Shown: in pieces, positions 1-64,000 of the stretch
How the letters are laid out: the number at the start of each line of letters is the position of its first letter
How positions within the stretch are numbered: the first letter of the stretch is position 1
Assembly: GCA_016699385.1 (NCBI GenBank)
Contig: CP064974.1
Span: 131,242 to 195,241, forward strand
Direction: 5' to 3'
Source of the DNA: Candidatus Moraniibacteriota bacterium
Lineage (GTDB): Bacteria; Patescibacteriota; Minisyncoccia; Moranbacterales; UBA1568
Length of the DNA stretch: 64,000 nt
The notes under the pieces: generated by a model
What the model was told of the DNA's origin: nothing
The model's database searches: none
The model's input: only the letters and a program-made list of their open reading frames with translations
Position numbers and translations under genes: made by a program

Positions 1-5
1 TTAAT

Positions 6-914
6 GTGGAGGCGGCAAAACCCGAAGCAGAACGGAATCTCGATATGATAAAAACAACGGTTGAACAAAGCGTCATTCCACTTGTTGATGAAGCAACGAA
101 GCGTATGCCAAATGACGTCTTAGTCTATGAGGTATCGGGACAGGTTTATGAAAACGTGAGTTTACTTGCTGGATCGGATCCAGATGTGCTGGCGCGAACA
201 GGGGAAGTGTATCATCGTGCACTCGATCTCGAACCGAAGAACCCGAATTTCTATGTAAAATTGGGATTGATAGATCGGGTACTTGCTAATCGTGATGACA
301 AGAAAGCTGTTCGGACGGATCTCTTAAATGAAGCAAAGAGCTACTTTGACACCGCACTCGAGAAAAAACCGGATTTCATTGCTGGCTATCTCAATCGCGG
401 GCTTACTGAGGAAGCGCTGGGGAATATTGATGACGCGGTGAAGAATCTTGAAACAGCGCTCTCGATTGGTCCGAATACAGACGTATCCTTTCATCTCGCA
501 AGAATTCTCCAAGGACGAGGCACAGAAAAAGATCTTGATCGAGCGGAAAGAGTCTCTCTTGATGCGTTGAAGCGCGATGAAAAAAACGTAAATATCATGC
601 TCAATCTTGGGTTTGTGTATGAGAAGAAAAAGAATGCTGACAAGGCGAGTGAAATCTATGGAAAGATTCTGGATATCTTCAAGGATGATCAGTATGCGGA
701 AACACGCAAACAAATACAAATACTCATCGACAATGTAAAGAGTGGAAAGGGGAATCTCACTAAGACCCCATCGGATATCCCGGAGACGACGTCCGCTCCG
801 ACGGAAATACCTCCAGCAGCTGAAAATGTGACCAATGCGCCAGCGGTCATTCCAGCGCCTGAGGTGCCTTCGAATCCCACTCCTCCTGAAACACCGAAAA
901 CACCCGCTCCCTAG
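6..914 (+). CDS. TPR repeat protein with C-terminal Pro/Thr-rich tail; probably 5'-truncated by the window edge (GTG at 6, no in-frame stop upstream)
   Basis: Translation shows several degenerate 34-aa TPR units. The last ~60 aa are Pro/Thr/Glu-rich low complexity (PTEIPPAAENVTNAPAVIPAPEVPSNPTPPETPKTPAP). Confidence 0.6.
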   Translation: MEAAKPEAERNLDMIKTTVEQSVIPLVDEATKRMPNDVLVYEVSGQVYENVSLLAGSDPDVLARTGEVYHRALDLEPKNPNFYVKLGLIDRVLANRDDKKAVRTDLLNEAKSYFDTALEKKPDFIAGYLNRGLTEEALGNIDDAVKNLETALSIGPNTDVSFHLARILQGRGTEKDLDRAERVSLDALKRDEKNVNIMLNLGFVYEKKKNADKASEIYGKILDIFKDDQYAETRKQIQILIDNVKSGKGNLTKTPSDIPETTSAPTEIPPAAENVTNAPAVIPAPEVPSNPTPPETPKTPAP

Positions 915-943
915 GGAAAAATAAACAAGACTTTCCCGCTATG

Positions 944-970
944 AAAACCCCCAGTCTTGGGGGTTTTCGC
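944..970 (+). terminator. Rho-independent terminator after the TPR gene
   Basis: Perfect 10-bp stem aaaaccccca / tgggggtttt with a 4-nt loop gtct, followed by a T-run. Confidence 0.6.
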
Positions 971-987
971 GTCTTTCGGTCCCATGC

Positions 988-1015
988 TTGACAATCTATT
1001 TTCATTTGCTATGAT
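988..1015 (+). promoter_or_regulatory. sigma70-type promoter for the 23S-5S rRNA operon
   Basis: TTGACA (988-993), a 16-nt spacer, then TATGAT (1010-1015). Both hexamers are consensus or near-consensus, and the element lies ~280 nt upstream of the 23S 5' end. Confidence 0.55.
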
Positions 1016-1299
1016 GAGCACTACGTACGGAGAAACAGCTTTCTCCAGCGTTTTTTTCTCAAGAAGTTCCTTTGTGCTGAAATGTCGAATCTTCGTGCGA
1101 GAAGGTTTTCGTTTCCGCAGAAATTCACCTTGACAATTCGGACTTGCCGTCTTTCTTCGAGTATGCGGAATACGAAGAGATATGGCAGGCACAAGAGAGT
1201 AGGTGAAGCGATGCCGATTGGGTAAAAACTGCCTGATCGGCAACCGAAGGTCCGAAAGGTTTTCGTCTCGCAAGGGACGAGACTTCTCGGACAAACAAG

Positions 1300-4520
<3,221 letters not shown>

Positions 4521-4611
4521 CTTCATGTTCCGGTTGCCGATCAGACCGTTTTTCGAAACGGCTGACGAACTGTTTCCCACTCTCTTGTTTGTATACTGAT
4601 TGAACCCAGAG

Positions 4612-4760
4612 TATCTGGTGTCTCTTGCCGCGAGGGTACACCTCTTCCCATTCCGAACAGAGCCGTTAAGCTCGCGCACGCCGATGGTACCTCGCACTTT
4701 TTTCGCAACTTTTTCCCGAGTTGTGCAAAGAGTGCGGGGGAGAGTAGGTCGATGCCAGGT
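4612..4760 (+). rRNA. rrf: 5S ribosomal RNA (with a ~30-nt helix insertion)
   Basis: Contains CCCATTCCGAACAGAGCCGTTAAGC...CGCCGATGGTAC...GGGGGAGAGTAGGTCGATGCCAGGT, matching the 5S core. The extra segment ttttttcgcaactttttcccgagttgtgcaaag lies between the GATGGTAC and AGTGCGGGGG blocks. Confidence 0.75.
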
Positions 4761-4774
4761 ACTGTGTGTTCAAT

Positions 4775-4806
4775 CAAAAAACTCTCTTTCAAGAGAGTTT
4801 TTGTGT
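4775..4806 (+). terminator. rRNA operon terminator hairpin
   Basis: aaaaaactctct-ttca-agagagtttttg forms a 12-bp stem, followed by a T-rich run. Confidence 0.65.
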
Positions 4807-4943
4807 ATTTTGAAGCTTGTTTACAATTTCTGTACGCTGCTATATTTTGAAGGTTTTGAGTGGCGCAAAAGAGCGTGTAGGTAGACTCTTTAGACATTGC
4901 TTCCGATTTTCTCTATACTGGAGGAAATCATTCTCTTTTCTCT

Positions 4944-5780
4944 ATGATGGATCATCGACGTCAAAAGAAAGTCGTATTCGGCGCAATTTACGGCGTACTC
5001 TTTCTGTGTCTTGCCTACCTTGTCTATTTGCCGTTTAAGCCGCCAGAAACGTGTCTTGATGGCAAAAAGAATCAGAATGAGACAGGTATCGATTGTGGTG
5101 GTGTGTGTGGCGCGTGTATAGTTGAGCCAGTCTTGGAGGATATACAGGTGACTGAATCTGCTTGGGTGCTTGCGGGAAAAGGGAATGAATACGATGTAGT
5201 TGGGAAGATTTCCAATCCAAATAACGATTATGGCGCTTCAAGTGTGACGTATACGTTTCGTGTATTCGATGCTTCCGGCGGTGTTTTGGCGGAGAGGAGT
5301 GGTACCAGTTTCATCCTTCCAAAAGAGGAGAAGTATCTTGTTGAGACTGGACTTGCACTTTCGGGGAAGCCTTCTCGTGTCGATGTCGTGCTGAAAGAGG
5401 TGGCATGGGAGAAATTCGCAGGGTACAAGGAGCGACCAGCGCTGGATGTCTATAATAAGAGTTTTGAGCGTGCCTCTGGGACAAGTTTCGGAGTGGCGAA
5501 GGGGCTGGTGGTGAATAATAGCCCGTTTGATTTTACGAGTATCGGTATTGTTGTTGTGCTTCGTGATGGGAATAGTCATGTGGTTGCACTTCAGAAAACC
5601 GATATGCAGACGCTTCGCTCTGGCGAACAGCGTGACTTCACTCTTTTGTGGCCGGACCCGTTCCAGGGTGATGTGGAGAAGGTCGAGGTACAGACCGATG
5701 CCAATGTCTACCGTACCGATACCTTCATCCGTACCTATCTCCCTACCATGAGCCAATCATTCCAGAATTTGAACCGGTAG
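4944..5780 (+). CDS. Hypothetical membrane-anchored, probably extracytoplasmic protein
   Basis: N-terminal TM helix (VVFGAIYGVLFLCLAYLVYL) is followed by a Cys-cluster (CLDGKKNQNETGIDCGGVCGAC). No recognisable family. Confidence 0.5.
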   Translation: MMDHRRQKKVVFGAIYGVLFLCLAYLVYLPFKPPETCLDGKKNQNETGIDCGGVCGACIVEPVLEDIQVTESAWVLAGKGNEYDVVGKISNPNNDYGASSVTYTFRVFDASGGVLAERSGTSFILPKEEKYLVETGLALSGKPSRVDVVLKEVAWEKFAGYKERPALDVYNKSFERASGTSFGVAKGLVVNNSPFDFTSIGIVVVLRDGNSHVVALQKTDMQTLRSGEQRDFTLLWPDPFQGDVEKVEVQTDANVYRTDTFIRTYLPTMSQSFQNLNR

Positions 5781-5861
5781 AAAGGAGTAGTGCGCAATGA
5801 AATTCGGAAGATTGCGTGATGTTTCCGAATATTTGGGAAGGCGAAGTTTTTACATGGATGT

Positions 5862-6968
5862 ATGCTCCGACGATTCTTCCAGGGGGATTGGGTGTTGCTC
5901 TCGGCGGCGTATTTGTTGCTTGGGGTGGGACTCCTCACTATATATAGTCTGTCGGGCGGATTTCCGCAGCAAAATATCTTTGTGCGGCAGATGATTTTTG
6001 CAGCACTTGGAACAATTGCCTTGGTGTCGTTTCCACTCTTCGATTATCGGCATCTGTCGAAGTTGAGCACGCCACTCTATTTTCTCACAGGAGGAATTCT
6101 TACCTTCGTGTTGATTTTCGGTAGTACGATACGAGGGACGTCTGGATGGATACAGTTTTTTGGATTCCAGTTTCAGCCGGTGGAATTCTCGAAAATTGTG
6201 CTCATTATCTTCTTGGCAAGCTTTATCTCGCAGAAGCGCAGTGAATTGGGAGATTTTGTTCGACTTTTTGCTTCTTTTGTATTAACGTCGATTCTCATAT
6301 TTTTAGTGTTGAAGCAACCTGACCTTGGAAGCGCATTGGTCTTGGCGGGAATTTGGTTTTTCATGGTAATCGTTTCTGGCATACGAAGACAACATCTTTT
6401 GATACTTGGTACATTTTTTGTGGTGGTAATATCTGTTGGCTGGTTCTTTCTTGCCCCATATCAGAAAGACAGAATTTCTACATTTCTTCATCCTGATCAG
6501 GATCGACAGGGAAGCGGGTACAATGTTTTTCAGGCGCTCGTTGCCGTGGGGTCTGGCGGTGTGAGTGGGAAGGGCTTGGGACATGGATCGCAATCACAGT
6601 TCCAATTCTTACCGGAGCGACATACAGACTTCATTTATGCCGTTGTGTCGGAAGAGCTTGGATTTATCGGTGCCGCATTGGTGTTATTTCTTTTTGGAGT
6701 ACTTCTCTTTCGTATCGTTGGAGCAGCGCTTCTTGCGCGGGACAATTTTGGATATTTGCTTGGCATGGGAATTGCCTCTATGATATTCATACAAACGACC
6801 GTTAATATCGGTATGAATATTGGCGTTCTCCCGGTGACAGGTATACCACTTCCACTCATGAGCTATGGAGGAAGTTCGCTCATCTCAGTGTTTCTTGGTA
6901 TCGCTATCGTGCAAAATATCGTCTCGAGACGAAAGGAATACGAATCTCACGAATGGTCTGGTATGTAG
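5862..6968 (+). CDS. SEDS-family peptidoglycan glycosyltransferase (RodA/FtsW)
   Basis: Polytopic membrane protein with the SEDS hallmark ...LPERHTDFIYAVVSEELGFIGA... and a C-terminal motif MSYGGSSL. Confidence 0.8.
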   Translation: MLRRFFQGDWVLLSAAYLLLGVGLLTIYSLSGGFPQQNIFVRQMIFAALGTIALVSFPLFDYRHLSKLSTPLYFLTGGILTFVLIFGSTIRGTSGWIQFFGFQFQPVEFSKIVLIIFLASFISQKRSELGDFVRLFASFVLTSILIFLVLKQPDLGSALVLAGIWFFMVIVSGIRRQHLLILGTFFVVVISVGWFFLAPYQKDRISTFLHPDQDRQGSGYNVFQALVAVGSGGVSGKGLGHGSQSQFQFLPERHTDFIYAVVSEELGFIGAALVLFLFGVLLFRIVGAALLARDNFGYLLGMGIASMIFIQTTVNIGMNIGVLPVTGIPLPLMSYGGSSLISVFLGIAIVQNIVSRRKEYESHEWSGM

Positions 6969-7026
6969 AATGGGAGAATATTTTGTTTCGGATTCTTGAC
7001 ATCGTTGCCATTTTTGAGTATACTTA

Positions 7027-7272
7027 TTGGGTATTCATTTTTTCGGTATTCTTATGCGAGTTCTCGTTATTGTCCAGGTGATTGTCGCGCTTCTCCTCAT
7101 TGTTTCGATACTTTTGCAGAGTCGCGGAGATGGTATGAGTATTTCTGCAAGTGGAGGGAATTACTATGCTAAACGAGGCTTCGAAAAATTCCTGCTCTAT
7201 GCGTCAGCGGGTCTTGCCTTTTTGTTTGTTTTCCTTGCGGGGCTCAATGCGTATCTCACGCAGAAATTCTAG
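7027..7272 (+). CDS. secG: Preprotein translocase subunit SecG
   Basis: Small two-TM protein with an ILLQSRGDG...GG segment between the helices, as in SecG (LLQ.GKGGG motif). Confidence 0.6.
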   Translation: MGIHFFGILMRVLVIVQVIVALLLIVSILLQSRGDGMSISASGGNYYAKRGFEKFLLYASAGLAFLFVFLAGLNAYLTQKF

Positions 7273-7429
7273 CTTCTTCCGATTGACTTTTGTATGAGAG
7301 CCCGCTATCGTTCCTGATGGAGGAGGGTGGCGTAATCTGTAATTCGAGCGTATTCGTGTTCCAAAGCTTCAATTTTTTTCCCTAAAGAAGTGGGGAATAT
7401 TTCTTGAGACGATTGGTTTTTGGGAGAAA

Positions 7430-9058
7430 ATGGTAGTATTTGCTCTTCTTTTTGTTGCTCTTGCCGGACTTTTCACGTGGCTGGCGATGCTCTTTTTGGC
7501 ATTCACGAAGCCGGTACCGACCGAGGGAGGGGTCTATACCGAAGGAATAGTCGGGGAGCCGATGCATATAAATCCCATACTGACACAGGCAACGGAAGTG
7601 GATGCGGATATGGTGCAGTTGGTATATAGCAGCCTTTTTTCCTATGACGATACAGGGAAACTTCGTCCGAGTCTTGCGGAAGGATATGAGCTCCTCGAGG
7701 ACGGGAAGAAATATGTGGTGAAGCTTCACTCGGGAGTGAAATGGCATGATGGGCAGGATCTCACGGCGGATGACGTACTCTTTACCTTTCGGACGATTCA
7801 AGACCCGTCCTATCGGAGTCCGCTTCGCGCCAATTGGCAAGGTGTTGAGGTGTCAAAGGATGATGATTTGACGGTAGTTTTTTCTCTCAAAAAAGCGTAC
7901 TTCGATTTTTTGGAAAATCTGACGGTCGGTATTGTGCCGAAACATGTTTGGGATGGTATCGCTCCAGAGAAATTTTCACTTACCGATGTCAATTTGAACC
8001 CGATTGGTTCGGGACCATTTCGCGTCGAGGGCTTCAAGAAAGACTCGAATGGCACGATTCTTTCGTATGAACTCCGCGCATTCCCGCAGTATTTCGAAGG
8101 CGTCCCGTTTCTTCAGAAAATCGTGTTGTACTTTTATGGAAGTGAAGAAGATTTGCTTTCGGCGTATCGTCGTCGAGAGATACTTGCGATGAGCAATGTG
8201 ACGCCCGCGACGTTTCCGGAGGACTTGAAAGAGCAAAAGGATACGGTCGTTCGTGATATTGTTCAGCCTCGAGTTTTCGCGGTCTTTCTCAATGAAAAGA
8301 AAAACGCAGCGCTTGCGGAGGAGCCAGTGCGACGCGCGCTTGCGCTCGCAACAGATCGGGAAGCACTTGTTCGAGATGTGCTCGATGGACATGGGGAGGC
8401 GGCTTATTCACTGTTTTCTCCGGGTGCTGAAGCCTATTCTTCTGCCGGTGAAGCATCCGCATACAATCCGGACGAGGCAATGAAGGTGCTTGAAGATGCT
8501 GGATGGAAGTTGAATGCTGATGGTGTGCGAGAGAAGGGTGGCGTACGCTTGGAGTTTGATATTGCGACGCCGAACTGGGAAGAGCTTGTCAAAACGGCAC
8601 ATATGGTAGAGAATGAGTGGAATGAGATTGGTGCTCACGTGACGGTTACGGTGTTGGAGAATGTCTCTGATGCCCAACGGACGATTCGGTCTCGGGAATA
8701 CGCTGCGCTTCTCTACGGACTCGCTACGACCTTTGAGCCGGATCCCTATTCATTTTGGCATTCGAGCCAGACGGGTGAACTCGAACACAACTTCGCACTA
8801 TTTTCGGACAAGCGTGCCGACGAGCTACTCTCCAGTGTACGTGAAGAGCTTAATGCAGACACTCGCTCCGGAATGTATCGTGAATTTCAGGAGATTCTGG
8901 CAACAAGAATGCCAGCAGTGTTTCTCTATTCGCCGCGATATGTGTATGTACAGCGTAAGAGTGTTCACGGGTTCTACGCTCAGGCAATCAATACGCCAGC
9001 ATCTCGATTTCAGGATGCTGCTCACTGGTATATGAGTACAAAGCGAGTGAGAAAATAG
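7430..9058 (+). CDS. ABC transporter substrate-binding protein, family 5 (OppA/DppA-like)
   Basis: N-terminal anchor helix. Motifs GEPMHINPILTQATEVDADMVQLVYSSLF and KLHSGVKWHDGQDLTADDVLFTFRT are typical of the SBP_bac_5 family. Confidence 0.75.
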   Translation: MVVFALLFVALAGLFTWLAMLFLAFTKPVPTEGGVYTEGIVGEPMHINPILTQATEVDADMVQLVYSSLFSYDDTGKLRPSLAEGYELLEDGKKYVVKLHSGVKWHDGQDLTADDVLFTFRTIQDPSYRSPLRANWQGVEVSKDDDLTVVFSLKKAYFDFLENLTVGIVPKHVWDGIAPEKFSLTDVNLNPIGSGPFRVEGFKKDSNGTILSYELRAFPQYFEGVPFLQKIVLYFYGSEEDLLSAYRRREILAMSNVTPATFPEDLKEQKDTVVRDIVQPRVFAVFLNEKKNAALAEEPVRRALALATDREALVRDVLDGHGEAAYSLFSPGAEAYSSAGEASAYNPDEAMKVLEDAGWKLNADGVREKGGVRLEFDIATPNWEELVKTAHMVENEWNEIGAHVTVTVLENVSDAQRTIRSREYAALLYGLATTFEPDPYSFWHSSQTGELEHNFALFSDKRADELLSSVREELNADTRSGMYREFQEILATRMPAVFLYSPRYVYVQRKSVHGFYAQAINTPASRFQDAAHWYMSTKRVRK

Positions 9059-9179
9059 CGATGATTTGAATGGTGTAGCTTGTTGCCTGTGTTTTGTTTG
9101 ATTGGCAGTCAGAGGTTTCTTCCGGTTTTTTTTGAATGATATTTAAACGCGTAAGTCTTCGGAGAGAAAAAATAAACGT

Positions 9180-10214
9180 ATGACAGAAATAACACAGAAT
9201 GCCGATCCGTCTCATTTCCGAAAGATGCTTCTTGAAGCGCCTGGGCAGTTTCGTGTTGGGCTCGATCTTGGGAAGTCAGTCTCTATATCGGGGAACTATA
9301 CGTCGATAGAAATTTCCGGTATGGGAGGCTCGGCATTGCCGGGGAATCTCCTTCGCGTCTATTTGGCGGAACATTTTCGCCAGTTTGATGGGAAACACCC
9401 GATTGCCATTTATCAAAATCGTTTTTATGGACTTCCACATGAAGCATACCAGGAAGGGTGTCTGAATTTCATCTGTTCCTACTCTGGCAATACCGAGGAA
9501 ACCGTTGCGGCGTTTGAGGAAGCGATTGAAAATAAACTTCCATCTATTGGCATATCGGCAGGAGGCACAATAGAGGAACTGTGTCAGAAGTATGGCATTC
9601 CACATATCAAGTTGCCAATTCCTTTTGAGAATTTCCAGCCACGTGTCGGAACAGGATATTTCTTTGGAGCGATATTTGGAGTTTTGGCACAGCTTGGAAT
9701 GGTGATGGATACCTGTGATGATATTGCGAAAGAGGCAGAATCGCTTTCTCTTGAAATGGCTCATCTTGAAGAGCAGGGAAAGCGTCTTGCGGAGAAGATA
9801 GCTGGCAAGACTCCGGTTGTGTATTCGGATACGCGATACAAATCTGTCGCTATGATCTGGAAGATAAAGATGAATGAAAATGCAAAGACTCCGGCATTTT
9901 GGAATTTTTTCCCCGAACTCAATCACAATGAAATGGTTGGCTTCACGAATCCTCAGGGGAAGTTCTTTCTCATCATGTTGCTCGATAGCGAGGGGAGTCC
10001 GCAGATGCGGAAGCGGTTTGAGGTGACAGCGCAGATTCTTGAGAATCGCGGCATCTCATCGGAAACAGTGGATATGGGTGAGGGAAGCGTCTTTACAAAA
10101 ATGTTTCGCATGATTTTTCTTGGCGATTGGGCGTCGTATCATCTCGCGCTTCGCTATGGTGTTGATCCAACACCAGTTGATATGGTGGAGGAACTCAAAA
10201 AATTGCTCGTATAA
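9180..10214 (+). CDS. SIS-domain sugar isomerase (bifunctional phosphoglucose/phosphomannose isomerase family)
   Basis: ISGMGGSALPGNLL phosphosugar-binding motif and overall SIS architecture. The specific PGI/PMI assignment is by family resemblance only. Confidence 0.5.
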   Translation: MTEITQNADPSHFRKMLLEAPGQFRVGLDLGKSVSISGNYTSIEISGMGGSALPGNLLRVYLAEHFRQFDGKHPIAIYQNRFYGLPHEAYQEGCLNFICSYSGNTEETVAAFEEAIENKLPSIGISAGGTIEELCQKYGIPHIKLPIPFENFQPRVGTGYFFGAIFGVLAQLGMVMDTCDDIAKEAESLSLEMAHLEEQGKRLAEKIAGKTPVVYSDTRYKSVAMIWKIKMNENAKTPAFWNFFPELNHNEMVGFTNPQGKFFLIMLLDSEGSPQMRKRFEVTAQILENRGISSETVDMGEGSVFTKMFRMIFLGDWASYHLALRYGVDPTPVDMVEELKKLLV

Positions 10215-10302
10215 CTTTGGAAAGTACGCGTGTTTGAATTGAAATGAGAGATTTTTGCAAGACTGCTTTTGAAGAAGCTGTCTTGTGAGTGGAAAAAATT
10301 CG

Positions 10303-10386
<84 letters not shown>

Positions 10387-10558
10387 CACCGATGGCAATT
10401 CTTTGTGTCGAAACGTACGGGCTGAAGCATTCAGAGAGGTCGATTCTGAATTTCTTTACGCATTTTTTTCGTTGCGTCTTTCCAGACGTGGCGCCTACTC
10501 TTTCTCACAGTGTTCTTGCTTTTTAATTTGGTAGAATTGTATTTTTTATGTTTGTTTT

Positions 10559-12856
10559 ATGACAGAATCATCATTTGTATCTCCATCCTCTCCGTCTTCG
10601 GGAGCCGCGGCTTCCGGTGCGCCGAGGCGTTCGAGGAATTTTCCACGGAGGAGACCGTTTGGCGAGAATCGCCAAAATAACCAGAATCGACCGACTTCTC
10701 AATCAGTGTCCTCTTCAGGTATGTCCGAGTCGCATAATCATCGGCAGGGATTCCCTCGCACTCCTTCTCGCGAGAATCGTCAGAGTGAGTCTAGTCGGAA
10801 GCCACTTGATTTGGGGTCTATCTCGTCTTTTCTTGCGGAGCCACTTCGGAATATTTCTTTTGAACGTGATCGGAAGTTTGTTGTATCGTCCGCGTCTTCA
10901 TCACCGAGACAGTCCACACCTCTTTCACCGAGATCGGATCGTCAAGAGAGATCTGCCCCATCGTTTCATGGGAAGGGTCGACAGGCGAATCGACCGGCAA
11001 GGGCTCAGCATTCGGGTGGGCAGAGACTGGCGAGTCGCCCGGGGGAAGGAGCAGATGACACCTCGGAAATGTCGAAGAAGACCGCTCGTAAATTCGCAGC
11101 AGCACGACGCGAGCCGAAGCCGTTTATCTTTGATAGAAATGAAGGTGGCACGGTGCCACCGATTGGCAAGGGATTGCTTCGTGTCATCCCGATTGGTGGC
11201 CAGGAAGAAGTTGGGCGGAATATGACGGTTTTCGAATACGAGAATGATATCGTTATTGTCGATATGGGCGTGCAGTGGCCGGAGGCGGATATGCCCGGTA
11301 TAGACTATATCGTGCCAAACATTAGCTATCTCAAAGGAAAAGAAAAGAATATTCGCGGTGTTATCTTTACGCATGGACACCTCGATCATATTGGCGCGGC
11401 GCCGATTCTTCTCAAGGAATTAAACTATCCGCCAATTATCGGTCGTGATCTGACGATTGCGCTTATCAAACGAAAGGTGGAGGATCATGAACAGGGGTCT
11501 ACATCACGCCTCAAAATTGTGCCCATACGATCACTCACAGACGCGATACAGCTCGGCGCCTTTCGAGCAAAGTTTTTCGAAGTAGAGCATTCTATCATGG
11601 ATGCAGTCGGCGTGGTTCTTGAAACGCCAGAAGGGTCCATTATTCATATGGGCGACTGGACTATCGGCAAAGACCCAATCAATCCCAAGCCGATTACCTA
11701 TACGCATCTCGCCGATCTTCCCAAGCCGACGATACTGATGCTTGAGAGTTTGGGAGCGTTGAAGTCCGGTGATCCGCCGTCGGAGAGGGAAGTGCACCAG
11801 AACCTCAAGAATCTCTTGGAAACGGCGCCGGGGCGCATCATTCTCGCGACATTTGCCTCACAGGTGCAGCGCATCGCCTATATCATCGAGTATGCTGAGC
11901 GAATCGGGAAGAAAGTGGCGCTCGAAGGCTACAGCATGAAGATGAACATGGAAATCGCCAAGGAGCTCGGGTATCTCAAAGCGAAGAAGGAAACTATTAT
12001 CACCGTGAATGATATTCATAAGTATCCTGATAATCAGGTGCTCGTGATTTGCACGGGCGCGCAAGGTGAACTCAATGCAGCGCTGTCCAAGATTGTTACT
12101 GACAATCATCGATTCATCAAATTGCAGAAAAAAGACACGATTGTTTTTTCATCCTCAGTAATTCCTGGAAATGAGCGAAGCATTCAGCGCCTCAAAGACA
12201 ATCTTTACCGAAAGTGTGACAATGTGCTCCACAGTGAGACGCTTGATACGCAGGGGGTGCATCTCGACATTCACATTGGTGGACACTCGACTGCAAAGGG
12301 CATTGAGGAAATGCTGCGCCAGGTTCGTCCGACATTCTTCTTGCCTGTCTATGCCAATCATTACTTCCTCAAAGAGGCAGCGAAGATTGCTGGTCGGATA
12401 GGATTTCCAGCGGAGCGCGTTTTCGTACTCGACAATGGTGGCATTCTCGAAGTGCAGAAAGGCGAAGCAAAAGTATTTCCGAAGAAGGCGGACTCAAGCT
12501 ATGTCTTTATCGATGGGCTTGGTGTCGGCGATATCGGGCACGTGGTTTTGCGTGATCGGCAGATGCTTGCTCAGGATGGCATGATTGCGATTACGGTTGT
12601 CATTGATTCGAAAACGAAGAAAATAATCGGTTCGATACAGATTACCTCGCGCGGCTTCATCCATGTGAAAGAAAACTTCGATCTTGTGAATGAGACAAAA
12701 CGAAAGGTGACCAAGATTGTGAAAGATTCGACGTCGAGGGACACGTCGCTTGACTGGAATCTCGTACGGAATAATATTCGCGATACAGTCGGGCAATTCC
12801 TCTTCATGAAGACAGAGCGGCGTCCGATGGTGCTCCCTGTAATAGTGGAAGCATAG
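10559..12856 (+). CDS. rnj: Ribonuclease J (beta-CASP metallo-beta-lactamase RNase) with a ~200-aa N-terminal Ser/Arg/Pro-rich disordered extension
   Basis: Catalytic core contains LRVIPIGGQEEVGRNMTVFEY, FTHGHLDHIGAAP (HxHxDH) and beta-CASP features. The first ~200 residues are low-complexity (SPSSPSSGAAASGAPRRSRNFPRRRP...). Confidence 0.85.
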   Translation: MTESSFVSPSSPSSGAAASGAPRRSRNFPRRRPFGENRQNNQNRPTSQSVSSSGMSESHNHRQGFPRTPSRENRQSESSRKPLDLGSISSFLAEPLRNISFERDRKFVVSSASSSPRQSTPLSPRSDRQERSAPSFHGKGRQANRPARAQHSGGQRLASRPGEGADDTSEMSKKTARKFAAARREPKPFIFDRNEGGTVPPIGKGLLRVIPIGGQEEVGRNMTVFEYENDIVIVDMGVQWPEADMPGIDYIVPNISYLKGKEKNIRGVIFTHGHLDHIGAAPILLKELNYPPIIGRDLTIALIKRKVEDHEQGSTSRLKIVPIRSLTDAIQLGAFRAKFFEVEHSIMDAVGVVLETPEGSIIHMGDWTIGKDPINPKPITYTHLADLPKPTILMLESLGALKSGDPPSEREVHQNLKNLLETAPGRIILATFASQVQRIAYIIEYAERIGKKVALEGYSMKMNMEIAKELGYLKAKKETIITVNDIHKYPDNQVLVICTGAQGELNAALSKIVTDNHRFIKLQKKDTIVFSSSVIPGNERSIQRLKDNLYRKCDNVLHSETLDTQGVHLDIHIGGHSTAKGIEEMLRQVRPTFFLPVYANHYFLKEAAKIAGRIGFPAERVFVLDNGGILEVQKGEAKVFPKKADSSYVFIDGLGVGDIGHVVLRDRQMLAQDGMIAITVVIDSKTKKIIGSIQITSRGFIHVKENFDLVNETKRKVTKIVKDSTSRDTSLDWNLVRNNIRDTVGQFLFMKTERRPMVLPVIVEA

Positions 12857-12955
12857 GCATTGCCTGTATCAGGAAACAAGAGAGGGTTTTGACATGTGTT
12901 GTCGAGCCCTTTTTTGTTGTTGTGAAGAAGGAGGTTGTGACTATATAAGAGGGGT

Positions 12956-13030
12956 TGTTTTTCAGAAGAAATTGTTCTTTTGCTTGTCTTCGCTTCGAAA
13001 GCCGCAAAAAAACAATTTCTTCTGAAAAAC
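12956..13030. repeat. ~75-bp imperfect palindromic element (copy 1 of 2) immediately upstream of mgtA
   Basis: Arms tttttcagaagaaattgttcttttgc / gcaaaaaaacaatttcttctgaaaaa flank a loop gtcttcgcttcgaaagcc. A near-identical element lies at 43905-43977. Confidence 0.6.
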
Positions 13031-13069
13031 AGTGCGAAATATGCTCTTTTAGCACCTCTCTCGCAGAGG

Positions 13070-15664
13070 ATGAGTTTTGAGGATAGAATGCAATCTCGCA
13101 AAGATATTTCTCAAGATGCTATACTAAATGACATATATTTTGTTGATTTTTCTATGGATCATACGGCGTCTTCTCCGACTGAAGAATTATTTCCGGGACT
13201 TTCATCGCATGAAGTGAAGGATCGTTCGGAGCGTTATGGCGAGAACGTGCTTGCACCTCGTCGACGTATCAATCCTGTCGTTTCTTTCCTTAAAGAATTC
13301 ACAAGTCCACTGTTGATTATCTTGCTTGCGGTTTCTTTTGTTTCTTTCTTCTTTCTCGGACAGCGGACAAACGCCACCATTATTTTTGCCATGGTGCTTA
13401 TCTCTGCTGTGGTTGATTTTGCTAATACGTTTCGATCGGAGCGCGCGGTGGAGCGACTTGCTGAGCGAGTGAAGACACTGTCTCGAGTTCGTCGCAACGG
13501 CAAGGAAAAAGAAATAGACGCACGCAGTCTCGTGCCGGATGATATTGTCCTTCTCTCAGCGGGGAGTCTCATCCCAGCTGATGCGGAAGTGCTTGAGGCG
13601 CGAGATTTCTTCGTCAATCAGTCGGCATTTACCGGTGAGTCATTCCCGACAGAGAAGCGACCGCTCGGGCAAAGAAGTCCTGCTGATCGCATCACCGAGC
13701 GAGATGATCGGGTATTCATGGGGACAAGTGTTGTTTCTGGATTCGCAACTGTGCGAATCCTGCTGATAGGTAAGGAGACTGAATATGGGAAGATTGCTTC
13801 GCATGTTTCCGAAGAAAAGGGTGAGACGGATTTCGAGCGGAATATTCGCGGGTTTAGTCTCTTTGTCATGCGACTCAATTTCGTTTTGGTAGGGCTGGTG
13901 CTTTTGGTGAATACACTTCTTGGACGTGACTTTGTTGAATCACTCACCTTTTCTATTGCAATTGCTATCGGTCTTACGCCTGAGCTTTTGCCGGTGATGC
14001 TCTCAGTGTCGCTTGCTCGCGGTTCAGTACGCATGGCGAAGAAGCATGCCATTGTGAAAAACTTGTCGTCGATTCAAAACTTTGGCAGTATGACGGTGCT
14101 TTGTACTGACAAGACGGGCACTCTCACACAAGACAAAATCACACTTATCAAACATATCGACGGCGATGGACGCGACTCGGAAGAAGTCTTCCTCTACTCA
14201 TATCTCAACAGCGCCTATCAAACGGGTGTCAAAAATCCACTTGATCGGGCTATTGTGGAACACGGGAAGCCGGATATTTCTGCGTATGAAAAAGTGGATG
14301 AAGTGCCGTTTGATTTTGTACGTCGGCGCGAGTCTTTGGTTGTCGCAAAGCGTGGCGAAAAGATATTGACTACCAAGGGTGCGCCGGAACATGTGTTGCC
14401 GATTGTGTCTTCCATTCGCATTGCCGGGAAGAATATTCCCATGGATGCGGTGCGCCGGACGTTGCTCCAGCAATCAGCGGAGACGTTGTTTGGGGAAGGG
14501 TTCCGTGTGTTGGCAATTGCGACCAAGACGCTCGACGCCGATGACTATACCTACAATGCTGCGGATGAGTCGGATATGACTTTTGTCGGGTTTGCCGCAT
14601 TTCTTGATCCTCCGAAGAAAGATGCGATGCAGACGATTCAAGAGCTTTCTGATCTCGGTGTCTCGGTGAAGATTCTCACGGGGGATAGCGATACACTCAC
14701 GCGGAAGATTTGCGCGGACATTGGTATACCGGTCTTGGGGACGGTTCTTGGAAAAGATATCGATCGACTTTCTGCGTCGGAAGTGGCAATACTCGCTCTC
14801 AAGACAACTATTTTTGCTCGTGTGACACCGGCGGAGAAAGAGCGCATCATCCAATCGCTTCGTACGCTTCCCAACACCGTTGTTGGCTATATGGGTGATG
14901 GTATCAATGATGTGACCGCGCTTCACGCGGCAGATATCGGCATCTCGGTCGAGAACGCCGTGCCCGTCGCCAAAGACGCGGCAAATATCATTCTCCTTGA
15001 GAAGAGTTTCTCGGTCCTCAAGGATGGTATCGAAGAGGGACGGAAGACGTTTCAAAACACGCTCAAATATATCCGCATGTGGATTTCGTCGAATTTCGGA
15101 AACATGTTTTCGATGATGGGCGCTTCGGCGGTTCTCCCATTTCTCCCGATGAGTCCTCAGCAGATTCTCCTCAACAACTTCCTCTACGATTCGTCGCAGG
15201 TGGGGCTTCCGATGGATCATGTCGACAAGGAATCTATCACGCGCCCGGCGCGATGGAACTTCCGCGGTATTCGTCGATTCATGATTATCTTTGGAACGAT
15301 TAGCTCGGTCTTTGATTTCCTGACATTTGGTGCGCTCTTCTTATTCTTTGGCCTGAGTGAAGGTGCTTTCCAGACTGGCTGGTTTCTGGAATCCTTGGCG
15401 ACGCAAATTCTCGTCATCTTCATCGTCCGAACGCGGCACATACCGTTCTTCCGCAGTATCCCAGGTGGATTTCTTATTGCCAATACACTGCTTGTTCTTG
15501 CTGTCGGCTGGATCATTGCGCTCTCGCCATTTGGGCGTATCTTTGGTTTCGAGCTCCTACCGTTTCCTGTTTTCCTCACCATATTCACCATCACCATTGC
15601 CTACCTCGCCACAGTCGAAATCGCCAAGCGAATCTTCGAGAAGACCGTGCAATTGGAGGGGTAA
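13070..15664 (+). CDS. mgtA: Mg2+-transporting P-type ATPase (MgtA-type)
   Basis: Motifs CTDKTGTLTQDKI (phosphorylation site, MgtA-type context), TGDS, MGDGINDVTALHAADIGISV, and 10 TM segments. Start chosen at the ATG preceded by agagga. The ORF-track start at 12980 lies inside the palindrome. Confidence 0.85.
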   Translation: MSFEDRMQSRKDISQDAILNDIYFVDFSMDHTASSPTEELFPGLSSHEVKDRSERYGENVLAPRRRINPVVSFLKEFTSPLLIILLAVSFVSFFFLGQRTNATIIFAMVLISAVVDFANTFRSERAVERLAERVKTLSRVRRNGKEKEIDARSLVPDDIVLLSAGSLIPADAEVLEARDFFVNQSAFTGESFPTEKRPLGQRSPADRITERDDRVFMGTSVVSGFATVRILLIGKETEYGKIASHVSEEKGETDFERNIRGFSLFVMRLNFVLVGLVLLVNTLLGRDFVESLTFSIAIAIGLTPELLPVMLSVSLARGSVRMAKKHAIVKNLSSIQNFGSMTVLCTDKTGTLTQDKITLIKHIDGDGRDSEEVFLYSYLNSAYQTGVKNPLDRAIVEHGKPDISAYEKVDEVPFDFVRRRESLVVAKRGEKILTTKGAPEHVLPIVSSIRIAGKNIPMDAVRRTLLQQSAETLFGEGFRVLAIATKTLDADDYTYNAADESDMTFVGFAAFLDPPKKDAMQTIQELSDLGVSVKILTGDSDTLTRKICADIGIPVLGTVLGKDIDRLSASEVAILALKTTIFARVTPAEKERIIQSLRTLPNTVVGYMGDGINDVTALHAADIGISVENAVPVAKDAANIILLEKSFSVLKDGIEEGRKTFQNTLKYIRMWISSNFGNMFSMMGASAVLPFLPMSPQQILLNNFLYDSSQVGLPMDHVDKESITRPARWNFRGIRRFMIIFGTISSVFDFLTFGALFLFFGLSEGAFQTGWFLESLATQILVIFIVRTRHIPFFRSIPGGFLIANTLLVLAVGWIIALSPFGRIFGFELLPFPVFLTIFTITIAYLATVEIAKRIFEKTVQLEG

Positions 15665-15772
15665 CTTGAATGTATGGCAGCGTAGGAAAGAATATGGAAA
15701 GAGTCTCAAAGGGGCGCGTGTGTGGAGCGCGCCTTTGCTTTTTTGGGAGAAACTTTCTACACTGTGTGGACT

Positions 15773-16735
15773 ATGGAGAAGAGTTTTTGGCAACAACTTC
15801 CGAAGCCGTTCATGGTGCTCGCGCCGATGGCAGGGGTGACAGATACGGTATTTCGGCAAATCATTGCACGGCGAGCGAAGCCCGATGTTTTTTGGACGGA
15901 GTTTGTTTCGTGTGACGGACTCTGCAGTCGCGGTCGGGAGGCTTTGCTTCGTGATTTTCTCTTTATCGAAGATGAGCGACCGATTGTGGCGCAAGTATTT
16001 GGCGCGACACCGAAAAACTTCTATGAAACAGCGCGACTTGTTGTTTCACTTGGGTTTGATGGGATTGATATCAATATGGGCTGTCCCGATCGTGCAGTGC
16101 TTGGACAGGGTGCGGGTGCGGCGCTCATTCGGACGCCGGGACTCGCGCGAGATATCATCGCGGCGACGAAAGAGGGAATTGCGTCGGCAGGGTCGACTAT
16201 CCCGCTCTCGGTGAAGACACGGACAGGATTTGACTCCGATGAAATCGATACATGGATACCGATGCTTCTTGATGCGAAACTCGATGCACTCACGATTCAC
16301 GCGCGGACGAAGAAAGAAATGTCGGACGTGCCGGCGCGCTGGAGTGATGTGGCGCGCGTCGTTGAAATGGCTCGAGGAACCGAGACGCTCATTATCGGGA
16401 ATGGCGATGTGCGCGACCTCGCAGACGCAAGACAGAAAGCGAGCGAGACGGGGGCGGACGGCGTGATGCTGGGGCGCGCGATATTTGGAAATCCGTGGCT
16501 CTTTGATGTGACAGGGAAAATTCCGACAGTGGAAGAAAGGCTGTTGGCGCTCGTCGAGCACACGCACCTCTACGAAACGACGTGGGGAACGACGAAGAGT
16601 TTTGATCTCATGAAGAAACACTACAAAGCCTATGTCAATGGATTTCCCAATGCCTCTGATCTTCGTTCGCGGCTCATGCTATGCAAGAATTCAAAGGAAG
16701 TGGAAGAAATCGTGACAAATTTTTTATGCGTATGA
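15773..16735 (+). CDS. tRNA-dihydrouridine synthase (Dus family)
   Basis: MVLAPMAGVTDTVFRQI and GIDINMGCP motifs of the Dus TIM-barrel flavoenzymes. An alternative upstream start is at 15722. Confidence 0.8.
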   Translation: MEKSFWQQLPKPFMVLAPMAGVTDTVFRQIIARRAKPDVFWTEFVSCDGLCSRGREALLRDFLFIEDERPIVAQVFGATPKNFYETARLVVSLGFDGIDINMGCPDRAVLGQGAGAALIRTPGLARDIIAATKEGIASAGSTIPLSVKTRTGFDSDEIDTWIPMLLDAKLDALTIHARTKKEMSDVPARWSDVARVVEMARGTETLIIGNGDVRDLADARQKASETGADGVMLGRAIFGNPWLFDVTGKIPTVEERLLALVEHTHLYETTWGTTKSFDLMKKHYKAYVNGFPNASDLRSRLMLCKNSKEVEEIVTNFLCV

Positions 16736-16986
16736 CTCAAACTTTTGCCAATCGCGTGCGTGCGGTTGTGTCACAGATTCCAAAAGGGAAGACGATGACG
16801 TACAAAGAAGTGGCGGAGCGAGCGGGGAGTCCGCGCGCGTTTCGCGCGGTCGGCAACATTCTCAACAAGAACTTCGACCCGAATATTCCGTGCCACCGCG
16901 TCGTCCGAAGCGACGGCACGACCGGCGGCTACAATCGCGGCGCGGAGAGGAAGCTGGAGCTACTTCAAGAGGAAAGAAACTTATGA
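16726..16986 (+). CDS. Methylated-DNA-protein-cysteine methyltransferase, DNA-binding/catalytic C-terminal domain only (Ogt/MGMT family)
   Basis: IPCHRVV active-site motif with the conserved Cys, plus helix-turn-helix-like [22 protein letters not shown]. About 86 aa with no N-terminal domain. The start overlaps the end of dus. Confidence 0.7.
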   Translation: MRMTQTFANRVRAVVSQIPKGKTMTYKEVAERAGSPRAFRAVGNILNKNFDPNIPCHRVVRSDGTTGGYNRGAERKLELLQEERNL

Positions 16987-17056
16987 GTTTTTTTGCAGGA
17001 GTTATCTTATTGTGATAGTCTCTTACTGGTAGCGTACCTTTCAAAGCGAGGTTTCC

Positions 17057-17374
17057 ATGGATATCAATGGTGGCGGTTTATGTGAACTTGATGCGGTCTC
17101 CCTGTATAATCTTGGGAGAATTATCGGTGAGATATCAATGGAGAGGCCAGATATTACGCATCGCATACTCGTTGGGATTCGCGACGGTATGGTAGATGCA
17201 GATTCTTTCTCCGGGTATGGTTTTGGGGAATTGTTGGAGGCGCTGGAGCGACACTGGTTTTCCCATGTCGCGAATCAAGATATTCCTCCTCCAATACAGT
17301 TTGTTAGATCAAACACTCTTTCTGGTTCGGGAAGGCTTCAGTTTCAGATAGTTTTAAGACCCCGTTCCATTTGA
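17057..17374 (+). CDS. Hypothetical protein
   Basis: ORF of 105 aa with no recognisable motifs. It lies inside the duplicated/inserted segment. Confidence 0.3.
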   Translation: MDINGGGLCELDAVSLYNLGRIIGEISMERPDITHRILVGIRDGMVDADSFSGYGFGELLEALERHWFSHVANQDIPPPIQFVRSNTLSGSGRLQFQIVLRPRSI

Positions 17375-17648
17375 GAACGGTTGCTAGAACCCATATCGTC
17401 GAACAATTACGACGTGCCAGTAAGCGAATGTCTGTACAGGTACGCGATGGAGCATGCCGGGAAGCCGTTTGATTCGGATACGCCGCGGGTTACGGAGAGG
17501 GAAAGAGCAATCTTGAATGAGGGTCGCTTGCGGCAGGAGAATGAGGATAGAGGTAAAGAAGGATAAAAAAATCCGGAGCATCGCTCCGAGAATACAATTG
17601 CGCTACACTGTTCATTCAGTTGTAGTGCGTTTTTTATTGCGTTTTCGT

Positions 17649-18065
17649 ATGGTAAAGAAGAAGGAAGTGCCGTTTGCGTCGCAGGATTGGATTATGGTGA
17701 AGGGGGCGCGGACACGCAATTTGAAGAATATCACCGTGTCGATTCCTCGGGGGAAAATGACGGTGTTTACGGGGCTTTCCGAGAGTGGGAAGTCTTCTTT
17801 GGCGTTCGATACGATATTTGCCAATCGCGTGCGTGCGGTTGTGTCACAGATTCCAAAAGGGAAGACGATGACGTACAAAGAAGTGGCGGAGCGAGCGGGG
17901 AGTCCGCGCGCGTTTCGCGCGGTCGGCAACATTCTCAACAAGAACTTCGACCCGAATATTCCGTGCCACCGCGTCGTCCGAAGCGACGGCACGACTGGTG
18001 GCTACAATCGCGGCGCAAAGAGGAAACGAGAGATTTTGCAGGAGGAAGGAGTTTTGGATGATTGA
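17649..18065 (+). CDS. Chimeric ORF: diverged copy of the UvrA N-terminus (~48 aa including the P-loop) fused in frame to a second, near-identical copy of the MGMT domain
   Basis: [58 protein letters not shown] aligns with the start of the UvrA protein (CDS 18889-21453). The remainder, NRVRAVVSQ...[19 protein letters not shown], matches 16742-16975 almost base-for-base. Confidence 0.5.
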
Positions 18066-18119
18066 GAAGATGGGAATACAAAAAGAGAGCTGGTCAGGCT
18101 CTCCAAAGTTTCATGACCT

Positions 18120-18644
18120 TTATTTTCTGTTAAAGTTCGGCAAATTCAGCCACCATCTGGCGCCGGAATTTGGGATATACCCAAGACCCCACCAACCGTA
18201 GCCATCTTCACTGGGAACTGCTGGAACAAGCATGCCGATTTTACATGTAAATTGCCCGCTGGCCTCTTTGGGAATGCTTCCATCGGAGCGCAATTGGGAG
18301 ATATCCGTATTTGTCTCTGCTGCTGCGCATCGAACACACAGAAGTCTTGCTCGGAATGTCTGCCAATCTCTCCAAAGCTTCACACCGTGAGCTTGGCATT
18401 TACAGCAGGCGTAGCTCGATGGAACTGCGCCACCCAAATATTGCCCGCCTGCTCCGGTTGGAAAATAGGCAATCTGCTTCGCAATTTCCAGTGCTATCCT
18501 CGGGTTTCTTTCCCATGGAAATATTGCTGACAATCCCTTTCCCCGAGATTGTCTCCATTGACCATGGAGAACGGTATACTCAGCTGTCCCTGGTTTATAT
18601 TTACGTACTCCGGAAGTTTTCACGGGCATCTTCTTTTTCCTCAA
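18120..18644 (-). CDS. Hypothetical Cys-rich protein (possible zinc-ribbon: CCKC...CVRC)
   Basis: ORF of 174 aa with Cys motifs YACCKCQAHG and LLCVRC and Trp/Gly-rich segments. No family recognised. Confidence 0.4.
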   Translation of the reverse strand: MRKKKMPVKTSGVRKYKPGTAEYTVLHGQWRQSRGKGLSAIFPWERNPRIALEIAKQIAYFPTGAGGQYLGGAVPSSYACCKCQAHGVKLWRDWQTFRARLLCVRCAAAETNTDISQLRSDGSIPKEASGQFTCKIGMLVPAVPSEDGYGWWGLGYIPNSGARWWLNLPNFNRK

Positions 18645-18853
18645 TTGTGACTAAAAGATCAACCCTTCCTTGTTAAAAAACTTTCCTCAAAAATCATGTT
18701 AATAGTGGTATGTTGAGCAAAATTTGTCAATAGAATTCACCGCGGATAATAAAGAATATAATTGTCAGAAATCCCAGCTCTCGATGATGGTTTCGGAGGC
18801 TCTCTTCTGTGCTCCGGATAATACTAGGCTACGTTGATTTTCTGTTTGTTTCA

Positions 18854-18880
18854 CGCTACACTGTTCATTCAGCTGTAGCG
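18854..18880. promoter_or_regulatory. Inverted repeat CGCTACA-N13-TGTAGCG overlapping the uvrA promoter/5' leader (candidate operator)
   Basis: Perfect 7-bp arms end 9 nt before the uvrA start codon. A one-mismatch copy (17611-17637) sits upstream of the chimeric uvrA'-MGMT ORF. Confidence 0.35.
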
Positions 18881-18888
18881 TATTTTTT

Positions 18889-21453
18889 ATGCCGAAAAAG
18901 GCGAAAGTCGATGATCACGTGCCTCAGAATTGGATTGTGGTGAAGGGGGCGCGGACGCACAATTTGAAGAATATCACCGTGTCGATTCCTCGGGGGAAGA
19001 TGACGGCGTTTACCGGACTCTCGGGGTCGGGGAAGTCTTCGCTTGCATTTGATACCATATTCGCCGAGGGACAGCGGCGGTATGTCGAGTCGCTTTCGGC
19101 GTATGCGCGGCAATTTTTGAATCAAATGCAGAAGCCGGATGTGGATGAAATAGAAGGGCTTTCGCCGGCGATTTCTATCGATCAGAAATCGCGCTCGTCC
19201 AATCCACGTTCGACAGTCGCGACGATTACCGAAATATACGATTACCTCCGCGTGCTCTATGCGCGTATTGGGCGACCGCATTGTCTCACATGCGGGCGGG
19301 AGATTTCCAAACTTTCGACAGATGAGATGATTGGTTTTATTTCGGAGCAGGCATCGAAAGCAAAAGCAAAAGAGTCGCTTCGAATTTTAGCGCCGATTGT
19401 GCGCGGACGAAAGGGTGAATACTATCAATTGCTCTATGACTATCTCGGAAAGGGATTTTCCGAGGCGCGCATTGATGGTGAGATGAAGAGCCTGCGTGAA
19501 CGCGTCGTACTCTCAAAACACAAAGCGCATGATATCGATATGCTGGTCGACACGATACCGGTATCGGAACTCTCAAGTAAAATGTGGAGCGATGATGCCG
19601 GAATGCGTTTGCGAGAGGCAGTGGAGAGATCGCTCGAGGAATCAGAGGGGCTTGTCAAAATCGTGATTGGTGAAGAAGAGAAATTGCTTTCGTCGAAATA
19701 CTCGTGTCCGTATGATGGTTTTTCCTATCCGGAAGTCGAGCCGAGATTGTTCTCGTTTAACTCGCCCTATGGTGCGTGTCCGGAATGTAATGGTCTTGGC
19801 ACGAAGCACTTCTTCGGAAGTGAACCGTGTCCTCTGTGTGAAGGGAGTCGCTTGCGCGAGGAGGCACTTCAGGTAAAGGTGTGTGGCAGAAACATCGTGG
19901 AGTTCTCCGGCATGGTAATTGGCGAAGCGAAGGCGTTCCTCGATACGGCGGCGCTCGATGATCGAGAGCGCGCTATCGCTTCAGTTGTTCTCAAGGAAAT
20001 CGGCAATCGCCTGACATTTCTCCTCGATGTGGGACTTGATTATCTCTCGCTTGACCGTCGTGCCAATACGCTCTCGGGCGGGGAGTCGCAACGCATTCGT
20101 CTTGCTTCACAACTGGGCAGTCAATTGGTGGGCGCACTCTATGTCTTGGATGAACCGACCATCGGGCTTCATCCGCGGGACAATGACCGTCTTATCAAGA
20201 CACTTATCGAGCTTCGCAACCTCGGCAATACGATTATCGTTGTCGAACATGATGAAGATACAATTTTTGCATCCGACTATATCGTGGATATTGGACCGAA
20301 AGCAGGTGTGCACGGTGGAGAAGTAATCGTATCCGGATTTCTCGAAGAGCTTCTCACTGCAAAGAAAAACGAATCGAAATCGCTCACGCTCTCCTATTTA
20401 CGCGGTGAATCCGTGATACCGATTCCGGAACGGCGACGAATGAAGGAGAAAGGCTCGATAAAAATCCGCGGAGGGAAGGTGTTTAATATTGTGAATATGG
20501 ATGCGGAGATTCCGCTCGGTCGCATCGTTGCGATCACGGGCGTGTCGGGTTCGGGCAAATCGTCATTTCTCTATGAAATTTTGCACAAGAATCTCCGAGC
20601 GCGACTTGATCGTCGATATCGGAGTCCAAAGACAGTGAACTGCGTCTCGTTTACAGGGACAGAATATCTCGCGCGTGCTGTATTGATCGACCAGTCGCCA
20701 ATCGGACGGACGCCTCGCTCGAATCCCGCAACCTATACCGGTATGTGGACGCATATTCGCGACATGTTTGCGATGACATCCGAGGCGCGCGTGCGGGGCT
20801 GGCGCTCGGGGCGATTCTCATTCAATGTGAAGGGCGGACGCTGTGAGACCTGTGAGGGAAATGGACAGATTGCCGTCGAGATGCACTTCTTGCCGACGGT
20901 GTATGTGCCGTGCGATGTGTGCGGAGGAAAGCGATTTACCAAAGAGACACTCGAAGTCACCTACAAACACAAGAATATTTACGAAATCCTCAAGATGACT
21001 GTCGAGGAAGCACATCCATTTTTCAAAGACATTCCTGCGATTGCCGATCGGTTGCAGACGCTCCTTGATGTGGGGCTTGGCTATCTCGAACTCGGTCAGT
21101 CGGCGACGACGCTCTCGGGCGGTGAAGCTCAGCGTATCAAAATTGCGAGCGAACTCTATCGCCCCAATCTCCAACGAACAATGTACCTCCTCGATGAGCC
21201 GACCGTCGGACTCCATTATGAAGATGTTCGAAAGCTCATCGAAATCCTCGATCGCCTCGTTGAAAAGGGAAATACTGTTGTCACTATCGAGCACAATATG
21301 GATATTTTGAAGAGCGCCGACTATATCCTCGACATCGGTCCCGAAGGCGGCGCGGGAGGTGGTCGCCTTGTCGCCAAAGGAACGCCCGAACAAGTTGCCA
21401 ACAACCCAAAGTCGCATACGGGAGTGTATTTGAAACGAGTGTTGAAGGATTGA
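18889..21453 (+). CDS. uvrA: Excinuclease ABC subunit A (UvrA), compact 854-aa form
   Basis: Two ABC ATPase modules ([28 protein letters not shown]; ITGVSGSGKSSFL), signature motifs LSGGESQRIRLA and LSGGEAQRIKIA, and zinc-finger cysteines. Confidence 0.9.
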   Translation: MPKKAKVDDHVPQNWIVVKGARTHNLKNITVSIPRGKMTAFTGLSGSGKSSLAFDTIFAEGQRRYVESLSAYARQFLNQMQKPDVDEIEGLSPAISIDQKSRSSNPRSTVATITEIYDYLRVLYARIGRPHCLTCGREISKLSTDEMIGFISEQASKAKAKESLRILAPIVRGRKGEYYQLLYDYLGKGFSEARIDGEMKSLRERVVLSKHKAHDIDMLVDTIPVSELSSKMWSDDAGMRLREAVERSLEESEGLVKIVIGEEEKLLSSKYSCPYDGFSYPEVEPRLFSFNSPYGACPECNGLGTKHFFGSEPCPLCEGSRLREEALQVKVCGRNIVEFSGMVIGEAKAFLDTAALDDRERAIASVVLKEIGNRLTFLLDVGLDYLSLDRRANTLSGGESQRIRLASQLGSQLVGALYVLDEPTIGLHPRDNDRLIKTLIELRNLGNTIIVVEHDEDTIFASDYIVDIGPKAGVHGGEVIVSGFLEELLTAKKNESKSLTLSYLRGESVIPIPERRRMKEKGSIKIRGGKVFNIVNMDAEIPLGRIVAITGVSGSGKSSFLYEILHKNLRARLDRRYRSPKTVNCVSFTGTEYLARAVLIDQSPIGRTPRSNPATYTGMWTHIRDMFAMTSEARVRGWRSGRFSFNVKGGRCETCEGNGQIAVEMHFLPTVYVPCDVCGGKRFTKETLEVTYKHKNIYEILKMTVEEAHPFFKDIPAIADRLQTLLDVGLGYLELGQSATTLSGGEAQRIKIASELYRPNLQRTMYLLDEPTVGLHYEDVRKLIEILDRLVEKGNTVVTIEHNMDILKSADYILDIGPEGGAGGGRLVAKGTPEQVANNPKSHTGVYLKRVLKD

Positions 21454-21556
21454 ACGTACTCGGGTACTTTTCTTTAGAAATTTAGTAACGATTATCCTTC
21501 TGAAACGTCGCATAAGTTCTTGCTCTTTTCCTGGTTTTTCGTAGACTTGGAATATT

Positions 21557-22591
21557 ATGCAGACCAAACGAATTGTCACAATTGGTGGAGGGACGGGGAG
21601 TTTTACTTTGTTGCAGGGACTGAAGCGGCATCCATTTCGGTTGTCGGCGGTGGTTTCCATGGCGGATGATGGCGGGTCGACAGGGGTGCTTCGCGATGAG
21701 CTTGGGGTGCTTCCGCCGGGCGATGTGCGGCAGTGCTTGGTGGCGCTTTCACAGTCATCGGAAAAGATGCGAGAGCTCATGAACTACCGCTTCGATAATG
21801 GCGGACTCAAAGGGCATAGCTTTGGCAATTTGTTGTTGTCGGCGCTTGAGAAAATGGAAGGGAGTTTCTCCGAAGGGGTTCGCCGCGCGATGGAAATACT
21901 CAAGGTGTGCGGAGAGGTAATACCGGTCACAAATGAGGATGCACATCTCGAGATGCGACTCTCTGATGGGACGATGCTTTGCGGGGAAAACGAAATCAAT
22001 CATGCGGAGACGCTTCAGGAAGTCGGTATTGAGAAATTCTCCTTTGCGAAATCGGTGCGAGCGAGCGCGCTTGCCGTGAAGCGAATTGGCGAAGCGGATG
22101 CTATTGTCATTGGGCCGGGAAATTTCTACTGTAGTCTGTTGCCAAATGTTCTTATTCGCACCTGTGCGCGAGCGATACGCGATTCGTCTGCTCGCGTTAT
22201 CTTTGTCGCCAACCTGACCAATAAGCGTGGGCATACGAGTGGGTGGAGTGTTGATGATTTCGTTCGGGAACTGGAGAAATATATTGGTCGCGGTCGAGTG
22301 GACTTTGTGGTGTGGAATGTGAGGAAGCCAAACAAAGAACTGGTACGGAAATATGAGGAACAAGAAGGAGAGGGAATGCTCGTCACTTTTGATCAAGACG
22401 CGATTCTCAATCGGACATATCGCGTCCTTCGTGCCGATGTTGTTTCGGATCGTGCATCGGTTGTGCGGGAAGGCGATGTGATTGCAGCAACCCGGGCATT
22501 TATCCGGCATGACTCGGATCGTTTGGCGCAGGCAATCGCTTTTCTTGTCACTCTCGATTCAAAGAAACGCGTGATACACGATATTGTATGA
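21557..22591 (+). CDS. YvcK/CofD-like (UPF0052, gluconeogenesis factor family) protein
   Basis: N-terminal IVTIGGGTGSFTLLQGL...MADDGGSTGVLRDELGVLPPGDVRQCLVAL matches the UPF0052/2-phospho-L-lactate transferase-like fold signature. Confidence 0.7.
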   Translation: MQTKRIVTIGGGTGSFTLLQGLKRHPFRLSAVVSMADDGGSTGVLRDELGVLPPGDVRQCLVALSQSSEKMRELMNYRFDNGGLKGHSFGNLLLSALEKMEGSFSEGVRRAMEILKVCGEVIPVTNEDAHLEMRLSDGTMLCGENEINHAETLQEVGIEKFSFAKSVRASALAVKRIGEADAIVIGPGNFYCSLLPNVLIRTCARAIRDSSARVIFVANLTNKRGHTSGWSVDDFVRELEKYIGRGRVDFVVWNVRKPNKELVRKYEEQEGEGMLVTFDQDAILNRTYRVLRADVVSDRASVVREGDVIAATRAFIRHDSDRLAQAIAFLVTLDSKKRVIHDIV

Positions 22592-23931
22592 AACTCGAAA
22601 CATTTGACACGAAATATCGAGAAAGACTTCCGGATGTGCCGGGAGTGTACTTTTTCCTTGGTACGAAGGGGAAAGTTTTGTATATCGGCAAGGCGACATC
22701 GCTTGCGAGTCGAGTAAGAAGTTACTTCACGCAAGACATTATACTGACGCGCGGACCGAAAATTGTGCGGATGTTGGAATTGGCGGCGGACATCAAGTGG
22801 CAGGAGACGGACTCGGCGCTTGAGGCGTTGCTTCTTGAGGCGAATCTCATTCAGAAGCATAGCCCGGCATACAATACTGATGCAAAAGATGATAAGAGTT
22901 GGAACTTCGTGGTGATTACGAAGGAGAAATTTCCGCGCGTCTTGGTGGAGCGGGGGAAGAAATTGGAAAATGGAGAACAAAGAGAGAAGAACAAGGAATC
23001 GGGTAGAGGAAAGAGAGGTAGACGATTGACGACGAAAAGCAAACCGGTTTCCTATCGGGCGATGTTTGGACCGTTCCCATCTGGAGGAGCGCTCAAAGAA
23101 GCAGTGAAGATTGTTCGAAGAATTTTTCCGTTTCGAGATATCTGTACACCGCTTGAAAATCAAGAGAGAAAGAATCTCGCGAAGCCATGCTTTAATGCGC
23201 AGATAGGATTGTGTCCCGGCGTGTGCATTGGCGCGGTGTCGGCGCGTGAGTATGGGAAGACGATACGAAATATCAAACTTTTTTTTGAGGGGAAGAAAAC
23301 AACGATAGTGCGAAATTTGGAACGCGAGATGAAATCCGAGGCAAGAGGGTTGCGTTTTGAGCGAGCAGGGGAGATAAAGAAAACACTCTTTGCTCTTGCA
23401 CATATTCAGGATGTGGCGCTGCTCAAGAGGAATTTATTTGAGGGCGATTCTCGAAAGGCCGATGGAATACATGTGGGTAGTGGGACGCGCATTGAGGCAT
23501 ATGATGTAGCACATTTGGGTGGCGAGAATACGGTTGGAGTAATGACGGTTGCTCTTGATGGAGAAGCACAGAAAGAAGCCTATCGGAAATTTATTCTCCA
23601 TGGTGATGCGCGAGGGAATGATCTCGCGGCACTTGAAGAGTTATTGCGTCGGCGTTTGAAACATACTGAATGGATAATGCCGAAACTCATCGTCGTTGAT
23701 GGATCGAATCTCCAACGCCATGTCGCTGAGGCGGTGTTGCGAGATTTTTCGCTCGATATTTCCGTTGTCTCAGTCTTGAAAGACGAACATCATCAACCAA
23801 AAGGAATACTTGGACCAAAGAATGAGAGGGATACATACAAAGACGCCATACTGCTTGCCAATAGCGAGTCGCATCGCTTTGCTATATCATTTCATCGGAA
23901 GCGGAGAAGGAAAGCTTTTTTGTCTCTTTGA
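22588..23931 (+). CDS. uvrC: Excinuclease ABC subunit C (UvrC), short form lacking the C-terminal (HhH)2 domain
   Basis: GIY-YIG domain (PGVYFFLGTKGKVLYIGKATSLASRVRSYF), Cys cluster CFNAQIGLCPGVCIG, and an RNase H-like endonuclease domain ending HRFAISFHRKRRRK. At 447 aa it is well below the usual ~600. Confidence 0.75.
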   Translation: MKLETFDTKYRERLPDVPGVYFFLGTKGKVLYIGKATSLASRVRSYFTQDIILTRGPKIVRMLELAADIKWQETDSALEALLLEANLIQKHSPAYNTDAKDDKSWNFVVITKEKFPRVLVERGKKLENGEQREKNKESGRGKRGRRLTTKSKPVSYRAMFGPFPSGGALKEAVKIVRRIFPFRDICTPLENQERKNLAKPCFNAQIGLCPGVCIGAVSAREYGKTIRNIKLFFEGKKTTIVRNLEREMKSEARGLRFERAGEIKKTLFALAHIQDVALLKRNLFEGDSRKADGIHVGSGTRIEAYDVAHLGGENTVGVMTVALDGEAQKEAYRKFILHGDARGNDLAALEELLRRRLKHTEWIMPKLIVVDGSNLQRHVAEAVLRDFSLDISVVSVLKDEHHQPKGILGPKNERDTYKDAILLANSESHRFAISFHRKRRRKAFLSL

Positions 23932-23984
23932 CACTCACCTGCTACACTGATGACGAGTAGAGAATTTCTTGGCAATTCCTTTAT

Positions 23985-24371
23985 GTGAATGATATGAAGA
24001 GAATTTTGATTATAGAGGATGAGAAACCATTGGCTCGAGCGTTGGAATTAAAGTTGGCGCATGTAGGATTTGAAACAAAAAGTGCTGTCAATGGAGAGGA
24101 AGGCTTGGCAATTTTGCAAGAGGAATCATTTGACCTTGTTCTGACCGACCTTGTTATGCCGAAAGTTGATGGATTTTCTGTATTGACCACTTTGCGGGAG
24201 TGGAATAATGCGACGCCAGTTATTGTGTTGACAAATCTGAGTCAGTTTGAGGATGAATCACGTGCTCGAGCACTTGGAGCGGCAGGATTTTTCGTGAAAT
24301 CAGATATATCGGTTGCTGAAATTGTTGAGCATATAAAGCATGTGTTCGATACATCTTCGAATGCCACCTGA
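23985..24371 (+). CDS. Stand-alone response-regulator receiver (CheY-like)
   Basis: ILIIEDE...FDLVLTDLVMPKVDG...VIVLTN...K pattern of REC domains. No output domain. Confidence 0.75.
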   Translation: MNDMKRILIIEDEKPLARALELKLAHVGFETKSAVNGEEGLAILQEESFDLVLTDLVMPKVDGFSVLTTLREWNNATPVIVLTNLSQFEDESRARALGAAGFFVKSDISVAEIVEHIKHVFDTSSNAT

Positions 24372-24518
24372 GATAAAATTAATCTGAGAGCTTCTTGGAG
24401 AATGCAGAATAGATGGGGGCGTTTTTCGTTCAAAATTTTGGAATTTCGTGGCGAAAGAGAATTTGTAGGTGTGTTCTAGCGACTCAAAAGAAGGGCAAAT
24501 ATAAAAACACCATATTTT

Positions 24519-26171
24519 ATGGATATCAGTGCAGAAGAAATCAAAAGAATTCTTCTTGAGGGAAGCTATGTGACGCAGGACGACATTCGGAAGACGGAAG
24601 TGGCGGCAAGGGCTCGTAGCGTCTCGTTCACACAACTTCTTCTTGAAGATGGTTTGATGAGTAAAGATCTCTTAGGGCAGGCAATTGCCGAGTCGCTTGG
24701 TGTGCCGTATTCCGATTTGAATTCAACGTCCATATCGCCTCAGCAAGTACGGAGAATTCCAGAAGAAATAGCAAAACAATACCACGCAGTAGTTTTTTTG
24801 GAGAGTGAAGCTACAGTAATTATTGCAACTGATGCGCCGAAAGACCCCGCGTTATTGATCTCGATTTCGCCGATTTTCGTAGGAAAATCTATTTCAATGA
24901 CGTATTCTCTTTTGGAGGATATCGAGCCACTATTTGTTCACTATAAGACGTCTCTTGAAATGCGCTTTTCGAAAATCATCGAGAAAAATGATCGTGTTGC
25001 CACCGGTTTTTTGGAAGAAATATTTGAGGATGCATTGGTGCTTCGGGCATCTGATATTCATTTCGAACCACATGAAGATGGTACTGTAATTCGGTTTCGT
25101 ATTGATGGTGTACTGCAAAATGTCGGCAACATTCCAAAGGAATACTATGATACGCTTCTCAATCGAATCAAGGTGAAGAGTAGTTTGCGTATTGATGAGC
25201 ATTTTTCAGCGCAAGACGGGTCACTACGGCATGAGAAAGATGGGAAGGTTGTCGATATGCGGACATCGATTATTCCAACCGTGGAAGGGGAAAAAATTGT
25301 ATTACGCGTGCTTTCTGCGTATATTGAAGGACTGTCATTGTCCGATATCGGACTTTCTTCGGAGAATCAGGAACTCTTACAAATTTCGGCTAATAAGCCG
25401 TTTGGAATGATTTTGGTTGCAGGTCCAACTGGGAGCGGAAAAACAACGACGCTGTATTCGCTCATCAAACTGCTCAACAACACTGACATAAATATTACGA
25501 CCATTGAAGATCCAGTTGAATACAAGGTCCGTGGCGTTAATCAGATTCAGGTGAATCTGCAGACCCATTTGACCTTTGTTAAGGGTTTGCGATCAATTGT
25601 TCGTCAGGACCCCGATGTTATTTTGGTTGGTGAAATACGTGATCGAGAGACAGCAGAGATTGCTGTGAATGCAGCGCTCACGGGGCACCTTCTTCTTTCG
25701 ACCTTTCATGCTAATGACGCCGCGACAGCACTTCCTCGTTTATTTGATATGGGTATTGAACCTTTTCTCTTAGCTTCGACACTCGATGTTGTCATCGCAC
25801 AGCGTCTTGTGCGAAAAATATGTGATGCCTGTCGTCTGGGTGTTGCCAAAAGTCCAAAAGATATTGTTGTAACACAGCTTCACTCGATAGAGCCGTATTT
25901 TCACGAGGAATCCATGACATTCTATGAAGGAAAAGGATGCGCAATGTGTAGTGGTACGGGGTACAAGGGGCGAACTGCGCTTTTCGAATATATTCGCGTT
26001 ACGCCGGCAATGCAGGCGCTTATCGTGAAGAAACCCTCAACACAGGAAATATGGAAACTCGCGAGAACCGAAGGATCAGTATCGCTTTTTGAGGATGGTG
26101 TCTTAAAAGTAAAAAACGGTATTACAACAATTGAGGAATTGCTTCGCGTTGCCGAGCCTCCAGCTGTGTAG
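24519..26171 (+). CDS. pilB: Type IV pilus assembly ATPase PilB (GspE family)
   Basis: N-terminal GSPII_E_N-like region. Walker A AGPTGSGKTTTLYS, Asp box, His box GEIRD, and a C-terminal tetracysteine CDAC...CAMC. Confidence 0.85.
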   Translation: MDISAEEIKRILLEGSYVTQDDIRKTEVAARARSVSFTQLLLEDGLMSKDLLGQAIAESLGVPYSDLNSTSISPQQVRRIPEEIAKQYHAVVFLESEATVIIATDAPKDPALLISISPIFVGKSISMTYSLLEDIEPLFVHYKTSLEMRFSKIIEKNDRVATGFLEEIFEDALVLRASDIHFEPHEDGTVIRFRIDGVLQNVGNIPKEYYDTLLNRIKVKSSLRIDEHFSAQDGSLRHEKDGKVVDMRTSIIPTVEGEKIVLRVLSAYIEGLSLSDIGLSSENQELLQISANKPFGMILVAGPTGSGKTTTLYSLIKLLNNTDINITTIEDPVEYKVRGVNQIQVNLQTHLTFVKGLRSIVRQDPDVILVGEIRDRETAEIAVNAALTGHLLLSTFHANDAATALPRLFDMGIEPFLLASTLDVVIAQRLVRKICDACRLGVAKSPKDIVVTQLHSIEPYFHEESMTFYEGKGCAMCSGTGYKGRTALFEYIRVTPAMQALIVKKPSTQEIWKLARTEGSVSLFEDGVLKVKNGITTIEELLRVAEPPAV

Positions 26172-26229
26172 GTTTTGCAAAAATGCAAAATTTTGCGTCT
26201 TCACAGGATAGAGCAGGTACGGAATTTAT

Positions 26230-27669
26230 ATGAAGAACACAAAAAAAATCCAAAATCCTTTCGCGACAGTCGGATTGGGGAAAGAATTGGATTATCTTAT
26301 CGAAAATCTAAGCATGCTCATTGCGGCGGGCATGCCGGTTGTAAGTGCGCTCGATTCTATTACTGAAGAAATGCGGTCACGTCGGATGAAGCGAGCATTG
26401 GCTGCGATGCGAGCGAATGTCGAAGGCGGTTCGTCACTTTGGGTAGCATTGGAGAAAAGCGGGTTCTTTCGGGAACATGTCATATCGCTTATTCGAATTG
26501 GTGAAGAGTCTGGCAGACTTGTTGAGAATCTCAAGGTTGTTTCTCTTGAGGAAGAGAAAGACCGCCTCTTTCGTTCAAAACTTCGTTCTGCTTTGGCTTA
26601 TCCAATTTTTGTGCTCGTAGTGACGGCAGTTGTTGGCATTGGTATCGCATGGTTTATTTTGCCGAAACTCGCTCTTGTCTTTTCGCAACTCAAAATTACC
26701 CTTCCGTGGATTACGAAAGTCTTGATTAGCGCCGGTGTGTTTTTGAATGCCTCTGGATGGAAAGTTCTCCCATCCGCAGCATTGTTTTTCACTGCACTGT
26801 TTTATTTCGTATTCTTCTTTTCAAAAACAAAGGTTGTCGGGCAGTATATTCTTCTGGTCATTCCTGGAGTGAGACAACTCGTGAAAGAGGTGGAGACAGC
26901 GAGATTTGGTTATCTCCTGGGGACATTGCTTTCGGCAGGAGTGCCGGTAACGAAATCGCTTGATTCTTTGGTAAATGCTACTGATTCGGTTCCATATCGG
27001 AAGCTATTTATGCATCTTCGCGATTCAGTCGAAGAGGGGAATTCTTTTCAGAAGAGCTTTTCCTCGCTTCGTCGTGGCAATCATCGTATTTCTCGACCAA
27101 TACAGCAGCTTATCGCTGCCGCTGAACAATCCGGAAATCTTCCGGAGACGTTTTTAAAAATTGGATCAATCTACGAAAGCAAAGCGGATGCAACGACGAA
27201 AAACCTTACGGTTATTTTGGAGCCGGTACTTTTGGTGCTGGTGTGGCTCGGGGTGGTAGGGGTGGCGCTTGCGGTTATATTGCCTATTTACAGTTTGGTT
27301 GGAGGTATCAATCAGGGGGAATCTTCTCCTGTACCTCCTTCGGCAGTTGAGGAAAATGCAATGGAGACACTTCCGAGTTCGATGAATGAGGTGGTGCCAG
27401 CCGAATCGTCTGAGCCAACGGAGAATGTTGAACCGAAAGATGCATTGAATGCTCCGTTGATGCTTCGTGTACAGAAAACCGGTGTCGGATATCTTAACGT
27501 GCGTGATGCTCCTTTGGTATCTGGCGCTCTGGTTGGTAAGATCTCGCCAGGGGATACCCTCATATATACTAAAGAACAGTCCGGTTGGTTCTCTGTTGTT
27601 CTGTCGAGTGGGAATGAAGGGTGGGTGTCTGGAAAATATGTGGAAACGATAAGTGAACAATTGCCATGA
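26230..27669 (+). CDS. pilC: Type IV pilus platform protein PilC (GspF family) with an extra C-terminal SH3b-like domain
   Basis: Two GspF repeats and three TM segments. After the last TM there is a ~110-aa tail ending LRVQKTGVGYLNVRDAPLVSGALVGKISPGDTLIYTKEQSGWFSVVLSSGNEGWVSGKYVE, which has the bacterial SH3 pattern. Confidence 0.8.
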   Translation: MKNTKKIQNPFATVGLGKELDYLIENLSMLIAAGMPVVSALDSITEEMRSRRMKRALAAMRANVEGGSSLWVALEKSGFFREHVISLIRIGEESGRLVENLKVVSLEEEKDRLFRSKLRSALAYPIFVLVVTAVVGIGIAWFILPKLALVFSQLKITLPWITKVLISAGVFLNASGWKVLPSAALFFTALFYFVFFFSKTKVVGQYILLVIPGVRQLVKEVETARFGYLLGTLLSAGVPVTKSLDSLVNATDSVPYRKLFMHLRDSVEEGNSFQKSFSSLRRGNHRISRPIQQLIAAAEQSGNLPETFLKIGSIYESKADATTKNLTVILEPVLLVLVWLGVVGVALAVILPIYSLVGGINQGESSPVPPSAVEENAMETLPSSMNEVVPAESSEPTENVEPKDALNAPLMLRVQKTGVGYLNVRDAPLVSGALVGKISPGDTLIYTKEQSGWFSVVLSSGNEGWVSGKYVETISEQLP

Positions 27670-28106
27670 GGTCATCAGTACGAGCATTTACATTGCTCGA
27701 AGTATTGCTCTCCGTTGCAGCACTCGCCGTTATTGCTGGAATTTCCTTGCCGATATATCAGTCATTTCAGGTGCGGAACGATTTAGATATCGCTGCGACG
27801 ACGGTGGCGCAGAGTTGTCGCCGAGCTACGGTACTTGCACAGGCATCTGATGGCGACACGAATTGGGGTGTTCATATTCAACCAGGAAGTATCGTGTTGT
27901 TTCGTGGAACAAGCTATGTTGCACGAAACGCGACGTTTGATGAAATTTTCGCCATGCCAACGAGTATTGTGTCGTCGGGTATGTCTGACGTTGTTTTTGC
28001 AAAATTCACGGGCATGCCAACGACAACTGGTACAACGACACTTACTTCTTCTACCAATGAAACTCGAACAATCACCATCAATGCCAAAGGAATGGTTAAC
28101 TTCTGA
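27666..28106 (+). CDS. Pseudopilin / minor pilin (prepilin-type N-terminal methylation domain)
   Basis: N-terminus RAFTLLEVLLSVAALAVIAGISLP matches the class III signal and hydrophobic alpha1 helix. Confidence 0.7.
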   Translation: MRSSVRAFTLLEVLLSVAALAVIAGISLPIYQSFQVRNDLDIAATTVAQSCRRATVLAQASDGDTNWGVHIQPGSIVLFRGTSYVARNATFDEIFAMPTSIVSSGMSDVVFAKFTGMPTTTGTTTLTSSTNETRTITINAKGMVNF

Positions 28107-29487
28107 AAAGAAACACGGATTTTCACTCGTGGAGGTGCTTCTCTCGGGTGCGGTTTTTTCGCTCCTTGTGACGGCATTAGTTGGTGCCTATCTCTATGGC
28201 GAAGAGGCAACAGTGCTTGCGGGCAATCGAACGCGAGCGGTGTTTTTTGCGGAGGAAGGGCTTGAGGCGACGCGCAATATTCGCGACTCGGATTTCATGA
28301 ACCTTTCAGACGGTGTTCATGGACTTGCAATCTCAGGGGGACAATGGAATTTCTCCGGTTCTTCTGATGTGGATGGTATCTTTACGCGATCAGTGACGAT
28401 TGCGCCAGTGAGTTCCAATCGAAAGAGTGTGACATCAACGGTCAGTTGGCAACAAAATGCAGAGCGAACGGGAACCGTGGCACTCTCTTCGTATCTCACT
28501 AATTGGATTGTATCCGGAATAGGAAATTGGGCGAGTCCGCTCGAGGAAGCGAGTGTTGACGCGTCGGGAAATGCCGACGGACTCAAAGTGCAGTATCAGG
28601 ATAGTTTTGCCTATGTTGTGCGCAATGTCGGTACGGATAATTTTCTCGTATTCGATGTAAGCGATTCGGTGAACCCTTCGCTCGTTGGGTCACTTACGCT
28701 TGCTGGGAGGCCGAGTAATATTTCGATTGCGGGAAATTATGCCTATGTTTCTAGTTCCGATAATAATGAAGAGCTGCAGATTGTAGATATTTCGACGCCC
28801 GTATCGCCGAGTCTTGCGGGGAGCTATAATGCTCCCGGAAATGCCAATGTGATTGGTGTCTTTGCCAGCGGATTAACCGCATATATTGTGCGGGCGAATA
28901 GTTCGTCAGACGAATTTTTGATTATCAATGTCGCTTCCCCTACATCACCCTCCCTTGTTGGCTCGCTTAATCTTGGAGCAAATGGAAATGAAGTGGTTGT
29001 GTCTGGAAATGCTGCGTATATCGCTTCGAGCGATAATAGCGAGGAACTTAAAGTCGTGAATATATCGACACCTGCATCCCCATCGCAAATCGGCTCACTG
29101 AATCTCTCTGGAAATACCGACGCTATTACTATTGCCTTCACCGGTTCGACGGTATTGCTTGGACAAGGAGATAAACTTTTTACCGTGAATATTTCCACTC
29201 CAGCGAGTCCGGCCGTGCTCGGGTCAGTCGATCTTTCTGGTACGGTGAATGATATTGCGCTTGTGTTTGGTAATGCAAATACGTATGTATACACGGCGAC
29301 CAGCAGAAATAGTGCGGAATTCCAAGTTGTTGACATTTCTTCACTTGCGTCGCCAATGCTTTTTGGATCGGTTGATGTTTCGGGTAACAATAATCTTTTT
29401 GGCATTGCCTACGATGAGACGATTGATCGCGCTTTCGGCGTCGGCACCTCCAATAGCGAAGAGTTCATTGTTCTTGCGCCACAATAA
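28081..29487 (+). CDS. Pilin-like protein with C-terminal LVIVD-type beta-propeller repeats (candidate pilus-tip adhesin)
   Basis: Start taken at MPKEW...HGFSLVEVLLSGAVFSLLVTALVGAY (prepilin motif). The rest of the protein has at least 8 tandem ~40-aa repeats of the form ...ELQIVDISTPVSPSLAGS..., ...EELKVVNISTPASPSQIGSLNLSGN..., ...FQVVDISSLASPMLFGSVDVSGN.... Confidence 0.65.
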   Translation: MPKEWLTSEKKHGFSLVEVLLSGAVFSLLVTALVGAYLYGEEATVLAGNRTRAVFFAEEGLEATRNIRDSDFMNLSDGVHGLAISGGQWNFSGSSDVDGIFTRSVTIAPVSSNRKSVTSTVSWQQNAERTGTVALSSYLTNWIVSGIGNWASPLEEASVDASGNADGLKVQYQDSFAYVVRNVGTDNFLVFDVSDSVNPSLVGSLTLAGRPSNISIAGNYAYVSSSDNNEELQIVDISTPVSPSLAGSYNAPGNANVIGVFASGLTAYIVRANSSSDEFLIINVASPTSPSLVGSLNLGANGNEVVVSGNAAYIASSDNSEELKVVNISTPASPSQIGSLNLSGNTDAITIAFTGSTVLLGQGDKLFTVNISTPASPAVLGSVDLSGTVNDIALVFGNANTYVYTATSRNSAEFQVVDISSLASPMLFGSVDVSGNNNLFGIAYDETIDRAFGVGTSNSEEFIVLAPQ

Positions 29488-29490
29488 TCT

Positions 29491-30027
29491 ATGAGTAATT
29501 TCAGAAAAACACTGTCGAGTTCGTCCAGTTGCTTAGGATTTACGATTATCGAGCTTCTTCTTTATGTGGCAATCGCCTCAATTCTTCTTTTGGCGTCGTC
29601 ACTTTTTCTTTCGGTACTTCTTGAATCCCGAGTGAAGAATCAAACGATAGCCGAAGTAGAAGGGCAAGGTGCTGCGGTGCTGCATATCCTGATGCAATCT
29701 GTTCGCAATGCAGAGAGTATCAATGTGCCGTCTCCTGGAACGAGTGCCTCGTCAGTGTCTCTTACTACAATAGTTTCGGGGAATAATCCAACCGTATTCG
29801 ACCTTTCATCGGGGACATTTCGTATGAAAGAGGGTTCATCTTTAGCGACAGCACTTACGAATACGAGGGTTGTCGTTTCGAACCTGACCTTTACGAATCT
29901 ATCTCGCTCGAGCACGCCGGGGACGGTGCGTATTCGGTTTACTGTTGCAGCGGTGAATACTTCGGGACGAAACGAGTATTCTTTCTCAAAAATATTCACA
30001 ACATCGGCAACGCTGCGACAGCCGTGA
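29491..30027 (+). CDS. Pseudopilin / minor pilin
   Basis: N-terminus GFTIIELLLYVAIASILLLASSLFLSVLLE is a prepilin-type methylation motif followed by the TM helix. Confidence 0.7.
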   Translation: MSNFRKTLSSSSSCLGFTIIELLLYVAIASILLLASSLFLSVLLESRVKNQTIAEVEGQGAAVLHILMQSVRNAESINVPSPGTSASSVSLTTIVSGNNPTVFDLSSGTFRMKEGSSLATALTNTRVVVSNLTFTNLSRSSTPGTVRIRFTVAAVNTSGRNEYSFSKIFTTSATLRQP

Positions 30028-30045
30028 TTCTCTATCTTTGTAGAA

Positions 30046-30489
30046 ATGCAATATCTCATGTCTCCATGGTTTTATCGCAAATTCAAAAATATGTTGGTAA
30101 AGAATCAATCCGGATATGTGACTCTCTTGAGCGTTCTTGTGGTTGGAGCGGTCGGCGTGGCGGTTTCGACGTCACTTCTTCTTTTGGGATTGGGGATTTC
30201 TCGGACAGGATTCTCTTTTCAGCAATTGTATCAAGCGAAAGCACTTTCCTCCGCCTGTACAGAGGAAGCGCTTCAGAAAGTGAGAAATGACACGTTGTTT
30301 TTCGGAAGCGGTTCACTGTCTCTCGGACAGGGAAACTGTGACTATACCGTAACGAATCAGGGCGGGCAAAACAGACTCGTGACAGTAACGGGCACCGTTG
30401 GCACGATTGTCCGAAGAACAAAAGTGATATTAAGCACTATTAATCCGAAAATAACTATAACCTCATGGCAGGAGATAAGCAGTTTTTAA
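30046..30489 (+). CDS. Putative minor pilin (PilX-like)
   Basis: N-terminal SGYVTLLSVLVVGAVGVAVSTSLLLLGLG hydrophobic segment resembles a degenerate prepilin helix. Position is inside the pilin gene run. Confidence 0.45.
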   Translation: MQYLMSPWFYRKFKNMLVKNQSGYVTLLSVLVVGAVGVAVSTSLLLLGLGISRTGFSFQQLYQAKALSSACTEEALQKVRNDTLFFGSGSLSLGQGNCDYTVTNQGGQNRLVTVTGTVGTIVRRTKVILSTINPKITITSWQEISSF

Positions 30490-30542
30490 TTAATATGGTA
30501 TACTAGCGTTGTTGTGTAATTGCGGAAGAATAATTTTTTTAC

Positions 30543-31019
30543 GTGTCTTTTATGAGGGGTGTAATGGATTTTGTGTCGTTATCAAGGAGAAGACAAAAGG
30601 GTTTCACTTTACTTGAAATTCTCTTGGTCGTCGCAGCAATTGGTATTTTGGCAGGTATCGTTATTCTCGCGATAAATCCGTCGAAGCAGCTTGGTGATAC
30701 GCGAAACGCTCAGCGACGTTCTGACGTGAATACGATTCTTAATGCAGTGTATCAATATGCGATTGATAATAATGGCACTTTGCCGGCATCTATAACGACA
30801 ACGGCAACGGGTGTCTGCAAGACTGGAGGAACGTGTACGAGTCTTATTGATTTGGGTGTCCTTACCATAAACGAGAAGTACCTTGTTTCTCTACCGTATG
30901 ATCCGACTGGATCGACAGCAAATAGCACGGGGTACAATATTGCCAAATCTGCCAATGGACGAGTGACAGTGTCAGCGCCAAGTGCAGAGCAGAGCGCAAC
31001 TATCAGTGTCACGCGATAA
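30543..31019 (+). CDS. Type IV major pilin (PilA-like), paralogue 1
   Basis: [44 protein letters not shown] is a canonical class III signal plus alpha1-N helix (Glu at +5). The C-terminus [21 protein letters not shown] is shared with paralogue 2. The true start may be the internal ATG at 30564. Confidence 0.8.
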
Positions 31020-31036
31020 ATATAAAATATACATGT

Positions 31037-31495
31037 ATGAAGAATAAAAAAGCATTCACGCTTATAGAAATCTTGCTAGTTGTTGCGGCAATCGCTATTT
31101 TGGCAGGTATCGTTATTCTTGCGATAAATCCGTCGAAGCAGCTTGGTGATACGCGAAACGCGGAGCGTCATGCGGATGTGACAACGATACTCAACGCGGT
31201 CTATCAGTACTCGCTGGATAATAATGGAGCTTTGCCAACTATTCCGTTGAATTCGACTTGTGACAATACTGCTGCTTATCAGATATGCAAAGCGGGTGCA
31301 ACGGGAACATGTTCGGCTGGTGTTGATATCTCCGTCATTACAACCAATCAGAAGTATGTGACGAGCATTCCTCTCGATCCATCTGTTTCGTCAACAGATG
31401 GAACGGGATATTACATTGTGCGGAGTTCGAATAATCGAGTGACGGTCTGTGCGCCAAGCGCCGAGCAAGGAGCGACTATTAGTGTGACGCGGTAG
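31037..31495 (+). CDS. Type IV major pilin (PilA-like), paralogue 2
   Basis: [48 protein letters not shown]... The N-terminus (~55 aa) and C-terminus (~25 aa) are nearly identical to paralogue 1; the centre has diverged. Confidence 0.85.
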   Translation: MKNKKAFTLIEILLVVAAIAILAGIVILAINPSKQLGDTRNAERHADVTTILNAVYQYSLDNNGALPTIPLNSTCDNTAAYQICKAGATGTCSAGVDISVITTNQKYVTSIPLDPSVSSTDGTGYYIVRSSNNRVTVCAPSAEQGATISVTR

Positions 31496-31725
31496 TTTCA
31501 TATTGCATGACATTGAGTATTCGAAGTACAGTGTTTTTAGGTTATCTTGTGCTTCTTCTTATGGGCACTGTTTTGGGATATTCCTTGTTATTGAGGTAAA
31601 GGTTTTGGTACACGCTCACAGTGAATCAGAGTAGGAATATGTATCTTAAGTCGTCTCTTTATCAAAGCATCATGGTAGCGTAGAGGTAAATTCTGATAAA
31701 TTTCTCAATAACGTTTTGACTATCA

Positions 31726-32085
31726 TTGTGGCAAGTATGGTGCTATGGTGTCACCTTTATCGGTAAAATTATTCTGTTGCGAGTATCTTCTCAAGTTGTT
31801 AAGTTGGTATTTCAACTCAAGTCAGCAATGCAGAAGATGCTAGGTGGGATATTTGAAATGCGAATGGATCTCTTGGCAAATGATGAGGTTAGAGAACTTT
31901 TGCGCACTTTCAATCATATGGCAGAGGAGCTTAAAGGAAATAGGATGGATATGGAAAAGAAAGTAACCAAGCGAACAGAGGAGTTTGAACGCATGAATCG
32001 CATTATGATGAATCGGGAGTCTAAGATGATTGAATTGAAAAGGAAGATACGAGAACTTGAGAAAAAAATATGGAAACACGCATGA
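31726..32085 (+). CDS. Small HAMP-like / coiled-coil protein (possible remnant or separate subunit of a sensor)
   Basis: GGIFEMRMDLLANDEVRELLRTFNHMAEEL resembles the second helix of a HAMP domain and is followed by a Lys/Glu-rich coiled coil. The stop overlaps the next gene. Confidence 0.4.
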   Translation: MWQVWCYGVTFIGKIILLRVSSQVVKLVFQLKSAMQKMLGGIFEMRMDLLANDEVRELLRTFNHMAEELKGNRMDMEKKVTKRTEEFERMNRIMMNRESKMIELKRKIRELEKKIWKHA

Positions 32086-32759
32086 TGACGCTTGAGAGCA
32101 TGTCAACGAAGGCGATAAATACAACCGAAGTGATATTGAGAACGTCTGAGCCATTTGTGTTCACTGCCGGACAGTATGTGACAGTGACGTTGCCTACGTT
32201 GTATCATCTTCAGGAGCGAGAGCAGTATCGAGAGTTTTCACTCATTTCTCCCCCAGAAGATACGCGGCGACTTGCTATTGTGTTTCGGAATTCTAATAGT
32301 CACTTCAAACAAGAGATTCTGCGGGAGCGGGAAGTTGGAAGGGATATTAAAGTGTCTATTGAAGGTCCGAAAGGAGTTTTCACTCTTCCTAAAGATATGA
32401 GTATTCCGATAGTATTTTTGGCAGGCGGTGTCGGTATTGCGCCGTTTCTGAGCATGATGCGGCATATTGCAAATGCGAAAATTTCGGCAAATATAACACT
32501 ATTTTATTATAATCGCAATAAAGAAAGCGCGGCATACCTCGAAGAATTGAGAGGATGCAAACATCTTGTAAGCTTCATTCCTATTTTTGGGGATATTGCG
32601 CCGGAGCCGATAGAATCATATGTGAAGAAATATTCAGAACAAAGCTTGTGGTACCTGGCAGGTCCTCGCGGGATGGTCAGAGTGGCTCGGGAGATTTTGA
32701 CGAAGCTTGCTATTGACGATCGATATATAAAATCTGAAGAATTCTCCGGTTATGAATGA
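32070..32759 (+). CDS. FNR-like FAD/NAD(P)-binding oxidoreductase domain protein
   Basis: FTAGQYVTVTLP (beta-barrel FAD domain), REFSLISPP (RxYS-type motif), GPKGVF, and the NAD(P) motif IVFLAGGVGIAPFLSMMRH. Confidence 0.65.
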   Translation: METRMMTLESMSTKAINTTEVILRTSEPFVFTAGQYVTVTLPTLYHLQEREQYREFSLISPPEDTRRLAIVFRNSNSHFKQEILREREVGRDIKVSIEGPKGVFTLPKDMSIPIVFLAGGVGIAPFLSMMRHIANAKISANITLFYYNRNKESAAYLEELRGCKHLVSFIPIFGDIAPEPIESYVKKYSEQSLWYLAGPRGMVRVAREILTKLAIDDRYIKSEEFSGYE

Positions 32760-34380
32760 CATATTTCAATCACATATGAAGAGAGATCTTTCTTCTGAAG
32801 AATATGATGCATTGTTGATGGCTGTGAGCCAAGTGGCACTTGTATCGATTACTGATTCTCGAGGAACAATTGTTTATGCAAATGACGTATTTGTAAGTGT
32901 GTCAAAGTATTCGCATGAAGAATTAATCGGTCAGAACCATCGAATATTGAAGTCTGGAGATCAGCCTGATTCATTGTTTGAGGATCTTTGGAAGACAATT
33001 TCTTCTGGAAGGGTGTGGCGAGGAGAAATCAAGAATCGGGCAAAGGATGGGGTCTGCTATTGGGTGGACACGTCGATTGCGCCTATACTCAATGTTTCTG
33101 GTATGCCGGAGCAATACATCGCTGTTTACTTTCTTGTTACAGGAAGGAAAGATATCGAGGAGAATATTGTCAGACAGAGTGAGGAATTTGAGAAAGCGAA
33201 GCGAATCACGTTGAATATGCTTGAAGATGTTAAGGAAGAGCGAAATCGGGCAGAATCGCTTGCTTCTGATTTGAAGAAATTCAAAATTGCGCTTGATGGG
33301 ACATTTGATCATGTTGTTATCACTGATCCGAATGGTATTGTTTTGTATGCAAATGCCGGATTGGAACGAATCACTGGATTTAGCAGGGAAGAAGTTCTCG
33401 GAAAGAAAGTGGGCACAAAGGAACTCTGGGGAGGAAATATGAGTCAGGAATTCTATGAGGAACTTTGGCGAACAATTAAGGTCGAGAAGAAGCCCTTTAC
33501 AGGCGAAATTTCCAATACAAGGAAGGATGGAGTTGCGTATCAAGCGCTTTCAAGTATTTCGCCTATTGTGAGCAAGAACGGTGTCCTGGAATTTTTTGTC
33601 GGTATTGAGCGTGACATTACAAAAGAGAGAGAGATTGACAGCGCAAAGACAGAGTTTGTATCACTTGCCTCGCATCAGCTGCGAACACCACTCTCTGCTA
33701 TAAACTGGTATACGGAAATGCTCCTTTCAGGAGATGCTGGTGCGCTCACTGATGTTCAGAGAGAATATCTCGAAGAGGTAAGTCATGGAAGTCATCGCAT
33801 GGTGGAGCTTGTCAATGCTCTTCTCAATGTTTCAAGGATCGAATTGGGAACCTTTGCAGTTCAACCGGAACCAACGGATATTATAACTCTTGCTCAGGAT
33901 GTTATTAAAGAACTCAAACCAAAAATTCTTGAGAAAAATTTTCATGTAGAAGAAAAATTTTCAGAGAATCTTCCAAAGATGAATGTCGATCCGAAATTGA
34001 CGCGAATTGTGTTCCAAAATCTTTTGACAAACGCTGTAAAATATACACCTCCAGGGGGAACGATTTCCATCTCAGTTGCCATGAATCAAGATGGAAAGAT
34101 ATTTACGATTTCTGTTGCAGACACAGGATATGGAATTCCAAAAGAGGATTGGCCACGAATATTTACCAAGCTTTTTCGAGCGTCGAATATCTGCGAGAAA
34201 GAAACGGATGGCACTGGACTCGGACTCTATATTATAAAATCCATAATTGAACATTCTGATGGAACGGTGGCCTTCAAATCAGAAGAAGGAAAAGGAACGA
34301 CCTTTACGATTACATTGCCCGTCTCTGGCATGCACCAGCAAGAGGGAAATAAGCAAATTGAGTGGAAAGAGCCCCTTTAA
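32752..34380 (+). CDS. Cytoplasmic PAS/PAC sensor histidine kinase
   Basis: Two PAS/PAC modules (…GRVWRGEIKNRAKDGVCYWVD…; …KKPFTGEISNTRKDGVAYQAL…). HisKA with H-box LASHQLRTPLSAI. HATPase_c N, G1 (DTGYGIP) and G2 (GTGLGL) boxes. No TM segments. Confidence 0.85.
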   Translation: MNDIFQSHMKRDLSSEEYDALLMAVSQVALVSITDSRGTIVYANDVFVSVSKYSHEELIGQNHRILKSGDQPDSLFEDLWKTISSGRVWRGEIKNRAKDGVCYWVDTSIAPILNVSGMPEQYIAVYFLVTGRKDIEENIVRQSEEFEKAKRITLNMLEDVKEERNRAESLASDLKKFKIALDGTFDHVVITDPNGIVLYANAGLERITGFSREEVLGKKVGTKELWGGNMSQEFYEELWRTIKVEKKPFTGEISNTRKDGVAYQALSSISPIVSKNGVLEFFVGIERDITKEREIDSAKTEFVSLASHQLRTPLSAINWYTEMLLSGDAGALTDVQREYLEEVSHGSHRMVELVNALLNVSRIELGTFAVQPEPTDIITLAQDVIKELKPKILEKNFHVEEKFSENLPKMNVDPKLTRIVFQNLLTNAVKYTPPGGTISISVAMNQDGKIFTISVADTGYGIPKEDWPRIFTKLFRASNICEKETDGTGLGLYIIKSIIEHSDGTVAFKSEEGKGTTFTITLPVSGMHQQEGNKQIEWKEPL

Positions 34381-34397
34381 TTTGAAGGATAATCTTT

Positions 34398-34790
34398 GTG
34401 GATATTATTATGATATCGGTAGAGAAAAAAATTCTCATTGTTGAAGATGATGACTCTTTGAGGAGAGCAGTCGTTGAGAAACTCTCTCGCGAAGGATTTA
34501 TTGCACTGCAGGCAAACAATGGTCTTGCTGGTCTCGAATGTGCGTTTCAGGAACACCCCGACTTAATATTGCTCGATGTAATTATGCCGAAAATGGATGG
34601 ACTAACTATGCTCTCCCGATTGCGCGAGGATGTTTGGGGGAAGAGCGCGCAAGTGATTATGCTCACTAATGTGAGTGATGGGGAGAGTGTGTTGGAATCT
34701 TTGAATCAAGCGGCGTTTGATTATCTTGTGAAATCGGATTGGAAGCTTGAGGATGTTGTCAAGAAGATTCGCGAGCGCCTTGAAAAGTAA
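34398..34790 (+). CDS. Stand-alone response-regulator receiver (CheY-like)
   Basis: KILIVEDDDS...PDLILLDVIMPKMDGLTML...VIMLTN...K REC pattern. Lies immediately downstream of the kinase. Confidence 0.75.
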   Translation: MDIIMISVEKKILIVEDDDSLRRAVVEKLSREGFIALQANNGLAGLECAFQEHPDLILLDVIMPKMDGLTMLSRLREDVWGKSAQVIMLTNVSDGESVLESLNQAAFDYLVKSDWKLEDVVKKIRERLEK

Positions 34791-34838
34791 GGGTGTACCA
34801 TCCTTGAAAGATCGTTGTTTTTCGGCTATACTCCGCGT

Positions 34839-36110
34839 ATGGCTACTGAAATATTCCGTATTAAGGGGGGAATGAAGCTCTCTGGTCAGATTGAAGTGCG
34901 CGGATCGAAAAACGCTGCTGCGCCCATCATTGCTGCCACCCTTCTTACGACAGAACCCTGTGTTCTCAATAATATCCCTCGTATTGAGGATGTCTTTCGT
35001 TTGCTTGAAATTATCGAGAGTATCGGGGCAAAGGTTGAATGGGTCAGTGAGCGGTCCATTCGGATTGAGGCGAAGGAGATATTTCCCGAGCGAATGTCAC
35101 TTGATGAGGCACGTCGAGTGCGGATGTCGGTACTTCTTTTTGGCTCGCTTGCGGCGAGGTGCGATCGGTTTGATCTCGGGCATCCGGGTGGATGTGCCAT
35201 TGGCGCCCGATCCATAGAGACGCACGTAGATGCCCTGGAAAAGTTGGGGATAAAAATTATCAAGCATGAGAAGCACTACGAAATAGATGCAACCGGACGA
35301 AGGGCAGGGAAGGTCATACAGAGAGAATTTTCTGTGACATCGACGGAAGATGTACTCATGCTTGCTGCAGCACTCCCTGGGAAAACCGTTATCAAAATTG
35401 CTGCTGCTGAACCGCATGTGGAGGATCTCGGAAAATTTCTTGTTGCAATGGGAGCAAAGATAGAGGGACTTGGATCGCATACTATTACGGTTGAAGGCAG
35501 TGAACTTCCATTGCATGGGGCGGAACATACCGTCATTCCAGATCCGATTGAAGCAACAACGTTCCTTGTTCTCGGTGCGGTGACAGAGAGCGAAATTTCT
35601 GTCGTACATGCTCGAGAAGAGCATCTCGAATCCGTACTGGAGAAAATGCGCGACTTTGGTGTTGATTTTCGTATTGATGCTGATCGAATAACAGTTTTGC
35701 CAACAAAACAACTTGCCTCTCCCGGAAAAATAAAATCGGAGCTCTATCCAGGCATTCCGACGGATGCACTGTCACTCTTCGCAGTCCTTGCTACGCGAGC
35801 CGATGGCGACACACTCATACATGAACACATGTATGAAGGGCGATTTAATTATATTTCCGAGTTTGAAAAGATGCGTATTCGAGCGACTATTCTCAATCCT
35901 CATCAGGCAGTGATTCATGGTCCGGCTCGTTTGCGAGGGACAACGATAAAGAGCTTCGATCTTCGTGCTGGTGCGGCGCTCATCATTGCAGCTCTTGCTG
36001 CTGAGGGTACGACGACGATTGAGGATATCTATCAAGTCGATCGCGGTTATGAACGCATCGAAGAACGCTTGCAAAAGATAGGCGCGAAGATAGAACGAGT
36101 GAAATTATAA
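34839..36110 (+). CDS. murA: UDP-N-acetylglucosamine 1-carboxyvinyltransferase
   Basis: FRIKGGMKLSGQIEVRGSKNAAAPIIAATLL matches the MurA N-terminus, and the length and two-domain EPT fold pattern fit. Start chosen at MATEIF. Confidence 0.85.
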   Translation: MATEIFRIKGGMKLSGQIEVRGSKNAAAPIIAATLLTTEPCVLNNIPRIEDVFRLLEIIESIGAKVEWVSERSIRIEAKEIFPERMSLDEARRVRMSVLLFGSLAARCDRFDLGHPGGCAIGARSIETHVDALEKLGIKIIKHEKHYEIDATGRRAGKVIQREFSVTSTEDVLMLAAALPGKTVIKIAAAEPHVEDLGKFLVAMGAKIEGLGSHTITVEGSELPLHGAEHTVIPDPIEATTFLVLGAVTESEISVVHAREEHLESVLEKMRDFGVDFRIDADRITVLPTKQLASPGKIKSELYPGIPTDALSLFAVLATRADGDTLIHEHMYEGRFNYISEFEKMRIRATILNPHQAVIHGPARLRGTTIKSFDLRAGAALIIAALAAEGTTTIEDIYQVDRGYERIEERLQKIGAKIERVKL

Positions 36111-36292
36111 TGCCGACGTACTTTTGCACCTCTACTGTTTTGGAAATTGTCTCGACTTCGAAAAGAAATTTTTCTCACGTATCTCACGAATGCTGAACTC
36201 CTGTTCGAATAATTTCTTTTCGAAGTCTCGGCGCACACAAAAGAAAGCTGTGATGTAAAGATGAACAAATCTTCGTTCTTGTTTAGCAATGT

Positions 36293-37300
36293 ATGTTTGT
36301 CAAAAAAATCGGTATTGATTTGGGGACGGCAAATACACTTGTCTTTGTCCCGGGGCGGGGGATCGTCGTGAACGAGCCTTCGGTGGTTGCTGTTTCTGTT
36401 GGGGAAAACAAAGTGCTTGCGGTCGGTAATGAGGCCAAGGAAATGATTGGGCGGACACCAGACACGATTGTTGCTTCGCAGCCTTTGCGGGATGGCGCTA
36501 TTGCGGATTATCGAATTACCGAGGCGATGCTCCGGTATTTTATTGGGCTTGTGTCTGGTCGGTTTCGGTTTTTTCGTCCAGAAGTAGTGCTTTCTATCCC
36601 AGCAGGGGTCACGTCGACGGAGCGTCGCGCCGTGGTGGATGCGGCGATTAAAGCGGGCGCCAAATCTGCCTATGTCGTGAAGGAACCGATACTCGCTGCA
36701 ATTGGCGCGGGTATCCCGATTCATACAGCGCAGGGGAATATGATTATCAATATCGGTGGTGGCACGTCGGAAATTGCTATTATTTCGCTGGGGGGAATTG
36801 TTGCAGCGCATTCGGCCCGAGTTGGCGGCAATCGTATCGATCAGGCGATATCAGACTATATCAAGCGCAAATATAGTATGGCAATTGGGGAGCGCACGGC
36901 AGAAGAAGTGAAGATGACGATTGGTTCTGCGATTGCACTTGTGAAAGAAGAACATTTCGATTTACGTGGGCGCGATCTGATGGGAGGGCTTCCGAAAACA
37001 CTCACGGTTTCATCGAACGAGATCACGGAAGCGATACAGGATGAACTTCGCGAGATTATCAATGTGATTAAGCATGTGCTCCAAGAAACTCCGCCTGAGC
37101 TTGCGGCGGATATTATGGATAAAGGTATGATACTCTCGGGAGGCACAGCGCAGCTCAAGAATTTGGATCAACTCATCGCACGGACGATTGGCGTTCCTTG
37201 TTTCGTTGCCGATGATCCGGCATTTTGCGTCGCCAAGGGTACAGGAATCGTTCTTGAGAATCTGGATATATATAAGCGAAGCATTATGATTGGGAAATAA
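36293..37300 (+). CDS. mreB: Rod-shape determining actin homologue MreB
   Basis: IGIDLGTANTLVFVPGRGIVVNEPSVVAV, the phosphate-2 motif NIGGGTSEIAI, and an MreB-type C-terminus. Confidence 0.9.
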   Translation: MFVKKIGIDLGTANTLVFVPGRGIVVNEPSVVAVSVGENKVLAVGNEAKEMIGRTPDTIVASQPLRDGAIADYRITEAMLRYFIGLVSGRFRFFRPEVVLSIPAGVTSTERRAVVDAAIKAGAKSAYVVKEPILAAIGAGIPIHTAQGNMIINIGGGTSEIAIISLGGIVAAHSARVGGNRIDQAISDYIKRKYSMAIGERTAEEVKMTIGSAIALVKEEHFDLRGRDLMGGLPKTLTVSSNEITEAIQDELREIINVIKHVLQETPPELAADIMDKGMILSGGTAQLKNLDQLIARTIGVPCFVADDPAFCVAKGTGIVLENLDIYKRSIMIGK

Positions 37301-37307
37301 TTTTCTT

Positions 37308-38417
37308 ATGATTATCGGCATTGATGCTTCTCGGGCTTTTCTTGTGAAGCGGACGGGCATCGAGGAATATTCCTATCAAAGTATCAAGCACTTGCGAAAT
37401 GAACTTGCGAAAGAGCAAGTTGTTTTGTATGTGCGGAAAAAGCAAGTGATTGATTTTGATATTCCGGAAATGTGGCGTGTGCGGGCGCTCGGATGGTTTC
37501 GTTGCTGGACGCAGGGGAGGCTCGCGCTGGAGATGCTCTTTCACCCTCTTGATGCGCTCTTTGTTCCGGCGCATACGGTGCCGTGGATTCATCCGAAAGA
37601 GACGATTGTGACGGTGCACGGGCTTGAGTACGAGTTTTGTCCCGAGGCGTATTCGTGGTGGGAGCGAATCTATATGCGGTGGTCTATCAAAAATTCTTGC
37701 CGATGGGCATCGAAGATTGTCGCCGTTTCGGAGAATACAAAGAAGGATCTGATTTCTTTGTACAGAGTGCCAGAAGAAAAGATAGAAGTTATTTATGAAG
37801 GAGTCTCTTGTTTCAAACTGAGGGCGAATAATAATCAGTGTGAATCAAATTCCAAAATAAATTCCAAACATCAAATCCCAAAACCATATTTTTTATTCAT
37901 CGGAAGAATAGAAGCGAGGAAGAATATAGCGAGAATGATTGAGGCATTCGATATGTTTAAGAAGAAATGCGGAACGAATCACAAACTTGTCTTGGCAGGG
38001 AAACCTGGGTATGGGTATGAGACAGTCGCGCACCAAGTGGCGCATGCCAAATATCGAAACGATATTGTTGAGCTGGGATACGTGAGTGAAGAAGAGAAAT
38101 GGCAACTCTTGCGAAATGCCGACGGGTTTCTGTTCCCATCGCTCTATGAAGGGTTTGGGTTGCCTATTTTGGAAGCACAATCAGTTGGAGTGCCGGTCCT
38201 TACATCGAGCACATCATCGCTCGTGGAAGTTTCGGGTGGAGATGGGGCGGTTTTTGTTGATCCTTTGGATGCGAGAGATATCGCTCGAGGAATAGAGAAG
38301 CTGGCTTTGGACAGAGGATTTCGCAGTGCTATAATCGAGAGTGGCTCGAGGAACGTAGCCCGGTTCAGCTGGGAAAAGTGCGCGGGGGGGATTGCTGAGG
38401 CGCTTACGGGAAAATGA
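37308..38417 (+). CDS. Glycosyltransferase family 4 (GT-B)
   Basis: C-terminal EX7E-type motif FPSLYEGFGLPILEAQSVGVPVLTS. An alternative start is at 37290. Confidence 0.75.
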   Translation: MIIGIDASRAFLVKRTGIEEYSYQSIKHLRNELAKEQVVLYVRKKQVIDFDIPEMWRVRALGWFRCWTQGRLALEMLFHPLDALFVPAHTVPWIHPKETIVTVHGLEYEFCPEAYSWWERIYMRWSIKNSCRWASKIVAVSENTKKDLISLYRVPEEKIEVIYEGVSCFKLRANNNQCESNSKINSKHQIPKPYFLFIGRIEARKNIARMIEAFDMFKKKCGTNHKLVLAGKPGYGYETVAHQVAHAKYRNDIVELGYVSEEEKWQLLRNADGFLFPSLYEGFGLPILEAQSVGVPVLTSSTSSLVEVSGGDGAVFVDPLDARDIARGIEKLALDRGFRSAIIESGSRNVARFSWEKCAGGIAEALTGK

Positions 38418-38419
38418 AA

Positions 38420-38452
38420 ACCCCCGTTGATGTTTTCTCGGGGGTGTAAGTT
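38420..38452 (+). terminator. Hairpin terminator directly after the GT4 stop codon
   Basis: acccccg-N12-cgggggt, followed by a T-rich stretch. Confidence 0.4.
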
Positions 38453-38471
38453 ATTCTTAGCGGCGTTCTAG

Positions 38472-38705
38472 CTAGTGTTGCTTTTTATTCCTCTCTGTCT
38501 CTTGAAGTTTACACAGAGTAGACAGAGTAGGGAGAACGTTTCTGAGTGAGAACGTGATCATGCTTCCGAAGAACGCAATAAGAGTTAGTATTTCACGTGT
38601 TTCATAGCTCGTGTCTCTATATACGTAACGGACAACGCCGGCGATTATTAAAGAGGAAATTATATCCAAAATAAATTGACCGTTGTCTTTCCAGAAATCT
38701 TTCAT
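38472..38705 (-). CDS. Hypothetical small two-TM membrane protein
   Basis: ORF of 77 aa with two hydrophobic helices. It sits alone on the minus strand between two plus-strand GT4 genes. Confidence 0.3.
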   Translation of the reverse strand: MKDFWKDNGQFILDIISSLIIAGVVRYVYRDTSYETREILTLIAFFGSMITFSLRNVLPTLSTLCKLQETERNKKQH

Positions 38706-38767
38706 GAGATCTCTCCTGGTTGTTAAACTGCCATCTGCAATTTCAGACTTTCGAATACATCACAGAT

Positions 38768-39904
38768 ATGGAAAAAAGTCAATATATTCTGAAGGGGATG
38801 AGAAATATTGGGAAGGTGGCGCTCGTGCATGACTTCTTGCTCTATCGTGGCGGGGCGGAGCGGGTGTTGCGAACTTTGGCGGATATGTTTCCAGAAGCGC
38901 CGATATATACGCTTCTCTATGACCGCGAGGGGATGCAGGGGATGTTTGCCGACCGAGAGGTGCGGACATCGTTCTTGGGGGCGTGGCCGAAATTTCTGCA
39001 GAGGCGGCATCGGTGGCTGTTGCCGTTCTATAGTGCGGCGACGGAAGCGATTGATGTGCGGGATTTCGATGTGGTTATTTCGTCGTCGGGCGCATGGGTC
39101 AAAGGAATTGTCACGCGACTTCGCACGAAGCATATCGCTTATATTCATTCGCCGATGCGATTTGTGTGGGATGAGAACGAGCGATACCTTCGCGAGAGCG
39201 GCGGCTTTCACTTTTGTAAACGTATGATGTTGTCGCATTTGCGGCTCTGGGATTTCGAAGCGGCGGCACGACCGGATGTGCTCGTTGCCAATTCTCGCTA
39301 TACACAGGCTCGTATTGAGAAATACTATCGACGTCCGTCGGACGTGGTCTCTCCACCGGTTCGCAGATTGACCTCGACAGAACCGGCAGCGCTTGATATG
39401 CGAGATCGTCCGTTCGTTACCGTGTCGCGTCTCTCAAAATACAAGCATACCGAAGCGATTGTGCAAGCTTTTGCAGAGCTTCTGCTTCCGCTTGTAGTGG
39501 TTGGTATGGGGCGAGAATTGGCGCGGCTTCAGCGTATTGCTCCGCCAAATGTGCGATTTCTCGGTGATATATCAGACGATGAACTGGGTACGGTACTTGG
39601 GAAAGCGCGGGCATTTGTTTTTGCTGGGGAAGAAGATTTCGGACTTGCGCTTGCTGAGGCGCAGATGGCGGGGCTTCCGGCAATTGCACTCGCTTCTGGT
39701 GGAGCAAGAGAAATCGTGGAGGAAAATGTTTCGGGAGTGTTCTTTGCTGATCCGGATGCGCAGAGTGTCATTGAGGCGGTGCAAAAATATATCAAGCGAG
39801 AGTCGTCATTTGATACAAATGAGATACGAAAGAACGCCGAGCGATTTTCAGAATGCCATTTTCAAGAATGCATGGCGGATGTTATTCGGAAAGTTGTTGG
39901 ATAA
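38768..39904 (+). CDS. Glycosyltransferase family 4 (GT-B)
   Basis: GKVALVHDFLLYRGGAERV N-terminus and C-terminal GEEDFGLALAEAQMAGLPAIALASGGAREIV. The ORF-track start at 38720 is probably too far upstream. Confidence 0.75.
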   Translation: MEKSQYILKGMRNIGKVALVHDFLLYRGGAERVLRTLADMFPEAPIYTLLYDREGMQGMFADREVRTSFLGAWPKFLQRRHRWLLPFYSAATEAIDVRDFDVVISSSGAWVKGIVTRLRTKHIAYIHSPMRFVWDENERYLRESGGFHFCKRMMLSHLRLWDFEAAARPDVLVANSRYTQARIEKYYRRPSDVVSPPVRRLTSTEPAALDMRDRPFVTVSRLSKYKHTEAIVQAFAELLLPLVVVGMGRELARLQRIAPPNVRFLGDISDDELGTVLGKARAFVFAGEEDFGLALAEAQMAGLPAIALASGGAREIVEENVSGVFFADPDAQSVIEAVQKYIKRESSFDTNEIRKNAERFSECHFQECMADVIRKVVG

Positions 39905-39925
39905 TCTTCAATTTGTGAAGACACT

Positions 39926-40828
39926 ATGATTATCGGACACGAAGCAATTCGAGATCGACTTCGACGTGCGACTGAGAAACAGTGCGTGGCACAGACGTAC
40001 ATATTTGTTGGTCCGGAGAGCGTCGGGAAGTTGGCAGTTGCAGTTGAACTTGCTGGAGAACTGCTTGGAAGTGCGTCGATTTCTGATTGTGCAGTTATTC
40101 GACCAGAGCGAATTGAAGAAAAAGGAAAAGTGAAGGAGCTTCCTATAAGTGTCAAAATGATTCGCGAGGCGACACATACGCTCGGACTTTCGGGGCGTGT
40201 CGGGACGGGGAATGTACTCATTGTGGATGATGCGCACAAGATGTCGGAGGGGGCGCAAAATGCGTTTTTGAAAACACTCGAAGAACCATTTCCCGGGGCG
40301 ACAATTATTTTGGTGACGTATAATGAGGGAGGAATGCTTTCGACGATTCTCTCGCGGTGTGAGCGAGTTTCATTTGCACTTGTTACTGGGGATGTTCTCG
40401 CAGAATCATTTTCCGATGTTCCGGAGACGATTCGCCAACTAGGTCGTCCCGGGCTATGCGCGTCTTTCCGAGAGAATCCGGAAATGTTTGCGGACTCTCT
40501 GCGGAGATTGGACATGCTTCGGGGATTTGCTTTGCTTTCACTGAGTGATCGTGTGATGCTGGCAGACGCTTGTACAAACGATATTCCTGGTGCGGAACGC
40601 CTGCTTGCTTGGTGGATGAGCGCATTGAATCGTGAGATGCTGACTGTTCCTCATACCTATGAACGGCGGGCATTGCTCGAGCGACTTCATGCTGTTGCAG
40701 CGACACTTCGTGATTTGCGACGGTTTCCCGGGAGTGCTCGATTGATATTGGAACAACTTTTTTTCTTTCGAAAAAGCGTCTCGCCACTTCTGATGCAACG
40801 CATGACAAAGAGTCAGTTTTTTGGATAG
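39926..40828 (+). CDS. holB: DNA polymerase III delta-prime subunit-like clamp-loader AAA+ protein
   Basis: MIIGHEAIRDRL...QTYIFVGPESVGKLAVAVELAGELL with a degenerate Walker A, plus an SRC-like segment ILSRCERVSF. Confidence 0.65.
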   Translation: MIIGHEAIRDRLRRATEKQCVAQTYIFVGPESVGKLAVAVELAGELLGSASISDCAVIRPERIEEKGKVKELPISVKMIREATHTLGLSGRVGTGNVLIVDDAHKMSEGAQNAFLKTLEEPFPGATIILVTYNEGGMLSTILSRCERVSFALVTGDVLAESFSDVPETIRQLGRPGLCASFRENPEMFADSLRRLDMLRGFALLSLSDRVMLADACTNDIPGAERLLAWWMSALNREMLTVPHTYERRALLERLHAVAATLRDLRRFPGSARLILEQLFFFRKSVSPLLMQRMTKSQFFG

Positions 40829-41819
40829 AGAGCAGAGTATTATGGGATTTTTCAAAACAAAAAAAACACGTGGATCTCAGGCAATGATTTTACGACCGAA
40901 ACGGAGTCGACTGTTTCGTGGTGCGAATCGTGAACAGCAGAGAACTGTTTCTCAGCATCATCAACGATCCTGGTCATTGTGGACTGTCGGGTATATATTT
41001 CTTTGGGCATCATTTACCGGATTGGTGATTTTCGTATTGTTCTTCTCGTCACTTTTGCGTCTCAAGCAAAAAGACATAGCCCCGATGGAACATGTCTCAA
41101 GAGGTGATGTGGCAACAGTGATTGATAGCGTGCTTTCGGGGAGCTCTTTTGGTATTATTCCGAATGATACGATGCCTGTTGCTTTCATTCGAAAGTATAT
41201 TATGGAGCGGAAACTCCTTAATGCCTTTCCAGTGTTTCGGAGTGTGACGGTTTCATTTCTTTTCCCTTCGACGATTGTCTTGAAAAGTGAGGAGCGAAAT
41301 ACGGCATTCGTACTCTGTTCTGGCGGACCCTGTTTCTTCGTTGACGAAGAGGGTGTCGCTTTTGATGCCGCTCCTGCTCCGCATGATCAGGGTGTGACTG
41401 GAATGCTTACTGTTGTTGATACGTCAGCAAAGCCAGTTTCGCAGAAAGACATGCTTCTTTCTGAAGATTTCTTGCGGAGCTTCCCATCTTTGCAACAAAA
41501 GCTCCGCGATGAACTCGGTCTAGAAATATTTTCGGTAGCTGAAACACCATCGCGTTTCTCTGATGAGTTGTGGCTTCGGAGTACTGATGGATGGGAGCTT
41601 CGCATGAGTGCGACGGTTCCACTCGAAAAATCGATACGTGCCCTTCGCCTTCTCTTTGCAAAGACATTGCTGGAAAACAATCGAAAAAATCTCGACTACA
41701 TCGACCTTCGCACGGAGAATCGCATTTTCTATCTCTTGAAGGGTGATGAACCGAAAGAAGGTATATCTCCTCTAGACACAGAGAGTGTTTCCGAAAACAA
41801 GACAAAGAAGAAGAAATAA
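40821..41819 (+). CDS. FtsQ/DivIB-like cell-division protein (single TM plus POTRA/beta domain)
   Basis: Basic cytoplasmic N-terminus, one TM (WTVGYIFLWASFTGLVIFVLFF), an extracytoplasmic domain, and a C-terminal ...NLDYIDLRTENRIFY... resembling the FtsQ beta-domain motif. Confidence 0.45.
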   Translation: MDREQSIMGFFKTKKTRGSQAMILRPKRSRLFRGANREQQRTVSQHHQRSWSLWTVGYIFLWASFTGLVIFVLFFSSLLRLKQKDIAPMEHVSRGDVATVIDSVLSGSSFGIIPNDTMPVAFIRKYIMERKLLNAFPVFRSVTVSFLFPSTIVLKSEERNTAFVLCSGGPCFFVDEEGVAFDAAPAPHDQGVTGMLTVVDTSAKPVSQKDMLLSEDFLRSFPSLQQKLRDELGLEIFSVAETPSRFSDELWLRSTDGWELRMSATVPLEKSIRALRLLFAKTLLENNRKNLDYIDLRTENRIFYLLKGDEPKEGISPLDTESVSENKTKKKK

Positions 41820-41839
41820 GAAGTACTTCTTTTTTGATT

Positions 41840-43800
41840 CTACTGTCCGGGCACTTTGTCCACGTAGAAGATAAAGATGGAGTCGCCAGCGCGACCAACG
41901 AGGGAGCTCTGTGGAATCCAGGAATAGTTGATGGATCCTTCCGATTGCGGTTTGTAGATGCTCTCTTGGTAGAATCCGGCAGAGACAGCATACCAGCCGG
42001 GTTCAGGCGTATTGTCGCTGTGCCAAGATTCGTACATGTTGCCTAGGAAATACTCCGGGTTTGATCCGCCGAAATAGTCGACGCGGATTTTTTGTATTGG
42101 CACTGCAGTGGGGAGACTTTTTCCATTCGTGAGCGCTTGACATTCGTTGGAGGCCTCCTGATTGCCGTCTACGCAGAGATTGTAAGTATCTACCCAGTTT
42201 TTCAAGCGCTTCACATCTTGTCCCCAGTCGTAGTTGGAATCGGTGACATATTTGTAGCCTTCGGTGTGGCCACCCATTGCGGTGTTGAAATACGAGAGAT
42301 AGCTCGGGTAGGCAAAGACGGGTATGAGAATAATCCAGCAGGTGAAGATAAAAATGAATCCGCGCATGATGCTCCAGGTTGTGTGATTGCCACGGTGACG
42401 CTTCCAGTAGTCAAATACGGCTTTGGTTCCGAGCACGTAGAGGAAGGGAAGGATTGGGAAGAGATGTCGGAAGCCGATATTGAGATTGCCCGTGATGCTG
42501 AGGTAGCTGTAGAGTGCGACGAAACCAAGCATGGTGTATTGCGCGATATGCGATTGGAAAGAATGTGCAATCGTGCCTGACCATGTTTGTCCGGATTGCC
42601 TGTCTGAGTGCGCGACTTTGGTGATGCGACGGAGTCCGTAGAGAAGTCCAAATCCGAGTATGGCGAGAAACGGAAGTGTTGCCTTCATGAGAAAGACGGC
42701 GGGGAAATAGAGCGCCGTTGCCTGATTGGAAACTGTGCCGAGGAAGTAGTAGGTATTGCCGCCGGAGACGCGCGCAAATACCATGAAGACGCCGAGGAAA
42801 TATTGTGCGAGCGGTTTCATGAGGGGGATATTGCTCATGCTGACGATGGTCGACTCGGCAATACGACCAACAGCGCGGTCATTGGGGAATTGTGCTCGTG
42901 CAATTTCTTGCACAGTTTCCGCGGGCATATTCCAGGTATTCGGAATATAGAGTGTCCAGATGGCGATGAAGCACACGGCGACAGACCCGGCAAACTTGAG
43001 CACAAGAGAAAAGAAGAATTTCCATCGCCATGCTCGTCGATCCGATTCTTCAACCGTATTAGGGCAGGATTTCGAGAGGGCATAGAGGATAACAATGAGC
43101 CCAAAGAGAGGGAAAAGTGTGACGGCAGAAAACTTGGCGAGATTGGCAAGTCCAAGGAAGAGACCGGAGAGGATGGTGTTTTTTGCAGATGGATCTTTGA
43201 GAAATCGGACGAAGAAATAGACGGAGAAGAATACGAATGCTGCAATGCCGATATCGGTCGTGACGAGGTGATCGTGCCCGAGGACATTTGGGTCGGCGGC
43301 ATAGAGGAGGAGTGCAAAGAGTCCCGCTACCGTTCCGGCGAGTTCGCGTGTCCATCGAAAAATGGCAAAACCAAGAAGGAGTGCGATGAGGATAATCGGG
43401 ATGCGCGCAAAGAAGGTGAGTTGGTCGGGATTGTTTCCCATACCAAAGAGGAACTCGTCGCCAAATGTCCATTGGGCAAATCCCCATGCTTGTGCCGGAC
43501 CCTCGGGATGCTGCGCAGGGTCTATTCCTTCGTCGCCTCTGGTCCAGAGTGTGCTTGGGACAGGAAATTGTGGCAATGGAGAAATAAGCAACATAGCGAG
43601 CCCTGAGAGGTCCTTGATAAGCGGAGGATGCTCGGGATTGATGCGCATATCGAGATAGCGTACATAGCTGTAGGATGCGGGGATATGCGCCTTTTCATCC
43701 ATGGTGGTCGAGTCGTCCCAGGCGAGGCGGAGTGAAACAGCAAAAAGGATGATGAGTATTCCCGCGACAAACCACATTGCCTGCTTTTTGAAGAGTTGCA
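41840..43800 (-). CDS. GT-C fold glycosyltransferase, family 39/83-like (PMT/ArnT-type), with a large C-terminal extracytoplasmic domain
   Basis: N-terminal polytopic region with ...RWTRELAGTVAGLFALLLYAADPNVLGHDHLVTTDIGIAAFVFFSVYFFVRFL... typical of PMT_2/ArnT enzymes. Start chosen at MQLFKKQAMWFVAGI. The ORF-track TTG start at 43957 falls inside the palindromic repeat. Confidence 0.6.
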
Positions 43801-43904
43801 TAACTGAATGAATGAAAAGTAAAAGACTGTATCCGCGCGCGTACCTTTTGAGAGTCGGTTTATTTCCTTGGTATTTTAAATGAAAGTGAATTAAGAGGTG
43901 TGTG

Positions 43905-43977
43905 TTTTTCGGAAGAAATTCTTTTTTATTTGTCTCCGCTTGCTCCGAAAGGCACAAAAAATAATTTCTTCCGAAAA
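43905..43977. repeat. ~73-bp imperfect palindromic element (copy 2 of 2)
   Basis: ttttcggaagaaattcttttttatttgtctccgcttgctccgaaaggcacaaaaaataatttcttccgaaaaa. The arms and loop core are conserved with the copy at 12956-13030. Confidence 0.6.
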
Positions 43978-44011
43978 ATGTGAAGCAGTGAAGTTTTCGA
44001 GAGTGTTTTTA

Positions 44012-45628
44012 TTATCTTATCACAATTACCCGGAAATTCTCTGGCGAATTTTCTCGAAAGGGAATAGTTTTAACGGTTGATGCTGGAAATGCTACTTGGA
44101 CTTTCCTGGCAATATCGTCGTCCCATTTTTGTGGGATAATGACGGCGGGTACTTTGAGAGTTGTGTCGGGCATGAGAAATTCCGGCGTGCCTTTTGCTGA
44201 ATCATGAGTAAGGAAGAGAATCGGCTGTGCCGTGACAGGGAGACCATTGTCGATGGTTTTTCCTCCTGCATTTGCGAGGACATAAACATGTGTGTCGCTT
44301 GGCAAGGTATTGATATAGCGCGCCATAGCGGTGAAACCTTCATTGAAGGCACCTCGAGCATTCGCATTGTTTGTAAAGAAGAGGAAATATTTACTGACAT
44401 TCCAAAGAGGAATCAACGCGATAATGGTTCCGACAAGGAGCATCATACCAACTTTTGAGCCGGGCTCGCGATTCCGGAGCCATTCACCAAGCCAGAGAAG
44501 GGGGATACTGGCAATGAGGAAGACAACAGGCTGTGTGCCAATGGCGCGGAGTGCATGTGGGAGACCTTCTTCGGTAAGGAATTCGGGAACAAGCATGGTG
44601 AAAAACCAGCCGAGCAAGAAAATCGAAATCATAAGTTCGCGGTTTCGCTCGGTGTGTTTCCATCGCCTCTTGGCGAGGAGATAGATGCGCATGATGAGGA
44701 AGACAAACCCGGCAAGGAAAAGGGTGCCACTGACGAAATCAAGCAGCGGATAGGGCGGATAGTTATGTCGCCAATTCATATCGCCGACAAAAGTGTATTT
44801 GATGAGAGAGAGGCTCAGTGTTTTGGCAAAGGTGAGTGCGAGGTGACCGTGATTCACGTCGGGTGAGAAAATCGAAATCGATGCCGATCGCGACGAAAGA
44901 TATTCCGGATGTGTTGCAAATTCGTAGATAAGTGGCGCAGCGGTGACGAACATACCAATGGTAAATGCAAGTGCGTGTTTCCAATAGCGCTTCAAAAACT
45001 CTCGGTAAGACGCCATGCACCCGAGCGCTACAATGAAAAGAATGAGTGGTGCGACGCGGAAGGCAATATAGGTATGAAAGCCGATACCGAATATAAGGCC
45101 GCTCACGAGAAACGCAAGCAAGCTTTTGGTGCGAAGACCTCGGAAGAAGAAATAGAATGAGAATGAAAGAATGAGTGGCACCATGATGGCGCGAAATCCA
45201 ATTCTCGAAAAGTTAATCGCCCAATAGGAAAACGTGATGAGAAATGCGGAGAAAAGTGCGACGCTTCGTTTCTGCCAGAGCTCTTTGGCAAGGAGATAGA
45301 CGCCGAGAACCGTTGCTGTGCCGCATATCGCCGAGAAAAGCTTGAGCGCCGCGATATTGACGCCGAAAAAGAGCATTGCAAGCGCCTCAAGGTTGATATA
45401 GAGTCCCTCGCGGCCGTTGTTATTGGGGTAGAAGAGCTGATAGTTGCCGGTCTCATTGGCATGAATCGCATCGACGCCGTTCATTGCTTCGTCTGGATAG
45501 AGCCCAGCTGGGATATGTTCGATATTCCAAAATCGCAGAAAAAATGCGGTCGCGAGCAGAATAATGAGTATAGACGTTGCGAGGAGCTTTTCTGCTGTAA
45601 AAAAATACCCGAAGAAATGTCGTCGCAT
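44012..45628 (-). CDS. GT-C fold glycosyltransferase, family 39-like (dolichyl-phosphate-mannose protein mannosyltransferase/ArnT-type)
   Basis: IPAGLYPDEAMNGVDAIHANETGNYQLFYPNNNGREGLYINLEALAMLFFGVNIAALKLFSAICGTATVLGVYLLAKELW matches the N-terminal signature region of PMT_2/GT39 enzymes, with at least 11 TM segments. Confidence 0.7.
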   Translation of the reverse strand: MRRHFFGYFFTAEKLLATSILIILLATAFFLRFWNIEHIPAGLYPDEAMNGVDAIHANETGNYQLFYPNNNGREGLYINLEALAMLFFGVNIAALKLFSAICGTATVLGVYLLAKELWQKRSVALFSAFLITFSYWAINFSRIGFRAIMVPLILSFSFYFFFRGLRTKSLLAFLVSGLIFGIGFHTYIAFRVAPLILFIVALGCMASYREFLKRYWKHALAFTIGMFVTAAPLIYEFATHPEYLSSRSASISIFSPDVNHGHLALTFAKTLSLSLIKYTFVGDMNWRHNYPPYPLLDFVSGTLFLAGFVFLIMRIYLLAKRRWKHTERNRELMISIFLLGWFFTMLVPEFLTEEGLPHALRAIGTQPVVFLIASIPLLWLGEWLRNREPGSKVGMMLLVGTIIALIPLWNVSKYFLFFTNNANARGAFNEGFTAMARYINTLPSDTHVYVLANAGGKTIDNGLPVTAQPILFLTHDSAKGTPEFLMPDTTLKVPAVIIPQKWDDDIARKVQVAFPASTVKTIPFRENSPENFRVIVIR

Positions 45629-45731
45629 AGTGTTGGTGTTCTATTTGTGTCTTGACTTTTCGCTCGCGCGTCTCGTCGGCGCATTCAAATGATGGTATAA
45701 TTATACCACGAATTATTTTTTTGTTTTCAGT

Positions 45732-48700
45732 ATGTCCATGGAGCAGGAAACTGATATATCCATCGAAAAAAAGGCACGAGGGAAAAAGGGAACTTCCGGA
45801 ACGAACCCGGCAGTTGCTAGTGTGAATGTTTCTAGAAAAGGTGATGTTCCTGTGACTCTTTCGACTTCTGAAAATGAAACACTCAAATACTCCAAGTCAG
45901 TTAATGGTGATATGCAAAAAAAAGAAATTGATCGTGTATTGAAAAACAATGTGCAAATGGAACAAGTGATAGAACTCGAAAATGGAATACAGGATGCTCG
46001 ACGACAGGCAGAAAAAGAAGCTTTGGAAAAGCTTCTTCCGAAGTTGAAAGATTTGTTCCCGAATGATTGCAAACGCTTAGTTCGCAGTGGTAAAGATAAA
46101 ACCGTAGTTGAGTCTGCAATGCCAGTCTCTCAGGATGATCTTATAGAGAAATTTTTAAAAAAACACTCGAGTGAAGTATGTAAAAACCTTTTGAAAGGAA
46201 AATTAGGAAATATAGCAAAGATAATCTTTACTTTCTTCAAAAGTAGTGACTTTACACAATTCCTTGGACTTAAAACTGATAAGGAGAAAGAAATGGAGAA
46301 ACACCGCGTGAAAAAGCTGCTTAAAGAACAAGGTTTAAACGAATGGTCAAATGAAACGGAACCCCAGAAAGCAGGCTCTGGTACTAGGAGAATAGTTGAT
46401 GATTTGGAAGAGATGCGTAAGACGAATGGAGATGATGCGGATATGTCTTCGAATGATGGCGATGCTCAAGGTAAGGATATTGCAGAAGGAGATCAAGAGG
46501 TAAAGAGTGATACGAATGGCGGATACTTTGGGGCGCCAGATTATAAGGAAGCAATTGATGATGTGACGCAAGAAGAACAAGAGAGTATAGAAAAACTCAA
46601 GCAGATTAGGGGTGTAAAAAATTTCGAGGAACTTTTGATGCTTTTGGATGATCCGGACTTCCCGGGTATTCAGGGGTCGAAACAATTTTATTCTGGTGAT
46701 GATTTGAGAAGAATTGTCGCGGGAGCTCGAGAAATGGGGGTGACGAATTTTGTGACGAGTTCTCAAGGGTTGCGTGATACAGTGGAGCGTCTGTTGCATC
46801 AAGAAAAAGAGGGGAAGATTGAAGCTATGAAAGAAGATGGTATTGTGGAAGGTTTTGGAATGGTTGGTGGTGATTCGGGAGTTGAAGATTCCTCGGAAAC
46901 AGGGGATGAAAATGCTCTTGAAGATGAATATTTCCCTCAAGGAGAAGTGTCCACACAAGAACTGCATAGTCGTGCTCAGGAATTGAAGAGTGAAGCTGAT
47001 GCAGCTCGGGACGATTATTTGAAATTAAAGCATCGAAATGAGTCGAAATGGTTGGCGGTCAAGAGAGCACTGTTTGCATCACGCTCCAAGGAACCGCCAA
47101 AGAACCTCGTGGACGAGTTGGCGGTCTTGGAAAGCAACTGGAAATATAAATTGACGCTTTATAAAAATGCTGTTGTTGAACTAGCGAAACGCGAATCGGA
47201 GGATCGAAAACTGGATGGAAAAGGAAAGGGCTTACTCATGGCGGAGGCGATTCGCGGGCTTGATTTTCAAGGATCGATTGAAAATTACAATGCCTGGAAA
47301 GATGCGGCATGGGGAAATAGGGAAGACTCCCGGTTTCTTCGCGGACTCGGTCGTGCGAAGGATTGGACGGAACAATACAGAGCGCTCGATTGGAAGAAGC
47401 GCATGGCGATTTCCGCGCTTGCTTTGGGTACAGGTGTTGCCGGGGTTGCCACGGGGTCTGCGGGATTGGTGGGTCTTGGTGTCGCGGGAAGCACGCTGAT
47501 TCGATTGTTGGGGTCGTACGGCGTTGGACGTGTTTCATATGAGTATCTGGAGGGTCGAGCGAATAGAAAAACGGTTCAGTATCACGAGGCAGCACTCTCG
47601 AATATTGAGAAGATAGAAGATATAGGATTCTTGGAGCAGAGAATGAAATCGTATGCCGATCGTACACAAGAGAATCTCGATCGAGCAATCGCAGGAAATC
47701 GGAAGCGGGTCGTGACGAGTGTTGCACTTGGCACATTGCTCTTTGCTGGTGGATCGGCATTTGCTCATCATGGAGCGATACGGGAAGTTTCGGGAAAGGT
47801 TTCAAGTGGCTTTTCAAAGCTTCTTGAGCAAATGAAAATCATTACCGGAATCGAGGATTTTCACAGTGCTCCAATTTCACTAGATGCCTCTCCTCTCGAT
47901 GTCTACAATGTCCCTCCGAGCGAACTCACCCCTTCTCAACCGAGTGTATCAGTTGATACAGGTGCTTCTCCTGCTCGTATTGCTTCAGGTGTGGGAAGTG
48001 TAGAGGTTTCCCCTTCCAGTGCGACGGAAGTCGTTCGTCAGGTGAGTCCTCCCGCATCAGAAAGTGTGAATGTTGGTGCTGGCATGAGAGAACTGGTTAT
48101 CAATCACCAAGGCGGTTCCATTGAGGAAGTAATGAACAAAGCTGGTATTGACGGGGCGGAGAGTCATCGAGCGTATCTTCGTTTTTTGGAAGAGATGAAA
48201 AAAGCTGGAAAGAATATCGCTCAGCTCGATAACGTTCTTCAAAAGAGCATGCATATAGGGGATGATGTGAGCGTGATTATAAATCCGGATGGCACAGCAA
48301 GAATTTTGCAAATCACCCGAAAGTCGGGAGAGGCGATTCTTCAGAATATCACGGCACCTGGAGCGGGAGATATTGTCCACAGCGCGAGAATTGAACTGAC
48401 TTCTCCTTCACCGCAGTCAAGTGCAGCTCCACTTTCGCGGTCAATTGCGCCGCCAACCCCTTCTCCTGACGTCGCTGTATCGAGTCCTCCTATTCCTGCC
48501 GAATCTATCCCTCAAGTGCCTCTCGAGTCGCTTGATATTTCTGCTCAGGGAAGTGAATATTTGAAGAATGTGGGTACAATAGTGAAAGAGAGGTTGACAT
48601 TTCTTCCTCTCTCTCAGGGACAAAAGGATCTTATAGAAAGTATTTTTGGCGCCAGAGTTCCGGTTTCTGGGACTGAACCGACGCCGAGCTCTGTGCTTTT

Positions 48701-48938
48701 TGTGAAGGATTCGCTTGGGCGAGCACTTTTTCCGTCGGAAGATGTGGCACGTTGGATGCGGAATGATGTTGAATACATAAAAGAGAAAGTGAATAGAGCT
48801 GTGTACGCTGGTATTGTTCGCATCGGTGGCGAATCACTTCGCATTGGCAAAGTAATTTCACCAGGTGAAACCGTCGGAAGCTGGCTTACAAAAATGGCGA
48901 AATATATTCTTACCCATCCGCTTGAGTCGAAAAAATAA
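45732..48938 (+). CDS. Very large (1068 aa) acidic coiled-coil protein with a central pair of TM helices; no known family
   Basis: The N-terminal ~550 aa are Glu/Asp/Lys-rich with predicted coiled coils. Two Gly/Ala-rich hydrophobic helices occur at ~555-600 and ~650-680 (ALALGTGVAGVATGSAGLVGLGVAG; VALGTLLFAGGSAFA). The C-terminal ~370 aa include a Pro/Ser-rich linker. Confidence 0.6.
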   Translation: MSMEQETDISIEKKARGKKGTSGTNPAVASVNVSRKGDVPVTLSTSENETLKYSKSVNGDMQKKEIDRVLKNNVQMEQVIELENGIQDARRQAEKEALEKLLPKLKDLFPNDCKRLVRSGKDKTVVESAMPVSQDDLIEKFLKKHSSEVCKNLLKGKLGNIAKIIFTFFKSSDFTQFLGLKTDKEKEMEKHRVKKLLKEQGLNEWSNETEPQKAGSGTRRIVDDLEEMRKTNGDDADMSSNDGDAQGKDIAEGDQEVKSDTNGGYFGAPDYKEAIDDVTQEEQESIEKLKQIRGVKNFEELLMLLDDPDFPGIQGSKQFYSGDDLRRIVAGAREMGVTNFVTSSQGLRDTVERLLHQEKEGKIEAMKEDGIVEGFGMVGGDSGVEDSSETGDENALEDEYFPQGEVSTQELHSRAQELKSEADAARDDYLKLKHRNESKWLAVKRALFASRSKEPPKNLVDELAVLESNWKYKLTLYKNAVVELAKRESEDRKLDGKGKGLLMAEAIRGLDFQGSIENYNAWKDAAWGNREDSRFLRGLGRAKDWTEQYRALDWKKRMAISALALGTGVAGVATGSAGLVGLGVAGSTLIRLLGSYGVGRVSYEYLEGRANRKTVQYHEAALSNIEKIEDIGFLEQRMKSYADRTQENLDRAIAGNRKRVVTSVALGTLLFAGGSAFAHHGAIREVSGKVSSGFSKLLEQMKIITGIEDFHSAPISLDASPLDVYNVPPSELTPSQPSVSVDTGASPARIASGVGSVEVSPSSATEVVRQVSPPASESVNVGAGMRELVINHQGGSIEEVMNKAGIDGAESHRAYLRFLEEMKKAGKNIAQLDNVLQKSMHIGDDVSVIINPDGTARILQITRKSGEAILQNITAPGAGDIVHSARIELTSPSPQSSAAPLSRSIAPPTPSPDVAVSSPPIPAESIPQVPLESLDISAQGSEYLKNVGTIVKERLTFLPLSQGQKDLIESIFGARVPVSGTEPTPSSVLFVKDSLGRALFPSEDVARWMRNDVEYIKEKVNRAVYAGIVRIGGESLRIGKVISPGETVGSWLTKMAKYILTHPLESKK

Positions 48939-48967
48939 ACATAACTTCTGTCTTTAACTTTTCATCT

Positions 48968-49300
48968 ATGCCACTTTCTATTGAGCAACTTAAAGCCGAC
49001 CTTGTGAAAGAGTTTGGGTTGGAGAATTTGCCAGAAGCAAAGCAACAGGAGTTGCTTGATATGATGACGGAGACGGTGATGAAGCAGATTTTTCTCGCGC
49101 TTGGAGAAAAGATGGGTGATGAGGGTGCGGATGAATTCGATGCGTTGATGAAATCGGGAGATCAACAGAAACTGGAGGCGTTTATCAAACAGTACGTGTC
49201 GAATCCAGATGCGTTTGTAAAAGGAATTGTCACGGAGTTTCGTGATGCAGTGAAGAACGGTGGAATACCGGCAGATTCGATTTCTGGGAAGCCTGCTTGA
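48968..49300 (+). CDS. Hypothetical small acidic protein
   Basis: ORF of 110 aa with net acidic charge and no TM. Tightly spaced after the giant ORF. Confidence 0.45.
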   Translation: MPLSIEQLKADLVKEFGLENLPEAKQQELLDMMTETVMKQIFLALGEKMGDEGADEFDALMKSGDQQKLEAFIKQYVSNPDAFVKGIVTEFRDAVKNGGIPADSISGKPA

Positions 49301-49366
49301 TGTGTGTGATGAACTCTTGCATGAAAGAAAGTGATTCGTGTCTTTTTATTCTAATATCTACACGCT

Positions 49367-49882
49367 ATGTTTTCTGAAGATGGAAATGAGCACATGGACT
49401 CCAGACGCAAAAAGCCTGATGATGCGTTTGATTATCGAGGCACTCCTGAGGATAAAGCTGACTTCGAGGTGTTGGCAGCAGAGAATGCTGCGGAAAGATT
49501 ACGAAGGGAAAGGGTTGAAGAAATTCAGAAGATACAGGAGGATTTTGATATCGATACGGAAAAAATACACCAGGAGCGCATTCATATCGAAGGAAAAAAA
49601 GAGGTTGATATTCTACAAGAGAAGGTTGAGAGGTTGAAAAGAGAATATAATGCTGAAACAACCTTACGGAATAAGTATGTAGATGCCGAAAGAAACCGTG
49701 GATTTCTGAGAAAGGCATGGGAATTTTTCTTTGTTCCGCGCAATGCTTCTACTTCGGATCGACTGAATATCATTGCTTTGGATGAACGTGTTCGGCAAAG
49801 TCTCTCGGCATATCGAGCCGCTAAAAAAGAGCTTGAAGATGCGGAGTCATCAATATCGAAGGATAAAGAATCGCTATCTTGA
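49367..49882 (+). CDS. Hypothetical acidic coiled-coil protein
   Basis: ORF of 171 aa that is Glu/Lys/Arg-rich with heptad periodicity (EKVERLKREYNAETTLRNKYVDAERN). Confidence 0.45.
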   Translation: MFSEDGNEHMDSRRKKPDDAFDYRGTPEDKADFEVLAAENAAERLRRERVEEIQKIQEDFDIDTEKIHQERIHIEGKKEVDILQEKVERLKREYNAETTLRNKYVDAERNRGFLRKAWEFFFVPRNASTSDRLNIIALDERVRQSLSAYRAAKKELEDAESSISKDKESLS

Positions 49883-49957
49883 TTTATGAATACGGGTATG
49901 TGTTCAGGGTTGATGTTTCTCGGAATACAATTGAATGGTCGAGTCTAATTTCTTAGT

Positions 49958-50431
49958 GTGATGATACTTATGCCGGAAGAAAAAACTATTATCGGGGTAC
50001 CGGAGGATGTTGCAGAAAAATTGAAGTCTGATGATGTAGAAAATGTCCGAGATATTTTGGATGTTCCTGGGAGGCAATCAGAGTTGTGGGTGGACGGGAA
50101 AGCAGAGAAGCATGTGGATGCTCAAGAGAGCGCATCGGAGTATGAACGCAAGTTGAGTGAAGTGCAGGCAGCAGCATCTGCCTCGGCGCAGACAACGACC
50201 ACGAAGAATGATGATGTGAAGTTCGATGCCGATGCTATTCGTCATATGGAGGATGCTGCGGGGCGTGTACAAAAGCTGCTTGATCTTGCTCGTGTGAAGG
50301 GGGTAGCGCATGCTGTGTCGGTTGCGGAGCATATCGATGCCTATACTTTGGATATTACGCATGATCGCATTGCTGACGAGCTCTCGGATGAACTTCGTAA
50401 ACAAGGTCTGCTTGATGACGCCAATGAATGA
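49958..50431 (+). CDS. Hypothetical acidic protein
   Basis: ORF of 157 aa that is Asp/Glu-rich. Lies immediately upstream of the ATPase gene. Confidence 0.45.
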   Translation: MMILMPEEKTIIGVPEDVAEKLKSDDVENVRDILDVPGRQSELWVDGKAEKHVDAQESASEYERKLSEVQAAASASAQTTTTKNDDVKFDADAIRHMEDAAGRVQKLLDLARVKGVAHAVSVAEHIDAYTLDITHDRIADELSDELRKQGLLDDANE

Positions 50432-50451
50432 TAGATGGATGATGGGAACGA

Positions 50452-52968
50452 ATGTCTTTTATGGAAACAACTTTTGATTTCAATTTGATTCTTATTCCCC
50501 TCCTCTTTGCGATGGGGGGATTGGCGGCGCTCTCGGGAGTGTTGTTAGTTATTCGAACCCTTCTCTTTTTTCGTGCGCGCATCAACCGATCGCTCAATAT
50601 GGACTTGGAAACGATTCAGGTGTCGAAGCCGGCGGATCGGAAGGGTGAATCATTGCGTCCCGATGAGTGGAAGGAAGAGATTGGGGCTATGGAGCAACTC
50701 TTGGTGTCGCTGCAGTCTTTTCGTGGGATGAAGCACAGGTTTAATCCTCTCTCGGATATCAAAAGATTCTTCTATGGACCGCCAGCAATTGTATTTGAGG
50801 TGGCAAATCCCGAAGGTGATGAGGAGATGACATTTTTTCTTTCGGTGCCGAGGAAGTTTCGGGAAGGTATTGAGAAACAAGTGCACAGCTTTTTCCCGAA
50901 TGCCTTTGTAGAGAAGGTGAAGGACTACACTATTTTTTCTCCAAAGAGCTTTTCGTCTGTTTCGACGCTATCGCTCGCGAAGAGTCCAGCGCTCCCGATA
51001 CGGACCTATGAATCACTCGATGTTGATCCTCTCAATGAGATTTCCAATTCTCTGAGCAAGCTTTCCAAAGAAGGTGAGGGTGCAGCAGTGCAGATCATTC
51101 TTTCTCCAGCCGGTACGTCATGGCGCTTGGAGGGGCGGCGAATTGCGCATGAGATGCAACAAGGGAAACGTCTCGCGGATGTATATCACGAGTCGCCATT
51201 TTTGCACTTTCTCGGATCGGCATTTGTATCGCTCTTTCATGCAGCGACTTATACTGACAAACCAGGAGAAAAACCCGCCGATAAACCTCTTGTTCAACTG
51301 ACGCCGGAGGAGCAAGATTTGGTGAAGGCGATTGAGCGCAAGGTGTCGAAGGCTGCCTTCCATGTCAATGTGCGTCTGCTTGCAGCAGCGGCTTCACAAG
51401 AGCGCGCTGATCAAATACTTGCGACGATGGAAAATGCCTTTGCACAATTTGAATATCCGGAAGCAAATCTTTTCCGTACACAGCGTCTGCGTGATCGCTC
51501 GGCAAAGCCGGTAATTTTTGACTATATCTTCCGCTCTTTTCGTTCGGAGACAGCATTTCTCTTGGGTGTGGAAGAAGTGTCGAGTCTCTTTCATTTTCCT
51601 ATTTCAACGACCGAGACGCCGAATATCAAATGGCAAAAGGCAGGCTCGGCGCCACCACCACCAAATATTCCGAAAGAAGGGATTCTCTTGGGACACAATG
51701 ACTATCGTGGCGTGAAGACGGATATTCGTCTAGCAACATCTGATCGTCGACGTCATCTCTACTGTATTGGACAGACTGGTGTTGGAAAGTCCGTGTTTCT
51801 CCAAGAAATGGCGAAGCAGGATGTCCGTAATGGGCGAGGTTTGTGCTTCATTGATCCGCATGGTGATGCTGTGCAGGATATTTTGGCAGCTGTTCCGAAA
51901 GAGCGAGCTGAGGACATTGTGTATTTTGACCCCGCTGACACAGAGCGTCCTTTTGGGCTCAATATGCTGGAATTCTCTCGTCCCGAGGAAAAGACATTTG
52001 TTGTAAATGAAATGATTAATATCTTTGGGAAGCTCTATGATTTGAAGCAGACCGGTGGACCGATGTTTGAGCAGTATATGCGGAATGCCATGCTTCTTAT
52101 TATGGAAGACCCAGCGACTGGCTCGACGCTCATGGAAATATCGAAGGTGCTTGCTGATCCGGATTTCCGACGGATGAAGCTTGACCGATGTAAGAATCCA
52201 GTCGTCTATGATTTCTGGGTAAAAGAGGCGGAGAAGGCGGGGGGTGAGGCGTCGCTTGCCAATATGGTGCCATATATCACGTCGAAGCTCACGCCTTTCG
52301 TGGCAAATGACATGATGCGCCCTATTATTGCCCAGCAAAAGAGCACACTTGATTTCCGTACACTCATGGATGAGAAGAAAATCATCCTCCTCAATCTCTC
52401 TAAGGGCAAACTTGGGGAAATAAATAGCCATTTGCTCGGCATGGTCGTAGTGGGGAAGATTTTGATGGCGGCACTCTCGCGAGCAGATATACCCGAGGCA
52501 GATCGAAAAGACTTCTCTCTCTATATTGATGAATTTCAAAACGTCACGACGGACTCTATCGCGCAAATTCTTTCCGAGGCACGAAAGTACGGACTCAATC
52601 TCATCATAGCGCATCAGTTTATCGGGCAACTGTCAGAAGATATTTCAAAGGCGGTCTTCGGTAATGTGGGATCAATGGTTTCGTTTCGAGTTGGCCCCGA
52701 GGATGCGGAATTTCTCGAGAAACAATTTGAGCCGATTTTTTCTGCGCGCGACCTTGTGAATGTTGACAACTATCATGCTTTTGCTCGACTCCTCATTAAC
52801 AATCAGTCTACCAAGCCGTTCAATCTCTTGGTCTATCCTCCGACCTCTGGCGATGAGGAACTCGCGGGGCATCTCAAGGAGCTCTCGCGTCTGCGCTTCG
52901 GTCGCGACGCTGATGTCGTCAATCGCGAAATCATGGAGCGGACAAAGTTGGTAGGCAGTCTTTCATAG
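50452..52968 (+). CDS. Membrane-anchored FtsK/HerA-superfamily ATPase resembling type IV coupling proteins (VirD4/TraG/TraD-like)
   Basis: N-terminal hydrophobic hairpin LILIPLLFAMGGLAALSGVLLVIRTLLFF. Cytoplasmic NTPase domain with Walker A HLYCIGQTGVGKSVFLQEMA and Walker B LYIDEFQNV, plus a C-terminal conserved block NLIIAHQFIGQL as in TraG/TrwB-type ATPases. Confidence 0.65.
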   Translation: MSFMETTFDFNLILIPLLFAMGGLAALSGVLLVIRTLLFFRARINRSLNMDLETIQVSKPADRKGESLRPDEWKEEIGAMEQLLVSLQSFRGMKHRFNPLSDIKRFFYGPPAIVFEVANPEGDEEMTFFLSVPRKFREGIEKQVHSFFPNAFVEKVKDYTIFSPKSFSSVSTLSLAKSPALPIRTYESLDVDPLNEISNSLSKLSKEGEGAAVQIILSPAGTSWRLEGRRIAHEMQQGKRLADVYHESPFLHFLGSAFVSLFHAATYTDKPGEKPADKPLVQLTPEEQDLVKAIERKVSKAAFHVNVRLLAAAASQERADQILATMENAFAQFEYPEANLFRTQRLRDRSAKPVIFDYIFRSFRSETAFLLGVEEVSSLFHFPISTTETPNIKWQKAGSAPPPPNIPKEGILLGHNDYRGVKTDIRLATSDRRRHLYCIGQTGVGKSVFLQEMAKQDVRNGRGLCFIDPHGDAVQDILAAVPKERAEDIVYFDPADTERPFGLNMLEFSRPEEKTFVVNEMINIFGKLYDLKQTGGPMFEQYMRNAMLLIMEDPATGSTLMEISKVLADPDFRRMKLDRCKNPVVYDFWVKEAEKAGGEASLANMVPYITSKLTPFVANDMMRPIIAQQKSTLDFRTLMDEKKIILLNLSKGKLGEINSHLLGMVVVGKILMAALSRADIPEADRKDFSLYIDEFQNVTTDSIAQILSEARKYGLNLIIAHQFIGQLSEDISKAVFGNVGSMVSFRVGPEDAEFLEKQFEPIFSARDLVNVDNYHAFARLLINNQSTKPFNLLVYPPTSGDEELAGHLKELSRLRFGRDADVVNREIMERTKLVGSLS

Positions 52969-53016
52969 TAGATACTCCCCAATTAAAAGCTGAGAGATTT
53001 TGAGGTGGACTATGTA

Positions 53017-54501
53017 TCAGTTCGCCTTTTTCTTTGGGAGAAATGAAAGGAAAGAGGCGAAGTCCTCTTGGGTGAGTACGCCAAGGAAAGAAAGTATTGC
53101 AAGGTAGCCGATGCTGAGGATAGTGGCGGGTATGAGAAACGCGATGGAGGATGATGGGAAAAACTGTGTTGCAAAGAAAAGCAATACGCTTCCTATGAGG
53201 ATGCGGATACTCTGAGAAATATTCACGGGCGTGCGGATATACACTTGCATAAATGCAAGTGTCGCGAGGGTGATAAGTATAGAACTAATCGTCGTCGACC
53301 AGGCGGACCCAATGATGCCAAAGCGCGGAACAAAGAGAAAGTTAAGTGTTGCATTGAGTATGGTGCCGGCAATCGCCATCCACATGGCGAGCCGGGTATG
53401 TCCGAGTCCCATGAGTCCGGAGGAGACGATATAGAAGACGGTGAGGAATGAGAGTCCGCCAACGAGAATACGGAAGGCGTCTATTGCTCCCGTATATTTC
53501 GTGCCAAAGAAAAGGGTGAGGGTCGGCTCGGCATAGGCAAAGAGGAGGATGAAGAGTGGGATGAGTATGATGCTCGCATAGCGGAGTGATTGCGACATGA
53601 GGCGAGACACTTTTTCTGGATTGCCATCGCTTTTGAGTTTGGCGAGTGCAGGGAGGAGAACGATAGAGAGCGCGTAGAAGAGGTAGTAGGGGAGTCGCCC
53701 AAGGGTGAGTGCGGCATTGTAGAGACCGGTTTGCACGTCGTCATGGAGGAGCGCCTTCACGAGGTAGAGATCGATAGAGATGAAAATTTCGTAGAAAAGC
53801 AGAAAGAGCGTAATGGGCCAGGCGGAGGAGAGGAGGAGTCGCCAGGGAAATGTTTGCTCCGGTGCATCGTTTCCAATTTCTTTGAATGAGTCGGATGACT
53901 TTTTGTCGAGATAGAGTCCGAGGAGAAAGGTGCAGAGCGGGACGAGTATATACCCAGCAAGAGCGCCATATATGCCAAAGGCAAAAACAAGGGAGACAAT
54001 GAGTATGATGCGGAGTAGTGCGCGCGTCATTTTGAGAGTGGCCTGGGTGCGGAAGCGGTGAATGCCGGTGAAGTAGTAGAAATAGAATGATGAGGCGGCG
54101 AATGCGGGAATGATGAGCGCTGAAAATGCAAAGAGTGGCGTGAGTGAGGAATCTCCCAAGAGGCGCGCAATGAGTGGCGAGATGAGGAAGAAGACAATAG
54201 TGACGCCTCCAATAAGAAAAAACTGGAGTCGCGCGCCTGTTTGTTTGATGATGCCAATCATGCGGGGCGACTTTTCGAAGTACTCACTCAAATAGCGCGA
54301 CATGGCAGTTGGGATGCCGTTTCCGATGAGGATGATGACGGTGGTCGTGAGAGTAACAACGAGGGCGTATCGCCCGTAGTCCGCGGGTCCCAAAATACGC
54401 CCGGCGACCGCGTGAATCACATAGCCAGAAATATTAAAGAGCACTTCAGCAATCGTGAGCCAGATGAGTGATTTCGAGAGAGAGGTTGACATAGATATCA
54501 T
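53017..54501 (-). CDS. Polysaccharide/oligosaccharide flippase (MOP superfamily: Wzx/MurJ-like)
   Basis: At least 12 TM helices. Length and hydrophobicity pattern fit MOP-family flippases. No soluble domain. Confidence 0.55.
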   Translation of the reverse strand: MISMSTSLSKSLIWLTIAEVLFNISGYVIHAVAGRILGPADYGRYALVVTLTTTVIILIGNGIPTAMSRYLSEYFEKSPRMIGIIKQTGARLQFFLIGGVTIVFFLISPLIARLLGDSSLTPLFAFSALIIPAFAASSFYFYYFTGIHRFRTQATLKMTRALLRIILIVSLVFAFGIYGALAGYILVPLCTFLLGLYLDKKSSDSFKEIGNDAPEQTFPWRLLLSSAWPITLFLLFYEIFISIDLYLVKALLHDDVQTGLYNAALTLGRLPYYLFYALSIVLLPALAKLKSDGNPEKVSRLMSQSLRYASIILIPLFILLFAYAEPTLTLFFGTKYTGAIDAFRILVGGLSFLTVFYIVSSGLMGLGHTRLAMWMAIAGTILNATLNFLFVPRFGIIGSAWSTTISSILITLATLAFMQVYIRTPVNISQSIRILIGSVLLFFATQFFPSSSIAFLIPATILSIGYLAILSFLGVLTQEDFASFLSFLPKKKAN

Positions 54502-54561
54502 TTTATTGTAGCTTTCTGGTAGTTATTTAAACCTATCCAACTATTCTACAGGAGGAATATC

Positions 54562-54798
54562 ATGACGAGAGAAAGTATTGAGAGAGTGTGGAGCTTCGTT
54601 TCTCGGAACAAGGAAAATCTCGAGAGACTGAGAGATATTTTGTTGGTGTCAGTGATGTCTCTTCTGTTTGTGAGTTTTCTTACTAGAAATGTCTTGATTT
54701 CTATTGTTTGCACCGCACTTTCTTTTTTGCTTGTCGCAACTTCTGTTCTCATTCTGCAAATCCGTCAAAGCAGAAACGTCTCGATCAGTGAGAACTAA
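54562..54798 (+). CDS. Hypothetical small membrane protein
   Basis: ORF of 78 aa with two TM helices. A further 58-aa two-TM ORF (54827-55003, below the ORF-track size cutoff) follows it. Confidence 0.3.
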   Translation: MTRESIERVWSFVSRNKENLERLRDILLVSVMSLLFVSFLTRNVLISIVCTALSFLLVATSVLILQIRQSRNVSISEN

Positions 54799-54999
54799 CA
54801 TCTGATGTCCAACGCGAGGAGCTGAAATGAAATCAATATTCTTTTTACTGATTTCCCTGTTGTCATTTTTTGGCTTCTGGATTGTGGCAATCATTGGGTT
54901 GCTGCTGATTCTGCTTCCTCTGTGGTTATTAATTGCTCCTTTCTGGGGCGGGGAGGAATGGATTCGGAGACGCATAATCAATCTTTCGAGCTCTGAAAT

Positions 55000-55608
55000 T
55001 TAAGGATAGACTTGGCAATAAATATCCTGGGAAACAGAGTCTTTGTTTTGGCTGGCATCAATTTCAATAAGATGCCAGCTTGTTTTTTTCTCTTCGAGGA
55101 GGGCGAATTTTTTTTGGAGATATTCTCTGCCTTGTTCTGGGACGCGATCGCGTTTCATGACTTCTTCGGGAGTGATACGGAGGGAGAAGGCGATGTTGGG
55201 ATGAGGAATAAGCGTAGCAAGTGAGGTGAAGTATTTTTGTGGAGACTTTTCGTTGCTCAAATATTCGAGGTTGATAATCGAATCGTAGAAATAGCGGTCG
55301 GAAAGGAGGAAATCAATCCTATTTTTCTCGAGCTTCTTTTGGAAGAATCGGAAACGAAAGATATCGATGAGAAGAAATATTTTGCGGAGGAAGAGTGAGA
55401 AAAAAGAAACCTTCGTGATGGCGGATTCTTTCCCGGGGATAAATGTTTTTTCGCCTTTGAGGAATCTGCTTATTTTGTTTGCCAAGGAGAATTCGATGGC
55501 GTGGAACACGGCGACAGAGTGCCCTTCGGACTCAAGGTGTTCTTTGAGGAGAGCAAGTTGCGTGGACTTGCCCGATCCGTCTATGCCAGTGAAAGTGATG
55601 AATTTCAT
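55000..55608 (-). CDS. tmk: Thymidylate kinase
   Basis: MKFITFTGIDGSGKSTQLALLKEHLESEGHSVAVF P-loop region, DR(Y/F) motif LSDRYFYDS, and lid region. Start placed at MKFITF (55608). The ORF-track extension to 55944 overlaps rtcB. Confidence 0.8.
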   Translation of the reverse strand: MKFITFTGIDGSGKSTQLALLKEHLESEGHSVAVFHAIEFSLANKISRFLKGEKTFIPGKESAITKVSFFSLFLRKIFLLIDIFRFRFFQKKLEKNRIDFLLSDRYFYDSIINLEYLSNEKSPQKYFTSLATLIPHPNIAFSLRITPEEVMKRDRVPEQGREYLQKKFALLEEKKTSWHLIEIDASQNKDSVSQDIYCQVYP

Positions 55609-55615
55609 GGTGAGC

Positions 55616-57124
55616 TTAGTACATGATAACGGCAACAGGCTGGAGGCGGGCGACGGGGATGGCGATGCCGTTTTCGCGGACACTTGCGACGACATCGTCG
55701 GCTTGCTTGTAGTGTGCGGAGTCTTGCTCGATAACCTTTGATGAGCGTCCATTGTAGAGTCGGACACCTTTGGTCGCGAGCTTTTGGTCGAGCTCGGTTT
55801 TGTTTTTTGGTACAACTGTGTCGGTTTTGTCTTTGGATTTTCCGGCGCCGTGATTAGCGGAAAAAAAACTGGATTCATTTTCGTCTGTACCGACGCCGAG
55901 ATAGGCCTCGGTTGACATAGATGTCGGCATGAAAGCAGGTTCACCGGTCTCGCGGAATACCGGGTGATCGCTCATGCGCGATGGTCCATAGGCGCGACTC
56001 GTGCCATTTCGGTGGACCCAGATATTTTTACCGAAGTGCTCTTCGCGAGAGACGAGGATATGTGGCATGTCGTAGAGGAGGTCGAATTCCGGATTGCGAT
56101 TGAGAACACTCTTAATTGTTTGTGAAATATTGTGTGTGATGACCGCACGATTGGCGTGGGCGAAATTGGAGCAGGCATTGCGTGCTGCCAGGTAGGTTTT
56201 GCCATCTTCGCCGTCGCCATCAAAGGTAATGAGAGGTTCTTTCTTGCCGAAGTCGGACTCGCGAATTTTCCGAGCGATTTCATCTATCGCTTTCCGGTGC
56301 GGCGTGTTCCAGAAAAATCGCCCGATATTCATCATAATTGCCGTCGAGAGATGCTCGCGTTTCTTCGCGGTGTACATATACATAGTATATTGTCCCAAGA
56401 TGCCCGAACCGCAATGCACCATGAAGAGATAGTCGCCATTTTTGATACCGAGCTTCGCTGCCTTGTCACTGTCTTCAATGCCAGTCACTTTCATAAGATC
56501 GAGGAAGTGATTGCCGGCGGCGCCGAGGACACCGGAGCGAAACTGCGCGAGGAAGAGGAAGAATTTCGGAATAATATGGTAGATATCTTGTCGGGAGAGC
56601 TCGCGGTCGAAGAAATTGCCTCGGTCGAGAGAGTTTTCGGCTTCGTGGACTGTCTTGATACCGAGGTGCTTGATGAGTGGCTTGATGCCTTGCCGGCAGA
56701 TGTCGGTGATGATATGGAAGGGGAGGAATGTACCGAGATAGGCTTTGGTCGGCACTTTTGACACGAGTGCTTCGAAGAGGGTGTCGATGTCTTTCGGTGA
56801 GAAATTCGATTCGTTGAGGTTGGTGCGAACAAGCCGCATGCCACAGGCGGGGTCGGAGTCGTTCACTTGCGGCAAGATATATTTTTCGGAGGCGACAGTG
56901 GTGCCGGTTGCATTCTTGCGTCCTGGTTTGGAATGCACGTCTGCCATCGCCGCGATGTGATGGAAACACGCGTCGTTTGACGCGACACTCTCGAGTTGCT
57001 CAAGTGTTGATTCGCTCGGCATGAGGCTCTCCTGTACGTGAAATACCACTGGCACTTTCATCTTGCCCGTCTTCATCTCGCGCTTGTAGGGGGAGTGTTT
57101 CTTAATTTTGTAGAGAAGAGACAT
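55616..57124 (-). CDS. rtcB: RtcB-family RNA 3'-phosphate ligase
   Basis: ...ACFHHIAAMADVHSKPGRKNATGTTVA..., ...DPACGMRLV..., HCGSGILG and NHGAGKS blocks correspond to the metal-binding and GTP-binding motifs of RtcB. Confidence 0.7.
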   Translation of the reverse strand: MSLLYKIKKHSPYKREMKTGKMKVPVVFHVQESLMPSESTLEQLESVASNDACFHHIAAMADVHSKPGRKNATGTTVASEKYILPQVNDSDPACGMRLVRTNLNESNFSPKDIDTLFEALVSKVPTKAYLGTFLPFHIITDICRQGIKPLIKHLGIKTVHEAENSLDRGNFFDRELSRQDIYHIIPKFFLFLAQFRSGVLGAAGNHFLDLMKVTGIEDSDKAAKLGIKNGDYLFMVHCGSGILGQYTMYMYTAKKREHLSTAIMMNIGRFFWNTPHRKAIDEIARKIRESDFGKKEPLITFDGDGEDGKTYLAARNACSNFAHANRAVITHNISQTIKSVLNRNPEFDLLYDMPHILVSREEHFGKNIWVHRNGTSRAYGPSRMSDHPVFRETGEPAFMPTSMSTEAYLGVGTDENESSFFSANHGAGKSKDKTDTVVPKNKTELDQKLATKGVRLYNGRSSKVIEQDSAHYKQADDVVASVRENGIAIPVARLQPVAVIMY

Positions 57125-57166
57125 AAAATAATGGAAAGATATTTGAGAAGGATTCCATGGTCTGCG

Positions 57167-58144
57167 TTATTGTTGTATGTTAAACAGCTTTTTGAATCCA
57201 GCTGTATTGACGAAATAATTTTGCTTATTTCGAGTGAGATTCGCCTTTATATTCCTTAACTGATTCGAGAGTTTTCCATTCTTTGAATGTTTTTCGTTAG
57301 TAAATAAATTAAAATACATTCCATCCAAAAATGAAACATAATGAATTTTCACATTGTTTTCACTGAAGCCAATGAGAGATATTATCTCGTTTATTTGTTT
57401 ATCCTGACCACCACCACCTTCTTTCATATGTTTGTGCTCCACTATGAAAATATCATCCCCGTCTTTTATAAGGAAATCTGGCATCTTTTGATCTTTCTTT
57501 TTGCTCCATAGGAATCTTATTCCATGATGCTGGAGAAATCTTTTAAAAAGTTTTTTCCCTTTTTTATCTGCTTCAATATACTTTTTGCTACCCTGAGAAG
57601 TGAACTCTTCGAGTGTTTCATCATCTGATTTTTTGTAGCCAGCCGTGCTTAGAATTCTTGATACCTTACGAATGCCAAGACCCCCACTTTCCTTGTGAGC
57701 TTTTGCATCTTTACTCGCTTGTAATGTGACTGGAGTGTAGCCATATGACGAATAAAGCGAGTGTCTTAACTCTATGTATTTTTCAATAATACTTTTTAGA
57801 ATGTCATACTGTTCTTCTGTGTCCATCTTCTTGAAAAGGCTGTAAGAAACATCTGCAACTGGCCAAAAAGAGACAAACTCGGAATAATTTATACTTTTGC
57901 ATTGTATGATAGCCGATATTTTTTCGAGCGCTTTTTCAGCTATAAAGTCTTCCTGGTGTTTTCTTGCAAAACTATATGTCGAGATACTTTCGATTAGATC
58001 TAAATTTTTTCTCATCGCATCTGTTGGGATCTTTGCATCTTCTGATATGATAAGACTCCCATTTTTCAGATAGAATTCGTCCACGATTGGCTCTGGATGA
58101 ACGAGCGAAAATTCAAAAATCTCCCTATTGCCGATGTAACCCAT
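57167..58144 (-). CDS. Candidate type II restriction endonuclease (PD-(D/E)XK motif)
   Basis: ...MPDFLIKDGDDIFIVEHKHMKEGG... gives a D...EXK catalytic-type arrangement. AT-rich codon usage. Lies directly downstream of a DNA methyltransferase gene. Confidence 0.45.
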   Translation of the reverse strand: MGYIGNREIFEFSLVHPEPIVDEFYLKNGSLIISEDAKIPTDAMRKNLDLIESISTYSFARKHQEDFIAEKALEKISAIIQCKSINYSEFVSFWPVADVSYSLFKKMDTEEQYDILKSIIEKYIELRHSLYSSYGYTPVTLQASKDAKAHKESGGLGIRKVSRILSTAGYKKSDDETLEEFTSQGSKKYIEADKKGKKLFKRFLQHHGIRFLWSKKKDQKMPDFLIKDGDDIFIVEHKHMKEGGGGQDKQINEIISLIGFSENNVKIHYVSFLDGMYFNLFTNEKHSKNGKLSNQLRNIKANLTRNKQNYFVNTAGFKKLFNIQQ

Positions 58145-58152
58145 ATATTTAT

Positions 58153-59160
58153 TTAAAACAGTCTTGATTTTAAATTTGGACAGGCAATCTCATAAGCATC
58201 TTCTAAGAATGCTCTTGCTGTGAGATAATCAAGACGTCTCCTTCTTTCCCCATTTTTTTTGTTCCCTTTGAACGGGGATAGAAGGACATCGCGAGTTTTT
58301 CTTCTAAAGTCGAGAAGTGCAATATTACTGTGCTCGATTATTTTTTCAACGATAGCGTTATTCTCCACGCCGACTTCAATGACGGTTATCAATCTTGAAC
58401 TATATTTTATGTCGGCTAAATCGTAGTCTATTTCTTCAGGCTTCATAAAGGAGATTGGCTTTTGTGGATTTGTTGTATCAACAGCTCTTAGTGCAATCCG
58501 ACCCTTTGGGGCGTTAAATTTTATGGGAATATTCTTGTGAGGTGTTCGTCGAAATTTTTCGAAATACCCAAGACTACCAATGTATTCATCGTTCTTATAG
58601 ACAGAGATGTGCTCATGCGATTTGTAAGTATTGTCAAAACAGATGATACAAATGGGATTCTCTGTATCATCAAACAAGGGATCTTCGATTATTGTTATAC
58701 TTACCAGTCTGTTCTTTGGGACATTTGAGTTGATAAATGTTTCTGGCACAATCATGATACCAAAATCGTTCCCCATGCATTTCTCAATAGCTAGTTGATA
58801 GATATCGTCGTAACTACAAATATCAAAATATTTGTGTACGTTTTCATATATTTTTTTTCTCTTAGCGCTATAATTCGTTAGATACGGTGGATTGGTAATA
58901 ATTAACGAATTCTTTATCTTTGGGATGTGGAGAAGACTATCATTCACTTCCCACCCCAGACCTTTATCTATATCAAAACCCTTGGTATTGCTAAAGCCAA
59001 TTTGCTGGGCCATCCGCAAAAGGTCTCCAGCTCCAGCGAATGGATCGAATGCAATAGTTGTTCCTGTAGATTTAATAAACTCCAAAATGTGGGCTTTAAT
59101 CCAGGAGTTGTTCTTTGTAAAAAATTGTCCTAGACTGCGCTTTTTGATGCCCGTGCTCAT
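58153..59160 (-). CDS. N6-adenine DNA methyltransferase (gamma-class motif order)
   Basis: N-terminal LGQFFTK (motif X-like), FDPFAGAGDLL (motif I, AdoMet binding), and TNPPYL (motif IV, NPPY catalytic). Confidence 0.75.
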   Translation of the reverse strand: MSTGIKKRSLGQFFTKNNSWIKAHILEFIKSTGTTIAFDPFAGAGDLLRMAQQIGFSNTKGFDIDKGLGWEVNDSLLHIPKIKNSLIITNPPYLTNYSAKRKKIYENVHKYFDICSYDDIYQLAIEKCMGNDFGIMIVPETFINSNVPKNRLVSITIIEDPLFDDTENPICIICFDNTYKSHEHISVYKNDEYIGSLGYFEKFRRTPHKNIPIKFNAPKGRIALRAVDTTNPQKPISFMKPEEIDYDLADIKYSSRLITVIEVGVENNAIVEKIIEHSNIALLDFRRKTRDVLLSPFKGNKKNGERRRRLDYLTARAFLEDAYEIACPNLKSRLF

Positions 59161-59221
59161 ACTTTTTTGTTAACGGTAGTGTCATATTTCGGACATTTCA
59201 AACAATTGAGGAGGATATTTG

Positions 59222-60349
59222 TCAGGATTTGTATAGTCTCTGATATTTCCCTGCTGTTTCCTTGAGGTCAAAGTACCTCTCCACAAACGCCCTCGCACTC
59301 GTGCTGAGGGCTTTTCTTTTCTCTGGATTGGCTTGCAACGCCTGAATAGCGCTCCAGAGGGCATTGCCATTGTCACGAGGAATGGTAGCAGAAAATCTCG
59401 GATTTGAGAACTCTTGGAAAAGAGGAAGGTCGGAGAGGATGACCGGCTTCCCACAGGCATAGGCTTCGAGGATAACGAGCGGCACGTCGAATTTTCCGTG
59501 CATATTGGTGACGGGGAACGTGATGATATCGGCAACATTGTAGAGTTTGGCAACATCGAAAACCGTGTCGCTGAATCGGACGTATTCGAGGACGCCAGCA
59601 CGCTCGAGTTTTTCCTGAATCTCTTCCTTCTTCTTTCGGTCGGCTTCATTCTTGATGCGAAGAGCGAAGAGGAATTTTAGATTCTCGCCTTCGCGGGAAT
59701 GACGAACAATCATGTCGACAATCATATCGGTCGCACCGAGGCGGGCGTATTCGCCGACATAGGAGATGATGAAATCGTCGGGAGAGAGGTCGAGTTTTTT
59801 GAGAGTTTCTGTGTCTTTTGGTCTCGGAGAAAATCTTTCAAGGTCTATTCCCGGATATATTCTTTCCACATTTGAGAACCCTATCTTTTCGAGTTTTGTT
59901 TTTGAAAGATCTGTGTAGGTGACCAGTCGGTCGGCAAAGAACATGTCTCTCCATTCTCGCTCACCCCAACGCTCTTCGCGCAGTGTGGCAATTGTTTGAA
60001 TCGTTCGCGGGCGTTTCCATGTGAAGTTCTTAAGGAGAAACGAATTGAATGGGGTTGGCGTGAATAGATAGTGGACGATGTCGAAGTGGTGGCTTTGCGT
60101 AAAAAGAAACAGCGCGAGGCGCGCTTTCGCTTTGAAATCAAAATGTCCGTCCGTAAAAATCGGGTGTTGTATGCAATTTTCCCCCAATCCCTCGAGTGTT
60201 TCATCGGAAGTGAGGAGGTGAAATTCGACGTGTGGATTTTGGATGCTTTTGGCAAGGAAATAGGCGAAGTTTTTCGATGCTTCATCCCACGGCGGCACTA
60301 AGGGGCGTGTAGCCAGGAGAATGCGCGTTTTCTTTTTGGGAAGCGACAT
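59222..60349 (-). CDS. Glycosyltransferase family 4/1 (GT-B)
   Basis: C-terminal ...FPVTNMHGKFDVPLVILEAYACGKPVILSDLPLFQE... motif. Confidence 0.7.
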   Translation of the reverse strand: MSLPKKKTRILLATRPLVPPWDEASKNFAYFLAKSIQNPHVEFHLLTSDETLEGLGENCIQHPIFTDGHFDFKAKARLALFLFTQSHHFDIVHYLFTPTPFNSFLLKNFTWKRPRTIQTIATLREERWGEREWRDMFFADRLVTYTDLSKTKLEKIGFSNVERIYPGIDLERFSPRPKDTETLKKLDLSPDDFIISYVGEYARLGATDMIVDMIVRHSREGENLKFLFALRIKNEADRKKKEEIQEKLERAGVLEYVRFSDTVFDVAKLYNVADIITFPVTNMHGKFDVPLVILEAYACGKPVILSDLPLFQEFSNPRFSATIPRDNGNALWSAIQALQANPEKRKALSTSARAFVERYFDLKETAGKYQRLYKS

Positions 60350-60352
60350 ACG

Positions 60353-60727
60353 TTATCTTTTATAAATTTCTTTCTTTTTGCTGAGCTCTTTACTCTCCTT
60401 ATTTACATCGCTTTCGGTCCAGACACGTACGGTGATTGGTTGTTTGTCGGGATTCTTGGCGAGTATGGTTTGTCCACTCGTGCCACTGAGAGTGAATGAC
60501 GCAGATTCAGTGACTGTGTCGCTCTCATGTATCTCGTAGAAGAAGACGCGTGTCGGACCGAAATTTGAAACAGTGAAACTTGCATCGGTTTCTTGCTGTG
60601 AAGCAAATGACAATGACCACCAGTCGGAATTCGTTGGGTCGGAGAGAAAGGCTTCACGAAAAGAAAGCATGATGAAAACGATTGAAAGAGCGAGTGCGGT
60701 AATGAGGAGTATATTTTTTTCTTTCAT
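60353..60727 (-). CDS. Hypothetical membrane-anchored protein
   Basis: Start chosen at MKEKNILLITALALSIVFIMLS, immediately after the stop of the upstream gene. One N-terminal TM followed by a Ser/Thr-rich ectodomain. Confidence 0.45.
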   Translation of the reverse strand: MKEKNILLITALALSIVFIMLSFREAFLSDPTNSDWWSLSFASQQETDASFTVSNFGPTRVFFYEIHESDTVTESASFTLSGTSGQTILAKNPDKQPITVRVWTESDVNKESKELSKKKEIYKR

Positions 60728-60728
60728 A

Positions 60729-62738
60729 TTATTTTTCTGCTCGCTTATACACCGCAATATCGTCCGACAGATAGAGAAGGGACATGTCTTTGGCTTTGGT
60801 GAACTGGAGGCTGTCGACGTGGGGATTGACGACAACCGTGTCGACGCCGGTTCCCTTGAAACAATCTTGTCCTTTGGGTGTATTGGGGGCAGAGATCATG
60901 AGGAGGGTACATTGTTCACGCGTTTTGGTCTCGTCAGTGTAGCGTTGGAAGAGTCCGCGAGAGAGGGGGTAGGAGTAGTCTCTCATGAAGAAGAGTTTCA
61001 TCCACGAGTCGGCGATGATGTAATTGTGATCCTTGAGTACCCATTCGTCCGAGCGGGTATTTTTTGCAAGCCATGAGGAGACGGTATAGGTTTGCACGGC
61101 TTCACGCACAGTGCTTTTTGTCGAGATTGTCCCGGCATTGTCAAAGAACCCGCCAACAATAACAGCGACGAGGAAGAGCCCAAATGCATAGCGGAGGAAG
61201 CGATGTTCGTCGGGAGATTTTTCTTTGAGTGTTTTCTTGCTGCTTTGCCCTTGCATGAAGAGTGAGACGAAAGCGAATCCAGTAAGGAGTGCAGCCGGGA
61301 AGGTATTGTAGGTGCCAATGCGATTGGAGGGGATGTCGATGAAGAGGAGATTTGGGAAAAGAGTCATGACGATGAGACCGGCGCTCCAGGCAATCATCAC
61401 GATGCTTCCGAGCTGCTTGCGCCTGGGAGAGAGGAGAAGAATCGTGATGCCGATAATCTCGAGTCCAAATCGGGATCCGCCGACACTTTGGGCGAGTTGG
61501 TCAAAAGAAAGTCCTTCGCGCGTTGCTTTTGAGGGCGTGCCGACAGCGGTGTCGATGGCACTCGCGTGGAGATAGGTCGGCGTGTAGACAAATGCCGTAA
61601 ATGCAAGAAGAGACAAAGCAATGAGTATCGGGAAGGGCGAGCGGAAAAGAGCGAGCCACTCTCGGAGTTCGGAGAATCGTGTTGTATCGGAATTTTTCGA
61701 GAAGAAAGTTGAGAGGAAGAATATTGCGAGGATGAAAAGTGCAATAAAGAGAAAGACGAATGTCGAGAGGTGATGAGTGAAGGCAAGTGTGCCCATGAAG
61801 AGTATGGCGAGTCCGAGGAATATGGAGTTCTTCTCTCGGAGCGCGCGGAAGAAGCAAAGTATGATAATCGGAATGAGGAGATTTCCAAAGAGATTGCCGA
61901 CGACGCCACCGCTCACATATTTTGCTTCAGGAGAAGAGAGTGCCCAGAGTGGTCCCACGGAGAGGAGGACGGCGATCATGCCACGTCGGGCGAGGAGTTT
62001 TGATGGGAGTGTATCCTCGAAGAGGCGGTAGCTAAGAAGGGAAAGTGCGAGGATGGTGAGAATGTTGACGAGGAGAAGTATGAGTGACGGGAAAGCCGAA
62101 ACAAAGTCGATGTGAGCGACGAGCGCGGTTGCTGCAAAGGGGAGATGTTCGCCTACAATAAAGTCATCAATCGGTTGTGGATCGGTGAGGGTGTCTCCGG
62201 CACTTTCGGTTCCCTCGAAGTCGATGTTAACTTTTTCATAGGAAGGAACAGCGCCAGTAAGGGCTATTTTCTTTGCCCAAAACATATGATGTCCGAGGTC
62301 GGTCGACGTAGGGAGAATCGTATCCCAGAGATAGAGAGATTTGATGAAAATTGTAAGCACAATAAGTCCAATGAAGAGCCAGCCTTCTTTGTGTGAGAAT
62401 GCTATTCCTGAAGTTGATTGATTTTTTGTTGGGGAATTTTTTTCTTTCGCTTTGCCTTTTCGGAATCTTGGAATGAGGAATGCAAGTGGAAGAAGTATGA
62501 AGATACTTTCGAGTCCGATAATTGAAAGTGCGGTTATCGGGATGTGTATGCGCGAGAGAAGGAGCAAGCCAAAGTCGAGCAAAGAAAGACTCATCGCGAA
62601 TGAAAGAAGTGTGTATTCAAACAGGGAAAGTGTGGGGAGTCGCTTTCGGAGAAATGCGGATATGATGAGTGTTCCGGGAACGAAAAAGAGTCCGGTGATT
62701 GTGAGGAGGAAGGCGAATTGACTGGAGAATGTGCTCAT
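60729..62738 (-). CDS. Large polytopic membrane protein (at least 14 TM) with a C-terminal soluble domain; possible GT-C-type glycosyltransferase/polymerase
   Basis: Start chosen at MSTFSSQFAFLL, where ATG overlaps the TGA of the upstream GT4 gene (ATGA). Hydrophobicity pattern only; no diagnostic motif identified. Confidence 0.5.
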   Translation of the reverse strand: MSTFSSQFAFLLTITGLFFVPGTLIISAFLRKRLPTLSLFEYTLLSFAMSLSLLDFGLLLLSRIHIPITALSIIGLESIFILLPLAFLIPRFRKGKAKEKNSPTKNQSTSGIAFSHKEGWLFIGLIVLTIFIKSLYLWDTILPTSTDLGHHMFWAKKIALTGAVPSYEKVNIDFEGTESAGDTLTDPQPIDDFIVGEHLPFAATALVAHIDFVSAFPSLILLLVNILTILALSLLSYRLFEDTLPSKLLARRGMIAVLLSVGPLWALSSPEAKYVSGGVVGNLFGNLLIPIIILCFFRALREKNSIFLGLAILFMGTLAFTHHLSTFVFLFIALFILAIFFLSTFFSKNSDTTRFSELREWLALFRSPFPILIALSLLAFTAFVYTPTYLHASAIDTAVGTPSKATREGLSFDQLAQSVGGSRFGLEIIGITILLLSPRRKQLGSIVMIAWSAGLIVMTLFPNLLFIDIPSNRIGTYNTFPAALLTGFAFVSLFMQGQSSKKTLKEKSPDEHRFLRYAFGLFLVAVIVGGFFDNAGTISTKSTVREAVQTYTVSSWLAKNTRSDEWVLKDHNYIIADSWMKLFFMRDYSYPLSRGLFQRYTDETKTREQCTLLMISAPNTPKGQDCFKGTGVDTVVVNPHVDSLQFTKAKDMSLLYLSDDIAVYKRAEK

Positions 62739-63844
62739 AGGTGGAGTTCGCGTTCGCCGGTTATTTGCACAATCGTGTCTTTGATAATGCCGGCATAGCA
62801 TGTGGCAATCGTTTTCCAATTGAAGTGCTTGACAGTGTAGTGTCTGGCTCGTTCACCAAAGATCTCTCGTTCTTCTTTGTTGACGATGAAGTGCTCGATT
62901 TTTTCCTTCCAATCTGTGGCGTCTTCCGGTTCGGCGAGGATACCGTTTTGATGATCCGTGAAGGCATCCTTGAGTCCTTCGAGACGCGAGACAATGACGG
63001 GAATGCCGCAGGATGCTGCTTCTATCGGGGTGATGCCAAAGCCTTCGACATCGCCTGGTATGTGGATATTCGGTTGGACGAATATATCACAGGTATTCAT
63101 GAGGATGTCTCGTGCGCGGTCGCTCACATACCCGAGGAGTTTCACGCGCTCGAATGTTTTGGTTTCTTCGATGGCATTTCGGATATTGTCGCGGTCGGCA
63201 CCGTCTCCGGCGACGATATAGACGGTTTCTCTTGGGAGTGTTGGGAAGACATTTCGGATAAACCAGGCGACACCTTTGCGACGAGCGAGTCTCCCTGATG
63301 TAAGGATGACCGTTGCATCTTTGCGCACATCACCGATGATGCCTTCAAGGTCCTTGCGGGTGAAGTTTGGGTTGTAGTGTTTTTGCGGGTCGATACCGTT
63401 GGGGACGAATTCGAATTTTTCCTTGGCTATTCCATGATGGACGCCGAGCATGATGGTTTCATTGCCGACAGCGATGAGTCGGTCGAGCTTCGGGATGAAG
63501 ATGCGAACCCAGAGTGCCTGATAGATAAAGAGTGGATAGGTGATGTCGAGTCCGTGAATAACGGAGAGTACGGCTTTTTTTGGAAAGCAAATCTTTACCG
63601 CCCAGCCAACTACGGAGAGAACGCCGTCGCCAAGGAGCACGGCGTCATATTTTCGCGACAGAAAAAGCGCTCGGCAGAGGGCATAGGGCAAGAAAATCGG
63701 CAGGAATTTCTTGCCGAATCGATTGGCTATCGTGGTAATCTCAGCGTGTTCTTTGAGCCAGAGAGAGAGCGCGGCATTTTGATTTTCGATGCCACCAACA
63801 ATCGGTGGATACGCACGAGAAATAAAGAGAATACGAAGAGGCAT
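62735..63844 (-). CDS. Glycosyltransferase family 4 (GT-B)
   Basis: ...IFVQPNIHIPGDVEGFGITPIEAASCGIPVIVSRLEGLKDAF... EX7E-type motif. Start chosen at MPLRILFISRAYPPIVGG; the ORF-track start is 63871. Confidence 0.75.
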   Translation of the reverse strand: MPLRILFISRAYPPIVGGIENQNAALSLWLKEHAEITTIANRFGKKFLPIFLPYALCRALFLSRKYDAVLLGDGVLSVVGWAVKICFPKKAVLSVIHGLDITYPLFIYQALWVRIFIPKLDRLIAVGNETIMLGVHHGIAKEKFEFVPNGIDPQKHYNPNFTRKDLEGIIGDVRKDATVILTSGRLARRKGVAWFIRNVFPTLPRETVYIVAGDGADRDNIRNAIEETKTFERVKLLGYVSDRARDILMNTCDIFVQPNIHIPGDVEGFGITPIEAASCGIPVIVSRLEGLKDAFTDHQNGILAEPEDATDWKEKIEHFIVNKEEREIFGERARHYTVKHFNWKTIATCYAGIIKDTIVQITGERELHL

Positions 63845-64000
63845 AGCGGGACGGAATTTCAAATGATACATTATTTCAAAGAGAAACTCATGACAGAGAA
63901 TGCTCTCGGTGAAGAGTGGGATCCACTCATTTTTTGTATGTTTTTTTCTTTGTGAGATAGAGCTGTTCTTCGATGAGGCGACGGTTGGATTTGACCATAT

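Follow-up and report, generated by a model that had tools for sequence, protein, structure and literature searches.

A chimeric uvrA-5'::MGMT reading frame in a Moraniibacteriota genome, a probable scar of recombination between two diverged lineages

Background

Integration of DNA by homology-facilitated illegitimate recombination (HFIR), or of fragments that had been circularised, is described in Acinetobacter, S. pneumoniae, P. stutzeri and E. coli (PMC3240628). The events selected as HFIR in E. coli were mostly duplications of the homologous locus, 109-950 bp in length, that arose when a circular molecule integrated through one crossover (PMC3240628). In V. cholerae, orphan arrays of T6SS effector/immunity gene fragments, left behind when modules are replaced, have been attributed to HFIR (PMC5361080). 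MGMT and UvrA meet in the alkyltransferase-like (ATL) proteins, in which the acceptor Cys is replaced (PWHRV or similar); these have no transfer activity and recruit UvrA/UvrC (PMC10779285).

The locus analyzed here resides in a Candidatus Moraniibacteriota genome (assembly GCA_016699385.1, contig CP064974.1). The window, meaning the whole stretch of DNA analyzed, is 64,000 nt long. An earlier note on this DNA had pointed to a chimeric uvrA-5'::MGMT gene, in frame and next to an intact uvrA, and the chimeric ORF is confirmed at 17649-18065 (138 aa).

Results

Two gene orders are found in relatives. The B-type order is dus-MGMT-Cys-rich ORF (minus strand)-uvrA, with no duplication; the A-type order, found in the loci L011-L014, is dus-MGMT (84 aa)-orf169-uvrA (853 aa). 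The interval from dus to uvrA in the window contains the following features.

15722-16735, plus strand: dus (tRNA dihydrouridine synthase), resident B-type backbone; Pfam PF01207 at 1.2e-60
16732-16986, plus strand: MGMT copy A, 84 aa (P0009, QQR77639.1); PF01035 at 102 bits
16744-16923, plus strand: direct repeat copy 1, MGMT core, starting with TTTGCC (16744-16749); 100% identical to 17817-17996
16924-17822, plus strand: putative imported segment of A-type (MGMT 3' end, orf169, uvrA leader, uvrA codons 1-58), from collinearity with L011-L014
17057-17566, plus strand: orf169 homologue interrupted by an in-frame TGA, reading as orf105 and orf61
17573-17589, minus strand: terminator-like hairpin (CCGGAGC...GCTCCGA) of the imported intergenic region, present in L011 too
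17593-17627, plus strand: imported uvrA leader, a -10-like TACAAT followed by the conserved inverted repeat
17649-18065, plus strand: chimeric uvrA-5'::MGMT ORF, 138 aa
17715-17717, plus strand: H23R replacement in the UvrA-derived part
17772-17795, plus strand: degenerate Walker A motif GLSESGKS, with G45E at 17781-17783
17817-17822, plus strand: putative illegitimate junction, 6-bp microhomology TTTGCC, common to codons 57-58 of A-type uvrA and codons 5-6 of MGMT
17817-17996, plus strand: direct repeat copy 2, MGMT core of recipient type, with PCHRV; Cys106 codon at 17964-17966
18120-18644, minus strand: resident Cys-rich ORF, 174 aa, conserved among B-type relatives
18854-18880, plus strand: resident uvrA leader, perfect inverted repeat CGCTACA-N13-TGTAGCG, then TATTTTTTATG
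18889-21453, plus strand: intact resident uvrA, 854 aa, 98.5% identical to L001

The MGMT gene recurs downstream nearly base for base, as had been noticed before: 16744-16977 and 17817-18050 are 94% identical over 234 nt, and do not differ in the first 180 nt (16744-16923 and 17817-17996). The uvrA repeat is made up of a leader portion (17601-17637 versus 18854-18890, 89% identity) and a 5' coding portion (17682-17822 versus 18925-19065, 85%); over all 212 aligned nt, fragment and resident uvrA are 78% identical, and a 10-nt indel is located in the leader. Both repeats are confirmed, and are well above chance. The UvrA-derived part extends over 58 codons, corresponding to 59 of the resident gene, and not over the first 48 or so as previously estimated. 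No further odd repeats were detected within the 64-kb window, and no Rfam families in the 16600-19100 region.

The chimeric ORF encodes residues 1-58 of an A-type UvrA, followed by MGMT from residue 7 of copy A to its C-terminus; the entry point in MGMT corresponds to residue 9 of the 86-aa form of the relatives. Residues 11-58 of the fusion align to UvrA structures, residues 55-135 to Ada/Ogt C-terminal domains. The MGMT moiety scores 103.6 bits against Pfam PF01035 (cut-off 27) and 79.5 bits against TIGR00589 (cut-off 46.4). The GenBank annotation of the ORF is limited to the last 102 aa (P0001, QQR78020.1).

The motif IPCHRVV is found in both MGMT copies and is invariant in the alignment of relatives; the active-site PCHRV reported for the second copy is confirmed. 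Copy A and all its orthologues are 83-92 aa long, align only to residues ~95-175 of Ada-C (1SFE), and lack the N-terminal structural domain of Ogt, Ada-C and human MGMT; they are members of the short single-domain subgroup. The dus TGA and the ATG of copy A overlap (ATGA), and copy A has the features of a normal MGMT, predicted to be translationally coupled to dus. Both MGMT cores are of recipient type (99.4% identity to L001, 94.4% to L007, 85.5% to L011). Copy A is composite, its 5' part being of recipient type, its 3' end of donor (A-type) origin from about 16924-16959; its C-terminus (...LELLQEERNL) is the allele common to P0010/L007.

The close relatives are represented by seven independent assemblies, all featuring dus-MGMT (86 aa)-CysORF-uvrA and no duplication. 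Three strains 2-3% apart are represented by the window, by L004 and by the L001 group, and the insert resides in the window only; the distant B-type locus L008 also lacks it. The recent rearrangement that had been envisaged is supported. The segments 15601-16958 and 17817-19400 both map onto the single MGMT copy of L001 with 97-98% identity, 16987-17600 has no match in L001, and the net gain over L001 is 1073 nt. The dus gene is 96.5-98% identical to those of L001 and L004, and the region of the Cys-rich ORF is 98.5% identical to L001. No family match was obtained for this ORF in profile searches including Pfam. The ORF had been listed with the sequence between the repeats; it is resident, conserved in relatives, and does not belong to the rearranged DNA. 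The imported segment has no counterpart in B-type relatives, except for uvrA homology at 76%.

The L011-L014 loci are collinear with the window over 15734-17822, and the alignment ends exactly at the junction. orf105 and orf61 align in one frame to P0122 (169 aa, 85% identity) and are one gene; 17057-17374, previously listed as an ORF of its own, and 17381-17566 are its two halves, separated by a nonsense codon (TGA at 17372-17374, CGA in L011). No relative of orf105 was found in GTDB species genomes; the only match among JGI metagenome contigs was L015, a distant locus in which the genes are ordered differently.

The fragment had been taken for a copy of the resident uvrA that diverged after duplication. 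It is collinear with the A-type locus instead, and shares with A-type uvrA the 10-nt leader block and the start-codon context. Codon choice is also of A-type, as AGY is found at Ser46 (TCG in B-type), TTG at Leu51 (CTT in B-type), and TTTGCC replaces B-type TTCGCC. Informative positions in codons 39-57 are 15 of A-type and three of B-type, the latter represented by the resident uvrA; substitution sites over the whole fragment split 24 (A-type) versus 14. Fragment and resident uvrA diverge by 22%, A-type and B-type by 23%. The nearest A-type sequences to the insert are only 84-87% identical, and given this distance and the 24:14 split, the donor lineage is one that we infer. A search for the donor uvrA with the 58-aa N-terminus retrieved nothing but short, partial UvrA sequences, with amino acid identities of 78% at best.

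The affinity of the window switches from B-type to A-type within MGMT, between 16923 and 16959. At the other end, the window is collinear with the A-type up to 17822, and with the B-type from 17817 on. The sequence TTTGCC is found at 17817-17822 in the fusion and at 16744-16749 in copy A, while the resident uvrA features TTCGCC (19060-19065). The suggestion of illegitimate recombination at a TTTGCC microhomology is supported, the 6 bp being common to A-type uvrA and MGMT.

The inverted repeat upstream of uvrA is part of the fragment, as claimed in the earlier note; this copy, CGCTACACTGTTCATTCAGTTGTAGTG (17601-17627), differs from all others by two C>T changes. The -10-like hexamer of the imported leader is TACAAT (17593-17598), TATAAT in L011. 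The resident leader can be folded in an RNA hairpin of -14.8 kcal/mol (z = -4.0), and its inverted repeat is identical in all B-type loci. A scan for promoters and terminators gave counts that did not exceed those of shuffled sequence.

The UvrA share of the fusion is small. The fusion covers positions 3-56 of the 943 of the UvrA profile NF001503 (68 bits versus a cut-off of 1147), about 6% of the protein, whereas the resident 854-aa uvrA has the full domain set (two complete ABC nucleotide-binding domains, Zn modules, UvrB-binding domain). According to structure alignment, the piece is a part of the core of one nucleotide-binding domain (strands, P-loop, start of a helix), a region that in the 2R6F structure we take not to be a surface or interaction module. 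The change of Walker A from GLSGSGKS in the resident uvrA to GLSESGKS in the fragment was confirmed, and the latter deviates from GxxGxGK[ST]. G45E is unique to the fragment, Gly being found in the A-type and B-type uvrA compared and in PDB UvrAs; H23R is likewise unique, at a His which is invariant in the UvrA sequences compared. The 58-codon remnant carries about three unique replacements in all, and neither frameshift nor stop. The UvrA part appears to be unconstrained, and the piece may be a passenger rather than a functional module. Copy B encodes a complete alkyltransferase domain; its product is probably an MGMT with a tail of 58 residues that has no function, expressed from the promoter and leader of the imported uvrA.

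The ratio dN/dS between fragment and resident uvrA was rejected as a sign of selection on the fragment, since most of the divergence built up in two separate functional uvrA genes. The AlphaFold prediction proposed in the earlier note was run for the fusion; the input alignment contained at most four MGMT rows, and the model was of low confidence (mean pLDDT 63, pTM 0.43), with no confident fold in the N-terminal part. As a consequence, no structural conclusion is drawn on the fusion.

Relatives sharing the fusion, which the earlier note had suggested looking for, were found neither in protein nor in contig collections. Among 5.8e9 proteins, only the source protein spans both parts; the top hits out of 1.84e9 representatives include no UvrA-MGMT fusion, and neither JGI metagenome contigs nor GTDB species genomes contain the junction pattern. 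In the collections searched, the fusion is thus confined to a single genome.

Discussion

The locus is probably a recombination scar, specific to this strain, left by an exchange between two diverged lineages of Moraniibacteriota with different genes between MGMT and uvrA. The recipient would have had the B-type order dus-MGMT-CysORF (minus strand)-uvrA, and the donor, an unsampled relative of the A-type order dus-MGMT-orf169-uvrA, would have provided a fragment extending from inside MGMT to uvrA codon 58. The left end may have been set by homologous recombination within MGMT (16923-16959), the right end by an illegitimate join, at the 6-bp TTTGCC, to codons 5-6 of the recipient MGMT. About 0.9 kb of foreign DNA would thus have come to lie between two MGMT cores in direct orientation, with a net increase of 1073 bp, and copy B fused in frame behind the leader and the first 58 codons of the donor uvrA. 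As expected for an import, the foreign DNA has a homologous exchange at one end and a microhomology junction at the other. As only the window has the insert among strains 2-3% apart, parsimony would favour an insertion.

Two molecular routes can be envisaged, both conjectural: HFIR, or circularisation of a fragment at TTTGCC and its integration by a single crossover, after which the repeat would have been homogenised. Simple Campbell integration of a donor circle was rejected as a complete explanation because it predicts one donor-type MGMT core, and both cores are identical and of recipient type. Either the donor would have had this core as well, or gene conversion would have followed, or the route would have been another one.

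Among other explanations, an assembly or library artefact fares best, yet is improbable. Co-occurring A-type and B-type strains might have generated a false uvrA'::MGMT junction through a chimeric read or a template switch, and the source sequence is a MAG in which two lineages are combined at the locus and the insert is found on one contig only. In-vitro template switching also favours microhomology. The 6 bp shared at the junction are however far too few to cause a mis-join in the assembly graph or in overlaps, and the contig (1,111,322 nt) corresponds to a whole genome of the group, which would entail consistent multi-read support. A mixture would moreover leave the orf169 nonsense codon and two unique replacements in the fragment unexplained, and nothing comparable to these repeats recurs in the rest of the 64 kb.

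It is less probable still that the window retains an old intermediate, the ancestral state between A-type and B-type, and that the B-type order of the relatives results from repeated deletion between the MGMT repeats. Deletion between direct repeats of 180-234 bp is easy and would restore the B-type order precisely, and the 22% divergence of the fragment from the resident uvrA is similar to the 23% separating A-type from B-type. Yet the window falls within a group of B-type strains that differ by 2-3%, and L008, a distant B-type, does not have the insert either, so that several independent losses would be needed; the MGMT repeats are 100% identical, and a 58-codon remnant left to drift for long should hold frameshifts or stops, not only about three unique replacements.

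Equally hard to sustain is a functional new gene, in which the UvrA-derived N-terminus would tether an active MGMT to UvrA/NER, or place it under damage control. The fusion, expressed from the captured uvrA leader, would have been co-opted either as a second MGMT copy co-regulated with uvrA via the conserved hairpin/operator, or by docking of the N-terminus on the UvrA nucleotide-binding domain, coupling alkyl reversal to excision repair; we regard this, too, as very doubtful. In its favour, the ORF is unbroken, keeps the start of native uvrA together with the conserved hairpin of the leader, and includes a complete MGMT domain; ATL proteins, moreover, bind UvrA (PMC10779285). Against this stand the occurrence of the fusion in one genome only, a UvrA piece reduced to part of one nucleotide-binding domain core, a P-loop broken by G45E and H23R at an invariant residue, the state of the adjoining imported orf169, already a pseudogene, and an N-terminal part with no confident fold in the AlphaFold model. 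The repair-coupling protein proposed in the earlier note thus finds no support, the fusion being unique, with ~6% of UvrA and two invariant residues replaced. As the catalytic Cys is kept, the fusion is not an ATL protein, the class known to recruit UvrA.

Tandem duplication of the resident MGMT-to-uvrA interval, with the uvrA copy diverging in place, can practically be set aside: exactly this topology would result if the duplicated unit ran from codon 6 of MGMT to codon 58 of uvrA, and the MGMT cores are identical, but the two spacers have nothing in common (the A-type gene orf169, plus strand, and the Cys-rich ORF, minus strand), the fragment has the indel and codon-family states of A-type and not of the resident uvrA, and strains 97-98% identical (2-3% diverged) lack the insert, so that the 22% divergence of the fragment cannot have arisen in place.

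As a probable recombination scar, the locus would be of little consequence for repair biology, since the idea of UvrA-MGMT coupling fails and the fusion would be a one-off by-product. Its value is modest, and lies in a cleanly resolved natural recombination between Patescibacteria/CPR lineages differing by ~15-20%. These organisms are uncultured, and most of what is said about their ability to take up and recombine DNA is inference. The locus further shows the MGMT-uvrA slot to be a site of exchangeable cassettes in this group. It also calls for caution, as a recombination scar in a MAG can take the form of an in-frame chimeric ORF and be annotated in GenBank as an ordinary gene (QQR78020.1, 102 aa).

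Comparison with known systems

The ATL proteins (E. coli YbaZ/ATL, S. pombe Atl1) belong to the same fold family as the MGMT moiety of the fusion, and the functional link of this fold to UvrA is documented (PMC10779285). ATLs however lack the acceptor Cys and bind full-length UvrA in trans (PMC10779285), whereas the fusion has the Cys and carries only a 58-residue piece of UvrA in cis. With the stand-alone short MGMT proteins (PF01035, TIGR00589; C-terminal domain of Ada/Ogt), copies A and B have in common the entire DNA_binding_1 domain, PCHRV included. Like its orthologues in relatives, copy A is single-domain and coupled to dus by the ATGA overlap; copy B differs in its UvrA N-terminal extension of 58 residues, found in no other homologue.

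In the T6SS arrays of V. cholerae (PMC5361080), cassette exchange between conserved flanks likewise leaves truncated remnants of the flanking genes; locus and biology are different, and the window has one remnant and not an array.

Another parallel is HFIR, or single-crossover integration of circularised fragments, as described in Acinetobacter, S. pneumoniae, P. stutzeri and E. coli, which features the same combination of one homologous anchor and one join at a short microhomology (PMC3240628). In contrast to these systems, the event in the window would be a natural one, deduced from sequence in the genome of an uncultured member of the Patescibacteria. Classic HFIR deletes recipient DNA; at the locus in the window no recipient DNA is lost, and 180-234 bp of MGMT are duplicated instead. 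In this respect the MGMT repeat matches the 109-950 bp duplications obtained in E. coli (PMC3240628).

Layout of the locus

Reading of 15600-19400, together with the ORF listing, gave the following order of genes:

15722-16735: dus
16732-16986: MGMT copy A, 84 aa, its ATG overlapping the dus TGA
17057-17374, plus strand: orf105
17381-17566, plus strand: orf61
17649-18065: chimeric ORF, with a UvrA-like start and an MGMT-like end (MGMT copy B)
18120-18644, minus strand: Cys-rich ORF
18889-21453: intact resident uvrA, 854 aa

The chimeric uvrA-5'::MGMT ORF and the repeats described in the earlier note were confirmed by the ORF listing, the repeat finder, a PF01035 match of 103.6 bits and structure alignments. 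According to the repeat finder, the MGMT repeat (16744-16977 vs. 17817-18050) is 94% identical over 234 nt, the uvrA repeat (17682-17822 vs. 18925-19065) 85% over 141 nt, and a repeat of the uvrA leader 89% over 37 nt. In pairwise alignments the two MGMT repeat copies show 100% identity over their first 180 nt and diverge from each other at their 3' ends, and a 10-nt indel separates the two leader copies.

Distribution of the fusion

The same fusion was not found beyond the source genome, either in 5.8 billion proteins, among the top hits (plain MGMTs and UvrAs of double length) when 1.84 billion representatives were searched exhaustively, or, as a degenerate junction pattern, in JGI metagenome contigs and GTDB species genomes. 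Both parts are spanned only by P0001 (QQR78020.1; 102 aa in the annotation), encoded on a 1,111,322-nt contig of the source 'Candidatus Moraniibacteriota' MAG; remaining matches of the fusion search are plain MGMTs of 83-112 aa. A single candidate, P0371, aligned over a long stretch; it was rejected, its N-terminal similarity being spurious. The public annotation of QQR78020.1, an accession that does not follow on from those of the adjacent QQR77639.1 and QQR77640.1, starts the gene at Met37 and names it an ordinary methyltransferase, the UvrA-derived N-terminus being thereby hidden.

The contigs carrying the closest MGMTs, from seven independent assemblies, all show the order ATPase-dus-MGMT (86 aa)-169-aa ORF (minus)-uvrA (854 aa), here called B-type. 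By BLAST, the window matches one of these loci, L001, at 97.1% in the stretch 15601-16958 and at 97.9% in 17817-19400. L001 has a single MGMT, to which both copies correspond, so that the window has 1073 additional bases relative to B-type strains. The extra DNA is found in the window only among three strains 2-3% apart (the window, L004 and the L001 group), and is missing also from the more distant B-type locus L008. Of the two alternatives offered, the recent rearrangement is the right one.

The source genome being a MAG, the junction might have been produced by chimeric reads. This is improbable: a 6-bp overlap is unable to cause a graph mis-join, the insert bears mutations of its own, and suspicious repeats are otherwise absent from the window. 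Its only other long direct repeat (30595-30784 vs. 31047-31236, 79%) stems from two tandem paralogous small-protein genes at 30543-31495 with a prepilin-like hydrophobic N-terminal segment. We regard it as a genuine feature, of recent date and confined to one strain.

A 180-nt in-frame stretch of the Cys-rich ORF, exactly 18260-18439 of the window, is absent from the relatives L004, L005 and L006, where the ORF has 104-106 aa vs. 169-174 aa. It is flanked by a weak direct repeat within the ORF (18251-18274 and 18440-18463, spacing 189), and these sequences suggest that the copy number of a ~60-aa internal unit varies.

Origin of the inserted DNA

Homologues of orf105 are 161-169 aa long, the best being P0122 (85% identity), to the two halves of which orf105 and orf61 align in one frame; the two are parted by a TGA at 17372-17374, which is CGA in L011. 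Contigs encoding P0122 (L011-L014) share the order dus-MGMT (84 aa)-orf169 (plus)-uvrA (853 aa), here called A-type, and are colinear with window 15734-17822, ending exactly at the fusion junction. A further locus, L007, has an MGMT with the C-terminal allele ...LELLQEERNL in common with copy A, and this locus too runs on into orf169. Affinity along the window changes as follows:

up to 16923: B-type
about 16924-16959 through 17822: A-type
17817 onward: B-type

The uvrA fragment itself carries A-type markers: the 10-nt leader block, the start context ATG-(G/T)(T/C)A-AAG-AAG-AA, Val39, Ser46 as AGY (B-type TCG), Leu51 as TTG (B-type CTT), and TTTGCC. Informative positions in codons 39-57 are 15 A-type vs. 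3 B-type, with the resident uvrA standing for B-type. Over the whole fragment the signal is weaker, 24 vs. 14 substitution sites, a split that would fit a donor of A-type gene order other than L011 itself. The sampled A-type loci share 84-87% identity with the insert, so the actual donor lies outside them. The segmental duplication of the resident uvrA proposed earlier is contradicted by these markers and by the colinearity with L011-L014.

Versions of orf169 of ~100 aa occur in several relatives (P0123, P0125, P0130), pointing to recurrent truncation near 17372-17374; the gene may often become a pseudogene, or else its C-terminal third is dispensable. In these Moraniibacteriota, MGMT and uvrA enclose an exchangeable cassette (window 16987-17600 vs. 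18066-18853; L001, L008, L011), holding a Cys-rich ORF of ~170 aa on the minus strand in B-type loci and a 169-aa ORF on the plus strand in A-type loci. Neither ORF was matched by Pfam, NCBIfam or PADLOC. A further small mosaic patch is formed by the 69-nt 3' tail of copy B (17997-18065), which shares 95.7% identity with the allele of the distant L008 but only 82.6% with L001, within flanks 98-99% L001-like.

Recombination

The left boundary is a homologous exchange inside MGMT, the right one a joining of A-type uvrA codon 57-58 to MGMT codon 5-6 at TTTGCC. The 6-bp microhomology previously noticed is perfect against A-type uvrA, not against the resident gene, which has TTCGCC; by our own estimate, well under 1% of random junctions would show that much microhomology. 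One homologous and one illegitimate join are the signature of homology-facilitated illegitimate recombination, and this locus shows both. In E. coli, most recovered events were 109-950 bp duplications of the homologous locus, arisen via the single crossover of a circular molecule (PMC3240628), and the topology found here matches them. Simple circle integration, however, predicts one donor-type MGMT core, and here both are of recipient type (99.4% identity to L001, 94.4% to L007, 85.5% to L011). The donor may have shared the core, the repeats may have been homogenised later, or the join may have involved the sister chromosome.

The uvrA leader

Immediately 5' of the uvrA start lies an inverted repeat, CGCTACA-N13-TGTAGCG (27 nt), followed by TATTTTTTAT. 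The element resides at 18854-18890 and 17601-17637, the two uvrA leaders being its only sites in the 64-kb window, and at 9050-9086 of L001 and 6545-6581 of L011. A-type and B-type loci have it in almost unchanged form, the neighbouring coding DNA differing by ~22%. The RNA hairpin (-14.8 kcal/mol, z = -4) precedes a U-run and has no Rfam match; the A-type loci have a perfect TATAAT 2 nt upstream of the repeat. The repeat may serve as an operator, as an attenuator or as a hairpin that stabilises the 5' terminus.

The chimeric protein

In structure alignments the N-terminus of solved UvrAs is matched by residues 11-58, and the C-terminal domain of Ada/Ogt proteins by residues 55-135. UvrA contributes 58 codons to the ORF rather than ~48. 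The MGMT part is complete, its catalytic core identical to copy A. As reported, PCHRV is retained and Walker A altered to GLSESGKS. Of a 943-position profile, the UvrA part matches positions 3-56 (68 bits vs. a cut-off of 1147), corresponding in solved structures to strands, P-loop and the start of a helix of nucleotide-binding domain I. Given the known structures of UvrA, this piece alone would be unable to bind ATP, DNA or UvrB. Only the fragment has His23 and the second glycine of Walker A (G45E) replaced, both positions being invariant in every UvrA compared. The orf169 imported along with it is already disrupted. The AlphaFold model is of low confidence (mean pLDDT 63, <50 in the P-loop region) and was taken as uninformative. 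With a fragment of this size and with these replacements, the new repair-coupling protein once suggested is not supported.

Translation as a 138-aa protein is plausible, because the imported piece supplies the intergenic region of A-type uvrA, including a -10-like TACAAT (TATAAT in L011), as well as the conserved inverted repeat and U-run, and the native start codon. In our reading what is made is one more MGMT, which carries a junk tail at its N-terminus and may be co-regulated with uvrA, and the likely fate of the gene is deletion between the repeats, or decay.

Alkyltransferase-like proteins feed bulky O6-alkylguanines into excision repair, binding both UvrA and UvrC (PMC10779285). They lack the acceptor Cys and act in trans on full-length UvrA; the fusion is not one of them, because PCHRV is kept. 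It belongs to the short MGMTs with a single domain and is not a UvrA, and the event is of an ordinary kind, belonging among known illegitimate-recombination imports.

What the first reader, a model, noticed from the sequence alone, without database searches (positions are those of the whole stretch)
28081..29487. Prepilin-type protein carrying tandem LVIVD-like beta-propeller repeats: candidate pilus-tip adhesin
Within the pilin gene run, this 468-aa protein starts with a bona fide prepilin N-terminus (GFSLVEVLLSGAVFSLLVTALVGAY). Its remaining ~400 aa are at least 8 tandem ~40-aa repeats with a consensus like EELxVVDISTPxSPSxVGSxxLSGN. This is the LVIVD-type repeat, predicted to form beta-propellers on prokaryotic surface proteins. 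A pseudopilin presenting a propeller domain is a plausible adhesive tip module, for example for host-cell attachment. This fusion is not a textbook pilin architecture.
Basis: partly seen in the sequence, partly recalled or inferred. Interest (0 to 1): 0.65.

Follow-up and report, generated by a model that had tools for sequence, protein, structure and literature searches.

The report
Pilus-tip pilin carrying a beta-propeller
This gene from an ultrasmall Moranbacteria (CPR) bacterium encodes a minor type IV pilin fused to a seven-bladed LVIVD beta-propeller, probably shown at the pilus tip as a binding module; it is real and widespread in these bacteria, but it is one member of an already catalogued class of "modular pilins".

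Summary
The ORF is real (28081, or more likely ATG 28057, to 29487, + strand). It is 100% identical to QQR77649.1, a hypothetical protein of a Candidatus Moranbacteria MAG.

It has a canonical class III signal (G-1, F+1, E+5). A predicted ~135-aa pilin fold follows, then a short linker and a confidently predicted closed 7-bladed propeller (Pfam LVIVD E=4.6e-25).

The gene is second of four minor-pilin genes, the GspI/PilV position. The operon RR-pilB-pilC-mp1-THIS-mp3-mp4-major pilins is conserved in all 80 related Patescibacteria loci fetched.

New here: the same pilin "carrier" module carries other cargo in close relatives. These are a ~55-aa Cys-rich knot, ~125-aa beta domains, other repeats, or several propellers. 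Carriers up to 84-92% identical bear different cargo.

Best reading: a tip-displayed ligand-binding or adhesin module. That function is inferred, not shown.

Prior art: Raynaud 2021 lists IPR012902-IPR013211 architectures. Saccharibacteria TM7x PilX2 is a propeller-bearing minor pilin needed for efficient host binding.

Verdict: new member of a known kind, moderate interest.

The parts
28057..29487 (+). Complete gene for the modular minor pilin. Residue numbers in this report count from 28081.
   Evidence: It is 100% identical to P0001 = QQR77649.1 (IPJ67_00665, Ca. Moranbacteria, 1.11-Mb contig).
28057..28119 (+). Class III (prepilin) leader peptide ending in Gly-1. It is 21 aa from 28057, or 13 aa from 28081.
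   Evidence: G/A at -1 in 48/49 homologues. The leader motif MKxExxQSxxKxW recurs in homologues.
28120..28278 (+). Mature N-terminus FSLVE... (F+1, E+5), the hydrophobic alpha1N segment and the long alpha1 helix (residues 14-66). Includes the family motif AEEGLEAxRNIRD.
   Evidence: E18 is invariant. AF2 predicts a helix at 16-66.
28312..28500 (+). Pilin-module antiparallel beta-sheet (residues 78-140) with the conserved WQQN motif. W89, R103, W123 and W142 are invariant.
   Evidence: The pilin-module model has pLDDT 82.
28507..28539 (+). Inter-module linker (residues ~143-153). The cargo-exchange breakpoint lies at about this position.
   Evidence: pLDDT <50 at residues 144-146. DNA similarity to L051 ends at 28472 and protein similarity ends at residue 142.
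28525..28671 (+). LVIVD repeat 1 (residues 149-197).
28672..28803 (+). LVIVD repeat 2 (residues 198-241). This is the best Pfam LVIVD stretch (209-250).
28804..28944 (+). LVIVD repeat 3 (residues 242-288).
28945..29076 (+). LVIVD repeat 4 (residues 289-332).
29077..29205 (+). LVIVD repeat 5 (residues 333-375).
29206..29349 (+). LVIVD repeat 6 (residues 376-423).
29350..29484 (+). LVIVD repeat 7 (residues 424-468), ending in the conserved ...APQ.
23985..24371 (+). Response-regulator receiver gene just upstream of pilB. It is found in this position in most related loci.
24519..26171 (+). PilB-type assembly ATPase (T2SSE plus MshEN domains).
   Evidence: PF00437, E=2.9e-119.
26230..27669 (+). PilC-type platform protein (2 x T2SSF) with a C-terminal SH3_3 domain.
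27666..28106 (+). Minor pilin 1, in the GspH/FimU position (AFTLLE signal). It overlaps the focal gene.
   Evidence: weak GspH hit, PF12019 at 16.1 bits. Synteny.
29491..30027 (+). Minor pilin 3, in the GspJ/PilW position (GFTIIE signal).
30046..30489 (+). Minor pilin 4, in the GspK/PilX/ComGG-like position. It has no Glu at +5 (G|YVTLL), as expected for a tip cap.
30543..31019 (+). Major-pilin-like gene A (GFTLLE signal; weak GspG-like hit).
31037..31495 (+). Major-pilin-like gene B, a paralogue of gene A.

Best explanation
The gene encodes a bimodular minor type IV pilin of a Patescibacteria (Ca. Moranbacteria) type IV pilus.

Proposed sequence of events:
1. A prepilin peptidase would cut after Gly-1.
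2. The N-terminal helix (with Glu+5) and a small beta-sheet form a GspI/PilV-like 'carrier' pilin.
3. The carrier co-assembles with the three neighbouring minor pilins (GspH-like, GspJ-like, and a GspK/PilX-like cap that lacks Glu5) into the complex that primes the filament. That complex ends up at the tip.
4. A short flexible linker tethers a ~35-kDa, strongly acidic, cysteine-free 7-bladed LVIVD beta-propeller. It is too bulky for the filament body, so it is displayed at the tip.
5. At the tip it most likely binds a ligand on a host bacterium or a surface, acting as an adhesin or receptor-binding module.

The carrier is a conserved scaffold. The cargo is an exchangeable cassette.

Shown: the sequence motifs, domain content, predicted folds, conserved operon position and cargo exchange.
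Inferred: signal cleavage, incorporation into the pilus, tip location and binding function.
For: Signal and pilin fold:
- Class III signal with G-1, F+1 and E+5; E+5 is invariant in 49/49 homologues.
- AF2 model with mean pLDDT 87.9 and pTM 0.70. It shows a helix at 16-66, a pilin sheet at 78-140 and a low-confidence linker at 144-146. These are followed by 28 strands, i.e. 7 blades of 4 strands, with most 10-residue block means >90.

Propeller identity:
- LVIVD at E=4.6e-25; the family matches LVIVD 49/49 and Beta_propel 47/49.
- Foldseek finds only generic 7-bladed propellers.

Operon position:
- [RR]-pilB-pilC-mp1-FOCAL-mp3-mp4-major pilin(s) is the recurring order in the 80 related loci; at short or truncated contigs only part of it is seen.
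- mp4 lacks E5, whereas the five other pilins have it.
- A profile of the pilin module aligns best with E. coli GspI (72% probability, 94 columns reaching into the sheet). GspH, GspJ and GspG align only over the N-terminal 22-39 residues.

Cargo is dispensable for the scaffold and is exchanged:
- In the syntenic relative L051, PilB is 80% and major pilin B 94% identical. Its orthologue keeps the pilin module (75% identity over residues 1-142) but has a 60-aa Cys-rich tail. DNA similarity stops at 28472 and resumes at 29536.
- Of the 120 best hits to the pilin-module profile, 82 carry the Cys-rich cargo.
- Carriers 82-92% identical bear different cargo. 81 of 305 nearest neighbours differ in cargo class, although some of those differing pairs involve truncated sequences in the 'other' class.
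- Proteins of 650-2000 aa start with the same carrier.

Analogies from the literature:
- Modular pilins are argued to be tip-exposed adhesins (PMC8179133).
- Deleting TM7x PilX2, a minor pilin with a 7-bladed propeller, roughly halves host binding (PMC11623550).
Against: - There is no experimental or sequence evidence for any ligand.
- The propeller is fairly conserved across very different Patescibacteria lineages (mean pairwise identity 50%). That fits a generic ligand or an internal structural partner better than host-specific recognition.
- No face of the propeller stands out as hypervariable in the loop analysis, which was done without coordinates.
- The GspI/PilV assignment rests on gene order and a 72% hhalign probability. 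TIGR01707 scores 12.8 bits against a cutoff of 44.35. Foldseek of the pilin module is not significant; EpsI appears at E=0.55.
- The N_methyl HMMs are below threshold for this protein.
- No prepilin peptidase, PilT or PilM/N/O was identified among the window ORFs that I scanned. The rest of the genome was not available.
Confidence: 0.6

Rival explanations
1. A PilY1-like priming or regulatory factor. The propeller docks on the other minor pilins and controls pilus initiation, extension/retraction or surface sensing, rather than binding an external ligand.
For: - It sits among the core minor pilins.
- The propeller is conserved at ~50% identity across distant lineages, like the conserved C-terminal propeller of PilY1.
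- No PilY1 domain was detected in the pilin-cluster proteins scanned.
Against: - The same carrier works with a 55-aa Cys-rich knot, a ~125-aa beta domain or no cargo in close relatives. The propeller therefore cannot be a required part of the priming machinery.
- There is no Pfam PilY1 (PF05567) hit, and no PilY1 chain among the top 50 Foldseek PDB hits.
Confidence: 0.13
2. The class III signal serves only for export and membrane anchoring. In this reading the protein is a cell-surface or 'bindosome'-like display protein that is not built into a filament.
For: - LVIVD/choice-of-anchor-type propellers occur with many alternative anchors. There is a weak TIGR04312 choice-of-anchor B hit (49 bits).
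- Giant non-pilin LVIVD proteins are the closest non-family relatives.
Against: - The operon position between the other minor pilins is invariant in 80 loci.
- The pilin globular module is strongly conserved and E+5 is invariant. Neither would be needed for a mere anchor.
Confidence: 0.1
3. An enzymatic propeller, for example a hydrolase, lyase or esterase acting on the host envelope, delivered at the pilus tip.
For: - The best PDB fold hit is a 7-bladed phosphotriesterase (5hrm, E=1e-12).
- Raynaud 2021 lists pilins fused to peptidase modules.
Against: - Identity to 5hrm is only 13%.
- The invariant residues are Gly, Pro, Trp and one Glu at the equivalent position in several blades (E231, E322, E413). 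This looks structural.
- There are no conserved His/Asp/Cys clusters.
Confidence: 0.07
4. A DNA receptor of a competence-type pilus. CPR pili have been proposed to take up DNA.
For: - The pilins give weak ComG-like HMM hits.
- DNA uptake has been suggested for Parcubacteria pili (PMC5220378).
- Large minor pilins such as ComZ bind DNA (cited in PMC8179133).
Against: The propeller has a net charge of -22 (8 K+R against 30 D+E). The family median is -19 and the range is -32 to -9. That is unfavourable for binding DNA.
Confidence: 0.05

Closest known systems
Modular type IV pilins (Streptococcus sanguinis PilB with a vWA module and PilC with a lectin module; Raynaud et al. 2021, PMC8179133; PMC9934059)
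   Same: - An N-terminal pilin module with a class III signal, a short linker and a bulky non-pilin module.
- A monoderm-type envelope without a secretin.
- Predicted tip display and a binding function.
- The exact architecture IPR012902-IPR013211(xN) is in their Dataset S1: 8+8+7+4+1+1 proteins, plus one with IPR019198. The text mentions an 860-aa Falkowbacteria protein with 12 copies.
   Different: - The cargo here is an LVIVD propeller, which that paper calls a 'motif of unknown function'. No member has been studied.
- The carrier here is a distinct, highly conserved CPR pilin module in the GspI/PilV operon position.
- The N_methyl HMM detects only 23/49 family members, so InterPro-based counts understate the family.
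PilX2 of Nanosynbacter lyticus TM7x (Saccharibacteria), PMC11623550
   Same: [quoted passage not shown]
- It is proposed as the tip adhesin. Deletion lowers host binding from ~10.6% to 4.6% without abolishing filaments.
   Different: - The PilX2 propeller is RCC1-type, not LVIVD.
- PilX2 lacks a predicted PilD signal, whereas this protein has a canonical G|FxxxE.
- PilX2 is named for a different operon position.
PilY1/PilC of Pseudomonas, Neisseria and Myxococcus
   Same: A beta-propeller protein presented at the T4P tip together with the four core minor pilins. It acts in adhesion.
   Different: - PilY1 is not a pilin and has no class III signal.
- Its propeller (PF05567/IPR008707) is the docking module and its N-terminus is the variable effector. 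Here the pilin is the docking module and the propeller is the exchangeable effector.
- There is no PF05567 hit and no PilY1 among the top fold hits.
GspI/EpsI/PilV core minor (pseudo)pilins
   Same: - A small alpha1 helix plus short beta-sheet module with E+5.
- Second gene in an H-I-J-K-like quartet.
- The best profile match is E. coli GspI.
   Different: - Classical GspI/PilV have no C-terminal cargo.
- The HMM and fold matches are below significance.
LVIVD-repeat / choice-of-anchor B surface proteins (PF08309; Adindla et al. 2004, PMC2447325; TIGR04312)
   Same: The same ~42-45-aa repeat, predicted to form a propeller on prokaryotic surface proteins.
   Different: - Here it is anchored by a pilin rather than by a TM, sortase, PEP-CTERM or S-layer type anchor.
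- The TIGR04312 score is 49 bits, below its cutoff of 100.
- No solved LVIVD structure was found by sequence.

Membership tests
Type IV pilin / class III signal peptide proteins | A short hydrophilic leader ending in Gly(-1), followed by a ~20-residue hydrophobic segment with Glu at +5. | tested here: met
   KKHG|FSLVEVLLSGAVFSLLVTALVGAY. In the family, E+5 is 49/49, F+1 is 47/49 and G/A at -1 is 48/49.
Type IV pilin / class III signal peptide proteins | A match to the N-terminal methylation-motif HMMs (PF07963, TIGR02532) above the curated cutoff. | tested here: not met
   PF07963 scores 17.4 bits against 21.2. TIGR02532 scores 14.3 against 16.3. 23 of 49 family members match at E<=0.01. This is a sensitivity problem of a 24-27-residue model, not an absence of the motif.
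Type IV pilin / class III signal peptide proteins | The pilin 'lollipop' fold: a long N-terminal alpha1 helix packed on an antiparallel beta-sheet. | tested here: met
   The AF2 models show a helix at 16-66 and strands at 78-140, with pLDDT 82-88. These are predictions only.
Type IV pilin / class III signal peptide proteins | Encoded together with the assembly ATPase, the platform protein and other pilins. | tested here: met
   pilB, pilC, three other minor pilins and two major-pilin genes are adjacent. This arrangement is conserved in 80 loci.
Type IV pilin / class III signal peptide proteins | Cleavage and N-methylation by a prepilin peptidase, and incorporation into filaments. | not testable with these tools
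   This needs proteomics or microscopy. No prepilin peptidase was identified among the window ORFs scanned.
LVIVD-repeat beta-propeller (PF08309) | An HMM match above cutoff, in tandem copies. | tested here: met
   87.1 bits against 20.2, E=4.6e-25. Seven sequence repeats with 33% mean pairwise identity. 49/49 homologues match.
LVIVD-repeat beta-propeller (PF08309) | The repeats close into a beta-propeller. | tested here: met
   AF2 predicts 28 strands in 7 groups of 4, with pLDDT mostly >90. Foldseek hits to 7-bladed propellers reach TM up to 0.78 on the target. This is a prediction; no solved LVIVD relative exists.
GspI/PilV-class core minor pilin | Second gene in a GspH-I-J-K / FimU-PilV-W-X type quartet, with a cap subunit that lacks Glu5. 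| tested here: met
   The gene order is mp1 (weak GspH hit), focal gene, mp3, then mp4 without E5.
GspI/PilV-class core minor pilin | Sequence or fold homology to GspI/PilV. | tested here: inconclusive
   TIGR01707 gspI scores 12.8 bits against 44.35. hhalign to E. coli GspI gives 72% probability over 94 columns, better than GspH, J, G or K. Foldseek finds EpsI 2ret_C at E=0.55. Some JGI homologues are named 'PilV'.
PilY1/PilC tip adhesins | A PilC/PilY1 beta-propeller domain (PF05567/IPR008707) in a non-pilin protein. | tested here: not met
   No PF05567 hit at E<=1. No PilY1 chain in the top 50 PDB fold hits. The protein is itself a pilin.
Modular pilins sensu Raynaud et al. 2021 | [quoted passage not shown] | tested here: met
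   The architecture IPR012902-IPR013211 is listed in Dataset S1 of PMC8179133. That IPR013211 is the LVIVD entry comes from my own knowledge.
Choice-of-anchor B family (TIGR04312) | An HMM score above the cutoff of 100 bits. | tested here: not met
   49.2 bits, E=4.4e-13, partial match to residues 186-342.

The most novel reading that the evidence does not exclude
Across Patescibacteria, one conserved GspI/PilV-position minor pilin may be the universal 'cargo carrier' of the type IV pilus tip. Its C-terminal module would then be a cassette that is frequently exchanged between close relatives. The known cassettes are the LVIVD propeller, a ~55-aa disulfide-rich knot, ~125-aa beta domains, other repeat propellers and multi-module chains up to ~2000 aa. 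The cassette would set which host or surface the epibiont attaches to, much like receptor-binding-protein swapping in phage tail fibres.
Probability: 0.3. Interest if true: 0.65.

Novelty: new member of a known kind. Interest (0 to 1): 0.4.

Why it matters
How ultrasmall CPR/Patescibacteria recognise and attach to their hosts is an open question. A 2024 perspective (PMC11665869) names tip-located minor pilins as the components to test.

This family gives a concrete, widely conserved candidate. It is a single carrier pilin in a fixed operon position, and its exposed module differs between close relatives. If the cargo sets attachment specificity, cargo type could be used to predict or compare host ranges from metagenomes, and the isolated modules could be used as probes for host receptors.

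For type IV pilus biology it is a further example of the modular-pilin principle, in which a propeller is covalently fused to a core minor pilin. This contrasts with PilY1, a separate propeller protein that docks on the minor pilins. The principle itself is not new.

Tried and rejected
- Foldseek of the pilin-module model against PDB gave nothing significant. Phage coat proteins ranked top and EpsI came at rank 35.
- A profile of the pilin module against PDB sequences gave only noise, such as LigA and LT-IIB.
- A profile of the whole family against PDB gave only a designed Kelch-like protein at E=0.0013.
I rebuilt it as A3.
- The look-up of encoding contigs had no record for P0001.
- Correlating pilin-module identity with propeller identity within the LVIVD class gave r=0.10. 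I do not interpret this, because the divergences are saturated.
- The loop-by-loop entropy analysis showed no clearly hypervariable propeller face.
- DNA-receptor idea: considered and rejected because of the charge of -22.
- PilY1 membership: considered and rejected because there is no PF05567 hit.
- Spurious antisense ORFs such as 28824-29405 (-): rejected, because the + strand ORF has hundreds of homologues.
- No Shine-Dalgarno-like sequence distinguishes the two candidate starts.
Full report
**1. What is in the sequence**

The + strand ORF ending at 29487 is intact. From ATG 28081 it encodes 468 aa. NCBI's version starts at ATG 28057 and has 476 aa. It is QQR77649.1, 'hypothetical protein IPJ67_00665', from a Candidatus Moranbacteria/Moraniibacteriota MAG on a 1,111,322-bp contig, and it is 100% identical.

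The longer start is the more likely one. It gives a leader MKLEQSPSMPKEWLTSEKKHG, and the pattern MKxExxQSxxKxW recurs in many homologues. Neither start has an obvious Shine-Dalgarno sequence.

The mature end reads G|FSLVEVLLSGAVFSLLVTALVGAY. This is a textbook class III signal, with Gly-1, Phe+1, Glu+5 and a ~21-residue hydrophobic stretch. The short N_methyl HMMs fall just below their cutoffs: PF07963 at 17.4 against 21.2 bits, and TIGR02532 at 14.3 against 16.3. In 49 aligned homologues, however, Glu+5 is invariant, Phe+1 is 47/49 and Gly/Ala-1 is 48/49. Only 23 of those 49 are picked up by PF07963 at E<=0.01.

**2. Domain anatomy**

- Pfam LVIVD (PF08309) matches at E=4.6e-25 (87 bits, cutoff 20.2). 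Beta_propel (PF09826) matches at 1.9e-8.
- AlphaFold2 with a 49-sequence alignment gave mean pLDDT 87.9 and pTM 0.70.
- The model shows an alpha1 helix at 16-66, a pilin beta-sheet at 78-140 and a low-confidence linker (pLDDT <50 at 144-146). These are followed by 28 strands in seven groups of four (154-466), with most 10-residue block means above 90.
- The sequence repeats are 149-197, 198-241, 242-288, 289-332, 333-375, 376-423 and 424-468. Their mean pairwise identity is 33%.
- So there are seven blades over 320 aa, preceded by a ~135-aa pilin module.
- Foldseek against PDB returns only generic 7-bladed propellers at 11-14% identity: 5hrm phosphotriesterase, WD40 proteins and Ycf48.
- A family profile finds no solved LVIVD relative by sequence.
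- BFVD gives generic propellers as well. Some are in phage proteins with the intramolecular-chaperone auto-processing domain, and the best is a Pithovirus protein at 22% identity.
- The propeller is strongly acidic, with a net charge of -22 (family median -19), and has no cysteine.

**3. Context**

The gene is the second of four tightly packed or overlapping minor-pilin genes. They lie downstream of a response regulator, pilB (T2SSE, E=2.9e-119) and pilC (2 x T2SSF plus a C-terminal SH3_3 domain), and upstream of two major-pilin-like paralogues.

Five proteins of the cluster have G/A|F-x-x-x-E signals. The fourth minor pilin (30046-30489) has G|YVTLL with no Glu5 and gives weak ComGG hits. This is what is expected of a GspK/PilX-type cap.

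The first minor pilin has a weak GspH hit. A profile of the focal pilin module aligns best with E. coli GspI: 72% probability over 94 columns, extending into the beta-sheet. GspH, GspJ and GspG align only over the N-terminal 22-39 residues, and GspK does not align at all.

HMM and Foldseek support for GspI/PilV is sub-threshold. The class assignment therefore rests mainly on gene order.

**4. Relatives**

- The search for homologous proteins returned 798 hits. The best 120 cover 97-100% of the query and, apart from two ~790-aa proteins, are 448-503 aa long at 50-85% identity.
- An exhaustive search of 1.84 billion cluster representatives gave 5,188 hits at E<1e-30. About two-thirds of the best 150 are single-stretch, full-length family members. 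The rest are giant multi-propeller LVIVD proteins or longer pilin-led proteins.
- In GTDB species representatives, 230 relatives were confirmed. The 80 loci kept are all from Patescibacteria-type MAGs. They include many Parcubacteria groups, Gracilibacteria, Peregrinibacteria, WWE3 and Saccharimonadales. A few carry implausible labels such as 'uncultured Gammaproteobacteria'.
- All 80 loci show the same order around the focal gene: [RR]-pilB-pilC-mp1-FOCAL-mp3-mp4-major pilin(s). Short or truncated contigs show only part of it.

**5. The carrier/cargo finding**

Several loci matched only residues 1-142. In these, the same pilin module (55-75% identity, with the motifs AEEGLEAxRNIRD and WQQN) is followed by something else:

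- a ~55-60-aa Cys-rich module ending ...DTCCALP (L051, L058, L063, L065, L067, L069, L071, L077-L080);
- one or two ~125-aa beta domains (L061, L064, L076);
- a different ~45-aa repeat array (L074);
- in Peregrinibacteria, an LVIVD propeller plus an extra ~110-aa C-terminal domain.

None of the non-LVIVD cargos has a Pfam family.

L051 is a close, fully syntenic relative: uvrC is 72% identical, PilB 80%, and the major pilins 88% and 94%. Nucleotide similarity to the window runs up to 28472, is absent across the cargo region, and resumes at 29536. A second closed Moranbacteria genome (IPK84_04170, QQS15535.1, 209 aa) also has the Cys-rich version.

A search with the pilin-module profile alone gave 583 hits at E<1e-10. 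Of the 120 best, 82 have the Cys-rich cargo.

I then pooled 305 carriers for comparison:
- Pilin modules of different cargo classes are as similar to each other (57-63% mean identity) as LVIVD carriers are among themselves (53.5%).
- Modules 82-92% identical carry different cargo.
- In 81 of 305 cases the nearest neighbour has a different cargo class. Some of these differing pairs involve truncated sequences placed in the 'other' class.

Proteins of 650-2000 aa with intermediate domains and one or more propellers also begin with this carrier.

The pilin module is more conserved than the propeller, with mean column entropy 1.13 against 1.47 bits.

**6. How it most likely works**

Shown: the signal motif, the two predicted modules, the fixed operon position among core minor pilins, and cargo exchange on a conserved scaffold.

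Inferred from established T4P/T2SS knowledge:
- Minor pilins of the GspH-I-J-K / FimU-PilV-W-X type prime assembly and end up at the filament tip, and the Glu5-less subunit caps it. This is my own knowledge of Korotkov & Hol 2008 and Treuner-Lange 2020; the latter is cited in PMC11623550.
- The protein would be processed by a prepilin peptidase and built into the tip complex through its pilin module.
- It would present the ~35-kDa propeller on a short linker.
- A propeller of this size cannot be accommodated in the filament body. The absence of a secretin is expected for a CPR envelope, and it removes the size limit. This is the same argument used for S. sanguinis PilB (PMC8179133).

Close relatives replace the propeller with a 55-aa knot or other domains. 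The cargo is therefore not part of the assembly machinery but an effector, most plausibly a ligand-binding module.

The only experimental precedent in Patescibacteria is TM7x PilX2. It is a minor pilin with an RCC1-type 7-bladed propeller, and its deletion roughly halves host binding while filaments are still made (PMC11623550). The ligand here is unknown. The acidic surface argues against DNA.

The rather high conservation of the propeller across distant lineages argues for a generic ligand, or an internal partner, rather than a strain-specific receptor. This is the main weakness of the adhesin reading. The rival explanations are listed with their evidence in the structured fields.

**7. Comparison with what is known, and novelty**

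The architecture is catalogued. Raynaud et al. 2021 list IPR012902-IPR013211 in several copy-number variants, about 30 proteins in total. They mention an 860-aa Falkowbacteria protein with 12 copies of this 'motif of unknown function'. That IPR013211 is the LVIVD entry is from my own knowledge.

No paper in the searched library links LVIVD to pilin function. The concept of a modular minor pilin as a tip adhesin, and the specific idea of a propeller-bearing CPR minor pilin, are both published.

The protein is therefore a new, uncharacterised member of a known kind.

I did not find the following described in the papers searched:
- the family-level picture of one conserved carrier in the GspI/PilV position across Patescibacteria;
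- the several alternative cargos;
- the evidence for frequent cargo exchange.

This picture is consistent with the modular-pilin principle rather than a departure from it.

**8. Verdict**

Interest is moderate (0.4), mainly as a concrete, testable candidate for host or surface recognition in uncultured CPR bacteria.

Noticed in passing
L051:8001-8609; also L058, L063, L065, L067, L069, L071, L077-L080; P0268-P0387 (82 of 120): The same carrier pilin module often ends in a ~55-60-aa cysteine-rich module. Its consensus is roughly C..[YH]A...GY..GTCR.N..QC.N..E.Y..GGD..C......DTCCALP. It has no Pfam family. Among the best hits to the pilin-module profile it is the commonest cargo.
   Followed up: partly
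L061:7977-9233, L064, L076:7983-8813, P0270, P0279, P0306 and others: Another cargo class consists of one or two ~125-aa beta-rich domains with the motif '..NKEL.G..DIVIDKI.V.W..'. It has no Pfam hit.
   Followed up: partly
L074:8001-9521: A carrier pilin fused to eight or so ~45-aa repeats ('GDVGQYTSLALD...PRISYYD.SNK.LKYA.CD') that are not LVIVD. This is probably a different propeller type. Only a spurious sub-threshold Pfam hit was found.
   Followed up: no
window 26230-27669: The PilC platform protein has a ~130-aa C-terminal extension ending in a bacterial SH3_3 domain (PF08239, E=2e-10). The extension is also present in L051 and, judging by ORF length, in a subset of related loci. This is unusual for PilC.
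   Followed up: partly
window 28057-28119 and homologues (alignment A1): The family has long leader peptides, commonly ~20 aa, with a recurring motif MKxExxQSxxKxW ahead of the G|F cleavage site. That is longer than typical type IVa leaders.
   Followed up: partly
window 23985-24371; most of L001-L080: A stand-alone response-regulator receiver gene lies immediately upstream of pilB in the window and in most related loci. A PAS histidine kinase (32752-34380) and a second receiver (34398-34790) follow the pilin cluster.
   Followed up: partly
window 30543-31019 and 31037-31495: There are two tandem major-pilin-like paralogues with nearly identical N-terminal halves and C-terminal ends. In the relative L051 they are 88% and 94% identical to the window copies, which makes them the most conserved proteins of the cluster.
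   Followed up: partly
alignment A1: PF07963 (N_methyl) detects only 23 of 49 bona fide family members at E<=0.01. Domain-architecture censuses of modular pilins based on IPR012902 will therefore undercount this family by about half.
   Followed up: yes
L001, L008, L013, L017, L025, L027, L028, L034, L047, L051, L074, L077 (record titles): Some MAGs are labelled 'uncultured Gammaproteobacteria', 'Bdellovibrionales' or 'Cyanobacteria bacterium UBA9579' but carry the typical Patescibacteria pilus operon, with 45-75% identity to the Moranbacteria proteins. The taxonomic labels look unreliable.
   Followed up: no
L031:8001-9401, L025:7917-9382, L050:3-1200: Some orthologues are split by a stop or frameshift (L031, L050) or interrupted by masked N runs (L025). 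I did not determine whether these are assembly errors or pseudogenes.
   Followed up: no
window 45732-48938 and 50452-52968: A 1068-aa ORF has no Pfam match. A few kilobases downstream is an 838-aa protein with a weak TrwB/type IV coupling-protein domain (PF10412, 26.9 bits). This may be part of the T4SS-like system reported in Patescibacteria.
   Followed up: no
P0122-P0124, P0131, P0132, P0209 and others: The closest non-pilin relatives of the propeller are giant proteins of 3,000-6,000 aa with 13-20 LVIVD-propeller stretches. This suggests domain traffic between giant surface proteins and the pilin cargo.
   Followed up: no
L056, L057, L060, L062, L066, L068, L070, L072, L073: The Peregrinibacteria-type orthologues (~615-650 aa, 28-31% identity) add a ~110-150-aa C-terminal domain after the propeller, with no Pfam hit. 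Most also lack a detectable mp4 and have ~3 kb between mp3 and the major pilin.
   Followed up: no
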